Origin: Alphaproteobacteria bacterium
Lineage (GTDB): Bacteria; Pseudomonadota; Alphaproteobacteria; SP197
Direction: 5' to 3'
NCBI GenBank assembly: GCA_964291265.2
Contig: OZ219747.1
Location: 256,001-320,000, forward strand
Length of the DNA stretch: 64,000 nucleotides
Shown: positions 1 through 64,000 of the stretch, piece by piece
How positions within the stretch are numbered: position 1 is the first letter of the stretch
Layout of the letters: the number at the start of each line of letters is the position of its first letter
Program-made: the position numbers and the translations under genes
The notes under the pieces: generated by a model
What the model was told of the DNA's origin: nothing
Databases searched by the model: none
Seen by the model: the letters and a program-made list of their open reading frames with translations, nothing else

Positions 1-198
1 CTGTCCGCCGGCGCCGTACTTGCCGCCGACCGTCTCCGCCAGGGTATAGCCGCGTCCAACGCCGTGCAGGAAGCGGAAGGCGTCGCGGACATTGCTCTTG
101 CCGCTGGCGTTGGCGCCGATGATCACGGTGAACGCGCCGACTCGCAATGACTCGTCGGCGAAGTTCTTGAAATCCCTGAGCCCGACCTTGCGGATCAT
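1..198 (-). CDS. AAA/ABC-type ATPase (AAA_21-like), 5' part only, runs off the window
   Basis: Minus-strand reading MIRKVGLRDFKNFADESLRVGAFTVIIGANASGKSN with Walker A GANASGKS; ATG overlaps the stop of the DUF1156 gene (ATGA). Confidence 0.8.
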   Translation of the reverse strand, partial: MIRKVGLRDFKNFADESLRVGAFTVIIGANASGKSNVRDAFRFLHGVGRGYTLAETVGGKYGAGGQ

Positions 199-3100
199 GG
201 TGCCTCCTCGAGCGCCAGCTTACCCTGGCGCGGAGCGGTGTAGTCGGCTCGTGAGTCGAGGTGGTTGGAAAGGGATTCGAGGATCGCGCGTTCCTGCGAA
301 CCGGTGGCCGCCAATTCGACAAGCGCCTGCAGCAGCCGCGCGAACAGGGCGTTGCGTGCGAGACGGCTGTCATCGATGTAGGCATTCACCTTGGCCTCGT
401 CGCCGGCGCGCCAGAGCTGCATCAGCTTGTGCGCCCGATCGATCAACGGTACAGGCCCCCCACCCGGGCCTATCGAGCCCAGCCCCTTGCCCTTGCGCCG
501 GTTCCAGGGCAGCAGCTTCGCCTTGCCGCCCCGGCCGCCGGATGCGCCGTCCGCGTCACCGTCATCTTCGTCGCCGGCCTCGTCGTCCTCCGCTTCGTCG
601 AGTTGGGCGCGGCCGGAGCGCGAGAGGATGGCGAAGCGGTCGGAGAGGTCGCGGTCGGACAGGTTGCAGGACAGCGCATAGAGGATACAGGCACCGGCCG
701 GGGCCTCGCCCAGACCGAAATCCCCGCGATGCAGGAGGTAGTAGGTGGTGACATCGTCGAGGTCACTCGCCGCGGCGGGATCGCCGTCGCGAGTCAGCAC
801 CCGGCCGACAACGAAATCGACCACCATGCGTCGTACCTCGCGCAGGAATTCGGAGACCGCCATGGTCTCGCCCGGCGCATCGGCCTTCTTCACCAGGGGA
901 TACCGGGAGTAGGCTTCGAGTGCCGGCCCCGTCGCGGCCCACACGAAGTCCGGCCCGCGGATGCCGGCATCCCAGAAGTCGCGCAGCCGCCGCACGATGT
1001 TCTCGCGCATCTCGGCCAGCACCGCGCTGTCCCAGCCGGGTCGGGCTTGCGGGCGCTTGCGGCAGACGAGCCAGACCGAGGAGGCGAGGGCGGCAGAGTT
1101 CAGCGAACGCTGCCGGTTCTGCATCTCGGTCTGGATCGGCCAGGAGCCGGTGACGACAAAGCCGGCGCGGATCAGCGCCGCGGCCAGAGTCTCCCAGGCG
1201 TCGGGAGACTTGTTGGCGAAGACGACGACCAGACGTCCCTCCGGCTTCAGCGCCTCGTGGCAGGCGCGGAAGGCGCGGGCCATGCCGTCTTCATAGGCCT
1301 GCTTCGACGCCGCCCGATCGCCGCCGAACCGGCTGGCGTCGTCGATCAGCTCGCCGTCGCCGCCTGCCGCGTTCCATTTCGGGCCGAGGGGGTCGGCGAA
1401 CACCGTGTCGGCGTCCGGAACGACGCCGTGCAGCGCCCGGCGCAGCCAGACATAGAAGAAGTCCATCAGGTTCGAATAGGGGATGGCGTCGTAATAGGGC
1501 GGGTCGGTGACGACGGCGTCGAAACCGCCGGGAACGGGTGCGAGCGCCGACTGCCGCAGCACCGTGGCGCCGGGAGCGCCGATTGCCGCGCCTTGCAGAT
1601 GCTCGACGACGCGGGCGATCCACTCGACGGCCTGGATGAAGCCGCCGGTGGTGTCGGCGAGCGGGCAGGACTCGACGAAGTCCCACACGACGGGCAGCGC
1701 GAAACGGGCGAAGGTGCTGCGGATTTTCTCCGGATCGTTGGTCCAGGTCGCAAGCGCGCTGCCCCGGTCCGCGAGGCGGCCGAGCGACGGGGCCAGACAG
1801 ACCAGGATCGCTTCGCGCCATTCCGGCGGGAGGTCCGCCATCGCGTCGGCGCACCGCCGCATCTCCCGCAGCACCGAACCCAACGCCAGAAGCTGCCGGT
1901 CGGTGAACAGCTTATCCCAGCGGTCGAGGCCGTAATTCTCCACCGAAAAGGCGCGGGCAGCGCCCGGTCCCTGGCGCGGCGTCGACTCCATCGGCAGTCC
2001 GAAGGGAATGTCGGCATACAGTGCTTCCAGTTCGCCGGGAGAGATTTCCGCGGCGCGCAGTTCCTCGTCCTGTGGCAAGCGGTATTCCTTGCCCTCCGGG
2101 CCGTTCACGACCACGGCGGTCATCACCGAGTCCAGCCGACCGGCGCGGCCCTCGAGGCGGAGGTCCTCCATGGACATGATGGCCCGGCAGCAGGGGCAGC
2201 GTGCGCCACTGCGGCTCATCGTGCCTTCGCCGAGCTTCTTGTCGCTCTCGCGCCTCTGCGCCGTGGAGCCGGTGGCCGGCGGCACCCCGGCCTCGATCCC
2301 GAAGGCAACGCCGGCGCCGTCCGTCCGCGGCGTCATGGTGAGCAGGACGCGCTTGTTCTCCTTCCTGCAAAGCCAGCGCGTCTTCAGCAGCGGCAGCACG
2401 GCGCGGCAGCCCTTGCAGCGCACGGTGCGCGCCCAGAGATACGCCACGGTCGGCTTCGCCACCCAGCGCGGCCGGCGCGGATCCTTGTGCCAGGCGGCGT
2501 CGAACTCCTCGTTCAGCGACCCGGCGCTGGCCGCGCCCTTGTCGTCTGGCGCCAGCAGCGCAAGCGGCCGCGGCTCGAACGACGGGCCACCCGGGGCTGG
2601 CGCCTCGAACGCGGCGTAGGTCGGATAGCGCACCGCCAGCACCGCGCGAACCGCGGCCAGCACACGCCAGCCCCAGGCCCGCACATGCCACGCGAGATCG
2701 GCCTCACAAGAGGTGTCCTCGGTCAGCGCCAGTTCTGCCGCTCCGCTCTCCGTCGTGAAGCCGAGCGCCGCAAGCCTGCCGTCCAGCTGCCTGCCCTTGA
2801 AGCCCCGGGCCTTGAGGAAGACCGTCATGAAGTCACGGTCGCTGCGCGCGAAGTCGGGCAGTGGCAGGGTCTCGCCCGCCAGCCGGCGCGGGTAGTCGAG
2901 GGTGCACTTGAGGATGAACCAGGCCACGGGATTGATATCGACGGCGGTCGCCTCGCAGCCGAGCCGCATCGCCTCCAGGGGGATGGCGCCGCCTCCGGCG
3001 AAGGGGTCCAGAACCCTGGGCGCGCGGCCGTCATGGGCCTCGTGGATGCGCTCACGGAACCACTGGAGGTCCGGGCCGTCCTCGCGCCCCCAGTGCAGCA

Positions 3101-3404
3101 GGCCGCCCTCGGTCTCGCGCCGGCGCTTCTCCACCACGCGGCCGCCACGGCGCTCGTACTTCACCCTCTCGACGACATCGCCCGCCAGACGGCGGTAGAG
3201 GGCCTGCCGTGCCGTGACATCACCGGGATCGGGCAGCAGCGTCGCCACCAGTGCCGCCCGGCATGCCGCCAGCGGTCGGCGCGCCGGCCAGATATGCAGC
3301 GTCGAGATATGTCCGTGACGCACGTTCTTCTCATGCACCGAATCGAGCGACACCCGCTCCAGCGGAAAATCCACCTCGATCAGGCGCGTGTCGGCGTCAT
3401 CCAT
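195..3404 (-). CDS. DUF1156-family adenine-specific DNA methyltransferase with Zn ribbon
   Basis: N-terminal RLIEVDFP...LHIWPARRPLAACRA signature; motif I DPFAGGG; motif IV DPPY; CKGC...CPCC; GGAGG RBS before ATG 3404. Confidence 0.9.
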   Translation of the reverse strand: MDDADTRLIEVDFPLERVSLDSVHEKNVRHGHISTLHIWPARRPLAACRAALVATLLPDPGDVTARQALYRRLAGDVVERVKYERRGGRVVEKRRRETEGGLLHWGREDGPDLQWFRERIHEAHDGRAPRVLDPFAGGGAIPLEAMRLGCEATAVDINPVAWFILKCTLDYPRRLAGETLPLPDFARSDRDFMTVFLKARGFKGRQLDGRLAALGFTTESGAAELALTEDTSCEADLAWHVRAWGWRVLAAVRAVLAVRYPTYAAFEAPAPGGPSFEPRPLALLAPDDKGAASAGSLNEEFDAAWHKDPRRPRWVAKPTVAYLWARTVRCKGCRAVLPLLKTRWLCRKENKRVLLTMTPRTDGAGVAFGIEAGVPPATGSTAQRRESDKKLGEGTMSRSGARCPCCRAIMSMEDLRLEGRAGRLDSVMTAVVVNGPEGKEYRLPQDEELRAAEISPGELEALYADIPFGLPMESTPRQGPGAARAFSVENYGLDRWDKLFTDRQLLALGSVLREMRRCADAMADLPPEWREAILVCLAPSLGRLADRGSALATWTNDPEKIRSTFARFALPVVWDFVESCPLADTTGGFIQAVEWIARVVEHLQGAAIGAPGATVLRQSALAPVPGGFDAVVTDPPYYDAIPYSNLMDFFYVWLRRALHGVVPDADTVFADPLGPKWNAAGGDGELIDDASRFGGDRAASKQAYEDGMARAFRACHEALKPEGRLVVVFANKSPDAWETLAAALIRAGFVVTGSWPIQTEMQNRQRSLNSAALASSVWLVCRKRPQARPGWDSAVLAEMRENIVRRLRDFWDAGIRGPDFVWAATGPALEAYSRYPLVKKADAPGETMAVSEFLREVRRMVVDFVVGRVLTRDGDPAAASDLDDVTTYYLLHRGDFGLGEAPAGACILYALSCNLSDRDLSDRFAILSRSGRAQLDEAEDDEAGDEDDGDADGASGGRGGKAKLLPWNRRKGKGLGSIGPGGGPVPLIDRAHKLMQLWRAGDEAKVNAYIDDSRLARNALFARLLQALVELAATGSQERAILESLSNHLDSRADYTAPRQGKLALEEAP

Positions 3405-3570
3405 TCCCTGTCCTCCGCCAGTCATGGCCAGGTCGGTCTCGCATGGTCCTGGATGGTCCATTCGCCGACCAGCGCCCGGCAGGCCCGTTCGATGGGGCGA
3501 CGTACGGGATACTCGGCTCCCTGGGAGCGATCGTGTGCAGTGTTCCCGCCCTCCCTGGCATGGCTCAGCA

Positions 3571-6500
3571 TCATGCCTGCATCTCGTCCGTGCTCGCCGA
3601 CAGGATCTCCGACGCCGAGATGACGATGCCGCCTCTTGTCCGGGTCAGCAGGCGGCCGAACGGATTGCGGACCCTGACCAGGCGGGGGCGCGGCCCGGCG
3701 CAGTCGAAGACGACATAGAGCCAGTAGCGCTCGCGCAGGTTGCAGGCGGCCGCCCATTCGTTTTCGCTCACCTCCACCACACCGGAACCGGCGCGGCCCT
3801 TGACCTCTATGGCGCGGTCCTCCGCCGGCCCGTTGGCGCCGGCCGGGCGCAGCGAACGAAGATCGAAGCCGGGCCAGTCGCCCAGGCCCTCGTGCCTCGC
3901 CAATTCTGGCCGCGACACGTCACGAACCGAGGCCCCCGCCGCTTCCTCATGGGCGCGCGCAAGGTCCATGGCGATCGCCTCGACTTCGGCGTCGTGCCGC
4001 CGCCGCTCTTCCGGGTCGCCGGTCGGCAGGACCAGAGCATGGGCGATCATCACCGTCTCGCCGGGACTGACCGAGGCAGGTTCCGCCTCCAGCGCCGCCA
4101 GATGACAGCGCTGATCCGCGACGAGGCGGCTCTGCTCTTCCCTCACGACGGCGAGCTCCGCCTGCGCTTGCGAGGCGCCCTCGCGGGCCTCCCGATTCAT
4201 GCTCTGCCGTCTCTTCATCAACTCGGCGGTCTTGTAGTCGTAGCCGCGCGCGATCCACCGGCGCCGTTCCGGCAGCGACTCCTCGAGGAGTGCGCGATGC
4301 TGCGCCGCCAGGCGCAGCGCATCCTCCTTCAGCCACGTCCTGGCCTCCTCCGTCAGCCTGTGCGCCATGCGGGCCAGCGGTATGCTGCCCGGCGCGGCGG
4401 CGCCAACGCCGCGCAGCAGAAACAGGTGCTCGGGCGGGCATGGCGAAACGGCGCCGTCGCTCTCCTGCCGCAGCCCCAGCGGACGGGTCTCGACTGTCTC
4501 CGTCCGGTTTCGTCCGCGACGCACCACCGAGATCCGCGCCAGGTGAAAGAGGTAGGGCTCCTCGGCGTGGGGATCGACGAAGATCGCGCCGCGCAGCGCC
4601 TCGCCACCGCGACGCGCCAGCAGGGCGGCGTGAAAGCACTCGAACACCGGTTCGCCGGGATGCATCCAGATGGCGTCGCTCCCGGCTTCCGGGCGCTGGA
4701 ACGTCAACCGGCTCCGCATCGCTTCGGGATAGTCATCCATGGCGGCGCGCACATCGTCGGCGGCGCCCGGCCGTTCGGGCGCGAAGTCGAACACGCCTCC
4801 GGCGTCGCCCTCGAGCCGCAGGTCGATCAGGGAGGCCGCGGTCTCGACGAAGCGGCGGACATGGCCAGGGAGCAGGCGGCGATACTGTTCACGCTCCATC
4901 GCCGCGCTGAGTTCGGGAAGACGGGCCCGGACCTCGTCTCGTCCGTAGAGCCTGCGCTCCCGCTGGCCGTTGGCAGCAACACGCTCCGACGTCAGGCCGC
5001 TTTCGAGCGCCTCGACGGCGGCGCGGGCGCCGGCCTCCGTCACCGCCTGCTGCAGATAATCCCTGAGCGGCAGATTCTCGAACAGGTGCCCGACGACGTC
5101 GAACACCTTGTCCGAGGAGAGTTCATGGCGGATCGCCTCGAGCTTGTCGAGCAGCACCTTGAGAACCCGGCCTTCGCGCGTCTCCCCGGCGATCAGGTTG
5201 ACGATCACCACCGGGTCGCGTGTCTGTCCGTAACGGTGGATGCGCCCCATCCTCTGCTCCAGGCGTGCCGGATTCCAGGGCACGTCGTAGTTCACCATCA
5301 GCCAGCAGAACTGGAGATTGATGCCCTCGCCGGCGGCGTCCGTCGCGACCAGATAACTCGCGCCGCCGCGCTCCGCCGGACGCCGGAACAGCGCCACCTG
5401 CGCCTCGCGCGCGCGGTAATCCAGGCCGCCATGGATCAGGGCGACCCGACCGGCAAAGCCGAGGCCTTCCAGGCGGCGCACGAGGAACTCCGCCGTGTCG
5501 CGGTGCTCGGTGAAGACGATGAGCTTCTCCCGGGCGAAGGCCGGATCGCTCATGACCGCGCGCAACTTCTCGAACTTGGAGTCCTCGCCAGCTTCGGCAA
5601 GACGGCGCGCCTGAGACAGAAGGACTTCGACCTCCGCCCGTTCCTCCCGGAACTCCACAAGGGTGATCGCGGCAAAACCGCCGAGCGCGGCCTCTTCGAA
5701 CTCCTCGTGGCGCTCCCTTTCGCCGCCGTCGTCCGCTTCCTCGTCGGCGGTGCGGGATTCGAAGAAGTCCGGTGTCCTGCCGAGCCGCGCCTGGCCTCGC
5801 TCCAGCTCTTCGCTGCGACCCGCCCGGACAAGCGCGATGGCTTCGTCAAGGCGGTCGAGGCGACGCTCGAACGAACGCATCAAGGCATGGGTCGAACTCG
5901 CGAGCCGGCGCTGGAACACGCTCATCGCAAGGCGGGCCGCGGAACGGTTCAGGATGTGCGCCTTGTTGTAGGTCTTTTCGATGTACTGCGTCGTCGCGTC
6001 GTAGAGCTCCTGTTCGGCCGGAGCGAGCGCGTAACTGAGGGTGTCGCACTTGCGCTGCGGGTAGAGGGGCCGACCGTCGGCGTGAACCATCTCTTCCTTG
6101 GTGCGGCGGATGAAGTGGCGACGGCGCTGCGCTTCGGGGAAGTCCGCGAACGCATCGAAGGTCGCCAGCGCGTCCGGCGCGAGCAGGCGCCACAGGCAGT
6201 AATAGGGGAAGTCCTTGCCCATGTGCGGCGTCGCGGTCAGCAGCAGGATGTTCGGGGCAGACCAGCCGAGGCGCCAGCGCGCACGGTCCGCGGGCAGACC
6301 GGCCAGCGCCTCGGCGAGGCGGTAGCGATCGGTCTTGCGGACCCGGAAATCCTGCTCGCGAGCGGCGGCCAGCTTGTGGGCCTCGTCGAAGACCACGAGG
6401 TCATAGGGCCGCGAGGCGCCCGACTCCACTGCCTCGCGCAGGCGCTGGAACATGCGCTCGCCGGCAAGTGTGTCGACGCTGACGACGATGCGGTCGCTCC

Positions 6501-7125
6501 CCGGCCCAGCAAACGGGTTCCCGGCGCGTGCGTCGGCGCCGCGCACGATGCGGAAGGGGAGGCGGAACAGCGTGCGCATCTCGCGTTCCCAGTTGCCGAC
6601 CAGCCCGGCTGGCGGTACCACGAGCACACGACCGATCAGCCGGCGCGCGAGCATCTCGCGCAGATACAGCCCCGTCATGATCGTCTTTCCGGCACCGGCG
6701 TCGTCGGCAAGGAGAAACCGCAGGGGCGACTGGCCGATCATGTGCTCGTAGACGGCGATACGCTGATGCGGCAACGGGTCAATCGAGGATATCTCGCTGG
6801 CGAAGGTCGGATTGGTCAGATGGCCGTAGGCGAGCTGCGTCGCCGCCGCAACGGCGGCCACCACAGCCGGCTCGGCGCCGAAGTCGAGTGTTGGCGTCAC
6901 CGAAGCGGCGGGTGGCTCGGCCCGTCGAGTCGAGGCCCGGACATCGGCTTCAAGGCTGACGACCCCGCGCCACGCGAGGCGCCCGGGCCTCGACTGACTG
7001 TTCTCCCAGCGGTTCACTGTCGCGAACGACACGCCGATGCGCTTCGCCATCTGCGCCTGCGTAAGCCCCAACCGTCCACGCAAGTCCTTGACCCGAACCG
7101 GGTAGTCTTCCGGAATGTCGCCCAT
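3571..7125 (-). CDS. SNF2-family helicase with N-terminal XRE HTH and C-terminal DUF3883 (PD-(D/E)XK-like) domain
   Basis: LGLTQAQMAKRIGVSFATVNRWEN (HTH_3); LLADDAGAGKT, DEAH, TATP, QRMGRIHRYGQ; C-terminal GFDLRS...IEVKGR. Start chosen at MGDIPEDY. Confidence 0.9.
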   Translation of the reverse strand: MGDIPEDYPVRVKDLRGRLGLTQAQMAKRIGVSFATVNRWENSQSRPGRLAWRGVVSLEADVRASTRRAEPPAASVTPTLDFGAEPAVVAAVAAATQLAYGHLTNPTFASEISSIDPLPHQRIAVYEHMIGQSPLRFLLADDAGAGKTIMTGLYLREMLARRLIGRVLVVPPAGLVGNWEREMRTLFRLPFRIVRGADARAGNPFAGPGSDRIVVSVDTLAGERMFQRLREAVESGASRPYDLVVFDEAHKLAAAREQDFRVRKTDRYRLAEALAGLPADRARWRLGWSAPNILLLTATPHMGKDFPYYCLWRLLAPDALATFDAFADFPEAQRRRHFIRRTKEEMVHADGRPLYPQRKCDTLSYALAPAEQELYDATTQYIEKTYNKAHILNRSAARLAMSVFQRRLASSTHALMRSFERRLDRLDEAIALVRAGRSEELERGQARLGRTPDFFESRTADEEADDGGERERHEEFEEAALGGFAAITLVEFREERAEVEVLLSQARRLAEAGEDSKFEKLRAVMSDPAFAREKLIVFTEHRDTAEFLVRRLEGLGFAGRVALIHGGLDYRAREAQVALFRRPAERGGASYLVATDAAGEGINLQFCWLMVNYDVPWNPARLEQRMGRIHRYGQTRDPVVIVNLIAGETREGRVLKVLLDKLEAIRHELSSDKVFDVVGHLFENLPLRDYLQQAVTEAGARAAVEALESGLTSERVAANGQRERRLYGRDEVRARLPELSAAMEREQYRRLLPGHVRRFVETAASLIDLRLEGDAGGVFDFAPERPGAADDVRAAMDDYPEAMRSRLTFQRPEAGSDAIWMHPGEPVFECFHAALLARRGGEALRGAIFVDPHAEEPYLFHLARISVVRRGRNRTETVETRPLGLRQESDGAVSPCPPEHLFLLRGVGAAAPGSIPLARMAHRLTEEARTWLKEDALRLAAQHRALLEESLPERRRWIARGYDYKTAELMKRRQSMNREAREGASQAQAELAVVREEQSRLVADQRCHLAALEAEPASVSPGETVMIAHALVLPTGDPEERRRHDAEVEAIAMDLARAHEEAAGASVRDVSRPELARHEGLGDWPGFDLRSLRPAGANGPAEDRAIEVKGRAGSGVVEVSENEWAAACNLRERYWLYVVFDCAGPRPRLVRVRNPFGRLLTRTRGGIVISASEILSASTDEMQA

Positions 7126-7182
7126 TCCCGGCCGCACCGCGTTTCTCGATGACATGGGGCATAGATTGGACCATCTCGCACG

Positions 7183-7200
7183 ATATAGCAAATGCTATAT
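7183..7200. promoter_or_regulatory. Palindromic candidate operator ATATAGCA-AA-TGCTATAT
   Basis: Perfect AT-rich 8-bp inverted repeat with 2-nt spacer, ~60 bp upstream of the HTH-helicase start. Confidence 0.55.
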
Positions 7201-7378
7201 TCCCGATCATGTCGCGCGAAGAGACGGTCCTTGCCAAAGGAACGCTGCTGCAGTCTCGCGTGCCGACGGGGCGCCAACCTTCCGGCACTCCACCGTCTGG
7301 AACGCTCAGGTTCGGCTTGCGGAGCCGTTCATCGGCCCTGTCGACAGCGCATGCCTGATCAGCGCCGGGAAACTGCCT

Positions 7379-7428
7379 GACAACGCACGGGAGTTCAGTC
7401 CCCCGCCACCGGCTCGTCCGGGTGCAGC
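7379..7428 (-). ncRNA. Candidate structured leader motif, copy A
   Basis: 44/50 nt identical to 40313-40362 (+) and 50504-50553 (-); hairpin GCGGGGG-ACTGAA-CTCCCGT. Confidence 0.4.
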
Positions 7429-8004
7429 CCGCTCGCTCCACGCTGCGCCGGCACGCGCTGTAGCGTGAGGATCGAACGCCCGCGTTAAGGACGGCCGCAT
7501 TGGGCCCGGGCTGACGCGTTGAAGACGTGCCTCGCCTGCGACGCTTGTCATCGCGTTCCGCGTCTGACGACCTCTCCCTCCCGACCCGCAAGGGGGGACA
7601 TCACGGCGCCCATCACCGCTTCAGGGTTCCCCGGGTATCGCCCATCATGACCATCGCGGCTTCGTCGTGTCTCACCGGCTCAGCCGGCCGGCTTCCATCC
7701 CGCTGGAGCGCCGAGCCCCTGCCCGGAACACGGGAAAGCGCCGGGTTCCTGTCCCGGGCCATGCAGGACCGGGGCGGGAACCAACCGCAGGCGGACGAAG
7801 AGAAGGATCGCGGTGCGTCGGGTTGACGGGCCGCGCGCGCCGAGGCCAGGTACAGGAGGTCGCCCTTCGCGCCCATCCCCGAGCGAGGGACGAAGACGGA
7901 TGTCGAGTGGCGTTCTTCATGAGGCACCCATGCACGGCCTCGTGAACGTCGGGTGAACCGTGTCCGGTTGACCCGGAGAGGCAGTGCCAGGCCTCACTGT
8001 CTCC

Positions 8005-8559
8005 TCAGGAGCTCCTCGCCGTGGCGTGGCCCGTCTCGAGAAGCCGGGGCATGAGTTCGACGAAATTGCAGGGGCCGAAGCGATGGTCGAGCTGGTGGAC
8101 CAGGATATCGTCCCAGGCGTCCCTGCAGGCGCCGGGCGAACCCGGCAGCGCGAACAGATAGGTGCCTCCGGCGACGCCGGCCGTTGCCCGGGACTGGATC
8201 GTCGAGGTGCCGATCTTGCGGAACGAGAGCCAGCGGAAGAGCTCGCCGAATCCCGGAATCGCCTTGTCGCAGACCTCATCGAAGGCTTCGGGCGTGACGT
8301 CCCGGCCGGTGACTCCGGTCCCCCCCGTCGCGATCACGACATCCACGCCCGGATCGTCGATCCACGCCCGCAGGGTTCCGACGATCGTGGCCACATCGTC
8401 GGTGACAATGCGACGGTCCGCCACCTCGTGGCCCGCCGCCTCGACGCGGTCGACGAGAACGGCGCCTGACCGGTCGTCAGCGAGGGAACGGCTGTCGGAG
8501 ACCGTCAGGACGGCGATCCGGACCGCGAGAAACGACTTGCTGTCATCGATTCCAGGCAT
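8005..8559 (-). CDS. moaB: Molybdenum cofactor biosynthesis protein B
   Basis: IAVLTVSDSR, TGGTGVTGRDVTPEA, LPGSPGAC, PCNFVELMPRL. Confidence 0.93.
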   Translation of the reverse strand: MPGIDDSKSFLAVRIAVLTVSDSRSLADDRSGAVLVDRVEAAGHEVADRRIVTDDVATIVGTLRAWIDDPGVDVVIATGGTGVTGRDVTPEAFDEVCDKAIPGFGELFRWLSFRKIGTSTIQSRATAGVAGGTYLFALPGSPGACRDAWDDILVHQLDHRFGPCNFVELMPRLLETGHATARSS

Positions 8560-8560
8560 G

Positions 8561-10402
8561 TCAGGAACCTCCATGGAGGGGCCAGTCTCCGGCCGCCAGG
8601 GCAGCCAGCGAAGCCGGTTCGTACCCCAGTCTCCTAGCGTAGAGCCAGTAGTCTGCCATCACGTTCCTGACAAAGGAACGGGTCTCGCGGGAGGGATAGG
8701 ACTCCACGAAGAGCAGCGGGTCGGTCAGCGCGCCTCCCTGGTTCAACCGCCTCGCCAGGCGTGCCGGGCCGCCGTTGTAGGCGGCAAGCATGAGGAAGAG
8801 ATTGCCGCCGATGTCCGGCAGGTCCAAGAGGTGGCGCACGTACCGCTCTCCGAGATCGATGGAGACCGCGGGATCATCGAGGCGATACCTCCCGGTGCCC
8901 GCAAGGCCGGGATCACCGGCAATCCAGGCCGCCGTTGCCGGCATGATCTGCAGGATTCCCCGGGCGCCGGCATGACTGACCGTGCGGGCCCTGAAATGCG
9001 ACTCCCGGCGAATGAGGGCATACATGAGGGCGGGTTCAATGGCGAAGCCTTCCCGAGGTTCCCATGGCGGAAACGGGAAGAGGGCGTCGTCAAGCCGTGC
9101 CGCATGGAGCGTGAGGAACTCCCGGGCGAGCCGGTATCGCGTCGCCGGAAACGGCATGCGTTCGGCCAGGGCCATGACGGCGGCGGCAGCGGCCGGGTGA
9201 CGGTGGACGCCGAGTCCCCGCAACTCCTGGTCTCCCCGGTGGTACTGGCCCACCTCGGCAAGCGCCAGGGCCCGTCGCACGGCCGGTATCTCCAACAGCG
9301 TCCTCAGCCCCCCGTCCGACACCTGTGGAAGGGGGTCATTGACAAGCCCACCCACCATGCCCAGCGCATGGCGGGCGAGAAGTCCGTAGAGTGTGTCGGA
9401 CCGGTGCGCCGCGATGCCGAGAAGACGGCCGATGTCGTCCGGTGTCCCGGTCAGCAGGGACATTCGGGCCGCCCACCAGGCTCCGGCGGCCACCAGTGGG
9501 TCGGCGGGATTTCCCTGGGAAACCACCAACATCATCGAGCGCGCCGTGTGCGGACGACCTGAACGCCAGGCAGCCAGTCCCGCCGTCCATCCGGCCAGGG
9601 GAACCAAGTGTGCCGACCGATGCAGGGCCGTGGTCGCGATGTCGAGGGCAAGGGCGTCATCGCCATCGATGAAGTAGCCGAATGCGATCTCCGCCGCCGC
9701 CATGTCGAGGGCAAGCGGTCCGGCGCCGCCGAGCGCCTCGGCATCGGTCATCCGTGTCCATGCAACCCCGGGGCGGCCGTTGCGGACATCACGGCGCACC
9801 CGCTTCACGAGACCGCGTTCTCCGGCATCGAGCGCGCTATCGGGATTCGTCGACAAGGAGGCAGCCGATCCGGTCTCGATGGTCACGGCCTCGATGTCCG
9901 GTGCATCCCATCTCCCGACGGGAGGAGCGGGGTCTGCCGCCCCTGAAGGCTGACGTCTCGACGCCAGGGCGTGGATGCGCCTCGCGTCCGGATGGTCGGC
10001 CCAGGATTCAAGCCATGTTCGCAGTTCGTCGAAGCTCGAGATCCACCCTGTCGCATGGAGATAGCGCTGGGCGAGGACATGGCCCATCAGGACCGGGTTC
10101 CTCAGGCGGGCGATCAGCCGGTCCGCCTCTCTCCAGTCGGCTCGCTCCTGGACCGCAAAGATGCGGCGATAGGTCTCCTGGTCCACATCATCGAGGATCC
10201 TCCAGGGATCGCGTTCGGGAGGCGCGGGCCGCCGCACGCCAGGCAGGGGCACGGCGCGCATGTCGGCCGGTGCTGTCGGCTTGACGACGGGCAGGGGAGG
10301 CAGATCCAGGGCCGATGCGCCGTGGCTCCACGCCACGACAACCCCTGCCGCAAGCAGGCTCAGGATGCCGGATCTTCCGGCGCGGAAACGACGTGTCATC
10401 AT
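8561..10402 (-). CDS. Lytic murein transglycosylase (SLT domain), exported
   Basis: Signal peptide; ALIRRESHF, GARGILQIMPATA, AAYNGGP, ETRSFV motifs. Confidence 0.9.
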   Translation of the reverse strand: MMTRRFRAGRSGILSLLAAGVVVAWSHGASALDLPPLPVVKPTAPADMRAVPLPGVRRPAPPERDPWRILDDVDQETYRRIFAVQERADWREADRLIARLRNPVLMGHVLAQRYLHATGWISSFDELRTWLESWADHPDARRIHALASRRQPSGAADPAPPVGRWDAPDIEAVTIETGSAASLSTNPDSALDAGERGLVKRVRRDVRNGRPGVAWTRMTDAEALGGAGPLALDMAAAEIAFGYFIDGDDALALDIATTALHRSAHLVPLAGWTAGLAAWRSGRPHTARSMMLVVSQGNPADPLVAAGAWWAARMSLLTGTPDDIGRLLGIAAHRSDTLYGLLARHALGMVGGLVNDPLPQVSDGGLRTLLEIPAVRRALALAEVGQYHRGDQELRGLGVHRHPAAAAAVMALAERMPFPATRYRLAREFLTLHAARLDDALFPFPPWEPREGFAIEPALMYALIRRESHFRARTVSHAGARGILQIMPATAAWIAGDPGLAGTGRYRLDDPAVSIDLGERYVRHLLDLPDIGGNLFLMLAAYNGGPARLARRLNQGGALTDPLLFVESYPSRETRSFVRNVMADYWLYARRLGYEPASLAALAAGDWPLHGGS

Positions 10403-10415
10403 CGGGCAGGCGCCG

Positions 10416-11213
10416 TCAGTCCGTCGGCATTCCGGGTGCGATCCCGAGTTCTTCCATGCGCTGTCGTACGGCGAGAAGATCGCGCCAGCTCTCGCGCTTC
10501 TTCAGGGGCTGGCGCAGCAGATAGGCCGGGTGGAACATGGCGATGGCCGGCAACGCTTCCCTGCCTTCGCGCTCGAGGTGCAGCCAGCGCCCGCGAAGTC
10601 GTGTGATGCCCTCGTCTGGTGCCGTGTCGAACATGGCCTTCACCGCCGTCCCTCCGGCGTAGACGAGGAGCTTCGGAGAGAGGAGTTCCACCTGCCTTTC
10701 GAGAAAGGGAAGGCACACCGCGATTTCCTCGGGCGTCGGCGTGCGGTTGCCCGGCGGACGCCAGTAGAGGGTGTTGGTGATGTAGACAAGGGTTCTGTCG
10801 AGACCGATCGTGGCCAGCATGCGGTCCAGGAGTTTTCCCGCCGGGCCGACGAAGGGCCTGCCCTGCCGGTCCTCCTCGACCCCTGGCGCCTCGCCGATGA
10901 TCATGATGGACGCCTGTGCGTTGCCGTCGGCGATGCATGTCGTGGTGGCCGTGCGCTTGAGCGGACACCCGTCGAAGGCTCTGATGGCTTCGATCAGCTC
11001 CGCAAGAGAAGAGGCGCCGGCGGCCAGGGTCCTCGCGGTCTCGAGGGCAAGGGCCGGTCGGGCCGGAACCTGCGGGCATCTCGCAGGCGACGTGCGGACG
11101 GGAGGCGGCGCCGGAGGAGCGGCGAAGCGGTCGACCGCCGTTGCGGTCGTTGCCTCGTCGACACCGATCCCGACATACCAGTCCAGCAGTCTGCGGGCTT
11201 CCTCGCGATCCAT
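10416..11213 (-). CDS. Uracil-DNA glycosylase family 4
   Basis: GEAPGVEED, PFVGPAGKLLD, YWRPPGNRTP, HPAYLLR motifs. Confidence 0.93.
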   Translation of the reverse strand: MDREEARRLLDWYVGIGVDEATTATAVDRFAAPPAPPPVRTSPARCPQVPARPALALETARTLAAGASSLAELIEAIRAFDGCPLKRTATTTCIADGNAQASIMIIGEAPGVEEDRQGRPFVGPAGKLLDRMLATIGLDRTLVYITNTLYWRPPGNRTPTPEEIAVCLPFLERQVELLSPKLLVYAGGTAVKAMFDTAPDEGITRLRGRWLHLEREGREALPAIAMFHPAYLLRQPLKKRESWRDLLAVRQRMEELGIAPGMPTD

Positions 11214-11302
11214 GGTTCTCCGTTCGGCGAACATCGGGCGGCATTGTAACGAATATCGCCGTCGGTTAAGAGAATTGGAATGACAGGGCACTGAAGGACG
11301 AG

Positions 11303-12943
11303 ATGGAACAGCGCGAACGCGAGAGCATGGAGTTCGATGTCGTGATCGTCGGCGCCGGACCTGCAGGTCTGGCAGCGGCCATCCGCCTTGCACAGCTGGC
11401 CGAGGAAACGGGACAGGAGGTCTCGGTGTGCGTTCTCGAGAAGGGATCCGAAATCGGCGCGCACATCCTCTCGGGCGCGGTCATGGAACCGCGGGCACTC
11501 AACGAGCTCTTTCCCGACTGGGAGGAACGCGGAGCGCCTCTCCTGACGCCGGTGAAGGAGGACCGTTTCCTCTATCTCACCGAAAAGCGGGCGTTTCGCC
11601 TGCCGACACCCCCGCAGATGGCGAACCACGGCAACTACGTCATCTCGCTTGGCAATGTCTGTCGCTGGCTGGCCGGCGAGGCGGAAGCCCTCGGCGTGGC
11701 CATCTTCCCCGGCTTTGCCGCGGCAGAGGTCCTGTTCGACGAGGACGGGGCCGTGAAGGGCGTGGCGACCGGTGACATGGGCATCGGCCGCGACGGCAAG
11801 CCGAAAGACACCTACGAGCCCGGGATCGAACTCCATGCCAGGCAGGTTCTCTTCGCTGAAGGATGCCGTGGACACCTCTCCCGGCAGTTGATGGATCGCT
11901 TCGACCTGCGCCAGGGGGTCCAGCCGCAAACCTACGGCATCGGTCTCAAGGAACTGTGGGAGATCGACCCGCAACACCACGCGCCGGGCACGGTCATCCA
12001 TACCGCCGGCTGGCCCATGGATGGCAGGACCTACGGCGGGTCCTTTCTCTATCACCTCGACGACAGCCAGGTTGCCGTCGGCTTCGTCGTCGGCCTCGAT
12101 TACGAGAACCCATGGCTCTCGCCCTTCGACGAATTCCAGAGGTTCAAGACACATCCGGCGATCCGCCCCTTCTTCGAGGGCGGCAAGCGCGTCGCCTACG
12201 GCGCCCGCGCCATCAACGAGGGTGGTTTCCAGTCGATTCCACGCCTCACCTTCCCAGGCGGCATGCTGGTCGGCTGTTCGGCCGGCTTTGTCAATGTGCC
12301 GAAGGTCAAGGGCAGCCACACGGCCATGAAGAGTGGGATGACCGCGGCCGAGGCGGTGTTCGACTGGCTCGCGGCCGGGACCCGGGCGGATGCCGAAGTC
12401 CTCGCCTACGGCGAGCGCCTGCGTCAGACCTGGCTGTGGGACGAACTCTACCGCGTGCGCAACATCAGGCCGAGTTTTCATGGCGGCTTCGTGCAGGGCT
12501 TCCTCTATTCCGCCATCGACACGGTGATCCTCAGGGGGCGGGCGCCCTGGACATTCCGGCATCGGCCGGATCACGAGTCTCTCAAGCCGAAGGATGCCTG
12601 CCAGGCCATCGACTATCCTGCGCCCGACGGAGAGATCACCTTCGATCGCGCGAGTTCGGTATTCCTTGCGTCAACGAACCACGAGGAGGATCAGCCCGTC
12701 CATCTTGCCCTCAAGGATGCCAGCGTGCCGATCGACATCAATCTCGCCCTCTACGATGCCCCCGAACAACGCTACTGTCCTGCCGGTGTCTACGAGATCA
12801 TCGAGGATGATGGCGGGGTGCGGCTGCAGATCAACGCGCAGAACTGCGTGCATTGCAAGACGTGCGACATCAAGGATCCGACACAGAACATCGTCTGGGT
12901 GGCGCCGGAGGGCGGCGGCGGCCCGAACTACCCCAATATGTGA
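11303..12943 (+). CDS. Electron transfer flavoprotein-ubiquinone oxidoreductase
   Basis: GAGPAG FAD motif, [15 protein letters not shown]-terminal 4Fe-4S YCPAGVYE...[13 protein letters not shown]. Confidence 0.96.
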
Positions 12944-12969
12944 CGGACTTCCACGGCGAGGAAACCTGG

Positions 12970-14652
12970 ATGAACTGCTCCAGGACATGCCGCGCCCTCT
13001 GTCTCGCGGCGCTTGTCGCGCTGAGCCTGGCCACCGCGGCGGGCGCCCGCGCAGCCACCGATCTGGTCTCGATGAGCGGCGCCTACCTTGCTTCGAGGGC
13101 AGCCGCCTACCAGGGCGACATGACGGCCAGAGCCGACTTCCTGTCGCAGGCTCTGGACAGCCGTCCCGGAGACGTGACGCTCATCGGCCAGACCTACAAG
13201 GCCATGGTGTCCGTCGGCCGCATGGACGAGGCGGCCGAACTGGCCCGGCGTCTCGCCGAAATCAACGTCGTCACCGAACTCTCCCCTGTCACCCTCCTTG
13301 TCGACGCCCTGGCGGCAGACGATGCGGATGCCATGGACGATGCCCTTGCCAGGCTCGGTTCCGATGGCCCACTCGGCACGGTCGCGATCATCGCCCACGC
13401 ATGGTCGACGGCACGGAACGGCGACCATGCGCACGCTCTCGACATCCTCGGCGCCGCCGCGCCAGGCACCGAAGCCCTGGTGGCCTATCATGCCGCCCTG
13501 CTCGGTGACGTCGCAGAAGAGACCGGGGCGGCCGAGACCGCCTTCAGCGCGGCCACGGAAGCCGGAGAGACCGTCGCCTGGGAGGTCACGCGGTCCTACG
13601 GCGGCTTTCTGGAGCGCCTCGGGAGGGGCGAGGACGCTGCCCGTCTCTACCGCCGGTTCATGGACATCAATCCGGAGAGTCCGTGGTTCGAAGACGCCAT
13701 CGCAAGGGCTCTCGCCGGTGGAACGCCACCCGACCGGCCCGACATATCCCAGGCGATCACCGACGCCCTTGCGGAAGCGGCACGGCAGATGCTCGCGGAA
13801 CGCCGGGGAAGTGCGGCCCTGGCATTGCTCAATCATGCAACCTGGCTGCAGCCCGCAGACGACCGTATTCACCTCATGACCGGGGATGTCCTGTCCCGAT
13901 TGCGGCGTGACGCTGCCTCGGCAGCAGCCTATGGCCGCGTGGCACCTGATTCTCCCCTGGCCTGGAGTGCCGGGCTTCGCCGTGTCCGCAGCCTCGACGA
14001 TGCGGGCCTCACCGAAGACGCCATCACACTGGGACGCTCCCTCGCACGGAAACGGCCGGAGAGCGCCGATCCCTTCATGAGCATCGGCGATGTCATGCGC
14101 TCGCACCGGAGATGGGACGAGGCGGCGGAGGCCTATGACGAAGCGCTCCGTCTGCTTGACGAAGGATCGGGTCGCCGTCCGGAACTCCTCTTCGACCTGG
14201 GGGCGATGCTGGAGGTGACGGGGCATTGGGAACGCGCCGAACAGGCCTTTCTCGAATCCCTCGAATCGCGTCCGAACGATCCATGGCTTCTCAACTACCT
14301 CGGATACTCATGGGCCGACCGGAACGAGAATCTCGAGGAAGCCCTCGATCTCATCGAGCGCGCCCTTGAGCAGACACCTGATGACGGCATGGTGATCGAC
14401 AGTCTGGGGTGGGTGCTCTACCGGCTCGGCCGCTACGATGAAGCCGTCATCGAACTGGAGCGTGCTGTCGGCCTGGAACCTGCCGAGGCCGTGATCATCG
14501 ATCATCTGGGCGATGCCTACTGGAAGACCGGAAGACGCTACGAGGCGCGATTCCAGTGGCGTCACGTGCTGACGCTGGCGCCGGACGATGAGGACCTTGT
14601 CGACGCCGTGCACCACAAGCTCGATGCGGGACTCGATGACGGTAACCGATAG
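12970..14652 (+). CDS. Exported tetratricopeptide repeat protein
   Basis: Signal peptide; LNYLGYSWAD, DSLGWVLYRLGRY, DHLGDAYW TPR motifs; usual position between ETF-QO and ispE. Confidence 0.88.
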   Translation: MNCSRTCRALCLAALVALSLATAAGARAATDLVSMSGAYLASRAAAYQGDMTARADFLSQALDSRPGDVTLIGQTYKAMVSVGRMDEAAELARRLAEINVVTELSPVTLLVDALAADDADAMDDALARLGSDGPLGTVAIIAHAWSTARNGDHAHALDILGAAAPGTEALVAYHAALLGDVAEETGAAETAFSAATEAGETVAWEVTRSYGGFLERLGRGEDAARLYRRFMDINPESPWFEDAIARALAGGTPPDRPDISQAITDALAEAARQMLAERRGSAALALLNHATWLQPADDRIHLMTGDVLSRLRRDAASAAAYGRVAPDSPLAWSAGLRRVRSLDDAGLTEDAITLGRSLARKRPESADPFMSIGDVMRSHRRWDEAAEAYDEALRLLDEGSGRRPELLFDLGAMLEVTGHWERAEQAFLESLESRPNDPWLLNYLGYSWADRNENLEEALDLIERALEQTPDDGMVIDSLGWVLYRLGRYDEAVIELERAVGLEPAEAVIIDHLGDAYWKTGRRYEARFQWRHVLTLAPDDEDLVDAVHHKLDAGLDDGNR

Positions 14653-15499
14653 GAGAGCGATCCCGGCCCATGCCAAGGTCAACCTGTGGCTTCATGTCAC
14701 CGGGCGTCTGGCCAACGGCTATCACGGTCTGGACAGCCTGCATGTGCGCACGTCCCTGGCCGACCGCCTGTGGTTCACTCCGGCGCCCTCCACGGTTCTC
14801 GAGGTGACCGGCCGCTTTGCTGCGGCACTGAGGGACCTGGACGAATCCCGGAACCTGGTGATGCGGGCGATCGCCGCCATTGCGCCGGCACAGGCATTCC
14901 ACATCGTCCTGGAAAAGAACATTCCTGTCGCCTCGGGCCTCGGAGGCGGCTCGGCTGACGCCGCCGCCACGCTGCGGACTGTGTCGGGAACGGGCGATGA
15001 TCTTCCGGCCATCGCGGCGACCCTGGGCGCCGACGTCCCATCCTGTCTTCATGATGGCACGGTCCTGACCGCAGGGATCGGCGATGTCGTCACGCCCATG
15101 GAGTTCCTTCCCGCATGCGCCCTCGTGCTCGTCAATTCGGGCACCGGGCTCTCCACGGCAAGGGTCTTCGCCGGTTTCGACGAACCTCCGTCAGCGCCCC
15201 GACCCCTGACCCGCCCGCCGGAGAGTTTCGATGACCTGGTCCGGGAACTCGAGAGCCGGCGGAACGACCTCGAACCCGCGGCCTGCCGCATCGATCCCGG
15301 CATTTGCGACGTCCTCGCTCTACTGCGCGCCACTCCGGGCATAGCCCTTGCACGCATGACCGGCGCCGGCGCCACGTGCTTCGGCCTTGCCGGCACCCTG
15401 CCACTCGCCGATCGCGCGGCAACCCTGCTCCGCCGTCACCACCCCGGCTGGTGGATCGAGACCACCACCGTCCTCACGCAGCACCGGGAGCGGCCATGA
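14636..15499 (+). CDS. ispE: 4-diphosphocytidyl-2-C-methyl-D-erythritol kinase
   Basis: AKVNLWLHVTG, KNIPVASGLGGGSADAAA, LGADVP, RMTGAGATCF. Confidence 0.93.
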   Translation: MTVTDRRAIPAHAKVNLWLHVTGRLANGYHGLDSLHVRTSLADRLWFTPAPSTVLEVTGRFAAALRDLDESRNLVMRAIAAIAPAQAFHIVLEKNIPVASGLGGGSADAAATLRTVSGTGDDLPAIAATLGADVPSCLHDGTVLTAGIGDVVTPMEFLPACALVLVNSGTGLSTARVFAGFDEPPSAPRPLTRPPESFDDLVRELESRRNDLEPAACRIDPGICDVLALLRATPGIALARMTGAGATCFGLAGTLPLADRAATLLRRHHPGWWIETTTVLTQHRERP

Positions 15500-16830
15500 G
15501 CGCGGTCGCGGACATCAGGGCGCGCATCGCCGCCCGCGAAGCCCATGTCGCCGTCATTGGCCTGGGCTATGTCGGCCTTCCCCTTGCTCTGGCTGTCCAC
15601 AGAAGCGGTTTTCGCGTCACCGGCTTCGATACGGACCCTGCCAAGATCACGGCCCTTGCCGCCGGCACGAGTTACATCAACTACATCGATGCCGCCGTGA
15701 TCAGCCGACTCGCCGCGTCGCCGCGATTCCACGGCACCAGCACGGTCAGCGATCTCGGCGCTGCCGACGTCATTGTCATCTGTGTTCCCACACCCCTTGG
15801 CCGCCACCGGGAACCGGACATGCGCCACGTGGTGGACACCAGCCACAGCGTCGCATCGATCCTGACTCCCGGACGCCTCGTCATTCTCGAATCGACCACC
15901 TGGCCCGGGACCACGGATGAACTGGTGCGACCGATTCTCGAAGGCAATGGCCTGGTGTCGGGAGTGGATTTTCTTCTTGCCTATTCACCCGAACGCGACG
16001 ATCCGGGGAACACCACCCACCGCCTCGGAACGGTGCCCAAGATCGTCGGCGGCGAGCAGGACCTGGCACGGGCGGCTGCCGCCGCCTTCTACGAGTCCTT
16101 CATCCCTGCCGGAACCGTTGTCCTCCCGGATATGAAGACCGCCGAAGCCGTCAAGCTCACCGAGAACATCTTCCGCTCCGTCAATATTGCCCTCGTCAAC
16201 GAACTCAAGGTGATCTTCGATGCCATGGGCATCAACATCTGGGACGTGATCGAGGCCGCCAGCACCAAGCCCTTTGGCTACATGCCCTTCTGGCCCGGAC
16301 CCGGACTCGGCGGCCACTGCATTCCCATCGATCCGTTCTACCTCGCCTGGAAGGCGCGGGAGTTCGGCGTGCCCACCCGGTTCATCGAGCTTGCCGGAGA
16401 AATCAACACCTCGATGCCGCATCACATCGTCTCCAGGCTCGCCAGCGAGATCGATCGCCGGTTTCGCCGCGGTCTCAACGGCGCCGCAATTCTCATCGTC
16501 GGCATGGCCTACAAGAAGAACGTCGATGACAGCCGCGAAAGTCCTGGCCTGACGCTGATGGCACTGCTCGAATCGAGAGGAGCCGCGGTGTCCTTCTTCG
16601 ATCCCTTCATCGGCACCATTCCCGCCACCCGAGCCCATGCCGGGCTGGCCGACCGGAAGGGTCTGGAGTGGACCGACGTTACCCATGGCGGCCACGATGC
16701 GGCGTTGATCGTCACCGACCACGACGGCATCGACTACGATGCCCTCGTCGCCGCGGTGCCACTGGTGGTCGATACGCGCAATGCGACACGGGACGTTCGC
16801 CGCCATCGCGAGCGCATTGTTCTCGCCTGA
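15496..16830 (+). CDS. Nucleotide-sugar dehydrogenase (UDP-GlcNAc/ManNAc 6-dehydrogenase family)
   Basis: GLGYVGLP, ESTTWPGTT, GPGLGGHCIPIDP, YKKNVDDSRESP. Confidence 0.92.
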   Translation: MSAVADIRARIAAREAHVAVIGLGYVGLPLALAVHRSGFRVTGFDTDPAKITALAAGTSYINYIDAAVISRLAASPRFHGTSTVSDLGAADVIVICVPTPLGRHREPDMRHVVDTSHSVASILTPGRLVILESTTWPGTTDELVRPILEGNGLVSGVDFLLAYSPERDDPGNTTHRLGTVPKIVGGEQDLARAAAAAFYESFIPAGTVVLPDMKTAEAVKLTENIFRSVNIALVNELKVIFDAMGINIWDVIEAASTKPFGYMPFWPGPGLGGHCIPIDPFYLAWKAREFGVPTRFIELAGEINTSMPHHIVSRLASEIDRRFRRGLNGAAILIVGMAYKKNVDDSRESPGLTLMALLESRGAAVSFFDPFIGTIPATRAHAGLADRKGLEWTDVTHGGHDAALIVTDHDGIDYDALVAAVPLVVDTRNATRDVRRHRERIVLA

Positions 16831-16894
16831 CCGGAGCGGCGTTCATCCCCCGTGGTTGCGCACTCCGGCGCTTTCCGGTTTATAGGAAGCCTGC

Positions 16895-16968
16895 TGGGGC
16901 GTGGCCAAGCGGTAAGGCAACGGGTTTTGGTCCCGTGACCCCAGGTTCGAATCCTGGCGCCCCAACCA
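16895..16968 (+). tRNA. tRNA-Gln (TTG)
   Basis: TGGGGCG acceptor stem, anticodon arm ACGGG-TTTTGGT-CCCGT, GGTTCGAATCC T-arm, encoded CCA. Confidence 0.96.
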
Positions 16969-17035
16969 CGCTCCTGTTGCAGGTCGCCCGTCCGTCAACG
17001 CGCTGCATCACCGATCCACCTTGTGAACCATCACC

Positions 17036-17743
17036 ATGCAGGACACCAGCGACGCCTTCACGGAAGCCCTTCGCCTGATCACGACACTCGACCGCGACCT
17101 CGTCGAGATCATCCTCATGTCGCTCCGGGTCAGTCTCCTTGCAGTGCTCTTCGCCATGCTGATCGGCCTGCCCCTCGGCGCGACGACGGCCATCTCGCGG
17201 TTTCCGGGGCGCGGCGCCGTCATCGCCGTGATGAACGCCTTCATGGGCCTGCCGCCCGTGGTGGCCGGTCTTGCCATCTATCTCCTGCTGTCACGCGCCG
17301 GACCTCTGGGCGACTGGGGTCTGCTCTACACTCCCGAGGCCATGATCATCGCCCAGACGGTGCTCGTCACACCCATCGTCGCAGCCCTGACGCGCCAGGT
17401 CATCGAGGACCTTCACCGCCGCTATGACGAACAGTTGCGCGCCTTCGGCCTGGGCAGGGGCGCCACCGCCGTCACCCTGTTGTGGGAGGCGCGATTCAGT
17501 CTCGTCACCGTGGTGCTTGCCGGGTTCGGCAGAGCCATCGCGGAGGTCGGCGCCGTCATCATGGTCGGCGGCAACATCAACCATGTCACGAGGGTGATGA
17601 CCACGACCATCACGCTGGAGACTTCGCGCGGCGCTCTCGACCTCGCGCTGGGTCTGGGAATCGTGTTGCTGACGATCATCCTCGTCATCAACGGGCTCGC
17701 CGGACTGCTCAACACCCTGGCGCGGAATCCACGCCTTGCGTGA
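17036..17743 (+). CDS. tupB: Tungstate ABC transporter permease
   Basis: GLPPVVAGL, GFGRAIAEVGAVIMVGGNI, TRVMTTTITLETSRG. Confidence 0.85.
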   Translation: MQDTSDAFTEALRLITTLDRDLVEIILMSLRVSLLAVLFAMLIGLPLGATTAISRFPGRGAVIAVMNAFMGLPPVVAGLAIYLLLSRAGPLGDWGLLYTPEAMIIAQTVLVTPIVAALTRQVIEDLHRRYDEQLRAFGLGRGATAVTLLWEARFSLVTVVLAGFGRAIAEVGAVIMVGGNINHVTRVMTTTITLETSRGALDLALGLGIVLLTIILVINGLAGLLNTLARNPRLA

Positions 17744-18470
17744 ACGGACAGACGGAAGGGTGCTGCCGCTCGTCGGCCGGAACCTCCGTCTCATGCGCGG
17801 AGCGAGGCCGGTGGTCGATGATGTCAGCGTCGCCATCTCCCGGCCGGAGATTGCGGTGCTTCTGGGCCCCAACGGCGCCGGCAAGAGTCTTCTGGTCCGC
17901 GTGCTGGCGGGCCTCGTCGAACCGGACCGTGGCGACGTCACCTGGAACGGTCGTCCGCCGGATCGCCGACGGGCCATCCGGCTCGGCGTTGTCTTCCATC
18001 ACCCGGTGATGCTGAGCCGCACGGCGCTGGCGAACATCCGCTTCGCGCTCCAGGCTGCCGGTGTCCCCCGTCACGAACAGCGCCAGCGCGCCATCGAAGC
18101 ACTCGTGACCGCCGGTCTCGAGGCAAGGGCGAGAGTCCAGGCACAGGCACTCTCGGGAGGGGAACAGCAGAGGCTTGCGCTGGTTCGCGCCATGGCGACG
18201 TCTCCGGACGTCCTGCTCCTCGACGAGGCAACCGCCAACCTCGACCCGGGTTCGATCCTGGCGATCGAGGACCTGGTGCGCCGGGCACGGAACGACGGCA
18301 TGCCCGTCCTCCTCGTCACCCACGACCTGGCCCAGGCGCGCCGGCTGGCCGACCGCATCCTCTATCTTCATGGCGGGGTTCTCGAAGCCGACAGCGGCGC
18401 TCCGCTCTTCTTTTCCGATCCTCCCACGAGACGGGCCCGGGCCTTTGTCGAGGGCCGTCTGGTCGCCTGA
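17736..18470 (+). CDS. tupC: Tungstate ABC transporter ATP-binding subunit
   Basis: GPNGAGKS, LSGGEQQR, LLLDE; lies between tupB and tupA. Confidence 0.82.
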   Translation: MRERTDGRVLPLVGRNLRLMRGARPVVDDVSVAISRPEIAVLLGPNGAGKSLLVRVLAGLVEPDRGDVTWNGRPPDRRRAIRLGVVFHHPVMLSRTALANIRFALQAAGVPRHEQRQRAIEALVTAGLEARARVQAQALSGGEQQRLALVRAMATSPDVLLLDEATANLDPGSILAIEDLVRRARNDGMPVLLVTHDLAQARRLADRILYLHGGVLEADSGAPLFFSDPPTRRARAFVEGRLVA

Positions 18471-18497
18471 GTCCCATCAGCCGGAAAGGTTCCCTGG

Positions 18498-19331
18498 ATG
18501 ATGTCAAGGTTCTTCGCATGTGCCGTGGTCGCCCTTGGCCTCATCCCTGGCGGCGTGACCGCTGACGAACGCTCCATCATCGTCCAGTCGACGACCTCGA
18601 CCCAGAATTCCGGTCTGTTCGATCACATCCTTCGCGATTTCAGCGATGCGACGGGCATTCTCGTCAAGGTGGTCGCCGTGGGCACCGGGCAGGCCATCCG
18701 CAACTCCATGAACGGAGACGGCGATGTCCTGCTCGTGCATGCCCGCGATGCCGAGGAGGCGTTCGTCGCCGGCGGCTACGGCGTCGAGCGGTTCGACCTG
18801 ATGTACAACGACTTCGTCATGGCCGGTCCCGTTTCCGATCCGGCAGGTGTCAGAGGCATCGCCGATGCCGGCGTCGCGTTCATGCACATCGCCCGCAACG
18901 GGCTTCCCTTTGCCTCCCGCGGCGACGATTCCGGCACCCACAAGAAGGAAATGGCCTTGTGGCGCAGTGCCGGCTTCGACCCGACGGCGCACAGCGGTTC
19001 ATGGTACCTCGAGACCGGTTCGGGCATGGGCGCCACCCTCAACGTGGCCGCCAATGTCGGCGCCTATGTCCTGACGGACCGGGCCACCTGGATCGCCTTC
19101 CAGAACCGCGGCGATCTCGCCCTTCTTGTCGAGGGGGACGAGAATCTCTTCAACCAGTACGGCGTGACGATGGTGAATCCGACGCGTTTTCCCCATGTGC
19201 GCGAAGAGGAGGCGCGCCGCTTCGTCGACTGGCTCCTGTCGCCCTCCGGACAGGCTTCGATCGCTTCCTACCGCATCGACGGCAGGCAACTCTTCTTCCC
19301 CAACGCGAGCCATCAACACCATGCGCCGTGA
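18498..19331 (+). CDS. tupA: Tungstate ABC transporter substrate-binding protein
   Basis: STTSTQNSGL, AVGTGQA, SRGDDSGTH, YVLTDRATW. Confidence 0.88.
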   Translation: MMSRFFACAVVALGLIPGGVTADERSIIVQSTTSTQNSGLFDHILRDFSDATGILVKVVAVGTGQAIRNSMNGDGDVLLVHARDAEEAFVAGGYGVERFDLMYNDFVMAGPVSDPAGVRGIADAGVAFMHIARNGLPFASRGDDSGTHKKEMALWRSAGFDPTAHSGSWYLETGSGMGATLNVAANVGAYVLTDRATWIAFQNRGDLALLVEGDENLFNQYGVTMVNPTRFPHVREEEARRFVDWLLSPSGQASIASYRIDGRQLFFPNASHQHHAP

Positions 19332-20764
19332 GCGCAGAAAGCGAGGCCAAGCCGGCTTGCAATGCTCGGGAGTTTTCTGTCACGCGGCAGATGGTTGGGC
19401 CAGACCCAACACTGTGGCCGCGGTCCCGCGCCCGGGGCGCGTTGCCCGTTCGAGAGTGCCGTCATGTTCCTCCGGGACGAAGGGCGCCCGAGGGTGCCCC
19501 CGCAGGACAAGGTATTGCAACCCCTCGCGACGGCAGGTCAACCCGAATGCCTTCCGGACGCCCAGGCGCCAAGTCCCAAGCTTACACGGATTCGGCTGGT
19601 GTGGCCCGCAAGGTCACACCTGACACCGGCGTCGCCCGCGCCCCGATCCCCGCATATCGCAATGTCGCCATGTCCGATCTCCCCGCTTGCGACTGCCGCC
19701 GCTCCCTCTCCGTCAGCGGCTTCACTCCCCGCACGCTCTTCTCGAACTCGATGGCGCATGCGGTCCGGCCCCGCTTGAACACCGCCCCCGTCCGGTGCAT
19801 CCCTACGGCATGGAAGGGCGTGGATGGATCGGCCGTCACGGGTTCTGGCCGTTGGCGCTGCTCTGGCTGCCGGCCGGGATCGTGGCGCAGGCGGCGATGC
19901 GGTTCGGGCCGGACGCGGTCGCGGCTGGGCGGCCGGGGCCGTGGTTGGCGACGATGGCGATGGAGGGGCTGACGCTGGCGCCGTTCGTGCTCTGCGGCCT
20001 ACCGCTGGCGCTCGGATGCCGGTCTGGATCACGTGGTGGTGGCTCGCGTGGAGGAGCTGACCGGAGACGGCGTCGGCCGACTGCGGAGTAAGGCGGTCGT
20101 GCAAGCGGTGATATGAAACTCAGGACCGGCGATTGATTTCGGGTTCGAGGGCACGGAGCCGTTCGATCAGGTCGTCGAACGGCAGCGCGTCGGCACCGAC
20201 GATGCCGGCGCGGCGCATGGCGTCGTAGTCGGATCGAAGTCCACCGATCTCGTCGTCGTCGGGCACGAGCCGGAGCCGGCCGTCGAGGCACCGGTCGTAG
20301 TGGGCATAGCTCGCATTGAAGAAGACCGTCTTATGCCGGACCACGTCCTCCAGGAGCGCGCGGTCGGCGAGGGCCGCCCGCCCGGCCTTGTGCCGGGCGA
20401 GGCTGGCCAGGTCGAACCAGTGGCGGGACAGGCGCTCCGGGCCGGCGGCGAGCCGGCGCCGGTGGCATTCGACATGGATGAGCGTGGCCTTCTCCCAGAA
20501 GGTGCGCGCCGGTGAGAGGACCGTCACGGTCGCAGCGGGCCAGTCGAGGTCGGGGGTCAGGGCTGCGATGTCGGGGACAATCCCGTGCCGCTCGTTAGGA
20601 TCGACGACGTTGCGGCCGCCAAACTCCAGCAGGACCTCGGTCGCGAGATAGCCGATAGGGTTCTCGACGGCGGAGGGGTAGGCGAACCATAGCCGCTCGC
20701 CGTCCTCGCCGATGCGGACGTCGGGCCGGCCCGACACCGGGAGATCGCCGGCGGCAGCCTCTAG

Positions 20765-22720
20765 ACCGAAGTTCCGGACGTTTTCCAGCTGGAAATCGCG
20801 TCAAGTCGTTGATCTTGCGCGGTTTATCGGGTTTGACGGACTTCACAACGTACCCATGTACGGATGCATTTTGTGCTTGACACACGGCAGTGCCGTGCCT
20901 ATGTACAGTAGCCATGTACATCGAAGCCGTCCCCAACCGCTCCTCGCCGCCCGCCATCCTGCTCCGCGAGTCCTATCGCGAAAACGGAAAGGTCAAGAAG
21001 CGCACCATCGCCAACCTCTCCAAGTGGTCCCCCACTCTCGTCGAGGGATTGCGCATCCTCCTCAAGGGAGGAACAGCAGTCCGACATCTCGACGATGCCT
21101 TCGACATCGTCCGCTCCCTCCCCCATGGGCATGTCGCCGCGGTGCTGGGAACCCTGAAGAAGCTGGGACTGGACAGGTTGATCGACCCGAAGCCCTCGGC
21201 ACGGCGCGATCAGGTCCTAGCCATGATCGTGGCACGCATCCTCGAGCCCGCCTCGAAGCTGGCCACGGCCAGGGGGCTGGCCGAGGCCACGGCGGTCAGC
21301 ACCCTGGGCGAGGTCCTCGATGCGGAGATGGACGAGGACGCCCTCTACGGCGCCATGGACTGGCTCCTGGAGCGTCAGGAGAGGATCGAGCGGTCCCTGG
21401 CGAAGCGGCGCCTCGAAGAGGGCTGCCTGGTGCTCTATGACCTGACCTCGGTATGGATGGAGGGGAGAGCGTGTCCCCTGGCCAGGAGGGGTCATTCCCG
21501 GGATGGCAAGAAGGGCAAGCTGCAGATCGAGTTCGGCCTTCTGTGCGATCGGGACGGCTGTCCAGTGTCGGTGGAAGTGTTCCCCGGCAACACGGCGGAC
21601 CCCGGGACGGTGGCATCACAGATCACCACGCTGCAGGAGCGCTTCTCCCTGGCGAAGGTGGTGCTGGTGGGAGACCGGGGGATGCTGACCGAGGCGCGCA
21701 TACGCGAGGAGGTGAAGCCTGCGGGCCTGGACTGGATCAGCGCCTTGAGGGGACCGGCCATCCGCGCCCTTGTGGAGGCCGGCGACGTCGAGATGTCGCT
21801 CTTCGACGAGAGGGACCTGGTGGAGATCACCAGCGATGCGTATCCCGGCGAACGCCTCATGGTCTGCCGCAACCCCCTGCTGGCCGAGGACCGGGCCCGC
21901 AAGCGCCAGGAACTGCTCGAGGCCACCGAGGCCCTGCTTGAACCGATCGCCGCAGCGACACGGCGCGACAAGCGCCGTCTCAAGGGTGCCGACAAGATCG
22001 GGGAGCGGGTCGGCAAGGTCATCAGCACGTACAAGATGGCGAAGCACTTCACGTGGTCCATCGACGACGAGGGTGTCTTCACCTATGGGCGCGATGAGGT
22101 TGCCATCGCCGCCGAGGCCAGGCTCGACGGCCTCTACGTGATCCGCACCAGCCTGCCGCAGAGCGAGCTCGACGGTCCCGGCACAGTGCGCGCCTACAAG
22201 CGGTTGAGTTCGGTGGAACGGGCCTTCCGCAGCCTGAAGACCGTGGATCTGAAGGTCCGTCCCGTCTACCACCGCACCGAACCCCGGGTCCGCGCCCATG
22301 TCTTCCTGTGCATGCTCGCCTACTACGTGGAATGGCACATGCGCCAGAAACTGAAGCCCATGCTGTTCGACGACGAGGATGCCGAAGGCGCCGAGGCCCG
22401 GCGGCCGTCCGTCGTGGCGCCGGCAGAAGTCTCGGCGAGCGCCCGGGCCAAGGCGGCAACCAAGAGGACGCCCGGGGGTGATCCGGTGCACAGCTTCCGT
22501 ACTCTCCTCGATGATCTCGCGACCATCACCCGCAACACCGTGGCGCCCCGCCTTGCGGGCGCCCAACCCTTCCAGGTCACCACGCGGCCCACGCCGCTCC
22601 AGAGAAGAGCACTCAAGCTCCTGGGCGTGAAGCCGTAATGTACCCAGTCAGACGCCCCTGAGATCCATCGAATGCCATTTATATCAAGCACTTGCACTTG
22701 ATCGGCGCTGGAACTTCGGT
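20765..22720 (+). mobile_element. IS1634-family insertion sequence
   Basis: Terminal inverted repeats ACCGAAGTTCC / GGAACTTCGGT, each flanked by CTAG (20761-20764 and 22721-22724). Confidence 0.92.
20914..22638 (+). CDS. IS1634-family DDE transposase
   Basis: LLRESYRENGKVKKRTIANLS, LYDLTS, VGDRGM, VERAFRSLK, VRAHVFLCMLAY. Confidence 0.92.
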   Translation: MYIEAVPNRSSPPAILLRESYRENGKVKKRTIANLSKWSPTLVEGLRILLKGGTAVRHLDDAFDIVRSLPHGHVAAVLGTLKKLGLDRLIDPKPSARRDQVLAMIVARILEPASKLATARGLAEATAVSTLGEVLDAEMDEDALYGAMDWLLERQERIERSLAKRRLEEGCLVLYDLTSVWMEGRACPLARRGHSRDGKKGKLQIEFGLLCDRDGCPVSVEVFPGNTADPGTVASQITTLQERFSLAKVVLVGDRGMLTEARIREEVKPAGLDWISALRGPAIRALVEAGDVEMSLFDERDLVEITSDAYPGERLMVCRNPLLAEDRARKRQELLEATEALLEPIAAATRRDKRRLKGADKIGERVGKVISTYKMAKHFTWSIDDEGVFTYGRDEVAIAAEARLDGLYVIRTSLPQSELDGPGTVRAYKRLSSVERAFRSLKTVDLKVRPVYHRTEPRVRAHVFLCMLAYYVEWHMRQKLKPMLFDDEDAEGAEARRPSVVAPAEVSASARAKAATKRTPGGDPVHSFRTLLDDLATITRNTVAPRLAGAQPFQVTTRPTPLQRRALKLLGVKP

Positions 22721-23082
22721 CTAGGGCGGGGGCGACGCCATGGCGGACGTAATCGTCGACGCGGGACTTGAGCCGATCGCCGAATCGGCGGATCGCGGAG
22801 CGGCTGACGCCCGGCGCGAAGGCGTCGAAGCCGTCGGCCAAGGCCCGATAGTCGAGGGTGATGTCGACGTCCTCGGAGAACCTGTCGACGATCCGATAGA
22901 CCTTCGAGAGCGAGGTGCCGCCCTTGAAGGCCATCGGATGGACATCCGGGGTGGAGAAGAGGATCTGGAGGACCCGGCAGATCCAGACGTCCTTCTCCAG
23001 GACGACCGCCGGCCGGCCCAGGCGGGCGGCGGCGGTCTGGAGGATATCGCGCCGGTCGGTGGCCGGCAGCGACAGGAAGGCG

Positions 23083-23682
23083 TCAGCCACGGGCGTCGGC
23101 CGCTGCGTCGAGCGCGTCCGCCATCCAGGCCGGCATCTCGGCCGAGCGGAGCCTGGCGAACCCTTCCGGACCGATCACGGCTTCGATCCTGGCGACCGCG
23201 TCCGGCGTCGCGTTGTCCTTGCCGAGATACCACAGCGCCGCCAGCGCGAGGCCGGCCGGCTCGCCAGCGAACTGGAGCCGGCGGCGGTTCGAGGTGTGGA
23301 TCATCCTGACCGTGGTGCTGCCGATCCGGATCGGGCGGCTCGATGCGCTGGTATGGTACACGGGCTCCATCGGCACCTGGGTGCTGAGCCCGAGGCGCCG
23401 GGCGGCCTCGGCGCCGTGGACCTGGACGGTCTCGCCGTTGTCCCGGGCGATGGCCCGGACCACCTCGGCGACGCTCGGATGGACGTTGCCGACGAAACGG
23501 CTCTTCCTGGGCCGGACGAAGACGCCCCGCGAGAGCCGCTCGATGACGCCGTCCGTGACGATGCGCGCGAGCGCCCGGTCGACCGCGCCGCGCGAGCCGA
23601 GGGCGGCGAAACGCGAGGTCGTGAACGGCCGGCCCCGCGGCAGCTTGCGGATGTCGGTCCTGATGGCTTCCGCGACGGACAT
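23083..23682 (-). CDS. AbiEi-like antitoxin (DUF6088 family)
   Basis: wHTH SRGAVDRALARIV...IERLSRGVFVRP, GAEAARRLGLSTQVP; overlaps the abiEii start. Confidence 0.85.
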   Translation of the reverse strand: MSVAEAIRTDIRKLPRGRPFTTSRFAALGSRGAVDRALARIVTDGVIERLSRGVFVRPRKSRFVGNVHPSVAEVVRAIARDNGETVQVHGAEAARRLGLSTQVPMEPVYHTSASSRPIRIGSTTVRMIHTSNRRRLQFAGEPAGLALAALWYLGKDNATPDAVARIEAVIGPEGFARLRSAEMPAWMADALDAAADARG

Positions 23683-23930
23683 GGCGGGCTCCTTTCTGTC
23701 CGAAAACATAGTGGTTTTGCCTACAATATTCAAGGGTAGCGCCGCTGTTCCAACCGGCGGACGGCGGGCCGGCTGCGCAGCGGGACGGCCGATGCAGTCA
23801 GCGGCGAGGGGAAACGATCGGAGGTTTGGGACTCGGCAGTGCGCAACGGACCATGACCGAGCAAACCCGACAAACGGATGTGGATGCTTGGTTACGGCGT
23901 TATCGATGGGTGGGTTTCGCGTACTGCATC

Positions 23931-24290
23931 TCACCTGCGAAAACGCGGTGTCCAGCGGTCCTCCATATCCTCGTCTTCTTCGTCAGGTTCATCGTCGGCA
24001 AATACGCTCGAAGAGAGTACCGTAAGCGTCTTGCCGTATCGTCCGAGGCCAACCGTCTCCTCTGTGCCCGGCAGGGAACGAGGACCGCCGAACCAGTCGC
24101 GAAGATCGATGTCTGCATGGCTGCGTTGGGCCCGAAGGATATTGTCGGGATCGCGATTGAAGAGATCGGTCTTGAGGCGTCCGAGGGACAACCCCAGTCA
24201 ATGCCATGCGTCGCTCTCTGGGTCGCCGTCCTCGGCATGCATGGAGGCAGCGACCATGGCGGTCCAGGCCTCCCGGTCCAAATCCGGGCT
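23931..24290 (-). pseudogene. Probable C-terminal remnant of an ImmA/IrrE-family protein
   Basis: EETVGLGRYGKTLTVL...acidic tract...WTPRFRR resembles C-termini I recall from this family; no N-terminus or HExxH visible. Confidence 0.35.
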
Positions 24291-25629
24291 ATGGCGTTTG
24301 CCACAATCTGGATATCGGCACCGCATGGAAGCAGCTGCCGAAGGGAACGCAGGTCTCGCCGTCATAGAGCACGACACCGCAGGCGAAACGGTCGCCGGCC
24401 GCCTGCTCCAGCTTGCGCAGACCACGGAAGTCGCGTGGACCAACGGTCCCCGACGCCTTGATTTCCACACCGGCCACCGCGCCGGATGCCGTCTCGATCA
24501 CGATATCCGCTTCGAGACCGTCCTTGTCCCGAAAATGAAAGAAATCGCTCGGCATGTCCCACCAACTCGCCTGCCTTCGCAATTCCTGGAACGCAAACGT
24601 TTCCAGAAGATGGCCCAGCAGGGCCCGTTCTGCCGTCAGCGCGCCGACATCGACGCCAAGCAAGGCGGCCGCCAGTCCGGTATCGCCGAGATGCAGCTTC
24701 GGACGCTTGACCTGCCGTTTCAGTCGATTGCCGTGCCAGGCGGGCAGCCGTTCCAGAAGGAAGAGCTTCTCGAGAATCGTGACATAGTCCCCGATCGAAG
24801 GTCGGCTGAGCTCGAAGGGAGATGCCAAGCTGCTGAGGTTGAACGGTTGAGCCGTCTGCAAGGCCGCGGCCCGCAGGAGCTGTGGCAGGACATGCAGCGA
24901 CCGGACCCGGCTTATGTCCTGCGCATCGCGCTGAACAAGCGATTCCGCGTAGCCGCGATACCAGTTCGCGGCGCGTCTGCCGGTCGGCCGCGCAAGGGCG
25001 GCCGGATAACCTCCGGCGACGATCCTGTCAGCAAGCTGCTTACCCAGGCGCTCGCATCGGAACACCGGAAAACCCTTTCCGAACAGAGCGTTCAGGAAGT
25101 CCGCATCGGGACGGGAGGAATCTGACTGGCCGGTGAGCTCATACTGCGTCAGGGGATGCAGCGGCACGATCTGCATGCGTCCCGCCAGCGAGTCTGACAG
25201 TTGCGGAACAAGCAGCACGTTTGTGGACCCCGCAAGCAGGAAGCGTCCCGGCGCCCGATGCCGGTCCACGGATATCTTGATGGCTTCAAACAATTCGGGA
25301 ACCTGCTGGACTTCGTCCAGAATGACACGCTCCGGCAAGTCGGCGACGAAACCCATCGGGTCCGAGCGGGCGCTGTTTCTCGTGACCGAATTGTCGAAGC
25401 TGAAATAGCTGTATTCCGGATCTTCAGGAGAGGATCCCGACGAGAGCGGCTTGCCGCGCCAGGTCAGGGCTTCGCTGCGCCAGGCCAGGACGCTCGGCGC
25501 GCATGCGATCTGCGCGAGCGTTGTCTTTCCACACTGGCGCGGGCCGTGTATCAGAACGACCGGTGAGTCCTCGAGCGCTTCGACAAGCAAGCGCTCGACG
25601 GATCGGCGATAGTATATCGGACCGGGCAT
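24289..25629 (-). CDS. AAA+ ATPase (AAA_14) with C-terminal DUF4143 nuclease-like domain
   Basis: GPRQCGKTT, ILDEVQ, DSLAGR, KLHLGDTGL, FRDKDGLEADIV...EIKAS. Confidence 0.9.
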   Translation of the reverse strand: MPGPIYYRRSVERLLVEALEDSPVVLIHGPRQCGKTTLAQIACAPSVLAWRSEALTWRGKPLSSGSSPEDPEYSYFSFDNSVTRNSARSDPMGFVADLPERVILDEVQQVPELFEAIKISVDRHRAPGRFLLAGSTNVLLVPQLSDSLAGRMQIVPLHPLTQYELTGQSDSSRPDADFLNALFGKGFPVFRCERLGKQLADRIVAGGYPAALARPTGRRAANWYRGYAESLVQRDAQDISRVRSLHVLPQLLRAAALQTAQPFNLSSLASPFELSRPSIGDYVTILEKLFLLERLPAWHGNRLKRQVKRPKLHLGDTGLAAALLGVDVGALTAERALLGHLLETFAFQELRRQASWWDMPSDFFHFRDKDGLEADIVIETASGAVAGVEIKASGTVGPRDFRGLRKLEQAAGDRFACGVVLYDGETCVPFGSCFHAVPISRLWQTP

Positions 25630-26046
25630 CGGCTGATTGTAAGTTCTGATCCCGGCGGATTGCAAGTTTCAGTGCCGGCCAATTGAATCCAGGGTTGTGG
25701 TCCACCCCCAAGCGGGAGCTCCAGATGTCTTCCAGATGATGTTCATTTCAAACCGTTGATATGGGGTGGTTTGTCGGATTGTCGGGTGGCATGGCCTACC
25801 CATGCGCGAGTGCGCCCTGTGCCTGAGGCGGTAGCCATGGACATCGAAGCTGCCTCCCCTCCACTCCTCTGCGCCCGCCATCCGCAAGCGTTCGGTCGAA
25901 GGGTGACGACGATGAAGATGACAGTGACAAAGACGCATGGCCCCGGGACTCGCCTGCATTCGTTCAGTGCTGTCATCGCCTCAATCACCGCGTACCCGAA
26001 GGGTCAGGCAGACGGGGAACGCGACTGGAACGACCTTCGGCGGCTC

Positions 26047-27717
26047 TCACAGCGGACGCAGGGCGTCGGCGAGACGCGGCAGCGTTAAGGCGTCGTAGCG
26101 CTCCTGGCTGGCCGCACTGTCGTGGGCGAAGCGGAAGCAGGTAATGCCGTTGACGAGCGGCTGGATGATCTGACCGCCATAGCCCCGCATGGTGGCGATC
26201 CTGATGGTCCGCCCGGACCGGGTGGTGAGCGGCAGCTGCCACCAGGCGAGGTGGTAGGTGATGTCCTTGCCGTCGGCGGTGACCGTCCCCGTCGGCAACC
26301 CCTTCGCCATGGCGCCGTCGAGACACTCCCGCACCAGGGAAGACTCCAGCAGTTCCGTTCCCTCGTGGCATCCACCGTTCGACAGCAACGTCCCCAGCCG
26401 CCCCACGTCATCGAGACCGAGAAAGAGACCGAAAGCGGTGAGCGGCACACCCCTTGTGCAGTCCTCCTCGAGGGTGCGGTTGATGTCCACCGGACCACAG
26501 CCGATGGGGCGCAGAACCTCGTTCTCGACCATGGCGAAGAGATCGGCATCGGGGCCACGGTAGCGTTTCCACACCGCCTCCATGGCCGCGCCGGCAACGA
26601 AGAGATCCTGGTCCCGGTAACGGGCCACGACGCCCGGTCCCCAGGGATAGGAGGGCACACGGAACGCTTCGCGGAGCTTGTCCGCACGGCTGCGGGCGGC
26701 GTACCAGTTCTGATAGGCGCGGTAGCAGGCGCCTTCCGAACCGCCTGCCCGGGCGTATTCCGGTCCGGTCAGGTTGTCGGCGTGGATGTCGCCGGTTTCA
26801 CCGGCGGTGCCGATACCGGTCGCCATGGAGAGACAGTGCCGGATCGTCACGTCGTGCCAGCCGTCGTGATCCGCCGTGACATCGAGGACATCGACGATGC
26901 GGGTGTCGGCGACACCGGGACCGAGGTGGCAGGCCAGACGCATGAGCGCGGTGGTGGCGAAAGCCGCCTTGGTAGCCGACCAGATGCCGAAGCGCATGGC
27001 ACCGGGGAAGGGGTAGGGCCCGTGCCGCGTGGCAAAGCCCGTCGCATAGATGTGCCCGTCCACCACGAGGCCGCTTGTGATCTCGCTGTCGCGCAACGGA
27101 TCGTCCAGCAGCGCCTCGAGCATGTCCGGGGAGGCGATCTCCGCCATGTCACGAATCGGCATCGGATCGGGACGGCAGGGGAGATTCGATGATGCTGCCG
27201 CCTCGCGGAACGACGCCCTCGCCACACCCCAGAGATCGAGACGTTCGGGAATGTGATCGGGGAGTGTCTCCGTCACCACCTGAACGACAAGATCGCGCAC
27301 CCGCGCACCGTCCCAGGCGAACCGGGCCACCCCGTGGTGGCTGTCGTTCTCCCTCTCGCAGGAAAGCTGGAAGGGAAACGATGCGACATCCCAGGCACCG
27401 TCGCCCTTCCAGATGCATCCCTCGCCAACCATGATGTCCCAGTAACTCTGCGGATCGGGCCGGCGATGCAGCCTCCCGTGCTCCGGCAGGAGTGCGTTGC
27501 CGTCGGTCCGGAAGGCGAGATCGACGCCGGGAAACCGGGCGACGCCGCCACCCAGGGCGAAATCGGCGTGTGCCGAGTCGTCGCTCGCCGCCAGCGGGGA
27601 TCCGTCGATGGCGAGGACGCCGTTGAAGGGATGGCGACAGGGCCGACGATCTGCCGGCGGCGTGAAGATGCCGATGGGCCATGGCACATCCTTCCGTGTG
27701 CCGTCCCGCCTGATCAT
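26047..27717 (-). CDS. Serine hydrolase, beta-lactamase-like family
   Basis: SxxK motif (SATK), LSMATG, YRD, MRGYGGQ; GGAG RBS before ATG 27717. Confidence 0.75.
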   Translation of the reverse strand: MIRRDGTRKDVPWPIGIFTPPADRRPCRHPFNGVLAIDGSPLAASDDSAHADFALGGGVARFPGVDLAFRTDGNALLPEHGRLHRRPDPQSYWDIMVGEGCIWKGDGAWDVASFPFQLSCERENDSHHGVARFAWDGARVRDLVVQVVTETLPDHIPERLDLWGVARASFREAAASSNLPCRPDPMPIRDMAEIASPDMLEALLDDPLRDSEITSGLVVDGHIYATGFATRHGPYPFPGAMRFGIWSATKAAFATTALMRLACHLGPGVADTRIVDVLDVTADHDGWHDVTIRHCLSMATGIGTAGETGDIHADNLTGPEYARAGGSEGACYRAYQNWYAARSRADKLREAFRVPSYPWGPGVVARYRDQDLFVAGAAMEAVWKRYRGPDADLFAMVENEVLRPIGCGPVDINRTLEEDCTRGVPLTAFGLFLGLDDVGRLGTLLSNGGCHEGTELLESSLVRECLDGAMAKGLPTGTVTADGKDITYHLAWWQLPLTTRSGRTIRIATMRGYGGQIIQPLVNGITCFRFAHDSAASQERYDALTLPRLADALRPL

Positions 27718-27757
27718 GGTATCTCCCGGCCCGACACGAACACGAAGGGAACGATGC

Positions 27758-28762
27758 ATGTTCCGGTCATTCTTTGCCAATCGGCGCTGGCTGCACTGGT
27801 CGATCCTCGGCAGTGCCACGATCCTCGGCGTCACCTGGTACAAGGTCCAGCTCGATGTCAAGATCAACGAGTGGTTCGGTGACTTCTACGACACCCTGCA
27901 GGTCGCGCTGACCGAACCGGGGACCGTCGAATTTGCCGACTTCCTCGACAAATGCCTCACCTTCGCCGAAATCGCGGGCATCTACATCGTCGTCGCCGTG
28001 CTTCTCGAGTTCTTCGTGCGTCACTTCGTGTTCCGCTGGCGCACGGCGATGAACGACTACTACATGTCCTACTGGCACGATGTACGGCACATCGAAGGGG
28101 CGGCACAGCGCGTTCAGGAGGACACCATGCGGTTTGCCCGCATCGTCGAGGGGCTGGGTGTCGCCTTCATGCGCTCGGTGATGACTCTCGTTGCCTTCCT
28201 GCCGTTGCTGTGGTCGCTGAGCGAGCATGTCACCGAACTCCCCTGGATCGGCGCCGTCGAACATTCCCTGGTCTGGCTTGCCATCGTCTCGGCGGCGGCG
28301 GGCACCGTTCTCCTCGCCATCGTCGGCATCAAGCTTCCCGGCCTCGAGTTCAACAACCAGAAGGTCGAGGCCGCCTACCGCAAGGAACTGGTGTTCGGCG
28401 AGGACCACGAAGACAGGGCGCGGCCGGAATCCGTCATCGAACTCTTCGCCAACGTGCGCAGGAACTACTTTCGCCTGTTCAGGCACTACCTCTACTTCGA
28501 CATCGCGAAGTGGTCCTACCTCCAGTTCTCGGTGATCGTTCCCTACGTCATGATGGGACCCACCATCGTCGCCGGCATCATCACGCTGGGTCTCCTGCAG
28601 CAGATCCTGCGCGCCTTCGACCGCGTTGAATCGTCCTTCCAGTTCCTGGTGAATTCCTGGGCCATCATCGTCGAGCTCATCTCGATCTACAAACGCCTCA
28701 AGGCCTTCGAGGACTCCATCAGGCACACGCAACGCATGCGAAGTCTGCCGCAGACCGCATGA
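27758..28762 (+). CDS. SbmA/BacA-family peptide transporter
   Basis: FRWRTAMNDYY, IEGAAQRVQEDTMRFA, NQKVEAAYRKELV, VELISIYKRL. Confidence 0.9.
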   Translation: MFRSFFANRRWLHWSILGSATILGVTWYKVQLDVKINEWFGDFYDTLQVALTEPGTVEFADFLDKCLTFAEIAGIYIVVAVLLEFFVRHFVFRWRTAMNDYYMSYWHDVRHIEGAAQRVQEDTMRFARIVEGLGVAFMRSVMTLVAFLPLLWSLSEHVTELPWIGAVEHSLVWLAIVSAAAGTVLLAIVGIKLPGLEFNNQKVEAAYRKELVFGEDHEDRARPESVIELFANVRRNYFRLFRHYLYFDIAKWSYLQFSVIVPYVMMGPTIVAGIITLGLLQQILRAFDRVESSFQFLVNSWAIIVELISIYKRLKAFEDSIRHTQRMRSLPQTA

Positions 28763-29164
28763 TCACGGTCCGAATTCCGTCACCTTCTCGAGGGCATCGT
28801 CGGGTTCGTACCAGCCGCACCGGGATTCCCAGAAGATGTGCCGTTCCCTGCCCTCGCGGCCCCCGGGGTCGGCCCCGTCATCGAGCGTGCCCACCGAGAC
28901 GCTGATCTCGTCTCCCATCTCGCCGAAGACATGGCATCCGCAGTGACGGCAGAAACGTCTCTCAAGGGCCGGCGATGTCCGGTAGCTCGACAGGGATTCC
29001 TCACCGGTCAGAAGCCTGAAGCCCGAGCGGTCGACGCTGGCATAGGTGAGGTAGAGCGCACCCTGGCACTTGCGGCAGATCGAGCAGTGGCAGTGATAGA
29101 AATCGTGGACCTTGCCCGTCAGTTCGTAGCGCACGGCGCCGCACAGGCACCCTCCCGTCATCAT
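28763..29164 (-). CDS. GFA/CENP-V family Zn-binding protein
   Basis: GGCLCGAVRY, CHCSICRK, RRFCRHCG. Confidence 0.9.
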   Translation of the reverse strand: MMTGGCLCGAVRYELTGKVHDFYHCHCSICRKCQGALYLTYASVDRSGFRLLTGEESLSSYRTSPALERRFCRHCGCHVFGEMGDEISVSVGTLDDGADPGGREGRERHIFWESRCGWYEPDDALEKVTEFGP

Positions 29165-29166
29165 CG

Positions 29167-29574
29167 TCACGTCTCCCCGTAGCCCGCGACACGCACCGCA
29201 TCATCGCCCGGATCATGCCAAGTCACTCGGGACTCCCAGAAGATGTGCCGTTCGCTCGCCGGATCATGGTCGGGCGCCTCGCCCTGATCGAGGCTGCCAA
29301 GACACAGGAACACCGTGTCGCCGCCTCCGGGAACCTCGGCGAACATGTGTCCGCCGCAGATGGCACAGAACCGGCGGCTGATCGCGTCCGAACTGCGGTA
29401 CTCGCGCAAGGATTTCCGGCCTTCAACCTTCAGGTCGTCACGGGCAACGCCCCCGAAACTCACGAAGAGCGCTCCTTGCAGTTTCCGGCACATCGAGCAG
29501 TGACAGTGGCTCACATGATCGACCTTGCCGGCCACCTCGTATCTCACCGCCCCGCACTGGCACGACCCCTTCAT
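29167..29574 (-). CDS. GFA/CENP-V family Zn-binding protein (tandem paralogue)
   Basis: GSCQCGAVRY, CHCSMCRK, RRFCAICG; shares ERHIFWESR with its neighbour. Confidence 0.9.
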   Translation of the reverse strand: MKGSCQCGAVRYEVAGKVDHVSHCHCSMCRKLQGALFVSFGGVARDDLKVEGRKSLREYRSSDAISRRFCAICGGHMFAEVPGGGDTVFLCLGSLDQGEAPDHDPASERHIFWESRVTWHDPGDDAVRVAGYGET

Positions 29575-29680
29575 CCCGGCACCTCCCTGGCCATTCCGCC
29601 ACCGCCAAGCTTACGGGAAGGAGGGGGGCTTGAACACACCTGCAAGAAGGGGATCGTGCAGGAAAGCGCCTCGGAGAAGG

Positions 29681-29950
29681 CTAGAAAAACGCCTTGACGA
29701 CAACGACAGCTATGGTCGCGGCAACCACGATGCCAGAGAGAACGCCGCCCAATATCCAGACCTTCAGTGCAGTCACATCGTTCTTCTTCGCCATGGTGTC
29801 CTGCATGGCGGCAACGCGCTCATCAATCCGGGCAAGGTGGATTTCCAGCGCACGCAGGCGGCTGTCGAACCCGTCTCCACCGCCGTTCGAGCCGGGGCTT
29901 TTCCCGAAGTTCGGACGCGCCACATTGTCAGCATGGTTCGACTGGCTCAT
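29681..29950 (-). CDS. Hypothetical protein, short coiled coil plus C-terminal TM helix
   Basis: RLRALEIHLARIDERV followed by a hydrophobic tail; ATG overlaps the upstream stop (ATGA). Confidence 0.6.
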   Translation of the reverse strand: MSQSNHADNVARPNFGKSPGSNGGGDGFDSRLRALEIHLARIDERVAAMQDTMAKKNDVTALKVWILGGVLSGIVVAATIAVVVVKAFF

Positions 29951-30216
29951 TGATTCCCTTCCAGCCATTCCCACACCGCTGGCCGGTTCCATCCGTTGAT
30001 CGTGCTGTAGGTAACCCGCGTCACAATCCCGGAGACCTTGCGTTCGCTGCTCATGCCAACGGTATCGATGACCTCCTCGGTGGTGACGCCGTCTTTCGCG
30101 GCGATGAAGGCAAGTCGGTTGGTCACGATGAAATGGCCGGGTTTCGGCCATTCGGCTTTCAGCCGATCCCATGCGCCCTTGTCGGGATCGTTCAGGAAGA
30201 CGGCATAGATGCTCAT
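29947..30216 (-). CDS. Hypothetical protein (89 aa)
   Basis: Globular-looking composition, ends AVWEWL; translationally coupled to the next ORF. Confidence 0.6.
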   Translation of the reverse strand: MSIYAVFLNDPDKGAWDRLKAEWPKPGHFIVTNRLAFIAAKDGVTTEEVIDTVGMSSERKVSGIVTRVTYSTINGWNRPAVWEWLEGNQ

Positions 30217-31135
30217 GAGCCGCCGCGCCTATGGGACAAGGGACGGGGGCCGCCGGTGCTCCGTCCTGTGAGTGTCATCGGGTATGCCGTCATCGTCTTT
30301 CTCCACCCCTGAAAGGGCATACTAGAAGCCCGATAGTCAGACTGTCTAGCTGTCAACAGGGGCGCAGCCGTCGACAGGGCGATGTCGGGGTCGCCGGTCG
30401 AGCGTCAGCGCACCGGGAACACGGAAACCCGGCATCGGGCCCATAGCACAGAGAAGGGCGGCCCGTAGACGACGGACTCCTGCCTCGGCAAGAGCCGCCG
30501 CCACACGCCCGGTCAGATCCTGCCTGGCGCCAAGGAGTATCGCGCCCCGTATGCGCTGACACACTTCACGAGTATCAGGGCCGAGATACCGGGCGGAAGA
30601 CCCAGAGGCGTCGATGGTTGGGGGTTGCCAGCAGGACCTGCCCCTTCTCGGTGCGCTTGCAGGGCATGCCGCCGGCCTCGGCGATCTCAAGGAGGCCTCC
30701 CGTCCAGGCGCGGTCAGCCAGGTCTGCAAGGAGTACATGCACCCAGGCAGTCTTTCGAGAGGCGTGGTCGTATCCGCGCCCTCCGCCTGCAGGCAAGTCG
30801 GCGTCCTGCCTGCATCCACCCGGGCCGGCTGACAATTCCCGCTGCGGCAAGGCCCGCCATGCCGCAGCGCCTTCGGAGTCCATCCATCGGATGTCGATGC
30901 GAACGACATGGCGCGTGAACGGACTGGAGATCCGCCAAGGATCAAGAGGTCCTGTCCACCGTCCTGGCGCGGGCCAGGAGAGAATGGCCCAGACACCGGC
31001 AGTGCACACCGGCAGTGCAGACGAGTCGCAACGCGAACTGCAGCAATCATGACCGCTCCGCTTCTTCAGAAGCAGCATCGGCTGGGCAACGGCACCGGGT
31101 ATCGGCGTGTCGTGACGAAACCTCTTCGTGTCCGA

Positions 31136-31810
31136 TCAGCGCAGCATGCGGGCGGCAGCGAGGAGAGTGTGCATGGCGCCGGTGGTCTGGCCGATGTCCT
31201 CGAGGACGCGAACGGTGTTCTCGAGATAGTCGATGCAGGGGCCGAGGTGGCCTTCGGCGAGGGCGATGTGGCGGGCCTGGACGGCGAGCGGGATGGCGTG
31301 GGCGTAGCGCCTGTAGGCGCGGTTGACGGCGAAGCTGGTGGCCGGCACGGTACGGTCCCCGAGATCGGCGCTCACCCAGATCGGACGGTAGGCGCCGGCG
31401 AACATCTCGCGGCGCCACAACAGCCGTGTCTCGCTGTCGATCCGGCAGGCACGGATGCGCAGTGCCATGCCCCTTGCCGAGCCGCCCTGCTCGAGACCGA
31501 GCGTCAGCCCCGGGAACTCCACCGTGCCCCTGCCGGTATGGGTCCACAGGTTGAAGCGGCGGTGCCAGCCCCTCACATGGGCCGGATGCCAGCCGGCGAC
31601 ATCGAAGGCGGGATTCCACATCAGGGAGCCGAAACCGAAGACGTAGAGGTCTTCCGAGCGGGGATGGTCCGCAAGGTGGTCCCGCCGGTTACGCTCCCGC
31701 TCGTCTTCGGGCGTCGGCGTGACGAGGCCCCGGTCGACCGCTTCCTGAATGGGCGGCGAGAAACGTTCATCCATGAGAACTTCGCGGGTGATGGCGAAGC
31801 GGTCGGTCAT
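31136..31810 (-). CDS. ChaC-like gamma-glutamylcyclotransferase
   Basis: YVFGFGSLMWNP, GWHRRF, GRGTVEFPGLTLGL, LWRREM. Confidence 0.88.
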   Translation of the reverse strand: MTDRFAITREVLMDERFSPPIQEAVDRGLVTPTPEDERERNRRDHLADHPRSEDLYVFGFGSLMWNPAFDVAGWHPAHVRGWHRRFNLWTHTGRGTVEFPGLTLGLEQGGSARGMALRIRACRIDSETRLLWRREMFAGAYRPIWVSADLGDRTVPATSFAVNRAYRRYAHAIPLAVQARHIALAEGHLGPCIDYLENTVRVLEDIGQTTGAMHTLLAAARMLR

Positions 31811-33285
31811 GGGTCCAGAGGGTACATGGGCCGGCGGACGTGACGGTAGGTGAAACGGTCGAGGTCCGGGGTCGCGAGGCCGCCCGAGTCGCAGACGATC
31901 ACCTTCTCCGCCAGGTGTTCATAGGCGGCCCGGAAATGCTGCATGGATTTCAGGGCAACCGTCTTCTTCGTGCGGGGATCGATGCCGTGGGCGAGGAACT
32001 GCTGGAGGTCGATGATCTGCATGAGATTGGAGACCACCAGAACGTCGATGCCGCCGGTGCGGAACACCGCCGTCGGCCCGAAACTCTTCTTCATGCCGGC
32101 AAACATCGGTCCGTCAAGAACCGTAACTCCATCGCTCGTCTGAATCACTTCGCCGGCAAGATGGAGAGGGGGACCGCCGAACGTCGGATCGGTCTTGCCG
32201 CCCACGGAGAGGGTGACATGGGCACCGGCACCGGCCGCAATGAGTGTCGCCGCTGCTTCGGGATCGAAGAGGGCGCCGAAACAGGCATCCTCGAGCCCGG
32301 CATCGAGCATGGCCTTGAGCAGATTCGTCGCATCGCCATAGGCTCCCGCCCCCGGATTGTCGGCATAGTCGGCAATGACAAGCGGCTTGCCGGCATGCCT
32401 GAAACGCCGTGCCATGGCGGCGGCTTCGGTCACGTCGAGGTAGCAGTTGTTGACGACGTTCCGGGCCTCCCAGATGTCCGCCATGAGATCGTCCGCCATC
32501 TCCTTGAACGCCGGGTTATCCCCGTCACCCGTCACCGTCACGCTGGGCCCTACGTCATGAATGTCGGACTGGCTGAAACCGGCATTGATCGAGATGTCGA
32601 GAACCCCGGGATGGCTTGCCATGAAACGCGCGGCCTTGTCCTGAAGCGAGATCATCGGTTCGACATCGGTGCGCCCGCCGTCGGCGCCCTGGATCATGGA
32701 TCGACGGCTGAAGGCGACGCGTGGCGCGATGTCACCGGCCATTGCCCGGTGCAGGAGGTCCCCTGCCCACCTTGCCCTGGCCCTCATGTCGATGTGGGGG
32801 TAGGTCAGATAGCTGCAGAGGATGTTGACCCGCTCGGCGAATGCGGGGGCTACATTGGCGTGGAGATCAAGAGTGCAACAGATGGGGGCGTCGGTCATCT
32901 CGCGAATCCGTCGAAGAAGTTCCGTTTCCGCATCCTCGTATGCATCGGTCACCATCGCGCCATGAAGGGCAAGGGCAACGCCGTCGAAGGGACGTGCCTG
33001 ACGAAGGCCCTCGATGATGAGTCCAGCGACATGTTCGAAGGCCTCGGACGTGACCCTTCCCAGGGGATTTGCCATGGCGGCGACCGTGAGGACGAGGTTC
33101 CAGCCGTGCTCCCGGGCCGCATCCATGTAGCCTGCGGTCTCGGTATTGGTGTTCTCCAGGCGGGGGATGATCTCGTCGGGGCCGTGGGCGAGCACCAGGC
33201 GCTCGAAGGCGGCGAGATCGGTGCCAAGGCGCGCAAACGTGTTGGTCTCGTGCATGAACTGCGCCGTCACCACGCGGAACGTCAT
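31807..33285 (-). CDS. M81 family (MlrC-like) metallopeptidase
   Basis: HETNTF, LHGAMV, LDLHAN, TYPHID, DNPGAG, LKSMQHFRA. Confidence 0.92.
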   Translation of the reverse strand: MTFRVVTAQFMHETNTFARLGTDLAAFERLVLAHGPDEIIPRLENTNTETAGYMDAAREHGWNLVLTVAAMANPLGRVTSEAFEHVAGLIIEGLRQARPFDGVALALHGAMVTDAYEDAETELLRRIREMTDAPICCTLDLHANVAPAFAERVNILCSYLTYPHIDMRARARWAGDLLHRAMAGDIAPRVAFSRRSMIQGADGGRTDVEPMISLQDKAARFMASHPGVLDISINAGFSQSDIHDVGPSVTVTGDGDNPAFKEMADDLMADIWEARNVVNNCYLDVTEAAAMARRFRHAGKPLVIADYADNPGAGAYGDATNLLKAMLDAGLEDACFGALFDPEAAATLIAAGAGAHVTLSVGGKTDPTFGGPPLHLAGEVIQTSDGVTVLDGPMFAGMKKSFGPTAVFRTGGIDVLVVSNLMQIIDLQQFLAHGIDPRTKKTVALKSMQHFRAAYEHLAEKVIVCDSGGLATPDLDRFTYRHVRRPMYPLDP

Positions 33286-34244
33286 GGTCGCTCCTCCCGG
33301 TGTGTGCCGATGCCGGACCGCTCTTCCGGCACGGGCGATGCAAGGCTTGCCCAGTACTGGCGCGCAAAGGCGAGATAGCCCGGAATGACATGGCCGTGGC
33401 GCGGGGCGATGCGGTCGAATACCCTGTGGAGGGCGTGGAAGGGAACGGACGGGAAGACGTGATGCTCGGTGTGATAGGGCATTTGCCAGGCGAGCCAGCG
33501 CATGGCGGCGTTGGTCCTCATGGTGCGCGTGTTCTCGAGCATGTTGGCGTCGAAGGGAAGAAGCGTGTGTTCGGCCATGAGATAGAGTCTGAGTGACCAG
33601 GCCGAGAGTGCAAGGGGAATGATCCAGTAGAGAAGCGGCGCCGGATCGGCCGCCCAGGCGGCTGCGGCAAGGATCGCGGCATAGCCGGCAAGATAGAGAC
33701 GCGCCTGGACGATGCAGGCTCGGCGCGCCGCATCATCGGGCACGAAGCGGTCCGTCACCCGGCCGCAGGCATGGCGCACAAGGGTCTTGCAAAAGCTCCA
33801 CCAGAAGGACTCGAGGCCGGAAAGATAGAAGAGGAATGAAAGCTGCGTTGCCGGCTTCGGCGTGTCGAGTTCGGGATCGGCGCTCTCGATGTGCGTGAAG
33901 CGATGATGTTCGAAGTGAAAGTACCGGAACCAGATCGAGGGCAGGAAGATGACGAACCCGGTGAGCCAGGCCACCGCATCGTTGAGCCATGGCGAGCGAA
34001 AGGCCGTGCGGTGAATCGTCTCGTGGAGAGGACAGAAGAGAAAGGTGAGCAGAACGCCGAGAACGAGTTCGGCCGGTACCAGGAGCCACCACGTTCCGAC
34101 CACCAGCCAGACAGCGACAGCGGCGACGGCAATCGCGCCGACGTGGGAAGCAAGCTGGGTCAGTCCCTTGAGATCCGAACGCGTGGAAAGCGCACGGATC
34201 TCGCGGAAGGAACAGATGTCCCTGACGGCGACAAATCCCTCCAT
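33282..34244 (-). CDS. Membrane fatty-acid desaturase / hydrocarbon oxygenase family protein (MocD-like)
   Basis: His boxes HETIH, HFEHH, HTEHH plus TM helices. Confidence 0.85.
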   Translation of the reverse strand: MEGFVAVRDICSFREIRALSTRSDLKGLTQLASHVGAIAVAAVAVWLVVGTWWLLVPAELVLGVLLTFLFCPLHETIHRTAFRSPWLNDAVAWLTGFVIFLPSIWFRYFHFEHHRFTHIESADPELDTPKPATQLSFLFYLSGLESFWWSFCKTLVRHACGRVTDRFVPDDAARRACIVQARLYLAGYAAILAAAAWAADPAPLLYWIIPLALSAWSLRLYLMAEHTLLPFDANMLENTRTMRTNAAMRWLAWQMPYHTEHHVFPSVPFHALHRVFDRIAPRHGHVIPGYLAFARQYWASLASPVPEERSGIGTHREERP

Positions 34245-35056
34245 CAGGCAGCGCGTCCGTAGAAGCCGCGGCGTTCTTCGGCGCTGAACACGACGCCAGG
34301 ACGATCGAAGTAGGAGAAGACGGCAATCAGGCGGTCGATCTCGCCAACGACCGGTGTCACGCGATGAGCCGTGTTCCGCCCCCTGAAGACCGTCAGCGTC
34401 CCTGCCTGCTGGACGAATGTGCGCATGGCCGAGTCCCTGCCTTCCAGAAGGCCAACCACACCGTCGAGGTCATCCTGGGCAAGGTCCGGCCGGTACGCAA
34501 GATGGCCGCCATCCTGCGACGCCTGAATGAGGAGCGTGGTGGTGAACTCGGAGCGGTCGAAATGCCATCCCAGCCCTTCGCCCTCCCGGTAGCCCATGAC
34601 ATTGACCCGGGCGAGCGGGTCTTCCATGAGATGAAGGCGGGATTTCTTCATGATCCGGGCCAGAAAGTCCCGGAGCGGCGGCCACTCGTACAGGGCATGG
34701 ACGAAACTCCATGTGATCTGGTCGTCGCACACCGTTCGGCTGGAGGTCTCCTGGAGCGCCAGCGCCGGGTGGTCCGCGGCCATGCCCGGGGGCGTGTCGG
34801 TGAAGTAGATGTTGTGGCGCCGGGAATGAAAGAAGGACTGCTCGCGCACGACAGGCAGGAGTTCTTCCGCTGCCCTGGCGATCGTCGCGGTCCTGACGAA
34901 TCCCGGCAGACTGCAGAGACCCAGCATCGCCAGTTCTTCGCGGCACCTGTCGATCAGGGGTTCGCAGTGCCGGGGTTGATCGACGGGATAGCGTTCGAGG
35001 TCGAGGTGCTCATGGACAGCACAGGCAGCCTGAACGTCATGGGTCCGGTTCGGCAT
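34244..35056 (-). CDS. Fe(II)/2-oxoglutarate-dependent oxygenase (HalD/BesD-like family)
   Basis: GWHFD (HxD), FRGRNTAHRVTPV, RLIAVFSY. Confidence 0.8.
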   Translation of the reverse strand: MPNRTHDVQAACAVHEHLDLERYPVDQPRHCEPLIDRCREELAMLGLCSLPGFVRTATIARAAEELLPVVREQSFFHSRRHNIYFTDTPPGMAADHPALALQETSSRTVCDDQITWSFVHALYEWPPLRDFLARIMKKSRLHLMEDPLARVNVMGYREGEGLGWHFDRSEFTTTLLIQASQDGGHLAYRPDLAQDDLDGVVGLLEGRDSAMRTFVQQAGTLTVFRGRNTAHRVTPVVGEIDRLIAVFSYFDRPGVVFSAEERRGFYGRAA

Positions 35057-35182
35057 TCTGTCATCCCGTGTCTATCGAGGATGGGAGGCTCCGGCGCCTG
35101 GCATACGGAACGCGTTGCATGCGGAACTGGTCAGGCACATCATGGACGCATTGTAGACGCAACAGGCAACGAAGCGGGAGAG

Positions 35183-36010
35183 ATGGCTGGAAGAGGCGGG
35201 AGTCTCGGCTCCGAGAACATACTTCTACCGAAAGACGTTGCCCACAAGGCCGAGGATGTAGGCCTCATGAAGGCGCGTATGGCGCCTGCCCGTCTCGTTG
35301 TCCTTGCCATCATGGGGGGTGCTTTCATCGGCCTCGGCGCCATGGCGGCCACCACCATATGGACCGGACTCGACCACGTTCCGTTCGGCCTCATGCGCAT
35401 GGCCGGCGGGCTCGGTTTCACACTGGGGCTGATTCTGGTTGTCCTGGGAGGCGTCGAGCTCTTCACCGGCAATGTTCTCATGATCATGTCGATAGCAAGC
35501 GGGCGCATGAGGCTGCGGACCCTGATGCGCGCGTGGAGCCTCGTTCTTGTCGGGAACACCATCGGAGCCGTGGCCATTGCCGTGCTGGTGTTCCTCGCCG
35601 GACACCATGATCTCGACAACGGCGAAGCCGGCCGTGTCGCCGTGCGCATCGCCGCCGCCAAGACCGAACTTCCTTTCATGCAGGCCTTCTTCCTCGGTGT
35701 GCTGTGCAATGCCCTGGTGTGCCTGGCGGTCTATCTCTGTTACGGCGCCGCGTCGACGACGGACAAGATTCTTGCCATTCTGCTTCCCGTTGCAACCTTC
35801 GTTGCCGCCGGTTTCGAGCATTCCATCGCCAACATCTATTTCTTCACGCTGGGACTGCTGGTCGACGGTCTCGACACGGCCACGGCAAGCGTCAGCGTCG
35901 CGGGGGCCGTCAGCAATCTCGTGCCGGTGATTCTCGGGAACATCGTCGGGGGTGGTGTCCTGGTCGGCCTCGTCTACTGGTTCGTCTACGTCTACAGTGT
36001 GCGCAAGTGA
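35183..36010 (+). CDS. Formate/nitrite transporter family protein
   Basis: ELFTGN, GVLCNALVCLA, GFEHSIAN, LGNIVGG. Confidence 0.92.
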   Translation: MAGRGGSLGSENILLPKDVAHKAEDVGLMKARMAPARLVVLAIMGGAFIGLGAMAATTIWTGLDHVPFGLMRMAGGLGFTLGLILVVLGGVELFTGNVLMIMSIASGRMRLRTLMRAWSLVLVGNTIGAVAIAVLVFLAGHHDLDNGEAGRVAVRIAAAKTELPFMQAFFLGVLCNALVCLAVYLCYGAASTTDKILAILLPVATFVAAGFEHSIANIYFFTLGLLVDGLDTATASVSVAGAVSNLVPVILGNIVGGGVLVGLVYWFVYVYSVRK

Positions 36011-36486
36011 CGGCGCGTCCCTCACGACCTCAGGACGCAGGTTCCGGGGATCGCAGGCTGCCTCGTCCGGAACGTGCGCGGGTAGCGGCGTGCCGAGAGG
36101 ATCATGATCTCGAGCGGTGTGTCCGGGCGGCTGCCACCCGGGCAAGGCCCGGAATTCTCCCCGGCCGGTTCCCGCGGGCGATGGAATCGACGGCGCTCAC
36201 CGACTCCCTTCCATGAGGACCGCTTCGCCGGCGTGGCCGTCACCATCCTTCACCTCGAACCGGCGCCCTGATTCCTCCGGGAGATCCGCGAATCAGCCTG
36301 AGGGCGCGAAAGCCGGCGTTTTCGAAGGTAGAAATGAGGTCATGAATGACATAAGGGAAGACAACGGATGTTTGGCGCACACAATGCAACGGGACGATAT
36401 CATGAGGACAGATTGGCTTTGCTGACCTTGGCGTCGGGAAGTATTGATCGCCGGGAGAACCGTCGAGCTGCTGGTTCGACGGTGCC

Positions 36487-37659
36487 ATGGAGCCGATGAC
36501 ACGTCCGCTCTTCGCATTGTACGTGATGTGGCACCCCTCCTATCCGGGAGGCCGCGAGATCGCAGATCGGCTTCGTACGCACTTTGGCCGCGACCAGCGC
36601 TCTGCCATCGGCAAGTGGCGTGGCATCAGCGTTCTCGAACGCAGCGCGCCCGTTCCGGGGGCGCGTACGCCCTTGCCGATCGACTGGGACGATGCGGATT
36701 TTACCGCCGTCGTCGTGCTGACGGAAGCGACGCTTGTTGATGACCACGCTTGGGTCGACTACGTGAGCGACACTGCACGGGTCGCGCACGAGAGGGGGCT
36801 TCCCGCCGGGTTCTTCCCGTTGACGATGGAGCGTCGGGGACTCACATTGAGATTCGAACAGCAGGCGCTGCGTTGGGACCGCTGGGACGCGTCTGCTGAG
36901 GATAGGCTTCAGCGCTTCACGTCGGACCTCACCCACGAGTTCTGCCGCATGCTGCGTCATCGCATCGACCTACTCCGCGGCGGTGGCAAGGAAGCAGCGC
37001 TCGCACGTTATCTGGAGAAAATCAGTGTCTTCATCAGCCATTCGAAACATGATGAGGACGGCGAATCGGTAGGCCGCGGTATCCGTGACTGGATCCATGC
37101 GCACAGTCCGCTCGACAGCTTCTTCGATGTCCACGACATCCCACCTGGAATGTCGTTCGAGGGAGTATTGTTGCACCAGATCGGCGGAGGAGCTGTCGTA
37201 GCGGTGCATACCGACTCGTACTCGTCGCGTGAGTGGTGCCGACGCGAAGTAATCGAAGCGAAGCGACGCTTGGTGCCGATGGTCGTTGTCGATTGCGTGC
37301 GGGATACCGATCCGCGTGGAATGGCCTACCTCGGCAATGCGCCGGTCGTTCGCATGGATCCCGACCGGAGGGACAGAGTCGCCGCTGTCATCGGCTGCCT
37401 CTTGGATGAGGTATTCCACACATGGCTGTGGCTCTGTCGGGTGGGCGCTCGTCTGACGGAATCACCGGGAGTCGTATTCACGGCGCGCCCACCCGAACTG
37501 ATCGCCCTGGCGGCGTCGTTTCCTCATGATGGAGAATCGACTTCAACAATTGTGTATCCTGAACCGCTGTTGGGTGCCGATGAAGAACGGTTGTTCAAGA
37601 AAGTCGCGCCGTCAGTCCGCCTGCAAACGTTGACGGACTGGCTGGAGGAACGCCCATGA
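36487..37659 (+). CDS. TIR-domain protein with N- and C-terminal extensions
   Basis: VFISHSKHD, FFDVHDIPPG, SYSSREWCRREV (catalytic-position Glu present). Confidence 0.85.
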   Translation: MEPMTRPLFALYVMWHPSYPGGREIADRLRTHFGRDQRSAIGKWRGISVLERSAPVPGARTPLPIDWDDADFTAVVVLTEATLVDDHAWVDYVSDTARVAHERGLPAGFFPLTMERRGLTLRFEQQALRWDRWDASAEDRLQRFTSDLTHEFCRMLRHRIDLLRGGGKEAALARYLEKISVFISHSKHDEDGESVGRGIRDWIHAHSPLDSFFDVHDIPPGMSFEGVLLHQIGGGAVVAVHTDSYSSREWCRREVIEAKRRLVPMVVVDCVRDTDPRGMAYLGNAPVVRMDPDRRDRVAAVIGCLLDEVFHTWLWLCRVGARLTESPGVVFTARPPELIALAASFPHDGESTSTIVYPEPLLGADEERLFKKVAPSVRLQTLTDWLEERP

Positions 37660-38468
37660 CCTTACCCGATACCGGGATATTGACCGCCGTCGGTGTCTCT
37701 GTTTCGGAGAGCCCGGATTTATGGGCACTGGGGCTGAGCGACGGGCATCTACGTGACGCGATGGCCGAGATCGCCCTTCTGGTGCTCGCGTCGGGAAAGA
37801 GTCTGGCCTATGGTGGGGATCTGCGCCCACACGGATTCACGGAGCTTCTGGCCGAACTTGTGGGAAGGTATCGGAACCATCCTCGGCATGACGGCACCAT
37901 CGTCGTCACCGACTATCTGGCTTGGCCCGTGCATATCCGGATGACATCGGATGAGATCGTCGCATTCTCCACCGAACACGAGCTTAGCGCCCGCCTCATT
38001 TTCCTTGCGCTGAATGGTGCGCGCCTCGCGCAAGAACAACGAATGATGCTGTGCGCGCATGAGCCGGACGAAGAGGAATGGACGGAAGGATTGACCGCGA
38101 TGCGAACCGTCATGCGCGGAGACATTGGGGCGCGGATCGTTCTCGGCGGCAGGGTCGAGGACTACAAGGGGGTCATGCCCGGAATCGCCGAGGAGGCATA
38201 TCTCTCTCTGGAAGCAGGTCAGCCCGTGTTCCTCGTAGGAGGATTCGGCGGCTGTACGCGCGATATCGCGGAGACGGTCGGACTCGCCGAGCGCTGGGCC
38301 GGTTCGCGCGACGGATGGACCGGTCGGGAGCGCTTCCACAACTATTCGCCGGATGACCTGCATAACGGTCTTTCCCGCGACGAGAACGTCATCTTGGCCC
38401 GCACGCCGCATATACAGGAGGCTGCGACCCTCGTCTTGCGGGGGTTGCGACAAGTCCTCGATCATTGA
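37656..38468 (+). CDS. SLOG-superfamily nucleotide-binding protein (TIR-associated type)
   Basis: LAYGGDLR, ARIVLGG, MPGIAEEA, PVFLVGGFGG; ATGA-coupled to the TIR gene. Confidence 0.75.
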   Translation: MTLPDTGILTAVGVSVSESPDLWALGLSDGHLRDAMAEIALLVLASGKSLAYGGDLRPHGFTELLAELVGRYRNHPRHDGTIVVTDYLAWPVHIRMTSDEIVAFSTEHELSARLIFLALNGARLAQEQRMMLCAHEPDEEEWTEGLTAMRTVMRGDIGARIVLGGRVEDYKGVMPGIAEEAYLSLEAGQPVFLVGGFGGCTRDIAETVGLAERWAGSRDGWTGRERFHNYSPDDLHNGLSRDENVILARTPHIQEAATLVLRGLRQVLDH

Positions 38469-38472
38469 GGTC

Positions 38473-39078
38473 ATGATGCACAAGGTATTCGTTAGCTACC
38501 ATCACGGTAACGACCAAGAGTATAAGGAAGCGCTGGTCAAATGTGGTGAGAAGAACTCGATATTTGTGGATCGATCCGTTGACACCGGTGACATTCCTGA
38601 CGACTGGACCGACGAGCAGATCCGTCGCGCTATCAGAGACCAATATCTGAGAGACTCAACAGTGACTATTGTGTTGGTCGGCAGAGAGACCAAACGCCGA
38701 AAGCATGTCGATTGGGAAATTTACTCAAGTATGTACGATGGCCCGGTGAACAAGAAATCGGGGCTGATCGTCATCAACCTGCCGGGAGTCTCTGATGATG
38801 AATGCATTGCACCTCATGGAGATGAAGAGAAAAAATTGTTGTACCCAGAAATTACGTCATGGACACATGTCAAGGAACGGGCGGAGTACGAACGTCGGTA
38901 TCCCTGCATGCCTAATCGAATCATCGACAACTTGATGAAAGCGAACGTCAAAATATCCGTCGCCCCCTGGAAGAAAATTAATCCGGATACGCTCTGGTTT
39001 TTGATTGAGGCTGCCTTTCGTAATCGCGATCATTGCGTATACGATTTACATACGCCCATGAGGCGAGCAAATTCGTGA
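38473..39078 (+). CDS. ThsB-like TIR protein (DUF1863/MTH538)
   Basis: HKVFVSYHH, DSTVTIVLVG, KHVDWEIYSSM; visibly lower GC than flanking DNA. Confidence 0.88.
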   Translation: MMHKVFVSYHHGNDQEYKEALVKCGEKNSIFVDRSVDTGDIPDDWTDEQIRRAIRDQYLRDSTVTIVLVGRETKRRKHVDWEIYSSMYDGPVNKKSGLIVINLPGVSDDECIAPHGDEEKKLLYPEITSWTHVKERAEYERRYPCMPNRIIDNLMKANVKISVAPWKKINPDTLWFLIEAAFRNRDHCVYDLHTPMRRANS

Positions 39079-39151
39079 GTCGTTGCTATCGGTCCGATCG
39101 CATATGCAGGGAGGGCCTGTCCTCTCAAGGACTTTGCAGCGTAGCGCGCCG

Positions 39152-39271
39152 ATGTCCGACACCCGTCTGATTGAGCGCTGGACTCCGATTGCGGCGCTTG
39201 GGATCGAGAATGTGCGGGTGTTAACTGGTGGAATGTTGCCGGGTACAAATCCTTGCAGGAAGAGAGGCTAA
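39152..39271 (+). pseudogene. N-terminal remnant of a second DUF1156 methylase
   Basis: MSDTRLIERWTPIAALGIENVR parallels DTRLIEVDFPLERVSLDSV of the gene at 195-3404, then diverges. Confidence 0.55.
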
Positions 39272-39593
39272 CCACAACTTTCTCCATGAACCATGCGTCG
39301 GGCGTCGTGAGGCCGGCGAGGCGCGAACGCTGGGCTACCTCGTCAGGGATACGGCCTCGCTCGACCGTCGGTTCGATCAGGTCGAGCAAGCGCTCAAACG
39401 CTCCCGGCGCACCTTCTGGCTCAACGGCGTGGCCCTTTTCTTTCTCGTCGGCTGCGCGTTCTTTTTCGGCCTCATGACCGACTTCGTGGTGCGGTATCTT
39501 GAGGTTCCAGCGGTCACGGCCATGCTGCCGGAGACGGAGTTGCCGCCCTTGCCGCCGCCGAACCTGTCGCTGGAGATCGTGACGCCGGAGTGA
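39228..39593 (+). CDS. Hypothetical membrane protein, probably 5'-truncated, upstream of the relaxase
   Basis: One TM helix and a Pro-rich tail; start uncertain. Confidence 0.35.
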   Translation: MECCRVQILAGREANHNFLHEPCVGRREAGEARTLGYLVRDTASLDRRFDQVEQALKRSRRTFWLNGVALFFLVGCAFFFGLMTDFVVRYLEVPAVTAMLPETELPPLPPPNLSLEIVTPE

Positions 39594-39599
39594 CGCTCC

Positions 39600-39922
39600 A
39601 TGGTGGCGACGGTGCACGAGCTTGCGTCATCGGCGACCGCGGTCTCTTACCACGAGCAGGACGGGTACTACGCCCGCAACGATCCCGAGCACCGCAAGGC
39701 GAGCTTCTGGCATGGCCGTGCGGCGGGCGACCTTGGGCTGAGGGGCCACGTTGTGCCGTCGCGCTTCGAGTCGGTGCTGCAGGGCAAGGTGCCGAAGACG
39801 GACATCCGTCTGGGGAAGGTCGTCGAGGGAGAGCGCCGGCACCGTCCGGGCCAAGACATCACGTTCTCGGCGCCGAAGTCGGTATCGCTGGAAGCGCTGG
39901 TGATGGGGGGCGGCATGGTGGT
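39600..39922 (+). pseudogene. MobF (TrwC-type) relaxase, 5' fragment
   Basis: SYHEQDGYY, FWHGRAAGDLGL, DITFSAPKSVSL; interrupted at GTGGT. Confidence 0.9.
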
Positions 39923-39990
39923 TGTTGATGGCTGCATAGAACGGCGGGATTTCGGCGATTTGCCGCGCTTTGTCAGGGTCGTGTTTCTTC

Positions 39991-40083
39991 CCTGTTGTCA
40001 GGTCCTATTGTCACGTCCTGTTGTCGTGGGTTCAGTGTTCGGCTGATTGTCTCCCCGAGCGCCGCCCGTTTTCCTATTGTCGT
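39991..40083 (+). repeat. 13-bp-period direct repeats CCTRTTGTC in the element's left end
   Basis: CCTGTTGTCAGGT / CCTATTGTCACGT / CCTGTTGTCGTGG in tandem, plus CCTATTGTCGT at 40073. Confidence 0.7.
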
Positions 40084-40312
40084 TTTGGTCCGGTTCGGAT
40101 TGTTCCGTCGGCCTCTGCTTCGGTCTTGGTGACGGTTGCCGGGAGGGTTTCGGTTCCGAGGCACTCGCGGGATCGTCTGTTTTCCCTGTGGTCTGGGTCG
40201 TGTTGTCCGGTCCCGGGGCGGCGTTTTTGCCGCCGCCCCGGGTGGATGCTAGATCGGCATCGAAAGAAAGAGCGATGCGATGCCGGGCAGAGTTGTGATG
40301 ACGCCCCCCGGC

Positions 40313-40382
40313 GCAGCACCCGGACGAGCCGGTCACGGGGGACCGAACTCCCGTGTATTGTCGAGCCATTTTGCGTCCGGGT
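40313..40382 (+). ncRNA. Candidate structured leader motif, copy B
   Basis: ACCCGGACG/CGTCCGGGT outer stem enclosing the hairpin CACGGGGG-ACCGAA-CTCCCGTG. Confidence 0.45.
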
Positions 40383-40406
40383 CCACCCCCGCTCTCGAGA
40401 CGGATC

Positions 40407-40883
40407 GTGTGCACGACGGGACGACTGTTCAACTGCAAGCGGTGTCAGCGGCAGGTTGTTCTCTGCCGGTCGTGTGACCGGGGGCATGTGTATTGCTCCG
40501 ATGAGTGCAGGGAGCGGTCCCGGATCGAGCGGCGCCGCGCGTCGCGTCGTCGCTACCAGAGCACGCTGAGGGGCCGTGAGACGGGCCGTCACCGCCAGCG
40601 GCGTTACCGGCTCCGCAAGGCGGAGGAGGCGCGTGCGTTGAAGGCCAGGGCGGCGATGCTTGCCGAGATCATGGGCACGCAGACGTCTGCTGTGGTGCTG
40701 CTTGGCGACGTTCCGGCGGTGTCTGGAGACGCCGGTTCCGAAGAAATCGTTACGGACCACCCTTCCCGACTGCTGCCGACCTCCCTACCTGCGGTTGTGA
40801 AGGCGCGAGAGCGACGCGAATCGCCGCTTCGGTGCGCCCGGTGCGGACGGGTCGTGACGCATGTGGTGCTGAGGGACCTGTGA
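40407..40883 (+). CDS. Cys-rich (Zn-finger) basic protein upstream of istA, outer copy
   Basis: CKRC, CRSC, CSDEC, Arg-rich helix, C-terminal CARC; start could also be 40353. Confidence 0.7.
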   Translation: MCTTGRLFNCKRCQRQVVLCRSCDRGHVYCSDECRERSRIERRRASRRRYQSTLRGRETGRHRQRRYRLRKAEEARALKARAAMLAEIMGTQTSAVVLLGDVPAVSGDAGSEEIVTDHPSRLLPTSLPAVVKARERRESPLRCARCGRVVTHVVLRDL

Positions 40884-41764
40884 TGCGGCGTTGAGGAACC
40901 AAAGGGAGGGAGTTCATGGCGATCGACGAGGACACGCGGGCGACGATCGTGCGGCTGTCGCGGGCCGAGGGCTGGGCTGTGGGGACGATTGCCCGGCATC
41001 TCGGCGTGCACCACGGCACGGTGACGCGGGCGCTCAAGGCGTCGGGGCAGGAGCGGCGGCCGCGGGCCAAGCTCATCGACCCCTTCGTTGCCTTCCTCGG
41101 GGAGCGTCTTGAGGCGTCGCCGGACCTTCCGGCCAGCACGCTCTGGCGACAGGTCGTGGCCCTGGGCTACCGCGGCGGCGAGGATCACTTCCGTCACGAC
41201 CTGCGCCGCCTCGGGCTGAGGCCGGTGAAGAGGCCCGAGCCGTCGCTGCGGCTGAGCTTCCTTCCGGGCGAGCAGGCGCAGGTTGACTGGGCCGAGTTCG
41301 GGAAGGTCCGCATTGGCCGGGCGGAGCGCAGGCTCATGGGGCTTCTCGTCACCCTCAGCTACTCGCGCCAGACTGTCCTGAGCCTGTTCCACGACGCGCG
41401 GATGGCCAGCTTCCTGCAAGGCCATGTCGAGGCTTTCGCGGCATTCGGGGGTGTGCCGCGGAGGCTTCTGTACGACAACCTGAAGAGTGCCGTGGTGACG
41501 CGCCGCGGCAAGGCGGTCACCTATCATCCGATGCTGCTCGGCCTCGCGGCCCACTATGCCTTCGAACCGAGCGCCGCCTGGCCCAGGAGCCCGCAGGAGA
41601 AGGGCCGCGTGGAACGCCGTGTGCGCTTCGCGCGCACCGGGTTCTTCGCCGGGCGCGACATCACGGTCCCGCTCGGCGAGCTCAACGCCGCGGTTCGGGA
41701 GTGGTGCTTCGGCGCCGCCGCGGAGCGGCCCTGGCCGGACGACGACAGTCTCCTGGTGCGGGAC

Positions 41765-44111
41765 CTTTCAAAGGGTCGGACTTGTATAGGTGATTCGTTT
41801 CGTGCATGCTGCGGGCATGCAGGTTGGTCTCCGCCATTTCGATTCGCAGACGCTTGACTGGTTTGCCGGCGCGTTGCGCTCCGCCGACGCCACCCGTCAC
41901 GGTCTGGCACGCGAGCTTTGCGAGCGCACCGGTTGGCGCAACGCGCTCGGCCGTCCGTGCCTGTCGGCGGCGGCGAAGGTGCTGCCGGCGCTCGCCGAGC
42001 GCGTGGGGTTGGAGCTTCCGCCGCCGCGGAGCGTGCCTGATCCGACCGTCGTGCCCGCCGTCCCGGCCGGTGACGTCCCCGACACCAAGCTGGTCTGCCT
42101 GCTGGAGGATCTCGGCCCGGTCTCGCTCGAACCGGTGGGCGAGGCCGACGATCGCCGGCTGTGGGAGGCGATGATGGCGACGCACCACCCGCTGGGATGG
42201 ACGCGCTCGCCCGGCGGCCAGGTGCGCTACTGGATCCGCTCGCAACGCCACGGCACCCTCGGCGGGATCGGCTTCGGGTCCGCGACCTGGCAGTTGCGGG
42301 CGCGGGATGAGTGGATCGCATGGTCCGCCGACGCCCGTGCCGCCAACATCGAGCGTGTGATCTGCGGTCATCGGTTTCTCCTGCTTCCCGGCGTTCGGGT
42401 CTACGGACTGGCCTCCCGGGTCCTGCGCATGGCGGCGGAGCGCATCGCCGACGATTGGGAGGCTCGCTATGCGGTGCGCCCGGTGGCGGCCTACACTCAT
42501 GTCGGTGCGGAGCACAGCGGCTATTGCTACCACTGCGCCGGCTGGACCGTGGCCGGGCGGACCAGCGGGCGCCGGGGCAAGGCCGGCACGGTGCGGGTCC
42601 TGGCCCTGGAGAGCGGCTGGCGGACGGTGCTCCACGGGACACAGCGCCGTCCACTCGGCGCCCTGGCGGGCGTCTATGACGGCACTGACGCGGACTGGGC
42701 GGAGCGGGAGTACGGGCGCACGCGCCATACCGACGGTCGGGTGCGGCGACGCATCGTTGACATGGGCCGGGCCTGGATGAAGAACATGGGGGAGGACCTG
42801 CCGATCATCTTTCCCGAGAAGGCGGAGCAGAAGGCCGCTTATCGGTTGCTGTCGAACCCGAGGGTCTCCATGGAGCACGTTCTGGAAGCGCATGTTGAGG
42901 CGACCGTGGAGCGTTGTCGGACAGAGCCTCTTGTCCTTGCGATACAGGACACGACGGCGATCAACTACAGCGGCCTGGAGGCCACGAAGGGTCTGGACAA
43001 GCTCGGCGGCGGCGGCAAGGGGAGCGTCGGCATCCTCGCCCACGCCGGTCTGGCGGTGACGTCGGAGGGCCGGCCGCTGGGCCTGTTCACGATGGATGCG
43101 GCCTTTCGGCAGGAGCCCGGGGAGGACAGTCAGCGCTGGGTCACCGGGCTTGAGCGGGCCCGGGAGCTCGCGGCGGCCTGCCCGGACACGCGTGTCGTCT
43201 CGGTCTGCGACCGCGAGGGCGACTTCTGGGAACTGCTCGCCCATGCCGCGGACGCCGGAGCCGCGCTGCTGGTGCGTGCGAGCCGTTCGGCGAAACAGCG
43301 CGTGGGTGAGCCCGACGGCAAAAAGACGTGCCTGTGGAAGCATGTCGCGGCCCGGCCGCTGGTCGCGGTGACGGAGCTGACGATCCCGGCCGCTGGCGGC
43401 CCGCGCGCCCGCAAGGAGCGCGTCGCCCGTCTCGAGATCCGCACGGCACAGGTCGAGGTGGCGCCGCCGCAAAAAGAGCGCGACGCGGAGCCTGTGTCCA
43501 TGTTCGCGGTCTCGGCCAGCGAGGCCGGAACCGGTGACGGCGACGAGGCCCTGCACTGGCTGCTGCTGACCACCGAGCGCCCGGCACCAGGGGAGGCCGA
43601 GGCCGTGCACGCGGCGACCGTCCTGGGCTGGTACCGGACGCGATGGAGCATCGAGACCTGGTTCCGCACGCTGAAGACCGGGACCCGGATCAAGGACCGC
43701 CGGCTCGACAGGGCCGACGACCTGAAGACGTGCCTTGCCTTCGACGCCGTCACCGCCGTCCATGTTGCCGACCTGACCGTGCTTGCGCGCGAGCGTCCCT
43801 TGACCCCGGCGAGCGAGGTGTTTGCCGAGGAGGACATCGACCTGCTCCGCACGCTGCTGGAATCCCAGGGTCACCGGGAGGTCCGGGCGATGGGCGATGT
43901 CCGTGCCGTCGTCATCGGCCTTGGGCGCCTTGTCGGGTGGCATCCCACGCCGCGCCAGACGCTCCCGGGAGCGAAGAAGCTCTGGCAGGGTCTCGAAAGG
44001 CTGAACTGGGCGATCCAGGTGCGTGACGCACTTGGCGCAAGAAGGCGGCGCGAAGCACTCGGTGAGAGAAGGCGGGAGTAACATCCCTATACACGCGTGG
44101 GTGGTTGAAAG
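41765..44111 (+). mobile_element. IS4-family element (2347 bp)
   Basis: Imperfect IRs CTTTCAA-N11-TGTATAGG at both ends; 9-bp TSD GTGCGGGAC at 41756-41764 and 44112-44120. Confidence 0.9.
41817..44081 (+). CDS. DUF4338 (DruA-like) domain fused to an IS4/Tn5-type DDE transposase
   Basis: N-half HHPLG, RDEWIAW, RFLLLPGV..GLASRVL, GYCYHCAGW; C-half KAAYRLLSN, IQDTT, CDREGD, YRTRWSIETWFRTLKTG (YREK), PGAKKLWQG. Confidence 0.85.
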   Translation: MQVGLRHFDSQTLDWFAGALRSADATRHGLARELCERTGWRNALGRPCLSAAAKVLPALAERVGLELPPPRSVPDPTVVPAVPAGDVPDTKLVCLLEDLGPVSLEPVGEADDRRLWEAMMATHHPLGWTRSPGGQVRYWIRSQRHGTLGGIGFGSATWQLRARDEWIAWSADARAANIERVICGHRFLLLPGVRVYGLASRVLRMAAERIADDWEARYAVRPVAAYTHVGAEHSGYCYHCAGWTVAGRTSGRRGKAGTVRVLALESGWRTVLHGTQRRPLGALAGVYDGTDADWAEREYGRTRHTDGRVRRRIVDMGRAWMKNMGEDLPIIFPEKAEQKAAYRLLSNPRVSMEHVLEAHVEATVERCRTEPLVLAIQDTTAINYSGLEATKGLDKLGGGGKGSVGILAHAGLAVTSEGRPLGLFTMDAAFRQEPGEDSQRWVTGLERARELAAACPDTRVVSVCDREGDFWELLAHAADAGAALLVRASRSAKQRVGEPDGKKTCLWKHVAARPLVAVTELTIPAAGGPRARKERVARLEIRTAQVEVAPPQKERDAEPVSMFAVSASEAGTGDGDEALHWLLLTTERPAPGEAEAVHAATVLGWYRTRWSIETWFRTLKTGTRIKDRRLDRADDLKTCLAFDAVTAVHVADLTVLARERPLTPASEVFAEEDIDLLRTLLESQGHREVRAMGDVRAVVIGLGRLVGWHPTPRQTLPGAKKLWQGLERLNWAIQVRDALGARRRREALGERRRE

Positions 44112-44761
44112 GTGCGGGACGCCTTCGCCCGGGAGAGGGAGCACCTGATCGTCCTTCCCGTCGACCCCTTCCCGCATCACGAGGTCCGCCCGGTGCGCAT
44201 CGACAAGACCTGCCACGCCCGCTTCGACACCAACGACTACAGCGTTCCGGGTAGCTTCTCCAAGGCCCTGCTGACGCTGGTCGCCGACCGCGACGAGGTT
44301 CGCATCCTCGACGGCGCCGACGAGGTCGCGCGCCACCGACGCTCCTACGACAGGAAGCAGGCCGTCACCGATCCGGAGCATGCCAGGGCGATCGCCGCGG
44401 GCAAGCGGCGGGCCCGCTCCATGAGCGTCCGCGACCGGGTCCTGCGCACCGTGCCGCGGGCCGAGGAGATGCTGGCGCGCGCCGGGACCAACGGGCGCAA
44501 CGTGGCCTCCTGCGCCCGGATGCTGGAGACGCTTCTCAACGCGCACGGCGCCGACGCTCTCGACCGGGCTGTCGCCACGGCGCTGGAGCGCGGCTCGTGC
44601 CACCCCGAAACCGTGCGCGTCATCATCGAGGAGCGCCGCCGGGAGCAGGGCCTGCCGCCCCTCAGCATCGCCGACGACGGCCGCGGCGGCCGTGGCACGA
44701 CGCCGCGGGGGACCGCTCTCGACGCCTACGACAGGCCCGAAGCCAGCGCCAGGAACAAGAC

Positions 44762-45463
44762 ATGAGCGAGCTCAGGGAGCGTGCCCGGGCGCTCGGCCTC
44801 CACGGGCTCGTCGAACGCTGGGACGAGGTCGCCGGGACCGCATGGATCGAGGAGGTGGTCAGCGGCGAGGAACAGGCCCGCAGGGCCCGCAGCCACGAGC
44901 GCCGCCGCGCCGCGGCGCGGCTGCCCGCCTTCAAGCCCCTGGCGGACTTCGACTGGACATGGCCGCGCGACATCAGCCGGGCTCATGTCGAAGCGCTCCT
45001 CGGCCTCGGCTTCGTCGACCGTGCGGACAACGCCGTGCTCGTCGGCGGGCAGGGCACCGGAAAGACCATGATCGCCGCCAACGTGGCGCACCAGGCCCTG
45101 CTGCACGGCCACACCGTCCGCTTCGAGAAGGCGCCGGAACTGCTCGAGGCACTCGCCGAGACCGTCTCGCGCAGCGAGCTGCGCCGCCGCCTCGCGATCC
45201 TCGCCAGGCCCCGCCTGCTCGTCCTCGACGAAATCGGCTACGTGACCCTCGAAAGCCACCATGCCGACATCCTCTACGCCATCGTCTCGCGGCGCTATCA
45301 GCGCCGCTCGACCATGGTCACGACAAGCCTCGCCTTCGCCCAGTGGGACCGCGTCTTCCCCAGCGCCTCCGGCATCGCCGGCACCGTCGACCGGCTCATG
45401 CACGACGCAACCCTCATCTCCATCGACAGCGACTCCTGGCGGCTCAGGCGTGAAACCCGATAA
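44762..45463 (+). CDS. istB: IS21 helper ATPase IstB (outer copy)
   Basis: FDWTWP, GGQGTGKT, LVLDEIGY, VDRLMH, SWR. Confidence 0.92.
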   Translation: MSELRERARALGLHGLVERWDEVAGTAWIEEVVSGEEQARRARSHERRRAAARLPAFKPLADFDWTWPRDISRAHVEALLGLGFVDRADNAVLVGGQGTGKTMIAANVAHQALLHGHTVRFEKAPELLEALAETVSRSELRRRLAILARPRLLVLDEIGYVTLESHHADILYAIVSRRYQRRSTMVTTSLAFAQWDRVFPSASGIAGTVDRLMHDATLISIDSDSWRLRRETR

Positions 45464-45997
45464 ACCCCGCCGCGTCGACTTCGACGCCGTCAAGCGCATG
45501 CCGTTCGAACGCATCGCCGCCGACTGGGGATACGTCCGCGACGAACAGGCCTCGACACGCGCCAACCCCGTCCTGTGCGCACCCGGCCTGCCGAAGCTCG
45601 TCACGAAGTGCCTCAACTGTCGGCGGCGATTTAGAACGGCGGGATATTGGCGGAGAACCGCTCTTTTGGGCGCTGATCGTGTGAGTGGGTGACCACGACA
45701 GGAGAACGTGCGGCATTGGACGAAGGTCCGCCCGGTCTTTGTTTTCTGCCTATTGTTGGATCCCATTGGTCTTGCATTGACGTTGACGATGTCGTTCCGG
45801 TCGGCGTTTTCTGGCGTTCGGCGTTTGTGGAACGTGATGTGGGAGGGGAGCTTCAGGCTTTTGCGCGTGGTTTCGTTCTGGCGTTCTCCGTCCTCGTCGT
45901 GGTTCGTCGGGCGGGACGATCTCGAGGCTGGAGAGCTGACGGTTTCTGTTGCGCTGGGCGAAGAGGCTGCGTGCGTTGCGGTTGCGGCGGCGCAGGG

Positions 45998-46713
45998 TGC
46001 GGCAGGCGTCGAGTGTTTTCGGGCGGATGCTGCGACCTGTGAGCCAGTCCGGCGGCGGATCGGGCGTTGCTGCGGCTCAGCGGCTGCGGCAGTCTCGTGA
46101 TGTGGTGTCGTTTGGACGGCCCGGGGGTTTCCCGGGGAGGCTGAGAGGCGCGTCGGGGTGAGACGTTCTCATTCCTGGATGGTAACGCGTGACCGCGTTC
46201 AAGGGTCTTGCGAGATTACGTGTCCCTTCCGTAGCCGCGTGGCGGTTCGATGTCCTCGAGAGCCTCGATGTCGGCATCGGCGACGATCTGCAGGCGTTCT
46301 CCGTAAGGCGTGTCACGGAGGGTTTCGGGGATGCTGTCGAGGCGGTCACGCCATTCGTCCTGCAGGGTGCGGCAGGCGTTGAGTGTTTTCGGGCGGATGC
46401 TGCGACCTGTAAGCCAGTCCGGCCAGCGGCTGCGGCAGTCTCGTGATGCGGTGTCGTTTGGACGGCCCGGGGGTTTCCCGGGGAGGCTGAGAAGCGCGTC
46501 GGGGTGAGACGTTCTCATTCCTGGATGGTAACGCGTGACCGCGTTCAAGGGTCTTGCGGGATCACGTATCCCTTCCGTAGCCGCGTGGCGGTTCGATGTC
46601 CTCGAGGGCCTCGATGTCGGCATCGGCGACGCTCTGCAGGCGTTCTCCGTAAGGCGTGTCACGGAGGCTTTCGGGGATGCTGTCGAGGTGGTCACGCCAT
46701 TCGTCCTGCAGGG
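45998..46713 (-). repeat. Internal tandem duplication (346/370 bp), inner copy
   Basis: Mirror image of 51834-52549. Confidence 0.85.
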
Positions 46714-46852
46714 CGCGCAGTTCGGCCACGGCGTCGTTCCAGCGTTGCGGTCGCGAGCGCCGGTCACGGTGCTTTGGGGTGTGGACGGGAGGGATGCCGG
46801 CCTTGCGCCGTTCCCGGTATCGCCGCTGCTTTTCGGCGGGCGTGAGGGGCAT
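46562..46852 (-). CDS. Small hypothetical protein, inner copy
   Basis: LTPAEKQRRYRERRK...RSRPQRWNDAV...EPPRGYGRD; AGGAG RBS; alternative ATGA-coupled start at 46882. Confidence 0.72.
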   Translation of the reverse strand: MPLTPAEKQRRYRERRKAGIPPVHTPKHRDRRSRPQRWNDAVAELRALQDEWRDHLDSIPESLRDTPYGERLQSVADADIEALEDIEPPRGYGRDT

Positions 46853-46878
46853 GAGTGGTCTCCTTGTGACGGACGTGG

Positions 46879-47772
46879 TCATGATCTCGCTTGTGGTTCT
46901 TTGGTCCTGGCGTTGACGACGTCGTTCCAGTCGGCGTTTTCCGGCGGTCTGCGTCTGTGGAACGAGACGTGGGAGGGGAGCTTCATCTTTTTGCGCAGGG
47001 TTTCGGCCTGTCGCTCTCCGGCCTCGTCGTGGTCCTGGGCGAGGACGATGGTCCTGACGTTGGGCAGGCTGCTTGCGGCGAGGCTGATCTGTTCGTGCTG
47101 TCTTCGCGAGGGTGCCCCGGCGGTGGAGAGGAAGGCGTGGCTGGGGGGACATTGGTCGATCTGGGCCAGGCTGAGGGCGTCGACGGCGCTTTCGGTGATG
47201 ACGAGGGCCTCGAGGTCCGCGGCGGTTCCGGCGCGGACGGCGAACAGGCTTCGGGTTCCACCGGTGGCGAAGCGTTTCGGTCCGTCGGGGGGACCGATCT
47301 CGAAGCCGGTGAGCTTTCGCTTCCTGTTGCGATGGGCGAAGAGGACGCGTCCGTTGTGGTCGCGGCGGACCAGGGGGCGGCAGGTGTCGAGGGTCTCCGG
47401 GAGGATGCCGCGCCCGGTGAGCCAGTCCGGGGCCGCATCGGGCGTTGCCGCGGCCCAGAGGCTGCGGAAGTCGCGTGGCGCGGCGTCGGGTGCTGCGAAG
47501 CGGGTGCAGATGTCGGCGAAGGCCAGTCCGCGGTTGAGCATGAAGTCGATGACGGTTCCGTTGTCTTCATCGTTCTGGGTGTTGAAGTAGACCCAGTGTC
47601 CGTTGTTGAGGCACTTCGTGACGAGCTTCGGCAGGCCGGGTGCGCACAGGACGGGGTTGGCGCGTGTCGAGGCCTGTTCGTCGCGGACGTATCCCCAGTC
47701 GGCGGCGATGCGTTCGAACGGCATGCGCTTGACGGCGTCGAAGTCGACGCGGCGGGGTTTATCGGGTTTCAC
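46879..47772 (-). CDS. Toprim-domain primase-like protein (DUF3991/Toprim_2-like), intact
   Basis: GHWVYF...GTVIDF, WLTGRGI, ITESAVDALS (conserved Glu), LAQDHDEAG (DxD); GTG start overlaps the end of istB. Confidence 0.8.
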   Translation of the reverse strand: MKPDKPRRVDFDAVKRMPFERIAADWGYVRDEQASTRANPVLCAPGLPKLVTKCLNNGHWVYFNTQNDEDNGTVIDFMLNRGLAFADICTRFAAPDAAPRDFRSLWAAATPDAAPDWLTGRGILPETLDTCRPLVRRDHNGRVLFAHRNRKRKLTGFEIGPPDGPKRFATGGTRSLFAVRAGTAADLEALVITESAVDALSLAQIDQCPPSHAFLSTAGAPSRRQHEQISLAASSLPNVRTIVLAQDHDEAGERQAETLRKKMKLPSHVSFHRRRPPENADWNDVVNARTKEPQARS

Positions 47773-48460
47773 GCCTGAGCCGCCAGGAGTCGCTGTCGAT
47801 GGAGATGAGGGTTGCGTCGTGCATGAGCCGGTCGACGGTGCCGGCGATGCCGGAGGCGCTGGGGAAGACGCGGTCCCACTGGGCGAAGGCGAGGCTTGTC
47901 GTGACCATGGTCGAGCGGCGCTGATAGCGCCGCGAGACGATGGCGTAGAGGATGTCGGCATGGTGGCTTTCGAGGGTCACGTAGCCGATTTCGTCGAGGA
48001 TGAGCAGGCGGGGCCTGGCGAGGATCGCGAGGCGGCGGCGCAGCTCGCTGCGCGAGGCGGTCTCGGCGAGTGCCTCGAGCAGTTCCGGCGCCTTCTCGAA
48101 GCGGACGGTGTGGCCGTGCAGCAGGGCCTGGTGCGCCACGTTGGCGGCGATCATGGTCTTTCCGGTGCCCTGCCCGCCGACGAGCACGGCGTTGTCCGCA
48201 CGGTCGACGAAGCCGAGGCCGAGGAGCGCTTCGACATGAGCCCGGCTGATGTCGCGCGGCCATGTCCAGTCGAAGTCCGCCAGGGGCTTGAAGGCGGGCA
48301 GTCGCGCCGCGGCGCGGCGGCGCTCGTGGCTGCGGGCCCTGCGGGCCTGTTCCTCGCCGCTGACCACCTCCTCGATCCATGCGGTCCCGGCGACCTCGTC
48401 CCAGCGTTCGACGAGCCCGTGGAGGCCGAGCGCCCGGGCACGCTCCCTGAGCTCGCTCAT
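47759..48460 (-). CDS. istB: IS21 helper ATPase IstB (inner copy)
   Basis: Walker A GGQGTGKT, Walker B LILDE. Confidence 0.92.
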   Translation of the reverse strand: MSELRERARALGLHGLVERWDEVAGTAWIEEVVSGEEQARRARSHERRRAAARLPAFKPLADFDWTWPRDISRAHVEALLGLGFVDRADNAVLVGGQGTGKTMIAANVAHQALLHGHTVRFEKAPELLEALAETASRSELRRRLAILARPRLLILDEIGYVTLESHHADILYAIVSRRYQRRSTMVTTSLAFAQWDRVFPSASGIAGTVDRLMHDATLISIDSDSWRLRRETR

Positions 48461-49950
48461 GTCTTGTTCCTGGCGCTGGCTTCGGGCCTGTCGTAGGCGT
48501 CGAGAGCGGTCCCCCGCGGCGTCGTGCCACGGCCGCCGCGGCCGTCGTCGGCGATGCTGAGGGGCGGCAGGCCCTGCTCCCGGCGGCGCTCCTCGATGAT
48601 GACGCGCACGGTTTCGGGGTGGCACGAGCCGCGCTCCAGCGCCGTGGCGACAGCCCGGTCGAGAGCGTCGGCGCCGTGCGCGTTGAGAAGCGTCTCCAGC
48701 ATCCGGGCGCAGGAGGCCACGTTGCGCCCGTTGGTCCCGGCGCGCGCCAGCATCTCCTCGGCCCGCGGCACGGTGCGCAGGACCCGGTCGCGGACGCTCA
48801 TGGAGCGGGCCCGCCGCTTGCCCGCGGCGATCGCCCTGGCATGCTCCGGATCGGTGACGACCTGCTTCCTGTTGTAGGAGCGTCGGTGGCGCGCGACCTC
48901 GTCGGCGCCGTCGAGGATGCGAACCTCGTCGCGGTCGGCGACCAGCGTCAGCAGGGCCTTGGAGAAGCTACCCGGAACGCTGTAGTCGTTGGTGTCGAAG
49001 CGGGCGTGGCAGGTCTTGTCGATGCGCACCGGGCGGACCTCGTGATGCGGGAAGGGGTCGACGGGAAGGACGATCAGGTGCTCCCTCTCCCGGGCGAAGG
49101 CGTCCCGCACCAGGAGACTGTCGTCGTCCGGCCAGGGCCGCTCCGCGGCGGCGCCGAAGCACCACTCCCGAACTGCGGCGTTGAGCTCGCCGAGCGGGAC
49201 CGTGATGTCGCGCCCGGCGAAGAACCCGGTGCGCGCGAAGCGCACACGGCGTTCCACGCGGCCCTTCTCCTGCGGGCTCCTGGGCCAGGCGGCGCTCGGT
49301 TCGAAGGCATAGTGGGCCGCGAGGCCGAGCAGCATCGGATGATAGGTGACCGCCTTGCCGCGGCGCGTCACCACGGCACTCTTCAGGTTGTCGTACAGAA
49401 GCCTCCGCGGCACACCCCCGAATGCCGCGAAAGCCTCGACATGGCCTTGCAGGAAGCTGGCCATCCGCGCGTCGTGGAACAGGCTCAGGACAGTCTGGCG
49501 CGAGTAGCTGAGGGTGACGAGAAGCCCCATGAGCCTGCGCTCCGCCCGGCCAATGCGGACCTTCCCGAACTCGGCCCAGTCAACCTGCGCCTGCTCGCCC
49601 GGAAGGAAGCTCAGCCGCAGCGACGGCTCGGGCCTCTTCACCGGCCTCAGCCCGAGGCGGCGCAGGTCGTGACGGAAGTGATCCTCGCCGCCGCGGTAGC
49701 CCAGAGCCACGACCTGTCGCCAGAGCGTGCTGGCCGGAAGGTCCGGCGACGCCTCAAGACGCTCCCCGAGGAAGGCAACGAAGGGGTCGATGAGCTTGGC
49801 CCGCGGCCGCCGCTCCTGCCCCGACGCCTTGAGCGCCCGCGTCACCGTGCCGTGGTGCACGCCGAGATGCCGGGCAATCGTCCCCACAGCCCAGCCCTCG
49901 GCCCGCGACAGCCGCACGATCGTCGCCCGCGTGTCCTCGTCGATCGCCAT
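48457..49950 (-). CDS. istA: IS21 transposase IstA (inner copy, intact)
   Basis: N-terminal HTH, PGEQAQVDW, LSYSR, YDNLKSAV, EKGRVER, FDTNDYSVP. Confidence 0.94.
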   Translation of the reverse strand: MAIDEDTRATIVRLSRAEGWAVGTIARHLGVHHGTVTRALKASGQERRPRAKLIDPFVAFLGERLEASPDLPASTLWRQVVALGYRGGEDHFRHDLRRLGLRPVKRPEPSLRLSFLPGEQAQVDWAEFGKVRIGRAERRLMGLLVTLSYSRQTVLSLFHDARMASFLQGHVEAFAAFGGVPRRLLYDNLKSAVVTRRGKAVTYHPMLLGLAAHYAFEPSAAWPRSPQEKGRVERRVRFARTGFFAGRDITVPLGELNAAVREWCFGAAAERPWPDDDSLLVRDAFAREREHLIVLPVDPFPHHEVRPVRIDKTCHARFDTNDYSVPGSFSKALLTLVADRDEVRILDGADEVARHRRSYNRKQVVTDPEHARAIAAGKRRARSMSVRDRVLRTVPRAEEMLARAGTNGRNVASCARMLETLLNAHGADALDRAVATALERGSCHPETVRVIIEERRREQGLPPLSIADDGRGGRGTTPRGTALDAYDRPEASARNKT

Positions 49951-49982
49951 GAACTCCCTCCCTTTGGTTCCTCAACGCCGCA

Positions 49983-50459
49983 TCACAGGTCCCTCAGCAC
50001 CACATGCGTCACGACCCGTCCGCACCGGGCGCACCGAAGCGGCGATTCGCGTCGCTCTTGCGCCTTCACAACCGCAGGTAGGGAGGTCGGCAGCAGTCGG
50101 GAAGGGTGGTCCGTAACGATTTCTTCAGAACCGGCGTCTCCAGACACCGCCGGAACGTCGCCAAGCAGCACCACAGCAGACGTCTGCGTGCCCATGATCT
50201 CGGCAACCATCGCCGCCCTGGCCTTCAACGCACGCGCCTCCTCCGCCTTGCGGAGCCGGTAACGCCGCTGGCGGTGACGGCCCGTCTCACGGCCCTTCAG
50301 CGTGCTCTGGTAGCGACGACGCGACGCGCGGCGCCGCTCGATCCGGGACCGCTCCCTGCACTCCTTGGAGCAATACACATGCCCCCGGTCACACGACCGG
50401 CAGAGAACAACCTGCCGCTGACACCGCCTGCAGTTGAACAGTCGTCCTGTCGTGCACAC
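49983..50459 (-). CDS. Cys-rich (Zn-finger) basic protein, inner copy
   Basis: Near-identical to 40407-40883. Confidence 0.7.
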   Translation of the reverse strand: MCTTGRLFNCRRCQRQVVLCRSCDRGHVYCSKECRERSRIERRRASRRRYQSTLKGRETGRHRQRRYRLRKAEEARALKARAAMVAEIMGTQTSAVVLLGDVPAVSGDAGSEEIVTDHPSRLLPTSLPAVVKAQERRESPLRCARCGRVVTHVVLRDL

Positions 50460-50483
50460 CGTCCGTCTCGAGAGCGGGGGTGG

Positions 50484-50553
50484 ACCCGGACGCAAAATGG
50501 CTCGACAATACACGGGAGTTCGGTCCCCCGTGACCGGCTCGTCCGGGTGCTGC
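50484..50553 (-). ncRNA. Candidate structured leader motif, copy C
   Basis: Identical to copy B even though the leader upstream of it differs between the two element copies. Confidence 0.45.
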
Positions 50554-51694
50554 GCCGGGGGGCGTCACAACTCCGCCCGGCATCGCATCGCTCTTTCTCT
50601 TGATGCCGATCTAGCATCCACCCGGGGCGGCGGCAAAGACGCCGCCCCGGGACCGGACAACGCGACCCGCCCACAGGGAAGACAAACAATCCCGCGAGTG
50701 CCTCGGAACCGGAACCCTCCCGGCAACCGTCACCAAGACCGAAGCAGAGGTCGACGGAACCCGAACCGGACCAAAACGACAATAGGAAAAGACGGCGGCG
50801 CTCGGGGAGACAACCAGCCGAACACTCAAACCACGACAACAGGACGTGACAATAGGACCTGACAACAGGGAAGAAACACGACCCTGACAAAGCGCGGCAA
50901 ATCGCCGAAATCCCGCCGTTCTATGCAGCCATCAACATCAACAACGGACACTGGGTCTACTTCAACACCCAGAACGATGAAGACAACGGAACCGTCATCG
51001 ACTTCATGCTCAACCGCGGACTGGCCTTCGCCGACATCTGCACCCGCTTCACAGCACCCGACGCCGCGCCACGCGACTTCCGCAGCCTCTGGGCCGCGGC
51101 AACGCCCGATGCGGCCCCGGACTGGCTCACCGGGCGCGGCATCCTCCCGGAGACCCTCGACACCTGCCGCCCCCTGGTCCGCCGCGACCACAACGGACGC
51201 GTCCTCTTCGCCCATCGCAACAGGAAGCGAAAGCTCACCGGCTTCGAGATCGGTCCCCCCGACGGACCGAAACGCTTCGCCACCGGTGGAACCCGAAGCC
51301 TGTTCGCCGTCCGCGCCGGAACCGCCGCGGACCTCGAGGCCCTCGTCATCACCGAAAGCGCCGTCGACGCCCTCAGCCTGGCCCAGATCGACCAATGTCC
51401 CCCCAGCCACGCCTTCCTCTCCACCGCCGGGGCACCCTCGCGAAGACAGCACGAACAGATCAGCCTCGCCGCAAGCAGCCTGCCCAACGTCAGGACCATC
51501 GTCCTCGCCCAGGACCACGACGAGGCCGGAGAGCGACAGGCCGAAACCCTGCGCAAAAAGATGAAGCTCCCCTCCCACGTCTCGTTCCACAGACGCAGAC
51601 CGCCGGAAAACGCCGACTGGAACGACGTCGTCAACGCCAGGACCAAAGAACCACAAGCGAGATCATGACCACGTCCGTCACAAGGAGACCACTC

Positions 51695-51985
51695 ATGCCC
51701 CTCACGCCCGCCGAAAAGCAGCGGCGATACCGGGAACGGCGCAAGGCCGGCATCCCTCCCGTCCACACCCCAAAGCACCGTGACCGGCGCTCGCGACCGC
51801 AACGCTGGAACGACGCCGTGGCCGAACTGCGCGCCCTGCAGGACGAATGGCGTGACCGCCTCGACAGCATCCCCGAAAGCCTCCGTGACACGCCTTACGG
51901 AGAACGCCTGCAGAGCGTCGCCGATGCCGACATCGAGGCCCTCGAGGACATCGAACCGCCACGCGGCTACGGAAGGGATACGTGA
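51695..51985 (+). CDS. Small hypothetical protein, outer copy
   Basis: Same protein as 46852-46562; AAGGAG RBS. Confidence 0.72.
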   Translation: MPLTPAEKQRRYRERRKAGIPPVHTPKHRDRRSRPQRWNDAVAELRALQDEWRDRLDSIPESLRDTPYGERLQSVADADIEALEDIEPPRGYGRDT

Positions 51986-52549
51986 TCCCGCAAGACCCTT
52001 GAACGCGGTCACGCGTTACCATCCAGGAATGAGAACGTCTCACCCCGACGCGCTTCTCAGCCTCCCCGGGAAACCCCCGGGCCGTCCAAACGACACCGCA
52101 TCACGAGACTGCCGCAGCCGCTGGCCGGACTGGCTTACAGGTCGCAGCATCCGCCCGAAAACACTCAACGCCTGCCGCACCCTGCAGGACGAATGGCGTG
52201 ACCGCCTCGACAGCATCCCCGAAACCCTCCGTGACACGCCTTACGGAGAACGCCTGCAGAGCGTCGCCGATGCCGACATCGAGGCTCTCGAGGACATCGA
52301 ACCGCCACGCGGCTACGGAAGGGACACGTAATCTCGCAAGACCCTTGAACGCGGTCACGCGTTACCATCCAGGAATGAGAACGTCTCACCCCGACGCGCC
52401 TCTCAGCCTCCCCGGGAAACCCCCGGGCCGTCCAAACGACACCACATCACGAGACTGCCGCAGCCGCTGAGCCGCAGCAACGCCCGATCCGCCGCCGGAC
52501 TGGCTCACAGGTCGCAGCATCCGCCCGAAAACACTCGACGCCTGCCGCA
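51834..52549 (+). repeat. Internal tandem duplication, units 51834-52179 and 52180-52549
   Basis: Repeats the 3' half of the small ORF, a spacer with two hairpins and part of a decayed Toprim gene; unit 2 has 24 extra bp. Confidence 0.88.
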
Positions 52550-52765
52550 CCCTGCGCCGCCGCAACCGCAACGCACGCAGCCTCTTCGCCCAGCGCAACA
52601 GAAACCGTCAGCTCTCCAGCCTCGAGATCGTCCCGCCCGACGAACCACGACGAGGCCGGAAAACGCCAGAACGAAACCACGCGCAAAAGCCTGAAGCTCC
52701 CCTCCCACATCACGTTCCACAAACGCCGAACGCCAGAAAACGCCGACCGGAACGACATCGTCAAC
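52437..52765 (+). pseudogene. Decayed, internally deleted paralogue of the Toprim gene
   Basis: Aligns by eye to ~51059-51268 and ~51515-51635. Confidence 0.75.
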
Positions 52766-52929
52766 GTCAATGCAAGACCAATGGGATCCAACAATAGGCA
52801 GAAAACAAAGACCGGGCGGACCTTCGTCCAATGCCGCACGTTCTCCTGTCGTGGTCACCCACTCACACGATCAGCGCCCAAAAGAGCGGTTCTCCGCCAA
52901 TATCCCGCCGTTCTAAATCGCCGCCGACA

Positions 52930-53010
52930 GTGGTGGCGGGCTTTCGCCATCTCACCGGCCGTGACCTCGATCCCCAACTTCACACGCACTGCGTTCTGGC
53001 GAACATGCAA
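52930..53010 (+). pseudogene. MobF relaxase, continuation with HUH motif
   Basis: VVAGFRHLTGRDLDPQLHTHCVLANM, in frame with the 39600 fragment after removing the element. Confidence 0.9.
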
Positions 53011-53507
53011 GCGCTCCTGATGAAGGCGATGATGTCAACGAGACCTGGCAGCAGCCACGAGGTCGTCGACACCGGTGCGACGGAAACTGGCGTGCGGAAC
53101 GGTCGTCGTGGAAGATCCGAAGACCGCCGACATGACCCGGAGTACAAGGGGCACGGTCGAGCATCCCGGGACGAACGTGAAGGCGAGGTCCGGGCTGAAC
53201 CGCGGGGTCTTCGCCACGGACCGGGGTGAGTTGCGGGCGATGCCCGGCTGAAGGGCTCCGCGCCTCGTCTGAGGTGAACGCGGCGCATGCCATGCCAGAC
53301 GTATGCGGTGCAACAACGGCTTGACGCCGCCTCGCGTCCGTCGCAAGCGACATTTCACATGCTCAGGCCTCATGGCCATGCGAACCTGAATGCGGCCCGC
53401 AACATCAGGCGTCGGGGACTGGCGCGCCTCCACGGGGAAAGAGCGTTGCCGTCAGGCATGATCCGTAAAGCGGATCGGATCCTCGCGGCATGAGCCTCTC
53501 ACTCAAC
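53011..53507 (+). pseudogene. Degraded TnpB (IS200/IS605) 3' remnant
   Basis: GTVVVEDPKTADMTRSTRGTVEHPGTNVKARSGLNR, stops and frameshifts, SRPSQATFH, HANLNAARNI; ends in TCAAC. Confidence 0.8.
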
Positions 53508-53692
53508 GATGCGAGTCCCATGCGGAATGACTGACCTCTCTGGCGGCGTGCCATGTCGAACCGGACTTGAATTCAGCCCATTCAAGCAAAACCATGACCC
53601 GGCATCCCTCGCAGACGAACCTGCAGGCCAGGCCGGTTCCCATGACGCCGCCACCGACCATGCGTGCCGTTGTGGGGATGGCGGCGGCCATC
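53508..53692 (-). pseudogene. N-terminal remnant of a GcvT-family FAD oxidoreductase
   Basis: IPTTARMVGGGVMG...LLEWAEFKSGSTWHAA, truncated near the TnpB remnant. Confidence 0.6.
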
Positions 53693-53705
53693 GACGGAGT
53701 CGGTG

Positions 53706-54374
53706 TCACCCTCGGGAGAGGGCGAGGACCATGGAAAGCTGACACAACGGCAAGCCGGTCTCGTCGGCCCATGCATTGAAGGCGGCCGCGACCTGGCGCT
53801 TCGCGGCCCTGCCCTTGGGCGGGCGGGTGACGATGTCGCTGTGGATCAATGCCCCGATGACGTCGCCGGTCAGGACGAAGGTGTCCTTTCCCGCCATTCT
53901 GAGGAAGGAGGGGCCCGAATTGCCGCCGAGCTGCCTGAATCTCTTCGCCAGCACGTCCCACAGCCCGACGATGTCGTCGCCCGGCCAGCCGGCGATCCAG
54001 GATCCGAACCCGCCGTGATCCGCGGACATGACAACCATGGACGTGGCATTGCTGCGCACGGCGGAGATCTTGGTCCAGTGGCGGATGAGAGCCCGGTTGG
54101 CCGCCAGCTCGTCGAGCTCCTCGTCGCTCATCATGGCCACCCTCTTCGGCGCGAAGCCGTGAAAGGCGTCTTCGAACGCCGGCCACTTCGAATCGACGAG
54201 AGCGTGCTTGAGACCGGCGCGGAAAATGCGCAGCGACATCAGCGAGAGGTAACGATCATCGCCCGTGGCGGCAAGGTCCGCCGTCGTCTTCGGCCGGGGA
54301 AGCCGGGCCTGGAGATTCCCGCGCCCGCCGCAGCGAGCCTCCGCCCGCTTCAGGAATGGTCCGAAGGGTACCAT
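53706..54374 (-). CDS. DNA-3-methyladenine glycosylase I family protein
   Basis: DDRYLS, IFRAGL..KWPAFEDAF, LIRHWTKI.AVRSNA. Confidence 0.8.
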   Translation of the reverse strand: MVPFGPFLKRAEARCGGRGNLQARLPRPKTTADLAATGDDRYLSLMSLRIFRAGLKHALVDSKWPAFEDAFHGFAPKRVAMMSDEELDELAANRALIRHWTKISAVRSNATSMVVMSADHGGFGSWIAGWPGDDIVGLWDVLAKRFRQLGGNSGPSFLRMAGKDTFVLTGDVIGALIHSDIVTRPPKGRAAKRQVAAAFNAWADETGLPLCQLSMVLALSRG

Positions 54375-55147
54375 CAGGCAGGTTTGAACGACTCCACCGC
54401 GGCGACAGCCGCATCCCGCAGCAACGCATGATCGGCAGCCGCGAGCACCATGTCATAGCCTCTCTCGAACATGGCTGAGGGGTCGTCGAAGGGCGCCGGA
54501 ATTCCGCCGAGCAGGCGTCCCGACTCCCTGATGCGGCGCTCTGCCTCGTCCAGAAGCTCACGGGCCTCCGCAGAGGTCTGGTCGTGAAGCCGGTCGATGC
54601 TGCTCGAGAGATCGTTGCGGCCGATGAAGAGAACATCGATACCCTCGATGCCGCCGATCTCGGCGAGATTGCCGACGGTGACCGCGGTTTCAACCTGGGT
54701 CAGCACGAGGACATCCTCACCGCGGTTGCAGATGAAGGCGTCCTTGTCGTAGCCGTAGCGTGCCGCCCTCACGTTTCCGGGGGCAACTCCGCGCACCCCA
54801 AGCGGCGGCATTCTACAGGCGGCCACCACCCGTGATGCCGCTTCGGCGGTTTCGACGAGCGGCACCATGATGCCGTCGATGCCCGTGTCAAGGGCCTTCT
54901 TGATCAGCTGGGTATCGTTGTCCCTTACCCGCATCATCGCCGTGTCGGTGCCGCCCGAACGAACGGCCTGCAGCTGGGTGATGGCGGACAAGGCATCGCC
55001 CGGACCGTGTTCCTGATCGATCATGATCAAATCGAAGCCGGCGCCCGCCATGATTTCCGTAGCGATCGGGCTTTCCATGTTCACCCATGCGCCGAGCTGC
55101 TTCGCGCCACCCTTCATGGCATGGCGAATGAGATTACCTGTCGGCAT
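54374..55147 (-). CDS. HpcH/HpaI aldolase family protein
   Basis: GFDLIMIDQEHG, PPLGVRG, QVET, FIGRNDLS. Confidence 0.9.
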   Translation of the reverse strand: MPTGNLIRHAMKGGAKQLGAWVNMESPIATEIMAGAGFDLIMIDQEHGPGDALSAITQLQAVRSGGTDTAMMRVRDNDTQLIKKALDTGIDGIMVPLVETAEAASRVVAACRMPPLGVRGVAPGNVRAARYGYDKDAFICNRGEDVLVLTQVETAVTVGNLAEIGGIEGIDVLFIGRNDLSSSIDRLHDQTSAEARELLDEAERRIRESGRLLGGIPAPFDDPSAMFERGYDMVLAAADHALLRDAAVAAVESFKPA

Positions 55148-56540
55148 GGTCGCTGTCTCCCCGAACCTGTGCTCGCCTGGTGTTGCCGGCTGCAACCGGC
55201 CGCAACAAGAACGCCGGCACGAACGGTCCCTCGCCGAAGGGGACGGCACCGGCATCTTCCATCTCCTTCACCTTGACCTCGGCCTTCTCCTTCACCCGGA
55301 CCCTGTCCTTGGCGGCCGCGCGACGACGTGCTGTTGCATCGTCCTTTTCCCAGTTCCGCCGATCGCGGCGTCTGCTCCCCCGTGGACGGTCGCCTGCGCA
55401 GGCAAGGTCGGCGTGGCGAACGCCTTCCAGTTCGACCACCGGCAGCTGGCGGGAGATGAACCTGGCAATGGCATCAAGCGCGTCGCGGTCTTCGGGTGTC
55501 GCCAGCATGTAGGAACAGCCCCTCATGCCGGCACGGCCGGTTCGACCGATGCGATGAACATAGTCCTCGGCATTGACGGGAACATCGTAGCAGATGACAT
55601 GGCTGACACCGAAGATGTCGATGCCCCTGCCCGCCACGTCGGTACACACCATGGTTCGGGAATCACCGTTCCTGAAGGTGGCCAGAGCGGTCTCCCGGTC
55701 ATGCTGAGACATGTCGCCCTGCATGCGCACGGCGTCGATACCGCGCCTCACCAGGGAACCATGGAGGGAATCGACATCCCGCTTGCGGTTGGCGAAGACC
55801 ATGGAGCTCGTGACCTCCTGCATGCCCAGGAGATGGCGCAGGGCCCGCTGCTTTTCGCGACCATCCTCGACGATGACGAGAGACTGATCCACGGTGTCGG
55901 CCGGCGAATCCGGAGGCGCCACCGCCACTTCCCTGGGGTTGTGGAGAAATCTCTCTGCCAGCTTGCGGATCTCGGCGGGCATCGTCGCCGAGAACATCAG
56001 CGTGTGGCGAAGCGGCGGCAGCATGGTGCAGATGCGCTCGACATCGGGAATGAACCCCATGTCGAGCATCCTGTCGGCCTCGTCGATGACGAGGTGCTTG
56101 ACGCCCATCATCAGGATCTTGCCGCGCTCGATCATGTCGAGCAGCCGCCCGGGCGTGGCGATCAGGATGTCCACATGACCCGTCAGCGCCTGTTCCTGGG
56201 CCCGCATGTCATTGCCACCGACAAGCAGTGCTGCCTCGAGATCGGTCAGGCTGGCGTAGATGCGGAAGTTCTCCATGGTCTGTTGCGCCAGTTCGCGGGT
56301 CGGCGAGATGATGAGCGCCCGCGGCATGCGCATGCGCGCCCTGCTACCCATCAGGATGTCAAGCAGCGGCAGGACGAAGGCTGCTGTCTTGCCGGTTCCG
56401 GTCTGCGCACAACCCAGGAGATCGCGCCCCTGCAGGGCTACCGGGATGGCTTTCTGCTGGATTGGTGTGGCTTCGTGGTAACCGGCTTTCGCGATTGCCG
56501 CCAGGACTTCAGGGCCAAGCCCCAGGTCTTCGAATTTCAT
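55134..56540 (-). CDS. DEAD-box RNA helicase (RhlE-like)
   Basis: Q motif TPIQ, AQTGTGKT, PTRELA, DEAD, SAT, HRIGRTGR. Confidence 0.94.
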   Translation of the reverse strand: MKFEDLGLGPEVLAAIAKAGYHEATPIQQKAIPVALQGRDLLGCAQTGTGKTAAFVLPLLDILMGSRARMRMPRALIISPTRELAQQTMENFRIYASLTDLEAALLVGGNDMRAQEQALTGHVDILIATPGRLLDMIERGKILMMGVKHLVIDEADRMLDMGFIPDVERICTMLPPLRHTLMFSATMPAEIRKLAERFLHNPREVAVAPPDSPADTVDQSLVIVEDGREKQRALRHLLGMQEVTSSMVFANRKRDVDSLHGSLVRRGIDAVRMQGDMSQHDRETALATFRNGDSRTMVCTDVAGRGIDIFGVSHVICYDVPVNAEDYVHRIGRTGRAGMRGCSYMLATPEDRDALDAIARFISRQLPVVELEGVRHADLACAGDRPRGSRRRDRRNWEKDDATARRRAAAKDRVRVKEKAEVKVKEMEDAGAVPFGEGPFVPAFLLRPVAAGNTRRAQVRGDSDHADR

Positions 56541-56641
56541 GCCTCTCCATGTTCCTGGTCGAGTGTGGCCATCATGAGGGAAACGCAAGGGCCGCTGCGG
56601 AGCGGATACTCCGTCGATGCGGTCGAGGTCAACCAGCGTCC

Positions 56642-59165
<2,524 letters not shown>

Positions 59166-59354
59166 TCAAGGCGGACTGTAAAGGGAACATTGTCCGGATT
59201 GCAAGGGATATCAAAGCCCCATATGGTGCAAACACCCTTGCCGGTCTCCAAGACCGTGCAGAATCGCCATGGCGCGGCGTGTCGATGGGAAAACTCCGCT
59301 GCCAGTGCTGGCGTGTTCCGTCAGGGTGAACGTCAATCGCGTCCGGAGCTGGTC

Positions 59355-60161
59355 ATGAGGGACATGAGGATCCACCCTCTGTATTATGCGTTGATTGCCT
59401 TCAGGAGGACCTGGACCGGCATCGATACCATCCTGCGGCTGTCCTGGTTCCCGGTCCTGCTCGTTGCCGTTGCAGTGCACTTCCTGACTCCTGATGCCTC
59501 CGTCTCCGACAGCGCCGGCCTGCCGCCCGACGGCATCCTGCGCCTTGCCCTCCTCGCCATCGTCGGCCTCATGGTGCAGGCCATGATCGCCGTGGCATGG
59601 CACCGCACCATGCTGGCTGGCTTCGACGCGTCGAAGGTGCGCATCTACATCCGATTCGGGATTCGCGAGTTTCTCTACGGCATCATTTCCGTCTTCCTCG
59701 CCATCATCGTGGTCATGGGCCTCTACGTGGTGACTGGCTTGGTGGCCACGTTCTTCGCTGCCTCACTGGGCGTATCCGGTCCCCTGTGGCAGATGTTGGC
59801 TTTTCTGATCGGTACGGTGCCGGTCATTCTCATCGTCGCCCGGTCGTGCCTCGTGCTCCCGTCCATTGCCGTGGGCTTCGGGGCCGACCTCATCCGCAGC
59901 TGGCAGATCACCAAGGGCTATGGAGCCCATGTGTCGGCAACGCTGTTCCTCGTCTGCCTGCCGCTGGTTGCCGTCAGCATCGTCCTGCTTCACCTGAGCG
60001 GCATGCTCGTCGAACGCGGTCTCGGCGTCGTGGTCGAACTGGTCATGAACTACGTGAACATGATCATCAACATCGTGATGATGTGCTTCGTGGTGACAAC
60101 GCTGAGCATACTGTATGCCGAACTCTATCGAGGCGAGGCCGACGAGGATTCGCAGACTTGA
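59355..60161 (+). CDS. Hypothetical multi-pass membrane protein
   Basis: About six hydrophobic helices, AVAWHR motif. Confidence 0.7.
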   Translation: MRDMRIHPLYYALIAFRRTWTGIDTILRLSWFPVLLVAVAVHFLTPDASVSDSAGLPPDGILRLALLAIVGLMVQAMIAVAWHRTMLAGFDASKVRIYIRFGIREFLYGIISVFLAIIVVMGLYVVTGLVATFFAASLGVSGPLWQMLAFLIGTVPVILIVARSCLVLPSIAVGFGADLIRSWQITKGYGAHVSATLFLVCLPLVAVSIVLLHLSGMLVERGLGVVVELVMNYVNMIINIVMMCFVVTTLSILYAELYRGEADEDSQT

Positions 60162-61105
60162 TCGCCAACCCGCCACCATGGCCCGGTGGCGCCCGCTGCG
60201 CCGTCGCGTTCACCTTCGACATGGACGCCGATTCCATCCTTCATCTCGGCTTCCACGGAACGGCTGACACCAGGGTAGCCGCGCTGTCTGCCCTGCGCTA
60301 CGGGCCCGAGGTCGCCGTGCCGCGGCTCGTCGACATCTACGCGGAATTCTCCATGCGCCAGACATTCTTCCTTCCGGCATGGTGCATCGAGCGGTATCCG
60401 GCGGCGGTTGACTCGATCCTCGGGGGAGACCACGAGATCGGCCATCACCACTACCTTCACGAACACGCCAACGAGATGCCGGCAGCCGAGGAACGCTCCT
60501 GGTTCGAGCGCAGCCTCGATGTCATCGTCCGGGCAACGGGCCGGCGGCCGGCCGGCTACCGGGCCGCCGCCTATCGATTCTCGCGAAACACCCTCGACAT
60601 CCTCGTTGATGCGGGCATCCGCTACGACGCCTCGCTCTTCGGCGACGATGTGCCCTATGTTCTCGCGAATGACCGCGGGTCGATTGTCGAACTGCCGAGC
60701 CACTACGGTCTCGATGACTGGCCCCATTTCCAGTTCTCCCGGGACTTCGCGACCCTGATGCCGATCAAGTCGGCTGCAGAGGCGCACAGGGTCTTCCGGG
60801 AGGAGTTCGATGCCGCCTGGGAATACGGCGGCCTGTGGGTTTCGGTGTGGCATCCCTTCCTCAGCGGACGCCTTGCCCGGGCCCGGGAGATGAGGTCTCT
60901 CGTCCGCTACATGCACGAGAAGGGTGATGTCTGGTTCGCCACCCTCGAGGAGATCGCCCGCCATGTCCGGCACCTTGAGGAAAGCGGTTCCTGGACACCG
61001 CGTCGCGACCGTCTTCCCTATTATCCAGGGCCCATTCCGGAACTCGGCGACACCGAACCAAGGAATGTCGAGCCGCGGCAGGGCTCCAACCCGGCGGCAG
61101 CGTGA
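60158..61105 (+). CDS. Polysaccharide deacetylase family protein (PuuE/PgdA-like)
   Basis: WPGGARCAVAFTFDMD, HEIGHHHYLHE, GYRA, WHPFLSGR; TTG start overlaps the upstream stop. Confidence 0.88.
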   Translation: MIANPPPWPGGARCAVAFTFDMDADSILHLGFHGTADTRVAALSALRYGPEVAVPRLVDIYAEFSMRQTFFLPAWCIERYPAAVDSILGGDHEIGHHHYLHEHANEMPAAEERSWFERSLDVIVRATGRRPAGYRAAAYRFSRNTLDILVDAGIRYDASLFGDDVPYVLANDRGSIVELPSHYGLDDWPHFQFSRDFATLMPIKSAAEAHRVFREEFDAAWEYGGLWVSVWHPFLSGRLARAREMRSLVRYMHEKGDVWFATLEEIARHVRHLEESGSWTPRRDRLPYYPGPIPELGDTEPRNVEPRQGSNPAAA

Positions 61106-61184
61106 CGACCGATCCGATGTCGTGTATCAAATAGGGAATGTCGCAACAACGCAAATGCAGACCGACATTCGGTGCATGATTCGG

Positions 61185-61259
61185 GGTGGCTAGTCGGATT
61201 CGAACCGACGGCCTCCTGGACCACAACCAGGCGCTCTAACCGACTGAGCTATAGCCACC
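61185..61259 (-). tRNA. tRNA-His (GTG)
   Basis: G-GTGGCTA acceptor stem, anticodon arm CCTGG-TTGTGGT-CCAGG, GGTTCGAATCC; G-1 and C73 present; CCA not encoded. Confidence 0.95.
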
Positions 61260-61324
61260 ACAATGACCTGCCGTTCTCTACGACGCCAGCCGTCTCCCGG
61301 TCAACCCGACACTCCGGACCTGAC

Positions 61325-62488
61325 ATGATTCCTGCCGACAATCTCCAGAACATGGGCTCCGAGACAGCGTTTGCCGTGCTCGCCCGCGCCAACCAGCTCA
61401 CTGCCGAGGGGCGCGACATCATCAATCTCGGAATCGGCCAGCCGGACTTCCGCACTCCGGATCACATCGTCGAGGCGGCCGTCAAGGCCCTGCGCGACGG
61501 CCACCACGGCTACACGCCGGCACCGGGCATCATGCCCCTGCGCGAAGCTGTGGCGGCCGACATCCTGAAATACCGCGGCGTGGAGGTGTCTCCGGAACAG
61601 GTCATGGTGGTTCCGGGAGGCAAGATGACCATGTTCTTCGCCATCCTCATGTTCGGTCAGCCGGGCCACGAGATTCTCTATCCCAATCCCGGGTTTCCGA
61701 TCTACGAATCCATGATTCGCTACACTGGCGCCACGCCCGTTCCCATCGAACTTCACGAGGACAGGCTGTTTTCCTTCAGCGCCGACGAAGTGCTGTCGAA
61801 GCTGTCGGAGCGCACGCGGCTGATCATCATCAACAGTCCCGGCAATCCCACCGGCGGCGTCATCGACGACGAAGAGCTCGACCGCCTTGTCGCCGGCCTC
61901 GAGGACTTCCCCGAGACGGCCGTGCTGTCGGACGAGATCTACTGCCGTCTTGTCTTCGACAACAGGGCCCACCGCAGCCTGCTCGGCTATGAATCGATCC
62001 GCGACCGCCTCATCCTGCTCGACGGCTGGTCCAAGACCTACGCCATGACCGGCTGGCGGGCCGGCTACGGTGTGTGGCCCAGGAGCCTCATCGATGACAT
62101 CGACAAGATGATCGTCAACGCCAACTCCTGCACCAACGCGGCAACCCAGATGGCCTGCCTTGCCGCCCTCACCGGTCCCCAGGACAGTGTCGAGACCATG
62201 CGCCGGGCCTTCGAGGAGCGACGCGGGGTGATCGTCGATCTGCTGAACGCCATCCCGGGATTTCATTGCGTCATGCCCGGAGGAGCGTTCTATGCCTTCC
62301 CCAACATCGCCGGAACGGGACGCCATTCCTTGGAACTCGGTCAGGCCTTGCTCGAGGAATGCGGCGTGGCCACGGTCCACGGCACCAGCTTCGGCGCCAT
62401 GGGCGAGGGTTTCCTGCGTCTCTCCTACGCTGCGTCCATGGAGAACATTCGCGAAGCGGCCCGCCGCATGAGCGACTATCTCGGCTGA
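61325..62488 (+). CDS. PLP-dependent class I/II aminotransferase (AspAT-like)
   Basis: LGIGQPDF, NSPGNPTG, SDEIY, SKTYAMTGWRAG. Confidence 0.93.
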   Translation: MIPADNLQNMGSETAFAVLARANQLTAEGRDIINLGIGQPDFRTPDHIVEAAVKALRDGHHGYTPAPGIMPLREAVAADILKYRGVEVSPEQVMVVPGGKMTMFFAILMFGQPGHEILYPNPGFPIYESMIRYTGATPVPIELHEDRLFSFSADEVLSKLSERTRLIIINSPGNPTGGVIDDEELDRLVAGLEDFPETAVLSDEIYCRLVFDNRAHRSLLGYESIRDRLILLDGWSKTYAMTGWRAGYGVWPRSLIDDIDKMIVNANSCTNAATQMACLAALTGPQDSVETMRRAFEERRGVIVDLLNAIPGFHCVMPGGAFYAFPNIAGTGRHSLELGQALLEECGVATVHGTSFGAMGEGFLRLSYAASMENIREAARRMSDYLG

Positions 62489-62590
62489 ACCCGACGGCAC
62501 CTGCCGTCATGGCGCCGGACGGGACGGCGCAAGCGATCCCGACAACGCGGTCACCAGGGATGGCTCAGCCTGCCTGAAACCCGCTCCTAG

Positions 62591-63244
62591 ACCGAAGTTC
62601 CAGAACCGATCAGACGTATCGTTATGAATGTCAGACATCCTGACCTGCTCTTCTGAGGGGCATATCACACCGCTCAGGAAACCCACGGTTTTCCTGTGTT
62701 TCTGCCTGTTTCAGCGCGGATTCTGCTTGACATGTGGCGATAAATACGTCCAATATCGCATGTTCCAATTTTAGCTCCCCATGGCACCCTCCCTACCGCT
62801 CCAGCCCGCCCATGCCACACCATCGTCTACGACATCGACGGCGCAACACAACAAAATCGTCTCATTGACGTTGGACGAGGTCAGGATGTCTGAATGTATT
62901 GACGTTTGAAAAAATCGGGTGTGTCGCTACTGGGAACGCTACAGGCGTACGTCGAGGTGGTTCAGGGCCTTTTTTCCGGAGCGCCTTGGGCCACGTGGTG
63001 ACCTGGAAGGGCCGCAGGGTTTCGACCTTCTCCATGGGCCAGGGGGAGAGATTGTTGGCGGGGGCCTCATGCGGTTGGGGGCTATGTCCACGTACATGGC
63101 AACGAATATGGGGCGATGGACGCATGTGTCAACAGAGATTTCCACCGTTACATGGGAACATTTGCATGCTGTCCCTCTGCCGTTTTATCAGCAAGATCAA
63201 CGACTTGGTGTGGTTGTACCGCAGAAATCGTCCGGAACTTCGGC
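62591..63244 (-). mobile_element. Non-autonomous, internally deleted IS1634 relative (654 bp)
   Basis: Ends ACCGAAGTTCC / GGAACTTCGGC flanked by CTAG; contains the transposase start (MYVDIAPNR) joined to its end (PFQVTTWP...ALNHLDVRL). Confidence 0.82.
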
Positions 63245-63248
63245 CTAG

Positions 63249-64000
63249 ACCGAAGTTCCAGCGCCGATCAAGTGCAAATGCTTGATATAAATGGCATTCG
63301 ATGGATCTCAGGGGCGTCTGACTGGGTACATTACGGCTTCACGCCCAGGAGCTTGAGTGCTCTTCTCTGGAGCGGCGTGGGCCGCGTGGTGACCTGGAAG
63401 GGTTGGGCGCCCGCAAGGCGGGGCGCCACGGTGTTGCGGGTGATGGTCGCGAGATCATCGAGGAGAGTGCGGAAACTGTGCACCGGATCACCCCCGGGCG
63501 TCCTCTTGGTTGCCGCCTTGGCCCGGGCGCTCGCCGAGACTTCTGCCGGCGCCACGACGGACGGCCGCCGGGCCTCGGCGCCTTCGGCATCCTCGTCGTC
63601 GAACAGCATGGGCTTCAGTTTCTGGCGCATGTGCCATTCCACGTAGTAGGCGAGCATGCACAGGAAGACATGGGCGCGGACCCGGGGTTCGGTGCGGTGG
63701 TAGACGGGGCGGACCTTCAGATCCACGGTCTTCAGGCTGCGGAAGGCCCGTTCCACCGAACTCAGCCGCTTGTAGGCGCGCACTGTGCCGGGACCGTCGA
63801 GCTCGCTCTGCGGCAGGCTGGTGCGGATCACGTAGAGGCCGTCGAGCCTGGCCTCGGCGGCGATGGCAGCCTCATCGCGCCCATAGGTGAAGACACCCTC
63901 GTCGTCGATGGACCACGTGAAGTGCTTCGCCATCTTGTATTTACCGATGACCTTGCCGACCCGCTCCCCGATCTTGTCGGCACCCTTGAGACGGCGCTTG
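63249..64000 (-). mobile_element. Second IS1634 copy (partial, runs off the window)
   Basis: Near-identical to ~21970-22720 in reverse complement; begins after CTAG at 63245-63248. Confidence 0.93.
63331..64000 (-). CDS. IS1634 transposase, 3' part
   Basis: Same C-terminal protein as 20914-22638, with few substitutions. Confidence 0.92.
   Translation of the reverse strand, partial: KRRLKGADKIGERVGKVIGKYKMAKHFTWSIDDEGVFTYGRDEAAIAAEARLDGLYVIRTSLPQSELDGPGTVRAYKRLSSVERAFRSLKTVDLKVRPVYHRTEPRVRAHVFLCMLAYYVEWHMRQKLKPMLFDDEDAEGAEARRPSVVAPAEVSASARAKAATKRTPGGDPVHSFRTLLDDLATITRNTVAPRLAGAQPFQVTTRPTPLQRRALKLLGVKP

Follow-up and report, generated by a model that had tools for sequence, protein, structure and literature searches.

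The locus described here raises the question of why a mobile element whose genes all point the same way changes the sign of its strand-composition skew along its length, and whether such a change records the replication of the element itself. The element lies in a 64,000-nt stretch of an alphaproteobacterial genome (contig OZ219747.1, positions 256,001 to 320,000), referred to below as the window, and all coordinates are given within it.

Architecture of the element and its insertion site

The window holds two copies of an IS21-type element, the inner one sitting inverted within the Toprim gene of the outer one (Table 1). In the left part of the outer copy, the Toprim gene is present as its first 54 codons only and istA is interrupted by an IS4/IS50-type element, which encodes a DruA-fused transposase (ORF 41790-44081) and has a 9-bp target duplication, GTGCGGGAC, at either side. 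The source genome carries about 35 copies of the IS21-type element (35–38 chromosomal), including 30 full-length copies that are 98–100% identical. It resembles the IS21 family in having IstA followed by IstB, TG...CA ends, imperfect inverted repeats, many copies and 5–7-bp target duplications, the latter flanking 26 of the 30 full copies. It differs from the family in three extra ORFs (the Cys-rich ORF1, the DUF3991/Toprim gene and a small ORF) and in a tail of about 1 kb of internal duplications, which includes the greater part of one 346-bp tandem duplication unit. ORF1 was also found in Toprim-less sister elements. The small ORF has a 79%-identical stretch inside a unit of the source genome that contains IS110, and the ESM Atlas assigned it to unnamed clusters only.

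Table 1. Features of the nested element copies and their insertion site; keto skew is (G+T-A-C)/N, calculated for the intact copy along its coding strand
Feature	Position in window	Strand	Remarks	Keto skew	Fourfold-degenerate keto skew
Relaxase gene (TrwC/MobF), 5' piece, insertion target	39600..39922	+	Pfam PF08751, E 4.7e-19
Target duplication of outer copy	39918-39922 and 52930-52934		5 bp, GTGGT
Outer copy, left part	39923..45617	+	Element positions 1-3333; left end, ORF1, split istA, istB, Toprim start
Outer copy ORF1	40353-40883	+
IS4/IS50-type element in outer copy istA	41765..44111	+	Pfam DruA and Tnp_DNA_bind
Target duplication of inner copy	45613-45617 and 50938-50942		5 bp, TCAAC
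Inner copy, intact	45618..50937	-	5,320 bp; TG...CA ends; whole skew gradient present
Left non-coding end	50514..50937	-	G/T-rich; TA skew +0.45	+0.24
ORF1	49983..50513	-	Cysteine-rich, no Pfam family	+0.12	+0.39
istA, DDE transposase	48457..49950	-	NCBIfam transpos_IS21 above cut-off; Pfam Mu-transpos_C_2, HTH_23, rve	0.00	+0.28/-0.06/-0.19 (thirds)
istB, AAA+ helper	47759..48457	-	Pfam IstB_IS21, E 9e-51	-0.12	-0.46
DUF3991/Toprim_2 gene	46879..47766	-	Resembles T7 gp4/Twinkle primase domain	-0.25	-0.65
Small ORF	46562..46864	-	100 aa, no family	-0.22	-0.30 (n=54)
Right tail	45618..46561	-	C/A-rich; right inverted repeat within	-0.28
Dead partial Toprim-gene duplicate	45778..46114	-	In right tail; 81-83% identical
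Outer copy, right part	50938..52929	+	Element positions 3329-5320
Interrupted relaxase gene, next piece	52930..53020	+	Pfam PF08751, E 2.3e-8 on 52930-53100

Strand skew along the element

The keto skew falls from the left end to the right tail, with GC and TA skews shifting in parallel, and confirms an earlier reading made from the sequence only, according to which the left end, ORF1 and 5' istA are G/T-rich and everything from istB onward is C/A-rich. Silent and non-coding sites carry the strongest signal, and G versus C makes up most of it. The end-to-end slope was -0.29; none of 2000 block shuffles fell below -0.096 (z -9.6), and none of 2344 unique-sequence windows of 5.3 kb from contig C2 reached the slope of the element (minimum -0.143).

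Three ordinary causes were rejected. Host replication or gene orientation does not account for the slope, since the copies are distributed 15 versus 14 on leading-like and lagging-like strands; the host leading/lagging difference at silent sites is just 0.06. Amino-acid composition was dismissed because the slope survives within codon boxes (-0.44 per kb over istA+istB). No general trend within host genes or operons was found, with mean slopes of -0.007 ± 0.005 per kb for 1138 single-copy genes and -0.002 for 125 operon-like runs.

The sequence-only reading had described a flip in the middle of the element. The sign change is real and significant, but its form is that of a smooth gradient, symmetric between the strands: over all bases, AIC values were 7183.4 for a quadratic, 7187.6 for a linear, 7212.3 for the best step and 7336.2 for a constant model, placing the linear model 25 units ahead of the step, whereas at silent sites alone gradient and step were barely separable (965.6 vs 967.9). 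The zero crossing lies inside istA, about 1.86 kb into the 5.32-kb element (window ~49080). The crossing of the host baseline, also inside istA, lies at 2.12 kb (window ~48820), approximately the midpoint of the 4.0–4.6-kb relatives without the duplicated tail. The inverted copy does mirror the pattern; because the copies are 99–100% identical, this mirror image is not independent evidence.

The Toprim gene and the question of a circle

Given the Toprim gene, the skew could be thought to represent the two replichores of a self-replicating element, with the Toprim protein priming replication of an excised circle from its joined ends. The protein has conserved acidic residues: among 46 homologues E194, D249 and D281 are invariant and D247 is kept in at least 90%, and these residues align with T7 E157 and D207/D209. 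The gradient was present in all ten Toprim-bearing elements compared and was on average stronger than in 11 Toprim-less sisters from unrelated hosts (mean -0.30 vs -0.14 per kb, p=0.04–0.05). It was also present in a second Toprim-bearing transposon of the source genome (z -9.9), and no other source-genome family compared has as large an end-to-end amplitude as the element. However, the apparent effect of Toprim vanished when hosts were matched. Toprim-less IS21 elements of the same host genus, including 2.1-kb elements with istA and istB only and the same slope, were negative in 10 of 10 non-redundant cases, at -0.31 ± 0.025 compared with -0.30 ± 0.023 per kb (Mann-Whitney p=0.52; related genomes and elements in the slope comparisons are not independent). 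Plain IS21 elements thus show the same pattern, the very outcome that the sequence-only reading had named as refuting its interpretation, and Toprim was rejected as the cause.

Four further observations argue against a circle. The gradient fits better than two replichores, although the two are nearly tied on silent sites. The element encodes IstA, IstB, Toprim and two small ORFs without family, and no gene for an initiator, a helicase or a polymerase turned up in it. In the Toprim homologues, the position of T7 primase K122, which we take to be the basic catalytic residue of the N-terminal subdomain, holds a near-invariant glutamate (E158), and no conserved cysteine of a zinc-binding domain occurs among the conserved columns of the alignment. 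Coverage, which had been suggested as a check for circles, gave an element/flank contig depth of about 34–36 in run X1, a rough measure that is near the 35–38 chromosomal copies. As for circle junctions, end-to-end joints were listed neither among the mapped element ends of the source genome nor in three sets of contigs from a single study, but contigs cannot show absence. A scan of metagenome contigs with the Toprim protein gave no matches, and a literature search found no paper on IS21 elements with a primase-like gene. A self-replicating circle is unlikely, and we give its Toprim-primed form hardly any weight.

Gradients in other insertion sequences

The same slope was observed in 14 of 15 other IS families of the source genome, and its sign recurs elsewhere in IS5 and IS630. 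Slopes per kb were steep for IS5 (-0.87 and -1.03 in two panels) and IS630 (-0.43 and -0.55), followed by -0.47 for IS3, -0.26 for IS66, -0.17 for IS21 and about -0.07 for IS110 (-0.05 ± 0.075, 5/9 negative; -0.08 ± 0.04, 21/31 negative). IS256 was mixed, with 5/5 negative in one panel and 0.00 (8/17 negative) in viral contigs; one of three members of the IS4 group was negative, Tn3 gave -0.03 and one 22-copy DDE family of the source genome +0.11 ± 0.11. An IS110-containing unit of the source genome leans the same way (whole slope -0.18, z -4.7), as does, weakly, a group II intron RT gene of the source genome (-0.22 ± 0.12). Our literature search found no description of a skew gradient in insertion sequences.

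The differences between families point to a share linked to transposition, and the main rival explanation is synthesis inward from both ends during transposition by host enzymes, that is, the ends-inward idea of the sequence-only reading minus Toprim. Synthesis primed by a flank 3'-OH at either end, through copy-out strand displacement, cointegrate forks or two-ended donor-gap repair after excision, would leave the strand with its 5' end at the priming end single-stranded longest. An account of how elements transpose by copy-out/paste-in describes synthesis primed by the flank 3'-OH and lists IS21 among the circle-forming families (10.1101/2023.06.07.543989), and either transposon end is described as able to attack the other (PMC7780238). 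Such synthesis would also account for the variation in strength between families and predicts the polarity and spectrum of the dead duplicate described below. However, IS256, the best-studied copy-out family, is mixed, while IS5, the strongest, is not known to use copy-out; copy-out as the sole cause was rejected, since the family pattern does not track it. The lean of the IS110-containing unit and the intron RT gene also speaks against this route, which cannot account for the slope of the tuf genes and which we consider possible but rather unlikely.

Duplicated tuf genes

As a non-mobile comparison we analyzed tuf, duplicated as tufA/tufB. Its slope in the source genome was -0.57 ± 0.18 per kb, compared with +0.02 ± 0.02 per kb for the 40 single-copy genes in which T-ending silent codons are most abundant. 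Among alphaproteobacterial genomes, 18 of 19 with two tuf copies had a negative slope (-0.40 ± 0.04) versus 6 of 11 with one copy (-0.13 ± 0.06), copy number being confounded here with GC content and draft assembly; ORF pieces upstream of tuf, taken as fusA, gave -0.07 ± 0.04. In a second phylum, near-identical tuf pairs were negative in 8 of 9 cases (-0.305 ± 0.064), single internal copies in 7 of 11 (-0.115 ± 0.06) and apparently diverged pairs in 2 of 4 (+0.005), with p=0.04 and 0.012 at matched GC. The slope was absent in two further two-copy genomes (G121, G122). Thus, tuf matches the element in part, sharing its slope without crossing zero: quartiles of the two-copy genes, whose sense strand is G/T-rich throughout, were 0.69/0.72/0.61/0.29 in the source genome and 0.49/0.56/0.40/0.30 in the second phylum (comparison ~0). 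Since IS5, IS630 and the non-mobile duplicated tuf share the sign, replicative transposition is not required, and what stands of the ends-inward proposal is a strand-specific process organised around the ends.

Direction of mutation and mosaic copies

The dead Toprim duplicate near the right end, which represents one historical event, has changed directionally, with G>A at 10/58 against C>T at 1/100 sites (p=2e-4), C>A at 7/100 against G>T at 0/58 (p=0.048) and T>C at 3/27 against A>G at 0/32 (p=0.09). These changes affect positions that the live gene has conserved, and read on the bottom strand they are C>T, G>T and A>G, the usual types of single-strand damage. Such a spectrum is expected if damage strikes the strand that has its 5' end nearby. 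A non-reversible model of silent sites in 12 relatives gave, from left to right, top-strand C>T rates of 0.34/0.20/0.06 and G>A rates of 0.07/0.12/0.16, estimates that are partly tied to composition. Among isolated recent variants of the copies, polarity did not reach significance (C>T 44 vs G>A 40, p=0.47).

The copies are mosaic. The four-gamete test fails in 156 of 457 site pairs less than 200 nt apart and in 1592 of 2864 at larger spacing, a pattern that denotes recombination but does not tell conversion apart from crossover or recurrent change; one copy contains a divergent tract of about 140 bp.

Selection would offer another explanation, in which the choice of silent bases would make transcripts that enter from either side turn C-rich and G-poor as they advance, for example favouring Rho termination, or would tune transposase expression. 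The concentration of the signal at silent and non-coding sites, mostly as G versus C, and the recent variants are consistent with it. In contrast, the dead duplicate gained its directional changes, T/A and C>A ones among them, where the live gene is conserved, and the tuf keto bias follows copy number rather than gene; we consider selection improbable.

A probable scar of repair among copies

Because Toprim-less relatives and, partly, a duplicated housekeeping gene share the gradient, it is likely a recombination scar and not a product of self-replication. We favour, at a probability of roughly 0.55, damage to single strands while the many near-identical copies undergo homologous repair and gene conversion with one another, for which the primase-like gene would be unneeded. 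A break inside a repeat would be resected 5'-to-3', exposing the top strand leftward and the bottom strand rightward. In these single-stranded tails, deamination of cytosine and adenine and oxidation of guanine would be fixed by fill-in synthesis, each strand would become G/T-rich toward its own 5' end, and conversion would carry the changes to all copies. For a net gradient to arise, breaks within the repeat would have to be mended from a second copy more frequently than breaks outside it. In yeast, bidirectional resection is described as producing top-strand mutations of C to the left and of G to the right, a polarity obtained with added deaminase (PMC6786661). These 5'C-3'G single-switch clusters have the polarity of the element, but are eukaryotic single events, whereas the element carries a long-term composition gradient in bacterial repeats.

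Relation to known systems and significance

In mitochondrial DNA and linear viruses, a linear keto gradient is ascribed to the time spent single-stranded during strand displacement. Those are replicons with defined origins, whereas the element lacks replication machinery and shares its slope with repeats that are not replicons. A closer likeness is to GRINS, repeats whose GC and TA skews are correlated and that are tied to gene conversion and often overlap transposases, the commonest non-PKS GRINS; their description leaves the mechanism open (PMC8256042). GRINS are defined by more than 500 bp duplicated at over 80% identity, which the full copies exceed, and by mean absolute GC and TA skews above 0.15 in 150-nt windows. 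The whole-element means are 0.151 (just over) and 0.234, those of the last 1.3 kb are 0.21 and 0.37, and none of 419 unique windows passes. GC and TA skews correlate at r=0.57 in the element versus -0.10 in unique DNA, and the skew is strongest at third codon positions, as the GRINS definition asks. The element thus falls under the published definition, and it resembles GRINS as a repeated region with correlated skews, third-position strength and both signs on one strand. It differs in its smooth gradient bounded by the element ends, with G/T at the 5' end of each strand, and in its directional spectrum; GRINS are described as abrupt patches in PKS modules, a description that states no fixed polarity (PMC8256042).

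The locus also shows that finding the skew inverted within a mobile element does not constitute evidence that the element has a replication origin of its own. With its fixed polarity, the mutation spectrum of the dead duplicate and matched controls (IS21 with versus without Toprim; tuf in one versus two copies), the locus makes the origin of GRINS skew testable. We tentatively suggest, as a less secure extension, that multi-copy DNA of bacteria at large, whether mobile or non-mobile, may bear a scar of fixed polarity, with each strand G/T-rich toward its 5' end, left by single-strand damage in ectopic break repair. If so, GRINS would gain a mechanism, the occurrence of both skew signs on one strand would be explained, and the slope would serve, from sequence alone, as a gauge of gene-conversion history and of former repeat boundaries.

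Organization of the element and its copies

The 13-kb feature is a TrwC relaxase gene hit by three nested insertions (table). The 5,320-bp IS21-type element has TG...CA ends; its genes are ORF1, istA, istB, DUF3991/Toprim and a small ORF, followed by a tail with internal duplications. The source genome (G000) carries 30 full copies, and 35–38 copies per position, with heavy mosaicism among them and 5–7-bp target duplications at 26 of the 30. By an approximate tally, istB is followed by a Toprim match in ~67 of the related loci listed, those with Toprim lying in MAGs titled Alphaproteobacteria, Paracoccaceae, Rhodobacteraceae or Amylibacter. Distant sisters (loci L112–L131, L114 excepted) have istB, and mostly ORF1 and istA too, with no Toprim match among the matches listed.

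Insertions nested in the relaxase gene (window coordinates)
Feature	Position	Strand	Target duplication
Outer element copy	39923-45617 plus 50938-52929	plus	5 bp, GTGGT
IS4-type DruA-fused element, inside istA of the outer copy	41765-44111		9 bp
Intact inverted inner element copy, inside the Toprim gene of the outer copy	45618-50937		TCAAC

Self-insertion has occurred five times in G000 (the inner copy tabulated, and contig C2 near 4058043, 4066882, 4147072 and 4237410) and likewise in a relative (L062, L063); therefore the element either lacks target immunity or prefers itself. A contig of sequencing run X2 reads across the target site of one copy with no insertion in it (L132:294-5621), so that insertion varies between samples. 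Repeated DNA, mainly IS elements and a group II intron (~15 copies), makes up ~24% of C2. Adjoining the broken relaxase gene, TIR_2, SLOG cluster 2 and ThsB-like TIR genes in series form a Thoeris-like defence cluster (window 36487-39078).

A skew gradient along the element

On the coding strand, keto skew was +0.35 in the first 266 bases and -0.32 in the last; its values at fourfold-degenerate sites fell from +0.39 in ORF1 to -0.65 in the Toprim gene. The slope was approached by 0/2000 block shuffles and 0/2344 unique-sequence windows; host single-copy genes (n=1138) gave -0.007±0.005 per kb and operon-like host runs (n=125) -0.002 end to end. The change noticed in the sequence-only reading is thus real, but it is a gradient rather than the flip described there (AIC 7187.6 for a linear and 7212.3 for a step fit, all bases), the two fits being nearly equal at silent sites alone. 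The zero crossing lies ~1.86 kb into the element; the host baseline is passed at 2.12 kb, close to the midpoint of shorter relatives. Copies are divided equally between the two replichore orientations. The mirrored skew of the inverted copy adds no evidence, because the copies are almost identical.

The gradient does not depend on Toprim

Toprim-bearing elements were all negative over istA and istB (10/10, -0.30±0.023 per kb), against -0.14 per kb (8/11 negative) for Toprim-less sisters in unrelated hosts (p=0.04-0.05). For host-matched elements, a genus search returned 35 matches outside G000, 7 of them from the known Toprim family; from the remaining 28, 18 were taken, mostly identical copies and partial matches being skipped. 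All 18 had a negative slope. The Toprim profile had no match in 17, and L589, with a weak upstream match, was excluded. The comparison with Toprim-less IS21 elements called for by the earlier reading gave the same slope, -0.31±0.025 for ten non-redundant elements (two measured on istA only; p=0.52 versus the Toprim set), and the gradient occurs with or without Toprim. The encoded Toprim protein is similar to the primase domain of T7 gp4/Twinkle (predicted model, pLDDT 92). It retains the acidic residues but carries glutamate at the T7 K122 position, so any primase activity is putative.

A self-replicating circle was among the sources first proposed for the skew; one driven by Toprim is very improbable, as the slope is independent of Toprim and the depth of contigs in run X1, a rough measure, agrees with chromosomal copy number. 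No joined-end contig was present among the contigs listed.

A second Toprim-bearing transposon of ~5.16 kb (C2:460796-465956, minus, and L133/L020; 7 Toprim matches) encodes an rve transposase, overlapping ORFs matching AAA_22 and AAA_25, and a DUF3991/Toprim gene. It has ~5-bp target duplications and likewise a gradient (z -9.9).

Other insertion sequences and non-mobile repeats

The gradient is general across IS families, with uneven strength. Other families in G000 were negative in 14/15 cases (pooled -0.30±0.02). Across other alphaproteobacterial genomes (silent-site slopes per kb, codon-box control, non-redundant at 85%, one locus per evident copy set), we obtained -0.87 for IS5 (5/5 negative), -0.47 for IS3 (10/11) and IS256 (5/5), -0.43 for IS630 (2/3), -0.26 for IS66 (9/12) and -0.17 for IS21 (16/22), with weak values for IS110 (-0.05, 5/9) and Tn3 (-0.03, 6/8). 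IMG/VR contigs (complete ORFs clustered at 80%) gave -1.03 for IS5 (13/13), -0.55 for IS630 (16/18), -0.08 for IS110 (21/31), 0.00 for IS256 (8/17) and -0.03 for the IS4 group (1/3). IS630 and IS4 are cut-and-paste families. Family strengths do not track the copy-out families given in the available part of 10.1101/2023.06.07.543989.

A four-copy, 2-kb IS110-containing unit (L505, C2:2591488-2593465; gradient z -4.7) holds a relative of the small ORF described above, 79% identical to it. DruA domains are fused to several IS4-type, ISAs1-type and DDE_1 transposases (window 41790-44081; L001, L008, L012-L015, L018), and an ORF in one IS66 unit of G000 gives a weak match to D12-class adenine methyltransferases.

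The slope is also present in non-mobile repeats: in G000, the pair of identical tuf genes gave -0.57±0.18 per kb. Among 30 alphaproteobacterial tuf loci, 18/19 were negative in two-copy and 6/11 in one-copy genomes (p=0.02, confounded with GC and draft status). At matched GC in the phylum of genome G119, with pair classes assigned from HMM scores, near-identical pairs gave -0.305 (8/9 negative), single internal copies -0.115 (7/11), contig-edge singles -0.16 (3/4) and apparently diverged pairs +0.005 (2/4). Two further two-copy genomes had no slope. The whole sense strand of two-copy tuf is G/T-rich and never crosses zero, so the pattern is related to that of the element, not identical. Silent sites of the G000 pair (L504; C2:2929550 and 2946395) are strongly G/T-rich, from 0.69 down to 0.29, unlike those of single-copy genes. 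A three-copy gene for a 2,459-aa relaxase-helicase (L494, C2:2151341-2158721) slopes in the same direction, weakly but significantly (-0.08±0.01 per kb).

Direction of mutation and possible mechanism

Parts of the Toprim gene recur as a dead duplicate in the right tail. Over 217 positions at which the live gene matched at least 70% of outgroups, G>A (10/58) exceeded C>T (1/100; p=2e-4), C>A was 7/100 against 0/58 for G>T, and T>C 3/27 against 0/32 for A>G. On the bottom strand, which has its 5' end at the duplicate, these become the C>T, G>T and A>G that single-strand damage would be expected to cause. A non-reversible model of silent sites in 12 relatives, excluding five gene rows containing stops, showed top-strand C>T decreasing sixfold and G>A increasing 2.5-fold from left to right. 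The element gradient is mutational and directional; the lean of isolated recent variants, pooled across multi-copy families with enough rows, was non-significant and counts against this reading. That selection shapes the gradient appears unlikely.

Resection from breaks within a repeat, two-ended repair of the donor gap, and strand displacement starting at the flank 3'-OH would each give this polarity, by leaving the strand with the nearer 5' end single-stranded. Only break resection would cover tuf as well as IS elements, and we favor recombination among copies as the source of the gradient, at a probability of roughly 55%. Transposition-linked synthesis, the main but less probable alternative, better accounts for families with a weak gradient; the tuf slope is outside its reach. 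Both routes may act. Break-resection polarity is documented in yeast (PMC6786661), and the passages available from PMC10122671 contain no in vivo pathway (see also parts of PMC7780238 and PMC3942029).

Relation to known skewed repeats

By its duplication and its GC and TA skews, the element falls within the definition of GRINS. The parts covered of the GRINS paper (PMC8256042) describe transposases as common among GRINS, link GRINS to gene conversion, report both skew signs on one strand and leave the cause open; they state no fixed polarity, whereas the element has an end-polarised gradient. A literature search, with most subscription journals outside its reach, found neither an end-polarised IS gradient nor an IS21 element with a primase-like gene. 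The gradient of the element is real and belongs to a known, unexplained phenomenon; it is not evidence of self-replication.

Follow-up and report, generated by a model that had tools for sequence, protein, structure and literature searches.

The DNA analysed here (the window) is a 64,000-nucleotide stretch of an alphaproteobacterial contig (OZ219747.1, positions 256,001 to 320,000) and contains an IS21-family transposon in which istA and istB are accompanied by a gene for a DUF3991/Toprim protein, a predicted primase. Features are listed in Table 1, with positions counted from the first letter of the window.

Table 1. The IS21-family element, its genes and its neighborhood in the window.
Feature	Positions	Strand	Details
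Whole IS21-family element	45618..50937	-	5,320 bp; 29 full-length genomic copies, 98-100% identity
Left terminal inverted repeat (TGT…)	50888..50937	-	34/50 identical to right end; relatives share layout
Right terminal inverted repeat	45618..45667	+	34/50 match to left end
Target-site duplication TCAAC, one side	45613..45617	+	
Target-site duplication TCAAC, other side	50938..50942	+	
Outer copy of same element	39923..52929	+	Target-site duplication GTGGT; interrupted by IS4 and the 45618..50937 element
Zinc-finger/basic-helix protein, about 158 aa	49983..50459	-	Longest ORF start 50513
istA, DDE transposase, 497 aa	48457..49950	-	D124/D187/E233; NF033546 223 bits, cut-off 160
istB, AAA+ helper ATPase, 233 aa	47759..48460	-	PF01695 E 9.5e-51, 173 bits
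DUF3991/Toprim predicted primase, 297 aa	46879..47769	-	11-nt overlap with istB; E194, D198, D247, D249, D281
Small basic/acidic ORF, 96 aa	46562..46852	-	Passenger; in 2/10 clade elements
Tail of decayed duplicates (toprim and small-ORF pieces)	45778..46561	-	81-91% identical to genes
Four CC(T)RTTGTC repeats, three at 13-bp spacing	50778..50869	-	Inward-facing from left end; clade-specific; candidate primase/protein binding sites
One copy of same CC(T)RTTGT motif	45749..45757	+	Inward-facing from right end
12-bp GC-rich hairpin in leader	50621..50651	.	

An initial reading of this DNA from its letters alone (the sequence-only reading) had given the element TGT…ACA ends, a length of 5,320 bp and a 5-bp target-site duplication, all of which were confirmed, with TCAAC on both sides. 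Terminal inverted repeats ending in TG…CA were also found in nine relatives. Inside the ends, where IS21 has two direct repeats each (L1/L2 and R1/R2), only degenerate GC-rich boxes were seen by eye. Genome-wide, the ends gave 49 left and 42 right matches; a duplication of 5-7 bp flanks 26 of the 29 full-length copies, and 32 of 37 paired ends have a target duplication, with 30 different 5-mers among the 32. The claim that the whole unit moves, made from a second copy with its own duplication, is borne out by the outer copy and by the full-length copies elsewhere. The outer copy lies in a trwC relaxase fragment, its istA is split by IS4 at 41765-44110, and the element under study is inserted within its Toprim gene; the element has jumped into its own copies in at least four cases. 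Relative to the replichores, 17 insertions are co-oriented and 18 anti-oriented (35 copies), although these are long-standing copies for which rearrangement or selection may blur the pattern. A candidate cointegrate at C2:4237410-4258495 was rejected, as its inner duplications are mismatched and it resembles a composite of two copies flanking other IS DNA. Abutted element ends, the junction of a circle or tandem, were absent from the assembly and from contigs of three public runs of one study; note that contigs lose rare forms, making this result uninformative. The element is a recently active, many-copy IS21-family transposon. Classical IS21 elements are usually described as carrying only istA and istB in 2-2.8 kb. 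Four conserved genes plus a passenger place the 5,320-bp element outside that description, which is not a mechanistic criterion; elements of the primase-bearing clade span 4.0-5.3 kb.

All five open reading frames of the proposed operon exist. The last four had been described as overlapping or coupled; overlaps were found only between istA and istB (4 nt) and between istB and toprim (11 nt), with gaps of 26 nt from toprim to the small ORF and 32 nt from the zinc-finger gene to istA. The catalytic triad of IstA is kept in 10/10 clade clusters, and IstB scores 193.5 bits against NF038214, slightly below the cut-off of 200. A zinc-finger gene precedes istA in 52 of the 54 clusters examined. Its protein matched no Pfam or NCBIfam family above cut-off and only hypothetical clusters in the ESM Atlas; Foldseek returned nothing under E 0.001 (top match YacG, E 0.73). 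The small ORF, previously assigned to the transposition machine, is a passenger: among the clade elements it occurs in two of ten, and it is also located behind an IS110 transposase elsewhere in the genome. Beyond it lie 944 bp made up mostly of decayed, duplicated pieces of toprim and the small ORF. Family profile searches detected no helicase, Rep initiator or partition gene among the ORFs of the element.

Assignment of the Toprim protein as a predicted DnaG/T7-type primase is based on fold and residues. The AlphaFold2 model (pLDDT 91) has the DnaG/T7-primase fold, including the architecture of the RNA-polymerase domain (N-terminal subdomain plus Toprim fold). Top Foldseek matches were A. 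aeolicus DnaG ZBD+RPD (E 1.7e-8) and T7 gp4, and comparison with T7 primase gave a VIA Z of 15.8 and an rmsd of 3.2 over 178 residues. The Glu and DxD reported as intact are present (E194, D247 and D249); in a profile match to T7 gp4 (E 1.8e-8), E194, D198, D247 and D249 align with E157, D161, D207 and D209. Among 23 clade Toprim proteins, E194, D247, D249, D281 and R121 are invariant, as is R167, and D198 is kept in 14 and is Asn in nine. The basic residue preceding the Toprim domain (DnaG FGGR, T7 K122) is not retained in clade proteins. Their N-terminal domain is ZBD-like, with a weak alignment to the ZBD of the host DnaG (E 3e-4), but it lacks the zinc cysteines in the present protein and has no conserved Cys column across the clade alignment. 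A predicted IstB-Toprim complex scored 0.00, which is evidence neither way.

Within the clade the gene is tightly linked to the transposase. It is present in 10/10 IstA clusters, and 77/77 clade Toprim matches whose 5′ end is present follow istB (some loci are counted twice). An IstB-anchored search of 33 genomes gave foreign copies at 63-72%, with a Toprim gene next in 8/8, one of them truncated. Values of dN for IstA and Toprim correlate with a Spearman coefficient of 0.95 (45 non-independent pairs); over a dS range of 0.3-0.8, median dN/dS is 0.42 for Toprim, 0.36 for IstA and 0.35 for IstB. In these comparisons the primase is fixed in the clade, diverges in step with IstA and experiences purifying selection of about the same strength. 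The adverse outcome that had been named, close IstA homologues mostly lacking the gene, therefore did not occur.

The wider subgroup gives a different picture, and the sequence-only view of the Toprim gene as a core component of this transposon type does not hold there. IstA relatives at 41-50% identity mostly lack the gene, yet have intact ends and target duplications. In a sister IS21 clade (8 clusters) the position behind istB, here called the slot, holds a Toprim protein that lacks the catalytic Glu and DxD but is still selected (dN/dS 0.56). A family of small ORFs (60-95 aa) fills the slot in 22 of 37 primase-less clusters; 15 of these end in PF like the host SSB (…DFDDGIPF), compared with 0/74 other ORFs. 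One 3,175-bp relative with a target-site duplication has an empty slot. Catalysis is dispensable, because the sister clade keeps a dead Toprim and this relative has nothing in the slot. By comparative sequence, the slot can be filled in several ways and the primase is one accessory that occupies it, dispensable to the wider subgroup.

At 72 of 76 loci, a second primase subfamily with intact residues lies behind another replication or transposition gene, which encodes an ExeA-like ATPase in 47 cases and a RepA-type helicase in 25, and the same genome contains a 5,160-bp DDE plus ExeA-ATPase element that carries it. A single clade for the two IS21-borne Toprims was rejected (p-AU 0.0005; 23 of 104 clusters used), and primases therefore entered these transposons at least twice. 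A quick IstA tree placed the two Toprim-bearing clades apart, but a single IstA origin of primase-bearing IS21s was not rejected (p-AU 0.64; 22 of 56 clusters used). We therefore make no claim of two IstA origins; separate subfamilies are shown for the primases only. The nearest free relatives of the primase lie in conjugative elements: conjugation families occur at 6 of 13 scanned loci, the neighboring genes encode T4SS proteins, topoisomerase III and integrase, and 298 of 451 plasmid matches are on conjugative plasmids.

Three further features had been cited as signs of replication. Short iteron-like repeats do exist near the ends. Their motif was defined post hoc, after inspecting the ends, and this 8-bp motif varies from 0 to 5 copies per left end between elements and occurs at the right end in 4/10. 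Their reading as a sign of an autonomously replicating circle is unsupported; they may be a binding site of the primase or of another protein. The skew switch proved to be a near-linear gradient (rho -0.95) with no point switch, G+T-rich at the 5′ end on both strands, with a slope of -0.58, steeper than 2000/2000 random windows. Skew as a primase-specific mark was rejected, since four primase-less relatives (L083, L098, L113 and L385) have slopes of -0.29 to -0.38; the gradient likewise lends no support to autonomous replication. The median end-to-end skew difference is 0.35 in the clade versus 0.10 in 11 primase-less elements (p 0.0008, for related elements and confounded by host). The structured leader offered no support, with modest folding (RNA z -1.26, DNA z -2.43) and no match to Rfam or sigma-70, and was rejected as a structured RNA or promoter.

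The best explanation, which we hold to be somewhat more probable than its negation on sequence and structural modeling, is that the primase primes DNA synthesis on the single strand displaced as the element is copied in transposition. IstA would nick one strand at an end to give a forked intermediate (a copy-out/paste-in figure-eight or a Shapiro-type fork). The flank 3′-OH would then prime leading-strand synthesis inward, displacing the strand with its 5′ end there. The primase would lay the primer for making this strand double-stranded and thereby take over or accelerate the step otherwise carried out by host PriA/DnaB/DnaG; the CCYRTTGT repeats, which face inward 50-150 bp from the end, may be where it acts. 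Finally, IstB would bring the ends to a random target, giving the 5-bp duplication. The G+T gradient fits forks entering from the element ends.

That other replication-type genes can take the place of the primase in the slot speaks for priming. Several observations speak against it: the dead Toprim and the empty-slot relative; the missing cysteines, the Asn at position 198 in part of the clade and the missing basic residue; and the need of a lone primase for a helicase, which the element does not encode. Host dnaG and priA are both intact, leaving no deficit to explain the need, and their absence was rejected as the reason for the primase.

Alternatively, the Toprim protein might act mainly without catalysis, as an ssDNA- or fork-binding adaptor to the host replisome or as a target selector for IstB (TniQ/TnsE-TnsC-like). 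Its gene lies directly behind an AAA+ gene, the dead version is retained under selection, an SSB-tail-like protein can occupy the same slot, and the protein lacks zinc ligands and one basic residue. We nevertheless regard this role as unlikely, if a serious contender, since the acidic residues are invariant in the clade and intact in the ExeA-linked subfamily; a target selector is further disfavored by the lack of replichore bias and by the varied 5-mers, unlike TnsE-type insertion. A single capture of the gene as a passenger that brings the element no advantage, or that profits the host only, would suit a subgroup mostly without primase and an element that collects passengers (the small ORF and the decayed duplicates). 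Purifying selection near the IstA level, intact genes in 28 of the 29 genomic copies and repeated capture of primases into the same slot by unrelated transposons make it very improbable.

Temporary independent replication of an end-joined excised circle, with the primase acting at the joined ends as in a mini-plasmid or DDE-type ICE, was part of the earlier proposal and is unsupported. A primase and repeats near the ends would suit such a circle, the gradient is also expected from an origin at the end junction, and relatives with helicase and primase resemble an RSF1010-type pair. Against this, the element has neither initiator nor helicase nor partition gene, primase-less relatives share the gradient, and repeat number varies from 0 to 5 between elements; of the earlier proposal, action during transposition stands as the best reading and the circle is quite unlikely. 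Finally, the primase could serve horizontal spread by priming the incoming strand after conjugation of element-bearing DNA, with no role in transposition chemistry. Its free relatives are conjugative, the outer copy sits in a relaxase fragment and near-identical elements occur in different taxa. However, clade proteins have lost the C-terminal extension of the conjugative relatives, no relaxase, oriT or T4SS gene was found in any element examined, and istB coupling and the swap with SSB-tail proteins point to a transposition operon, leaving this reading only a slight chance.

The element resembles IS21 and IS5376 in its IstA and IstB families, overlapping genes, TG…CA ends and 5-bp duplications without target preference, the last as described for IS5376 (PMC10122671, partial text); unlike them, the present clade has an extra zinc-finger gene upstream and a primase gene downstream. 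For IS21, no target selector is reported (PMC10293859, partial text) and copy-out/paste-in has been proposed (PMC11208146; bioRxiv 2023.06.07.543989; partial texts), a route in which replication converts a figure-eight to a circle (PMC7780238, partial text). The term “primase” occurs 0 times in two IS21 structure papers. IEE, which is likewise of primase type and acts on the intermediates of copy-out (bioRxiv 2023.06.07.543989, partial text), differs in having an AEP PrimPol fold, being encoded outside the IS and promoting excision. IS911, IS256/ISCth4 and IS30 share the route as proposed for IS21, but they rely on host replication whereas the present element encodes a primase. IS911 reportedly needs host DnaG. 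Phage Mu, also built on a DDE transposase and an AAA+ ATPase, uses host PriA/DnaB/DnaG and shows target immunity, unlike the present element, which inserts into its own copies. In replicative transposition of Mu the fork is passed to the primosome, and PriA is needed (PMC5778457, partial text).

With T7 gp4 and DnaG the Toprim protein shares fold and acidic residues; it differs from them in lacking zinc cysteines, a helicase and a helicase-binding domain, and in being encoded in a transposon operon. Bacteroidales ICEs (PMC4073490) and the tra region of a rhizobial plasmid (PMC13055273) are reported to contain DUF3991 genes, and our literature search turned up no biochemical work on any DUF3991 protein. 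The TnsBC-type DDE plus ExeA-ATPase transposons also have a DUF3991 primase behind the ATPase gene, in many cases together with a RepA-type helicase, but with another transposase, ATPase and primase subfamily. In the literature searched, which did not extend to subscription journals, ISfinder or TnPedia, no IS21 or TnsBC element was described as carrying a primase; a database entry may exist.

It is quite possible, if slightly short of probable, that DDE plus AAA+ transposons of the IS21/Mu/Tn7 kind reserve the position behind the ATPase gene as a modular replication slot, in which a primase, a helicase with a primase, or a mimic of the SSB tail serves to prime or recruit the replication completing transposition. 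The present element would then be the self-priming form, and no earlier IS would be known to bring a working primase that acts at dedicated end sites. Of the steps in copy-out and other replicative transposition, the least understood is how the branched intermediate passes to replication; in the case of IS21 the pathway itself is no more than a proposal. This primase-bearing IS21 and its sister elements with a dead primase, an SSB-tail protein or an empty slot form a natural series for testing this handover, in a family for which purified components and structures already exist. Should the primase make transposition independent of priming by the host, this would also explain copy bursts and movement across distant hosts, and would suggest host-independent parts for AAA+-controlled transposon tools.

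By its transposase, ATPase, ends and target duplication the element belongs to the IS21 family. It departs from the usual two-gene description of that family, its gene order being zinc-finger ORF, istA, istB, DUF3991/Toprim ORF and 96-aa ORF. IstA matched NF033546 above the cut-off (triad D124, D187, E233); IstB matched PF01695 and scored 193.5 versus a cut-off of 200 for NF038214. The sequence-only reading had the last four genes overlapping or coupled, which holds for istA/istB (4 nt) and istB/toprim (11 nt), but the small ORF lies 26 nt beyond toprim; the zinc-finger/istA gap is 32 nt. The TGT...ACA ends and 5-bp duplication it described are present, and the terminal inverted repeats are identical at 34 of 50 positions across the terminal 50 bp. 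Most of the final 944 bp consists of duplicated stretches of toprim and the small ORF, now decayed.

Coordinates of the element and associated features (window positions unless prefixed; G000, host genome; C2, contig; L, compared locus)
Feature	Position	Strand	Remarks
Element	45618-50937	minus	TGT start, ACA end, TCAAC flanking both sides
Zinc-finger gene	49983-50459
Outer copy of same element	39923-52929		duplication GTGGT; hosts element inside its Toprim gene
IS4 interrupting istA of outer copy	41765-44110
IS4-family transposase	41790-44081		763-aa transposase, N-terminal DruA-like domain (PF14236, E 7e-24)
Truncated trwC relaxase gene	39600-39920 and 52930-53010		pieces; target of outer copy
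Inverted repeat pair	21969-22728 / 63241-64000		760 bp, 99% identical; probably another IS
Solo left ends	G000:C2:837508, 993796, 1866714, 3066894, others		about 10, 26-600 bp
Possible composite transposon	G000:C2:4237410-4258495		two copies, direct order, 5 kb other IS DNA between; outer duplication CGTGC common to both
Second multicopy element	G000:C2:47062-52221 (L180)		ends TAAGCG/TGAGCG
Small SSB-tail-like ORFs	L068:8285-8494, L114:8362-8553, 20 more		no Pfam family
Winged-helix ORF in slot	L087:8241-8702, L107:8326-8739		weak HTH_36 (E 0.015)
Third IS21 type	L001:2110-5389, L223:6574-10093		primase gene convergent to istB
IS110 element followed by small-ORF homologue	L182:1310-2580, G000:C2:3033533, 2669492		78%

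The host genome (4.83 Mb) contained 49 left-end and 42 right-end matches. For pairing, a right end was sought within 30 kb and the partner giving the best duplication was chosen; 37 left ends were so paired. A duplication of 5-7 bp flanked 32 of these pairs, with 30 different 5-mers. There are 29 full-length copies (3.2% of the genome), and at least four copies lie inside another. Because of this copy number, the duplications and the nesting, we conclude that the unit is mobile as a whole, as had been claimed, recently and without a target consensus. None of the 29 copies has a broken istA or istB; toprim is intact in 28 of them and the small ORF in 26. Two of the solo left ends break off at 163-164 bp, directly past the last repeat motif. 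The IS4-family element with the DruA-like domain (2,346 bp, 9-bp duplication) is also present in several copies; repeated DNA makes up 22% of the main contig, whose replichores are unequal (skew minimum at ∼0.79 Mb and maximum at ∼3.32 Mb of 4.44 Mb).

The Toprim protein is predicted to be a primase, with caveats. Its AlphaFold2 model (pLDDT 91, from a 38-sequence alignment) best matched the primases DnaG (Foldseek E 1.7e-8) and T7 gp4 (1e-7); superposition on the T7 primase gave a Z of 15.8 (VIA) and an rmsd of 3.2 over 178 residues, and the profile match to primase had an E of 1.8e-8. The catalytic Glu and DxD reported as intact (E194, D247, D249) are invariant in all 23 clade proteins, as are D281 and R121; position 198 is occupied by Asp in 14 of them and by Asn in 9. 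Alignment of the N-terminal domain to the zinc-binding domain of host DnaG is weak, and no conserved cysteine was found in this domain of the clade proteins. The basic residue of DnaG FGGR (T7 K122), which matters for catalysis, is not kept. The nearest free relatives (31-40% identity) are stand-alone genes in soil and myxobacterial loci, with istB beside none of 91. ORFs were scanned at 13 such loci (61 of 221 candidate ORFs); six loci carried conjugation families and most others topoisomerase III, integrase, Rep3 or ParA; 298 of 451 plasmid matches were on conjugative plasmids.

To place the gene within the family, 145 istA-istB units were grouped into 56 clusters at 95%. A single clade (SH 100) unites ten clusters (IstA 49-100%), the element's own included, and the primase is present in every one of them; the result named as refuting, close IstA homologues mostly without Toprim, did not occur. 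Many clade units had been fetched with the primase as query, and an IstB-based search of 33 host-family genomes was therefore added. All eight foreign copies at 63-72% were followed by the primase (one cut by another element) and a copy at 50% was not; these copies fall in clusters already seen and add lack of bias rather than numbers. The dN values of IstA and of the primase correlated across pairs at 0.95, and median dN/dS was 0.42 for primase versus 0.36 and 0.35 for IstA and IstB (Nei-Gojobori, 45 non-independent pairs, GC-rich DNA). Because of its presence throughout, the dN correlation and the similar dN/dS, the primase is fixed and selected within the clade. Outside the clade this does not hold, and the proposed core role is not supported for the wider subgroup: 37 clusters have no Toprim within the flank available (short in 16), and L385, a 3,175-bp element from the host's genus, has an empty slot behind istB. 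Eleven Toprim-less elements with mapped ends measure 3.3-3.8 kb, with ends and duplications intact. Eight further clusters carry a different Toprim that has lost Glu and DxD (dN/dS 0.56).

The subgroup is marked by the zinc-finger gene, not by the primase: 52 of the 54 examined clusters, from many phyla, have it in front of istA. Its protein model (pLDDT 82) combines a Cys finger with a long basic helix and a second CxxC, and gave no significant match in a structural search. It is also the most variable gene among the 29 copies (28 non-synonymous and 14 synonymous variants) and is never broken. The small 96-aa ORF had been counted as part of the unit; it is a passenger, since two of the ten clade elements whose ends were mapped carry it and, in this genome, it also lies behind an IS110 transposase.

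The slot behind the ATPase gene has other occupants. A profile from nine ORFs chosen for their tail identified a family of 60-95 aa. Its genes immediately follow istB, frequently overlapping it by 4 nt, in 22 of 37 primase-less clusters, whereas the 18 primase-bearing clusters lack the family. Fifteen members end in PF and 20 have an acidic tail ending in F; among other ORFs of the same stretches 0 of 74 end in PF. Host SSB ends in DFDDGIPF, and the SSB tail is a motif that recruits proteins (PMC7293020). A 110-130 aa family occupies the slot in L091, L104 and L124. The second multicopy element, 5,160 bp long and present as four full copies with 5-bp duplications, encodes a Cys-rich ORF, a DDE transposase, an AAA_22 (ExeA-like) ATPase, an AAA_25 RepA-type helicase and a second DUF3991 primase. 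Within the best 80 of 446 matches, this second subfamily, its catalytic residues intact, lies behind an ExeA-like ATPase (47) or helicase (25) at 72 of 76 loci, in Alphaproteobacteria, Bryobacterales, Verrucomicrobiae and Acidimicrobiales records; it also occurs in a third IS21 type. The dead IS21 Toprim groups with it, and the element's Toprim with conjugative proteins. A single clade for both IS21-borne Toprims was rejected (p-AU 0.0005), whereas one for the IstAs of both primase-bearing groups was not (p-AU 0.64). For this reason we conclude that primases entered these transposons at least twice, by separate capture or replacement.

The skew switch cited as a sign of a replicon is instead a gradient, each strand being G+T-rich at its own 5′ end (rho −0.95; slope −0.58, steeper than in each of 2000 random windows; IS4, −0.11). 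It is seen in 10/10 clade elements, 7/7 dead-primase elements and the ExeA elements. In 11 primase-less elements it is weaker on average (0.10 vs 0.35), yet strong in L083, L098, L113 and L385, and it is thus not primase-specific. The gradient is consistent with forks entering from the ends, as from replicative transposition; the same gradient would be expected if replication began where joined ends meet. Of the iteron-like repeats, what holds is an inward-facing motif, CC(C/T)(A/G)TTGT, which 9 of 10 clade elements have at 54-152 bp from their left end (22 copies vs 0.45 in shuffles and 0 on the opposite strand), but right ends have it in only 4 of 10. It is absent from left ends of the other groups (0/7 and 0/11). 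Note that the motif was defined after the ends were inspected and that the elements are related, so these counts are inflated. The strand carrying the motif is the one that would be first to be displaced and, as a lead only, we take the motif to resemble the T7 primase site 5′-GTC-3′. The supposedly structured leader folds weakly.

In the most likely reading, to which we give somewhat better than an even chance, transposition would pass through a forked intermediate whose displaced strand is primed by the element's own enzyme. We infer all steps beyond the anatomy. For IS21, copy-out/paste-in has been proposed (PMC11208146; bioRxiv 2023.06.07.543989), a route in which a figure-eight becomes a circle by replication (PMC7780238), and phage Mu requires the host PriA primosome (PMC5778457). 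The host keeps both dnaG and priA.

A non-catalytic adaptor or target selector is unlikely, although the strongest of the alternatives; insertion orientation is unbiased (17 vs 18), which argues against it. Autonomous replication of a circle is improbable: neither a helicase nor an initiator gene is present in the element. No abutted ends were found in the assembly or in contigs of three public runs; rare forms are lost from contigs, so this absence carries no weight. We give equally little credence to toprim as a passenger, and marginally less to a conjugation helper. In the literature searched, no IS21 or TnsBC element was found described as carrying a primase. In the boldest reading, such transposons would have a general replication slot, of which this element would be the self-priming form, a proposal to which we assign slightly less than even odds.
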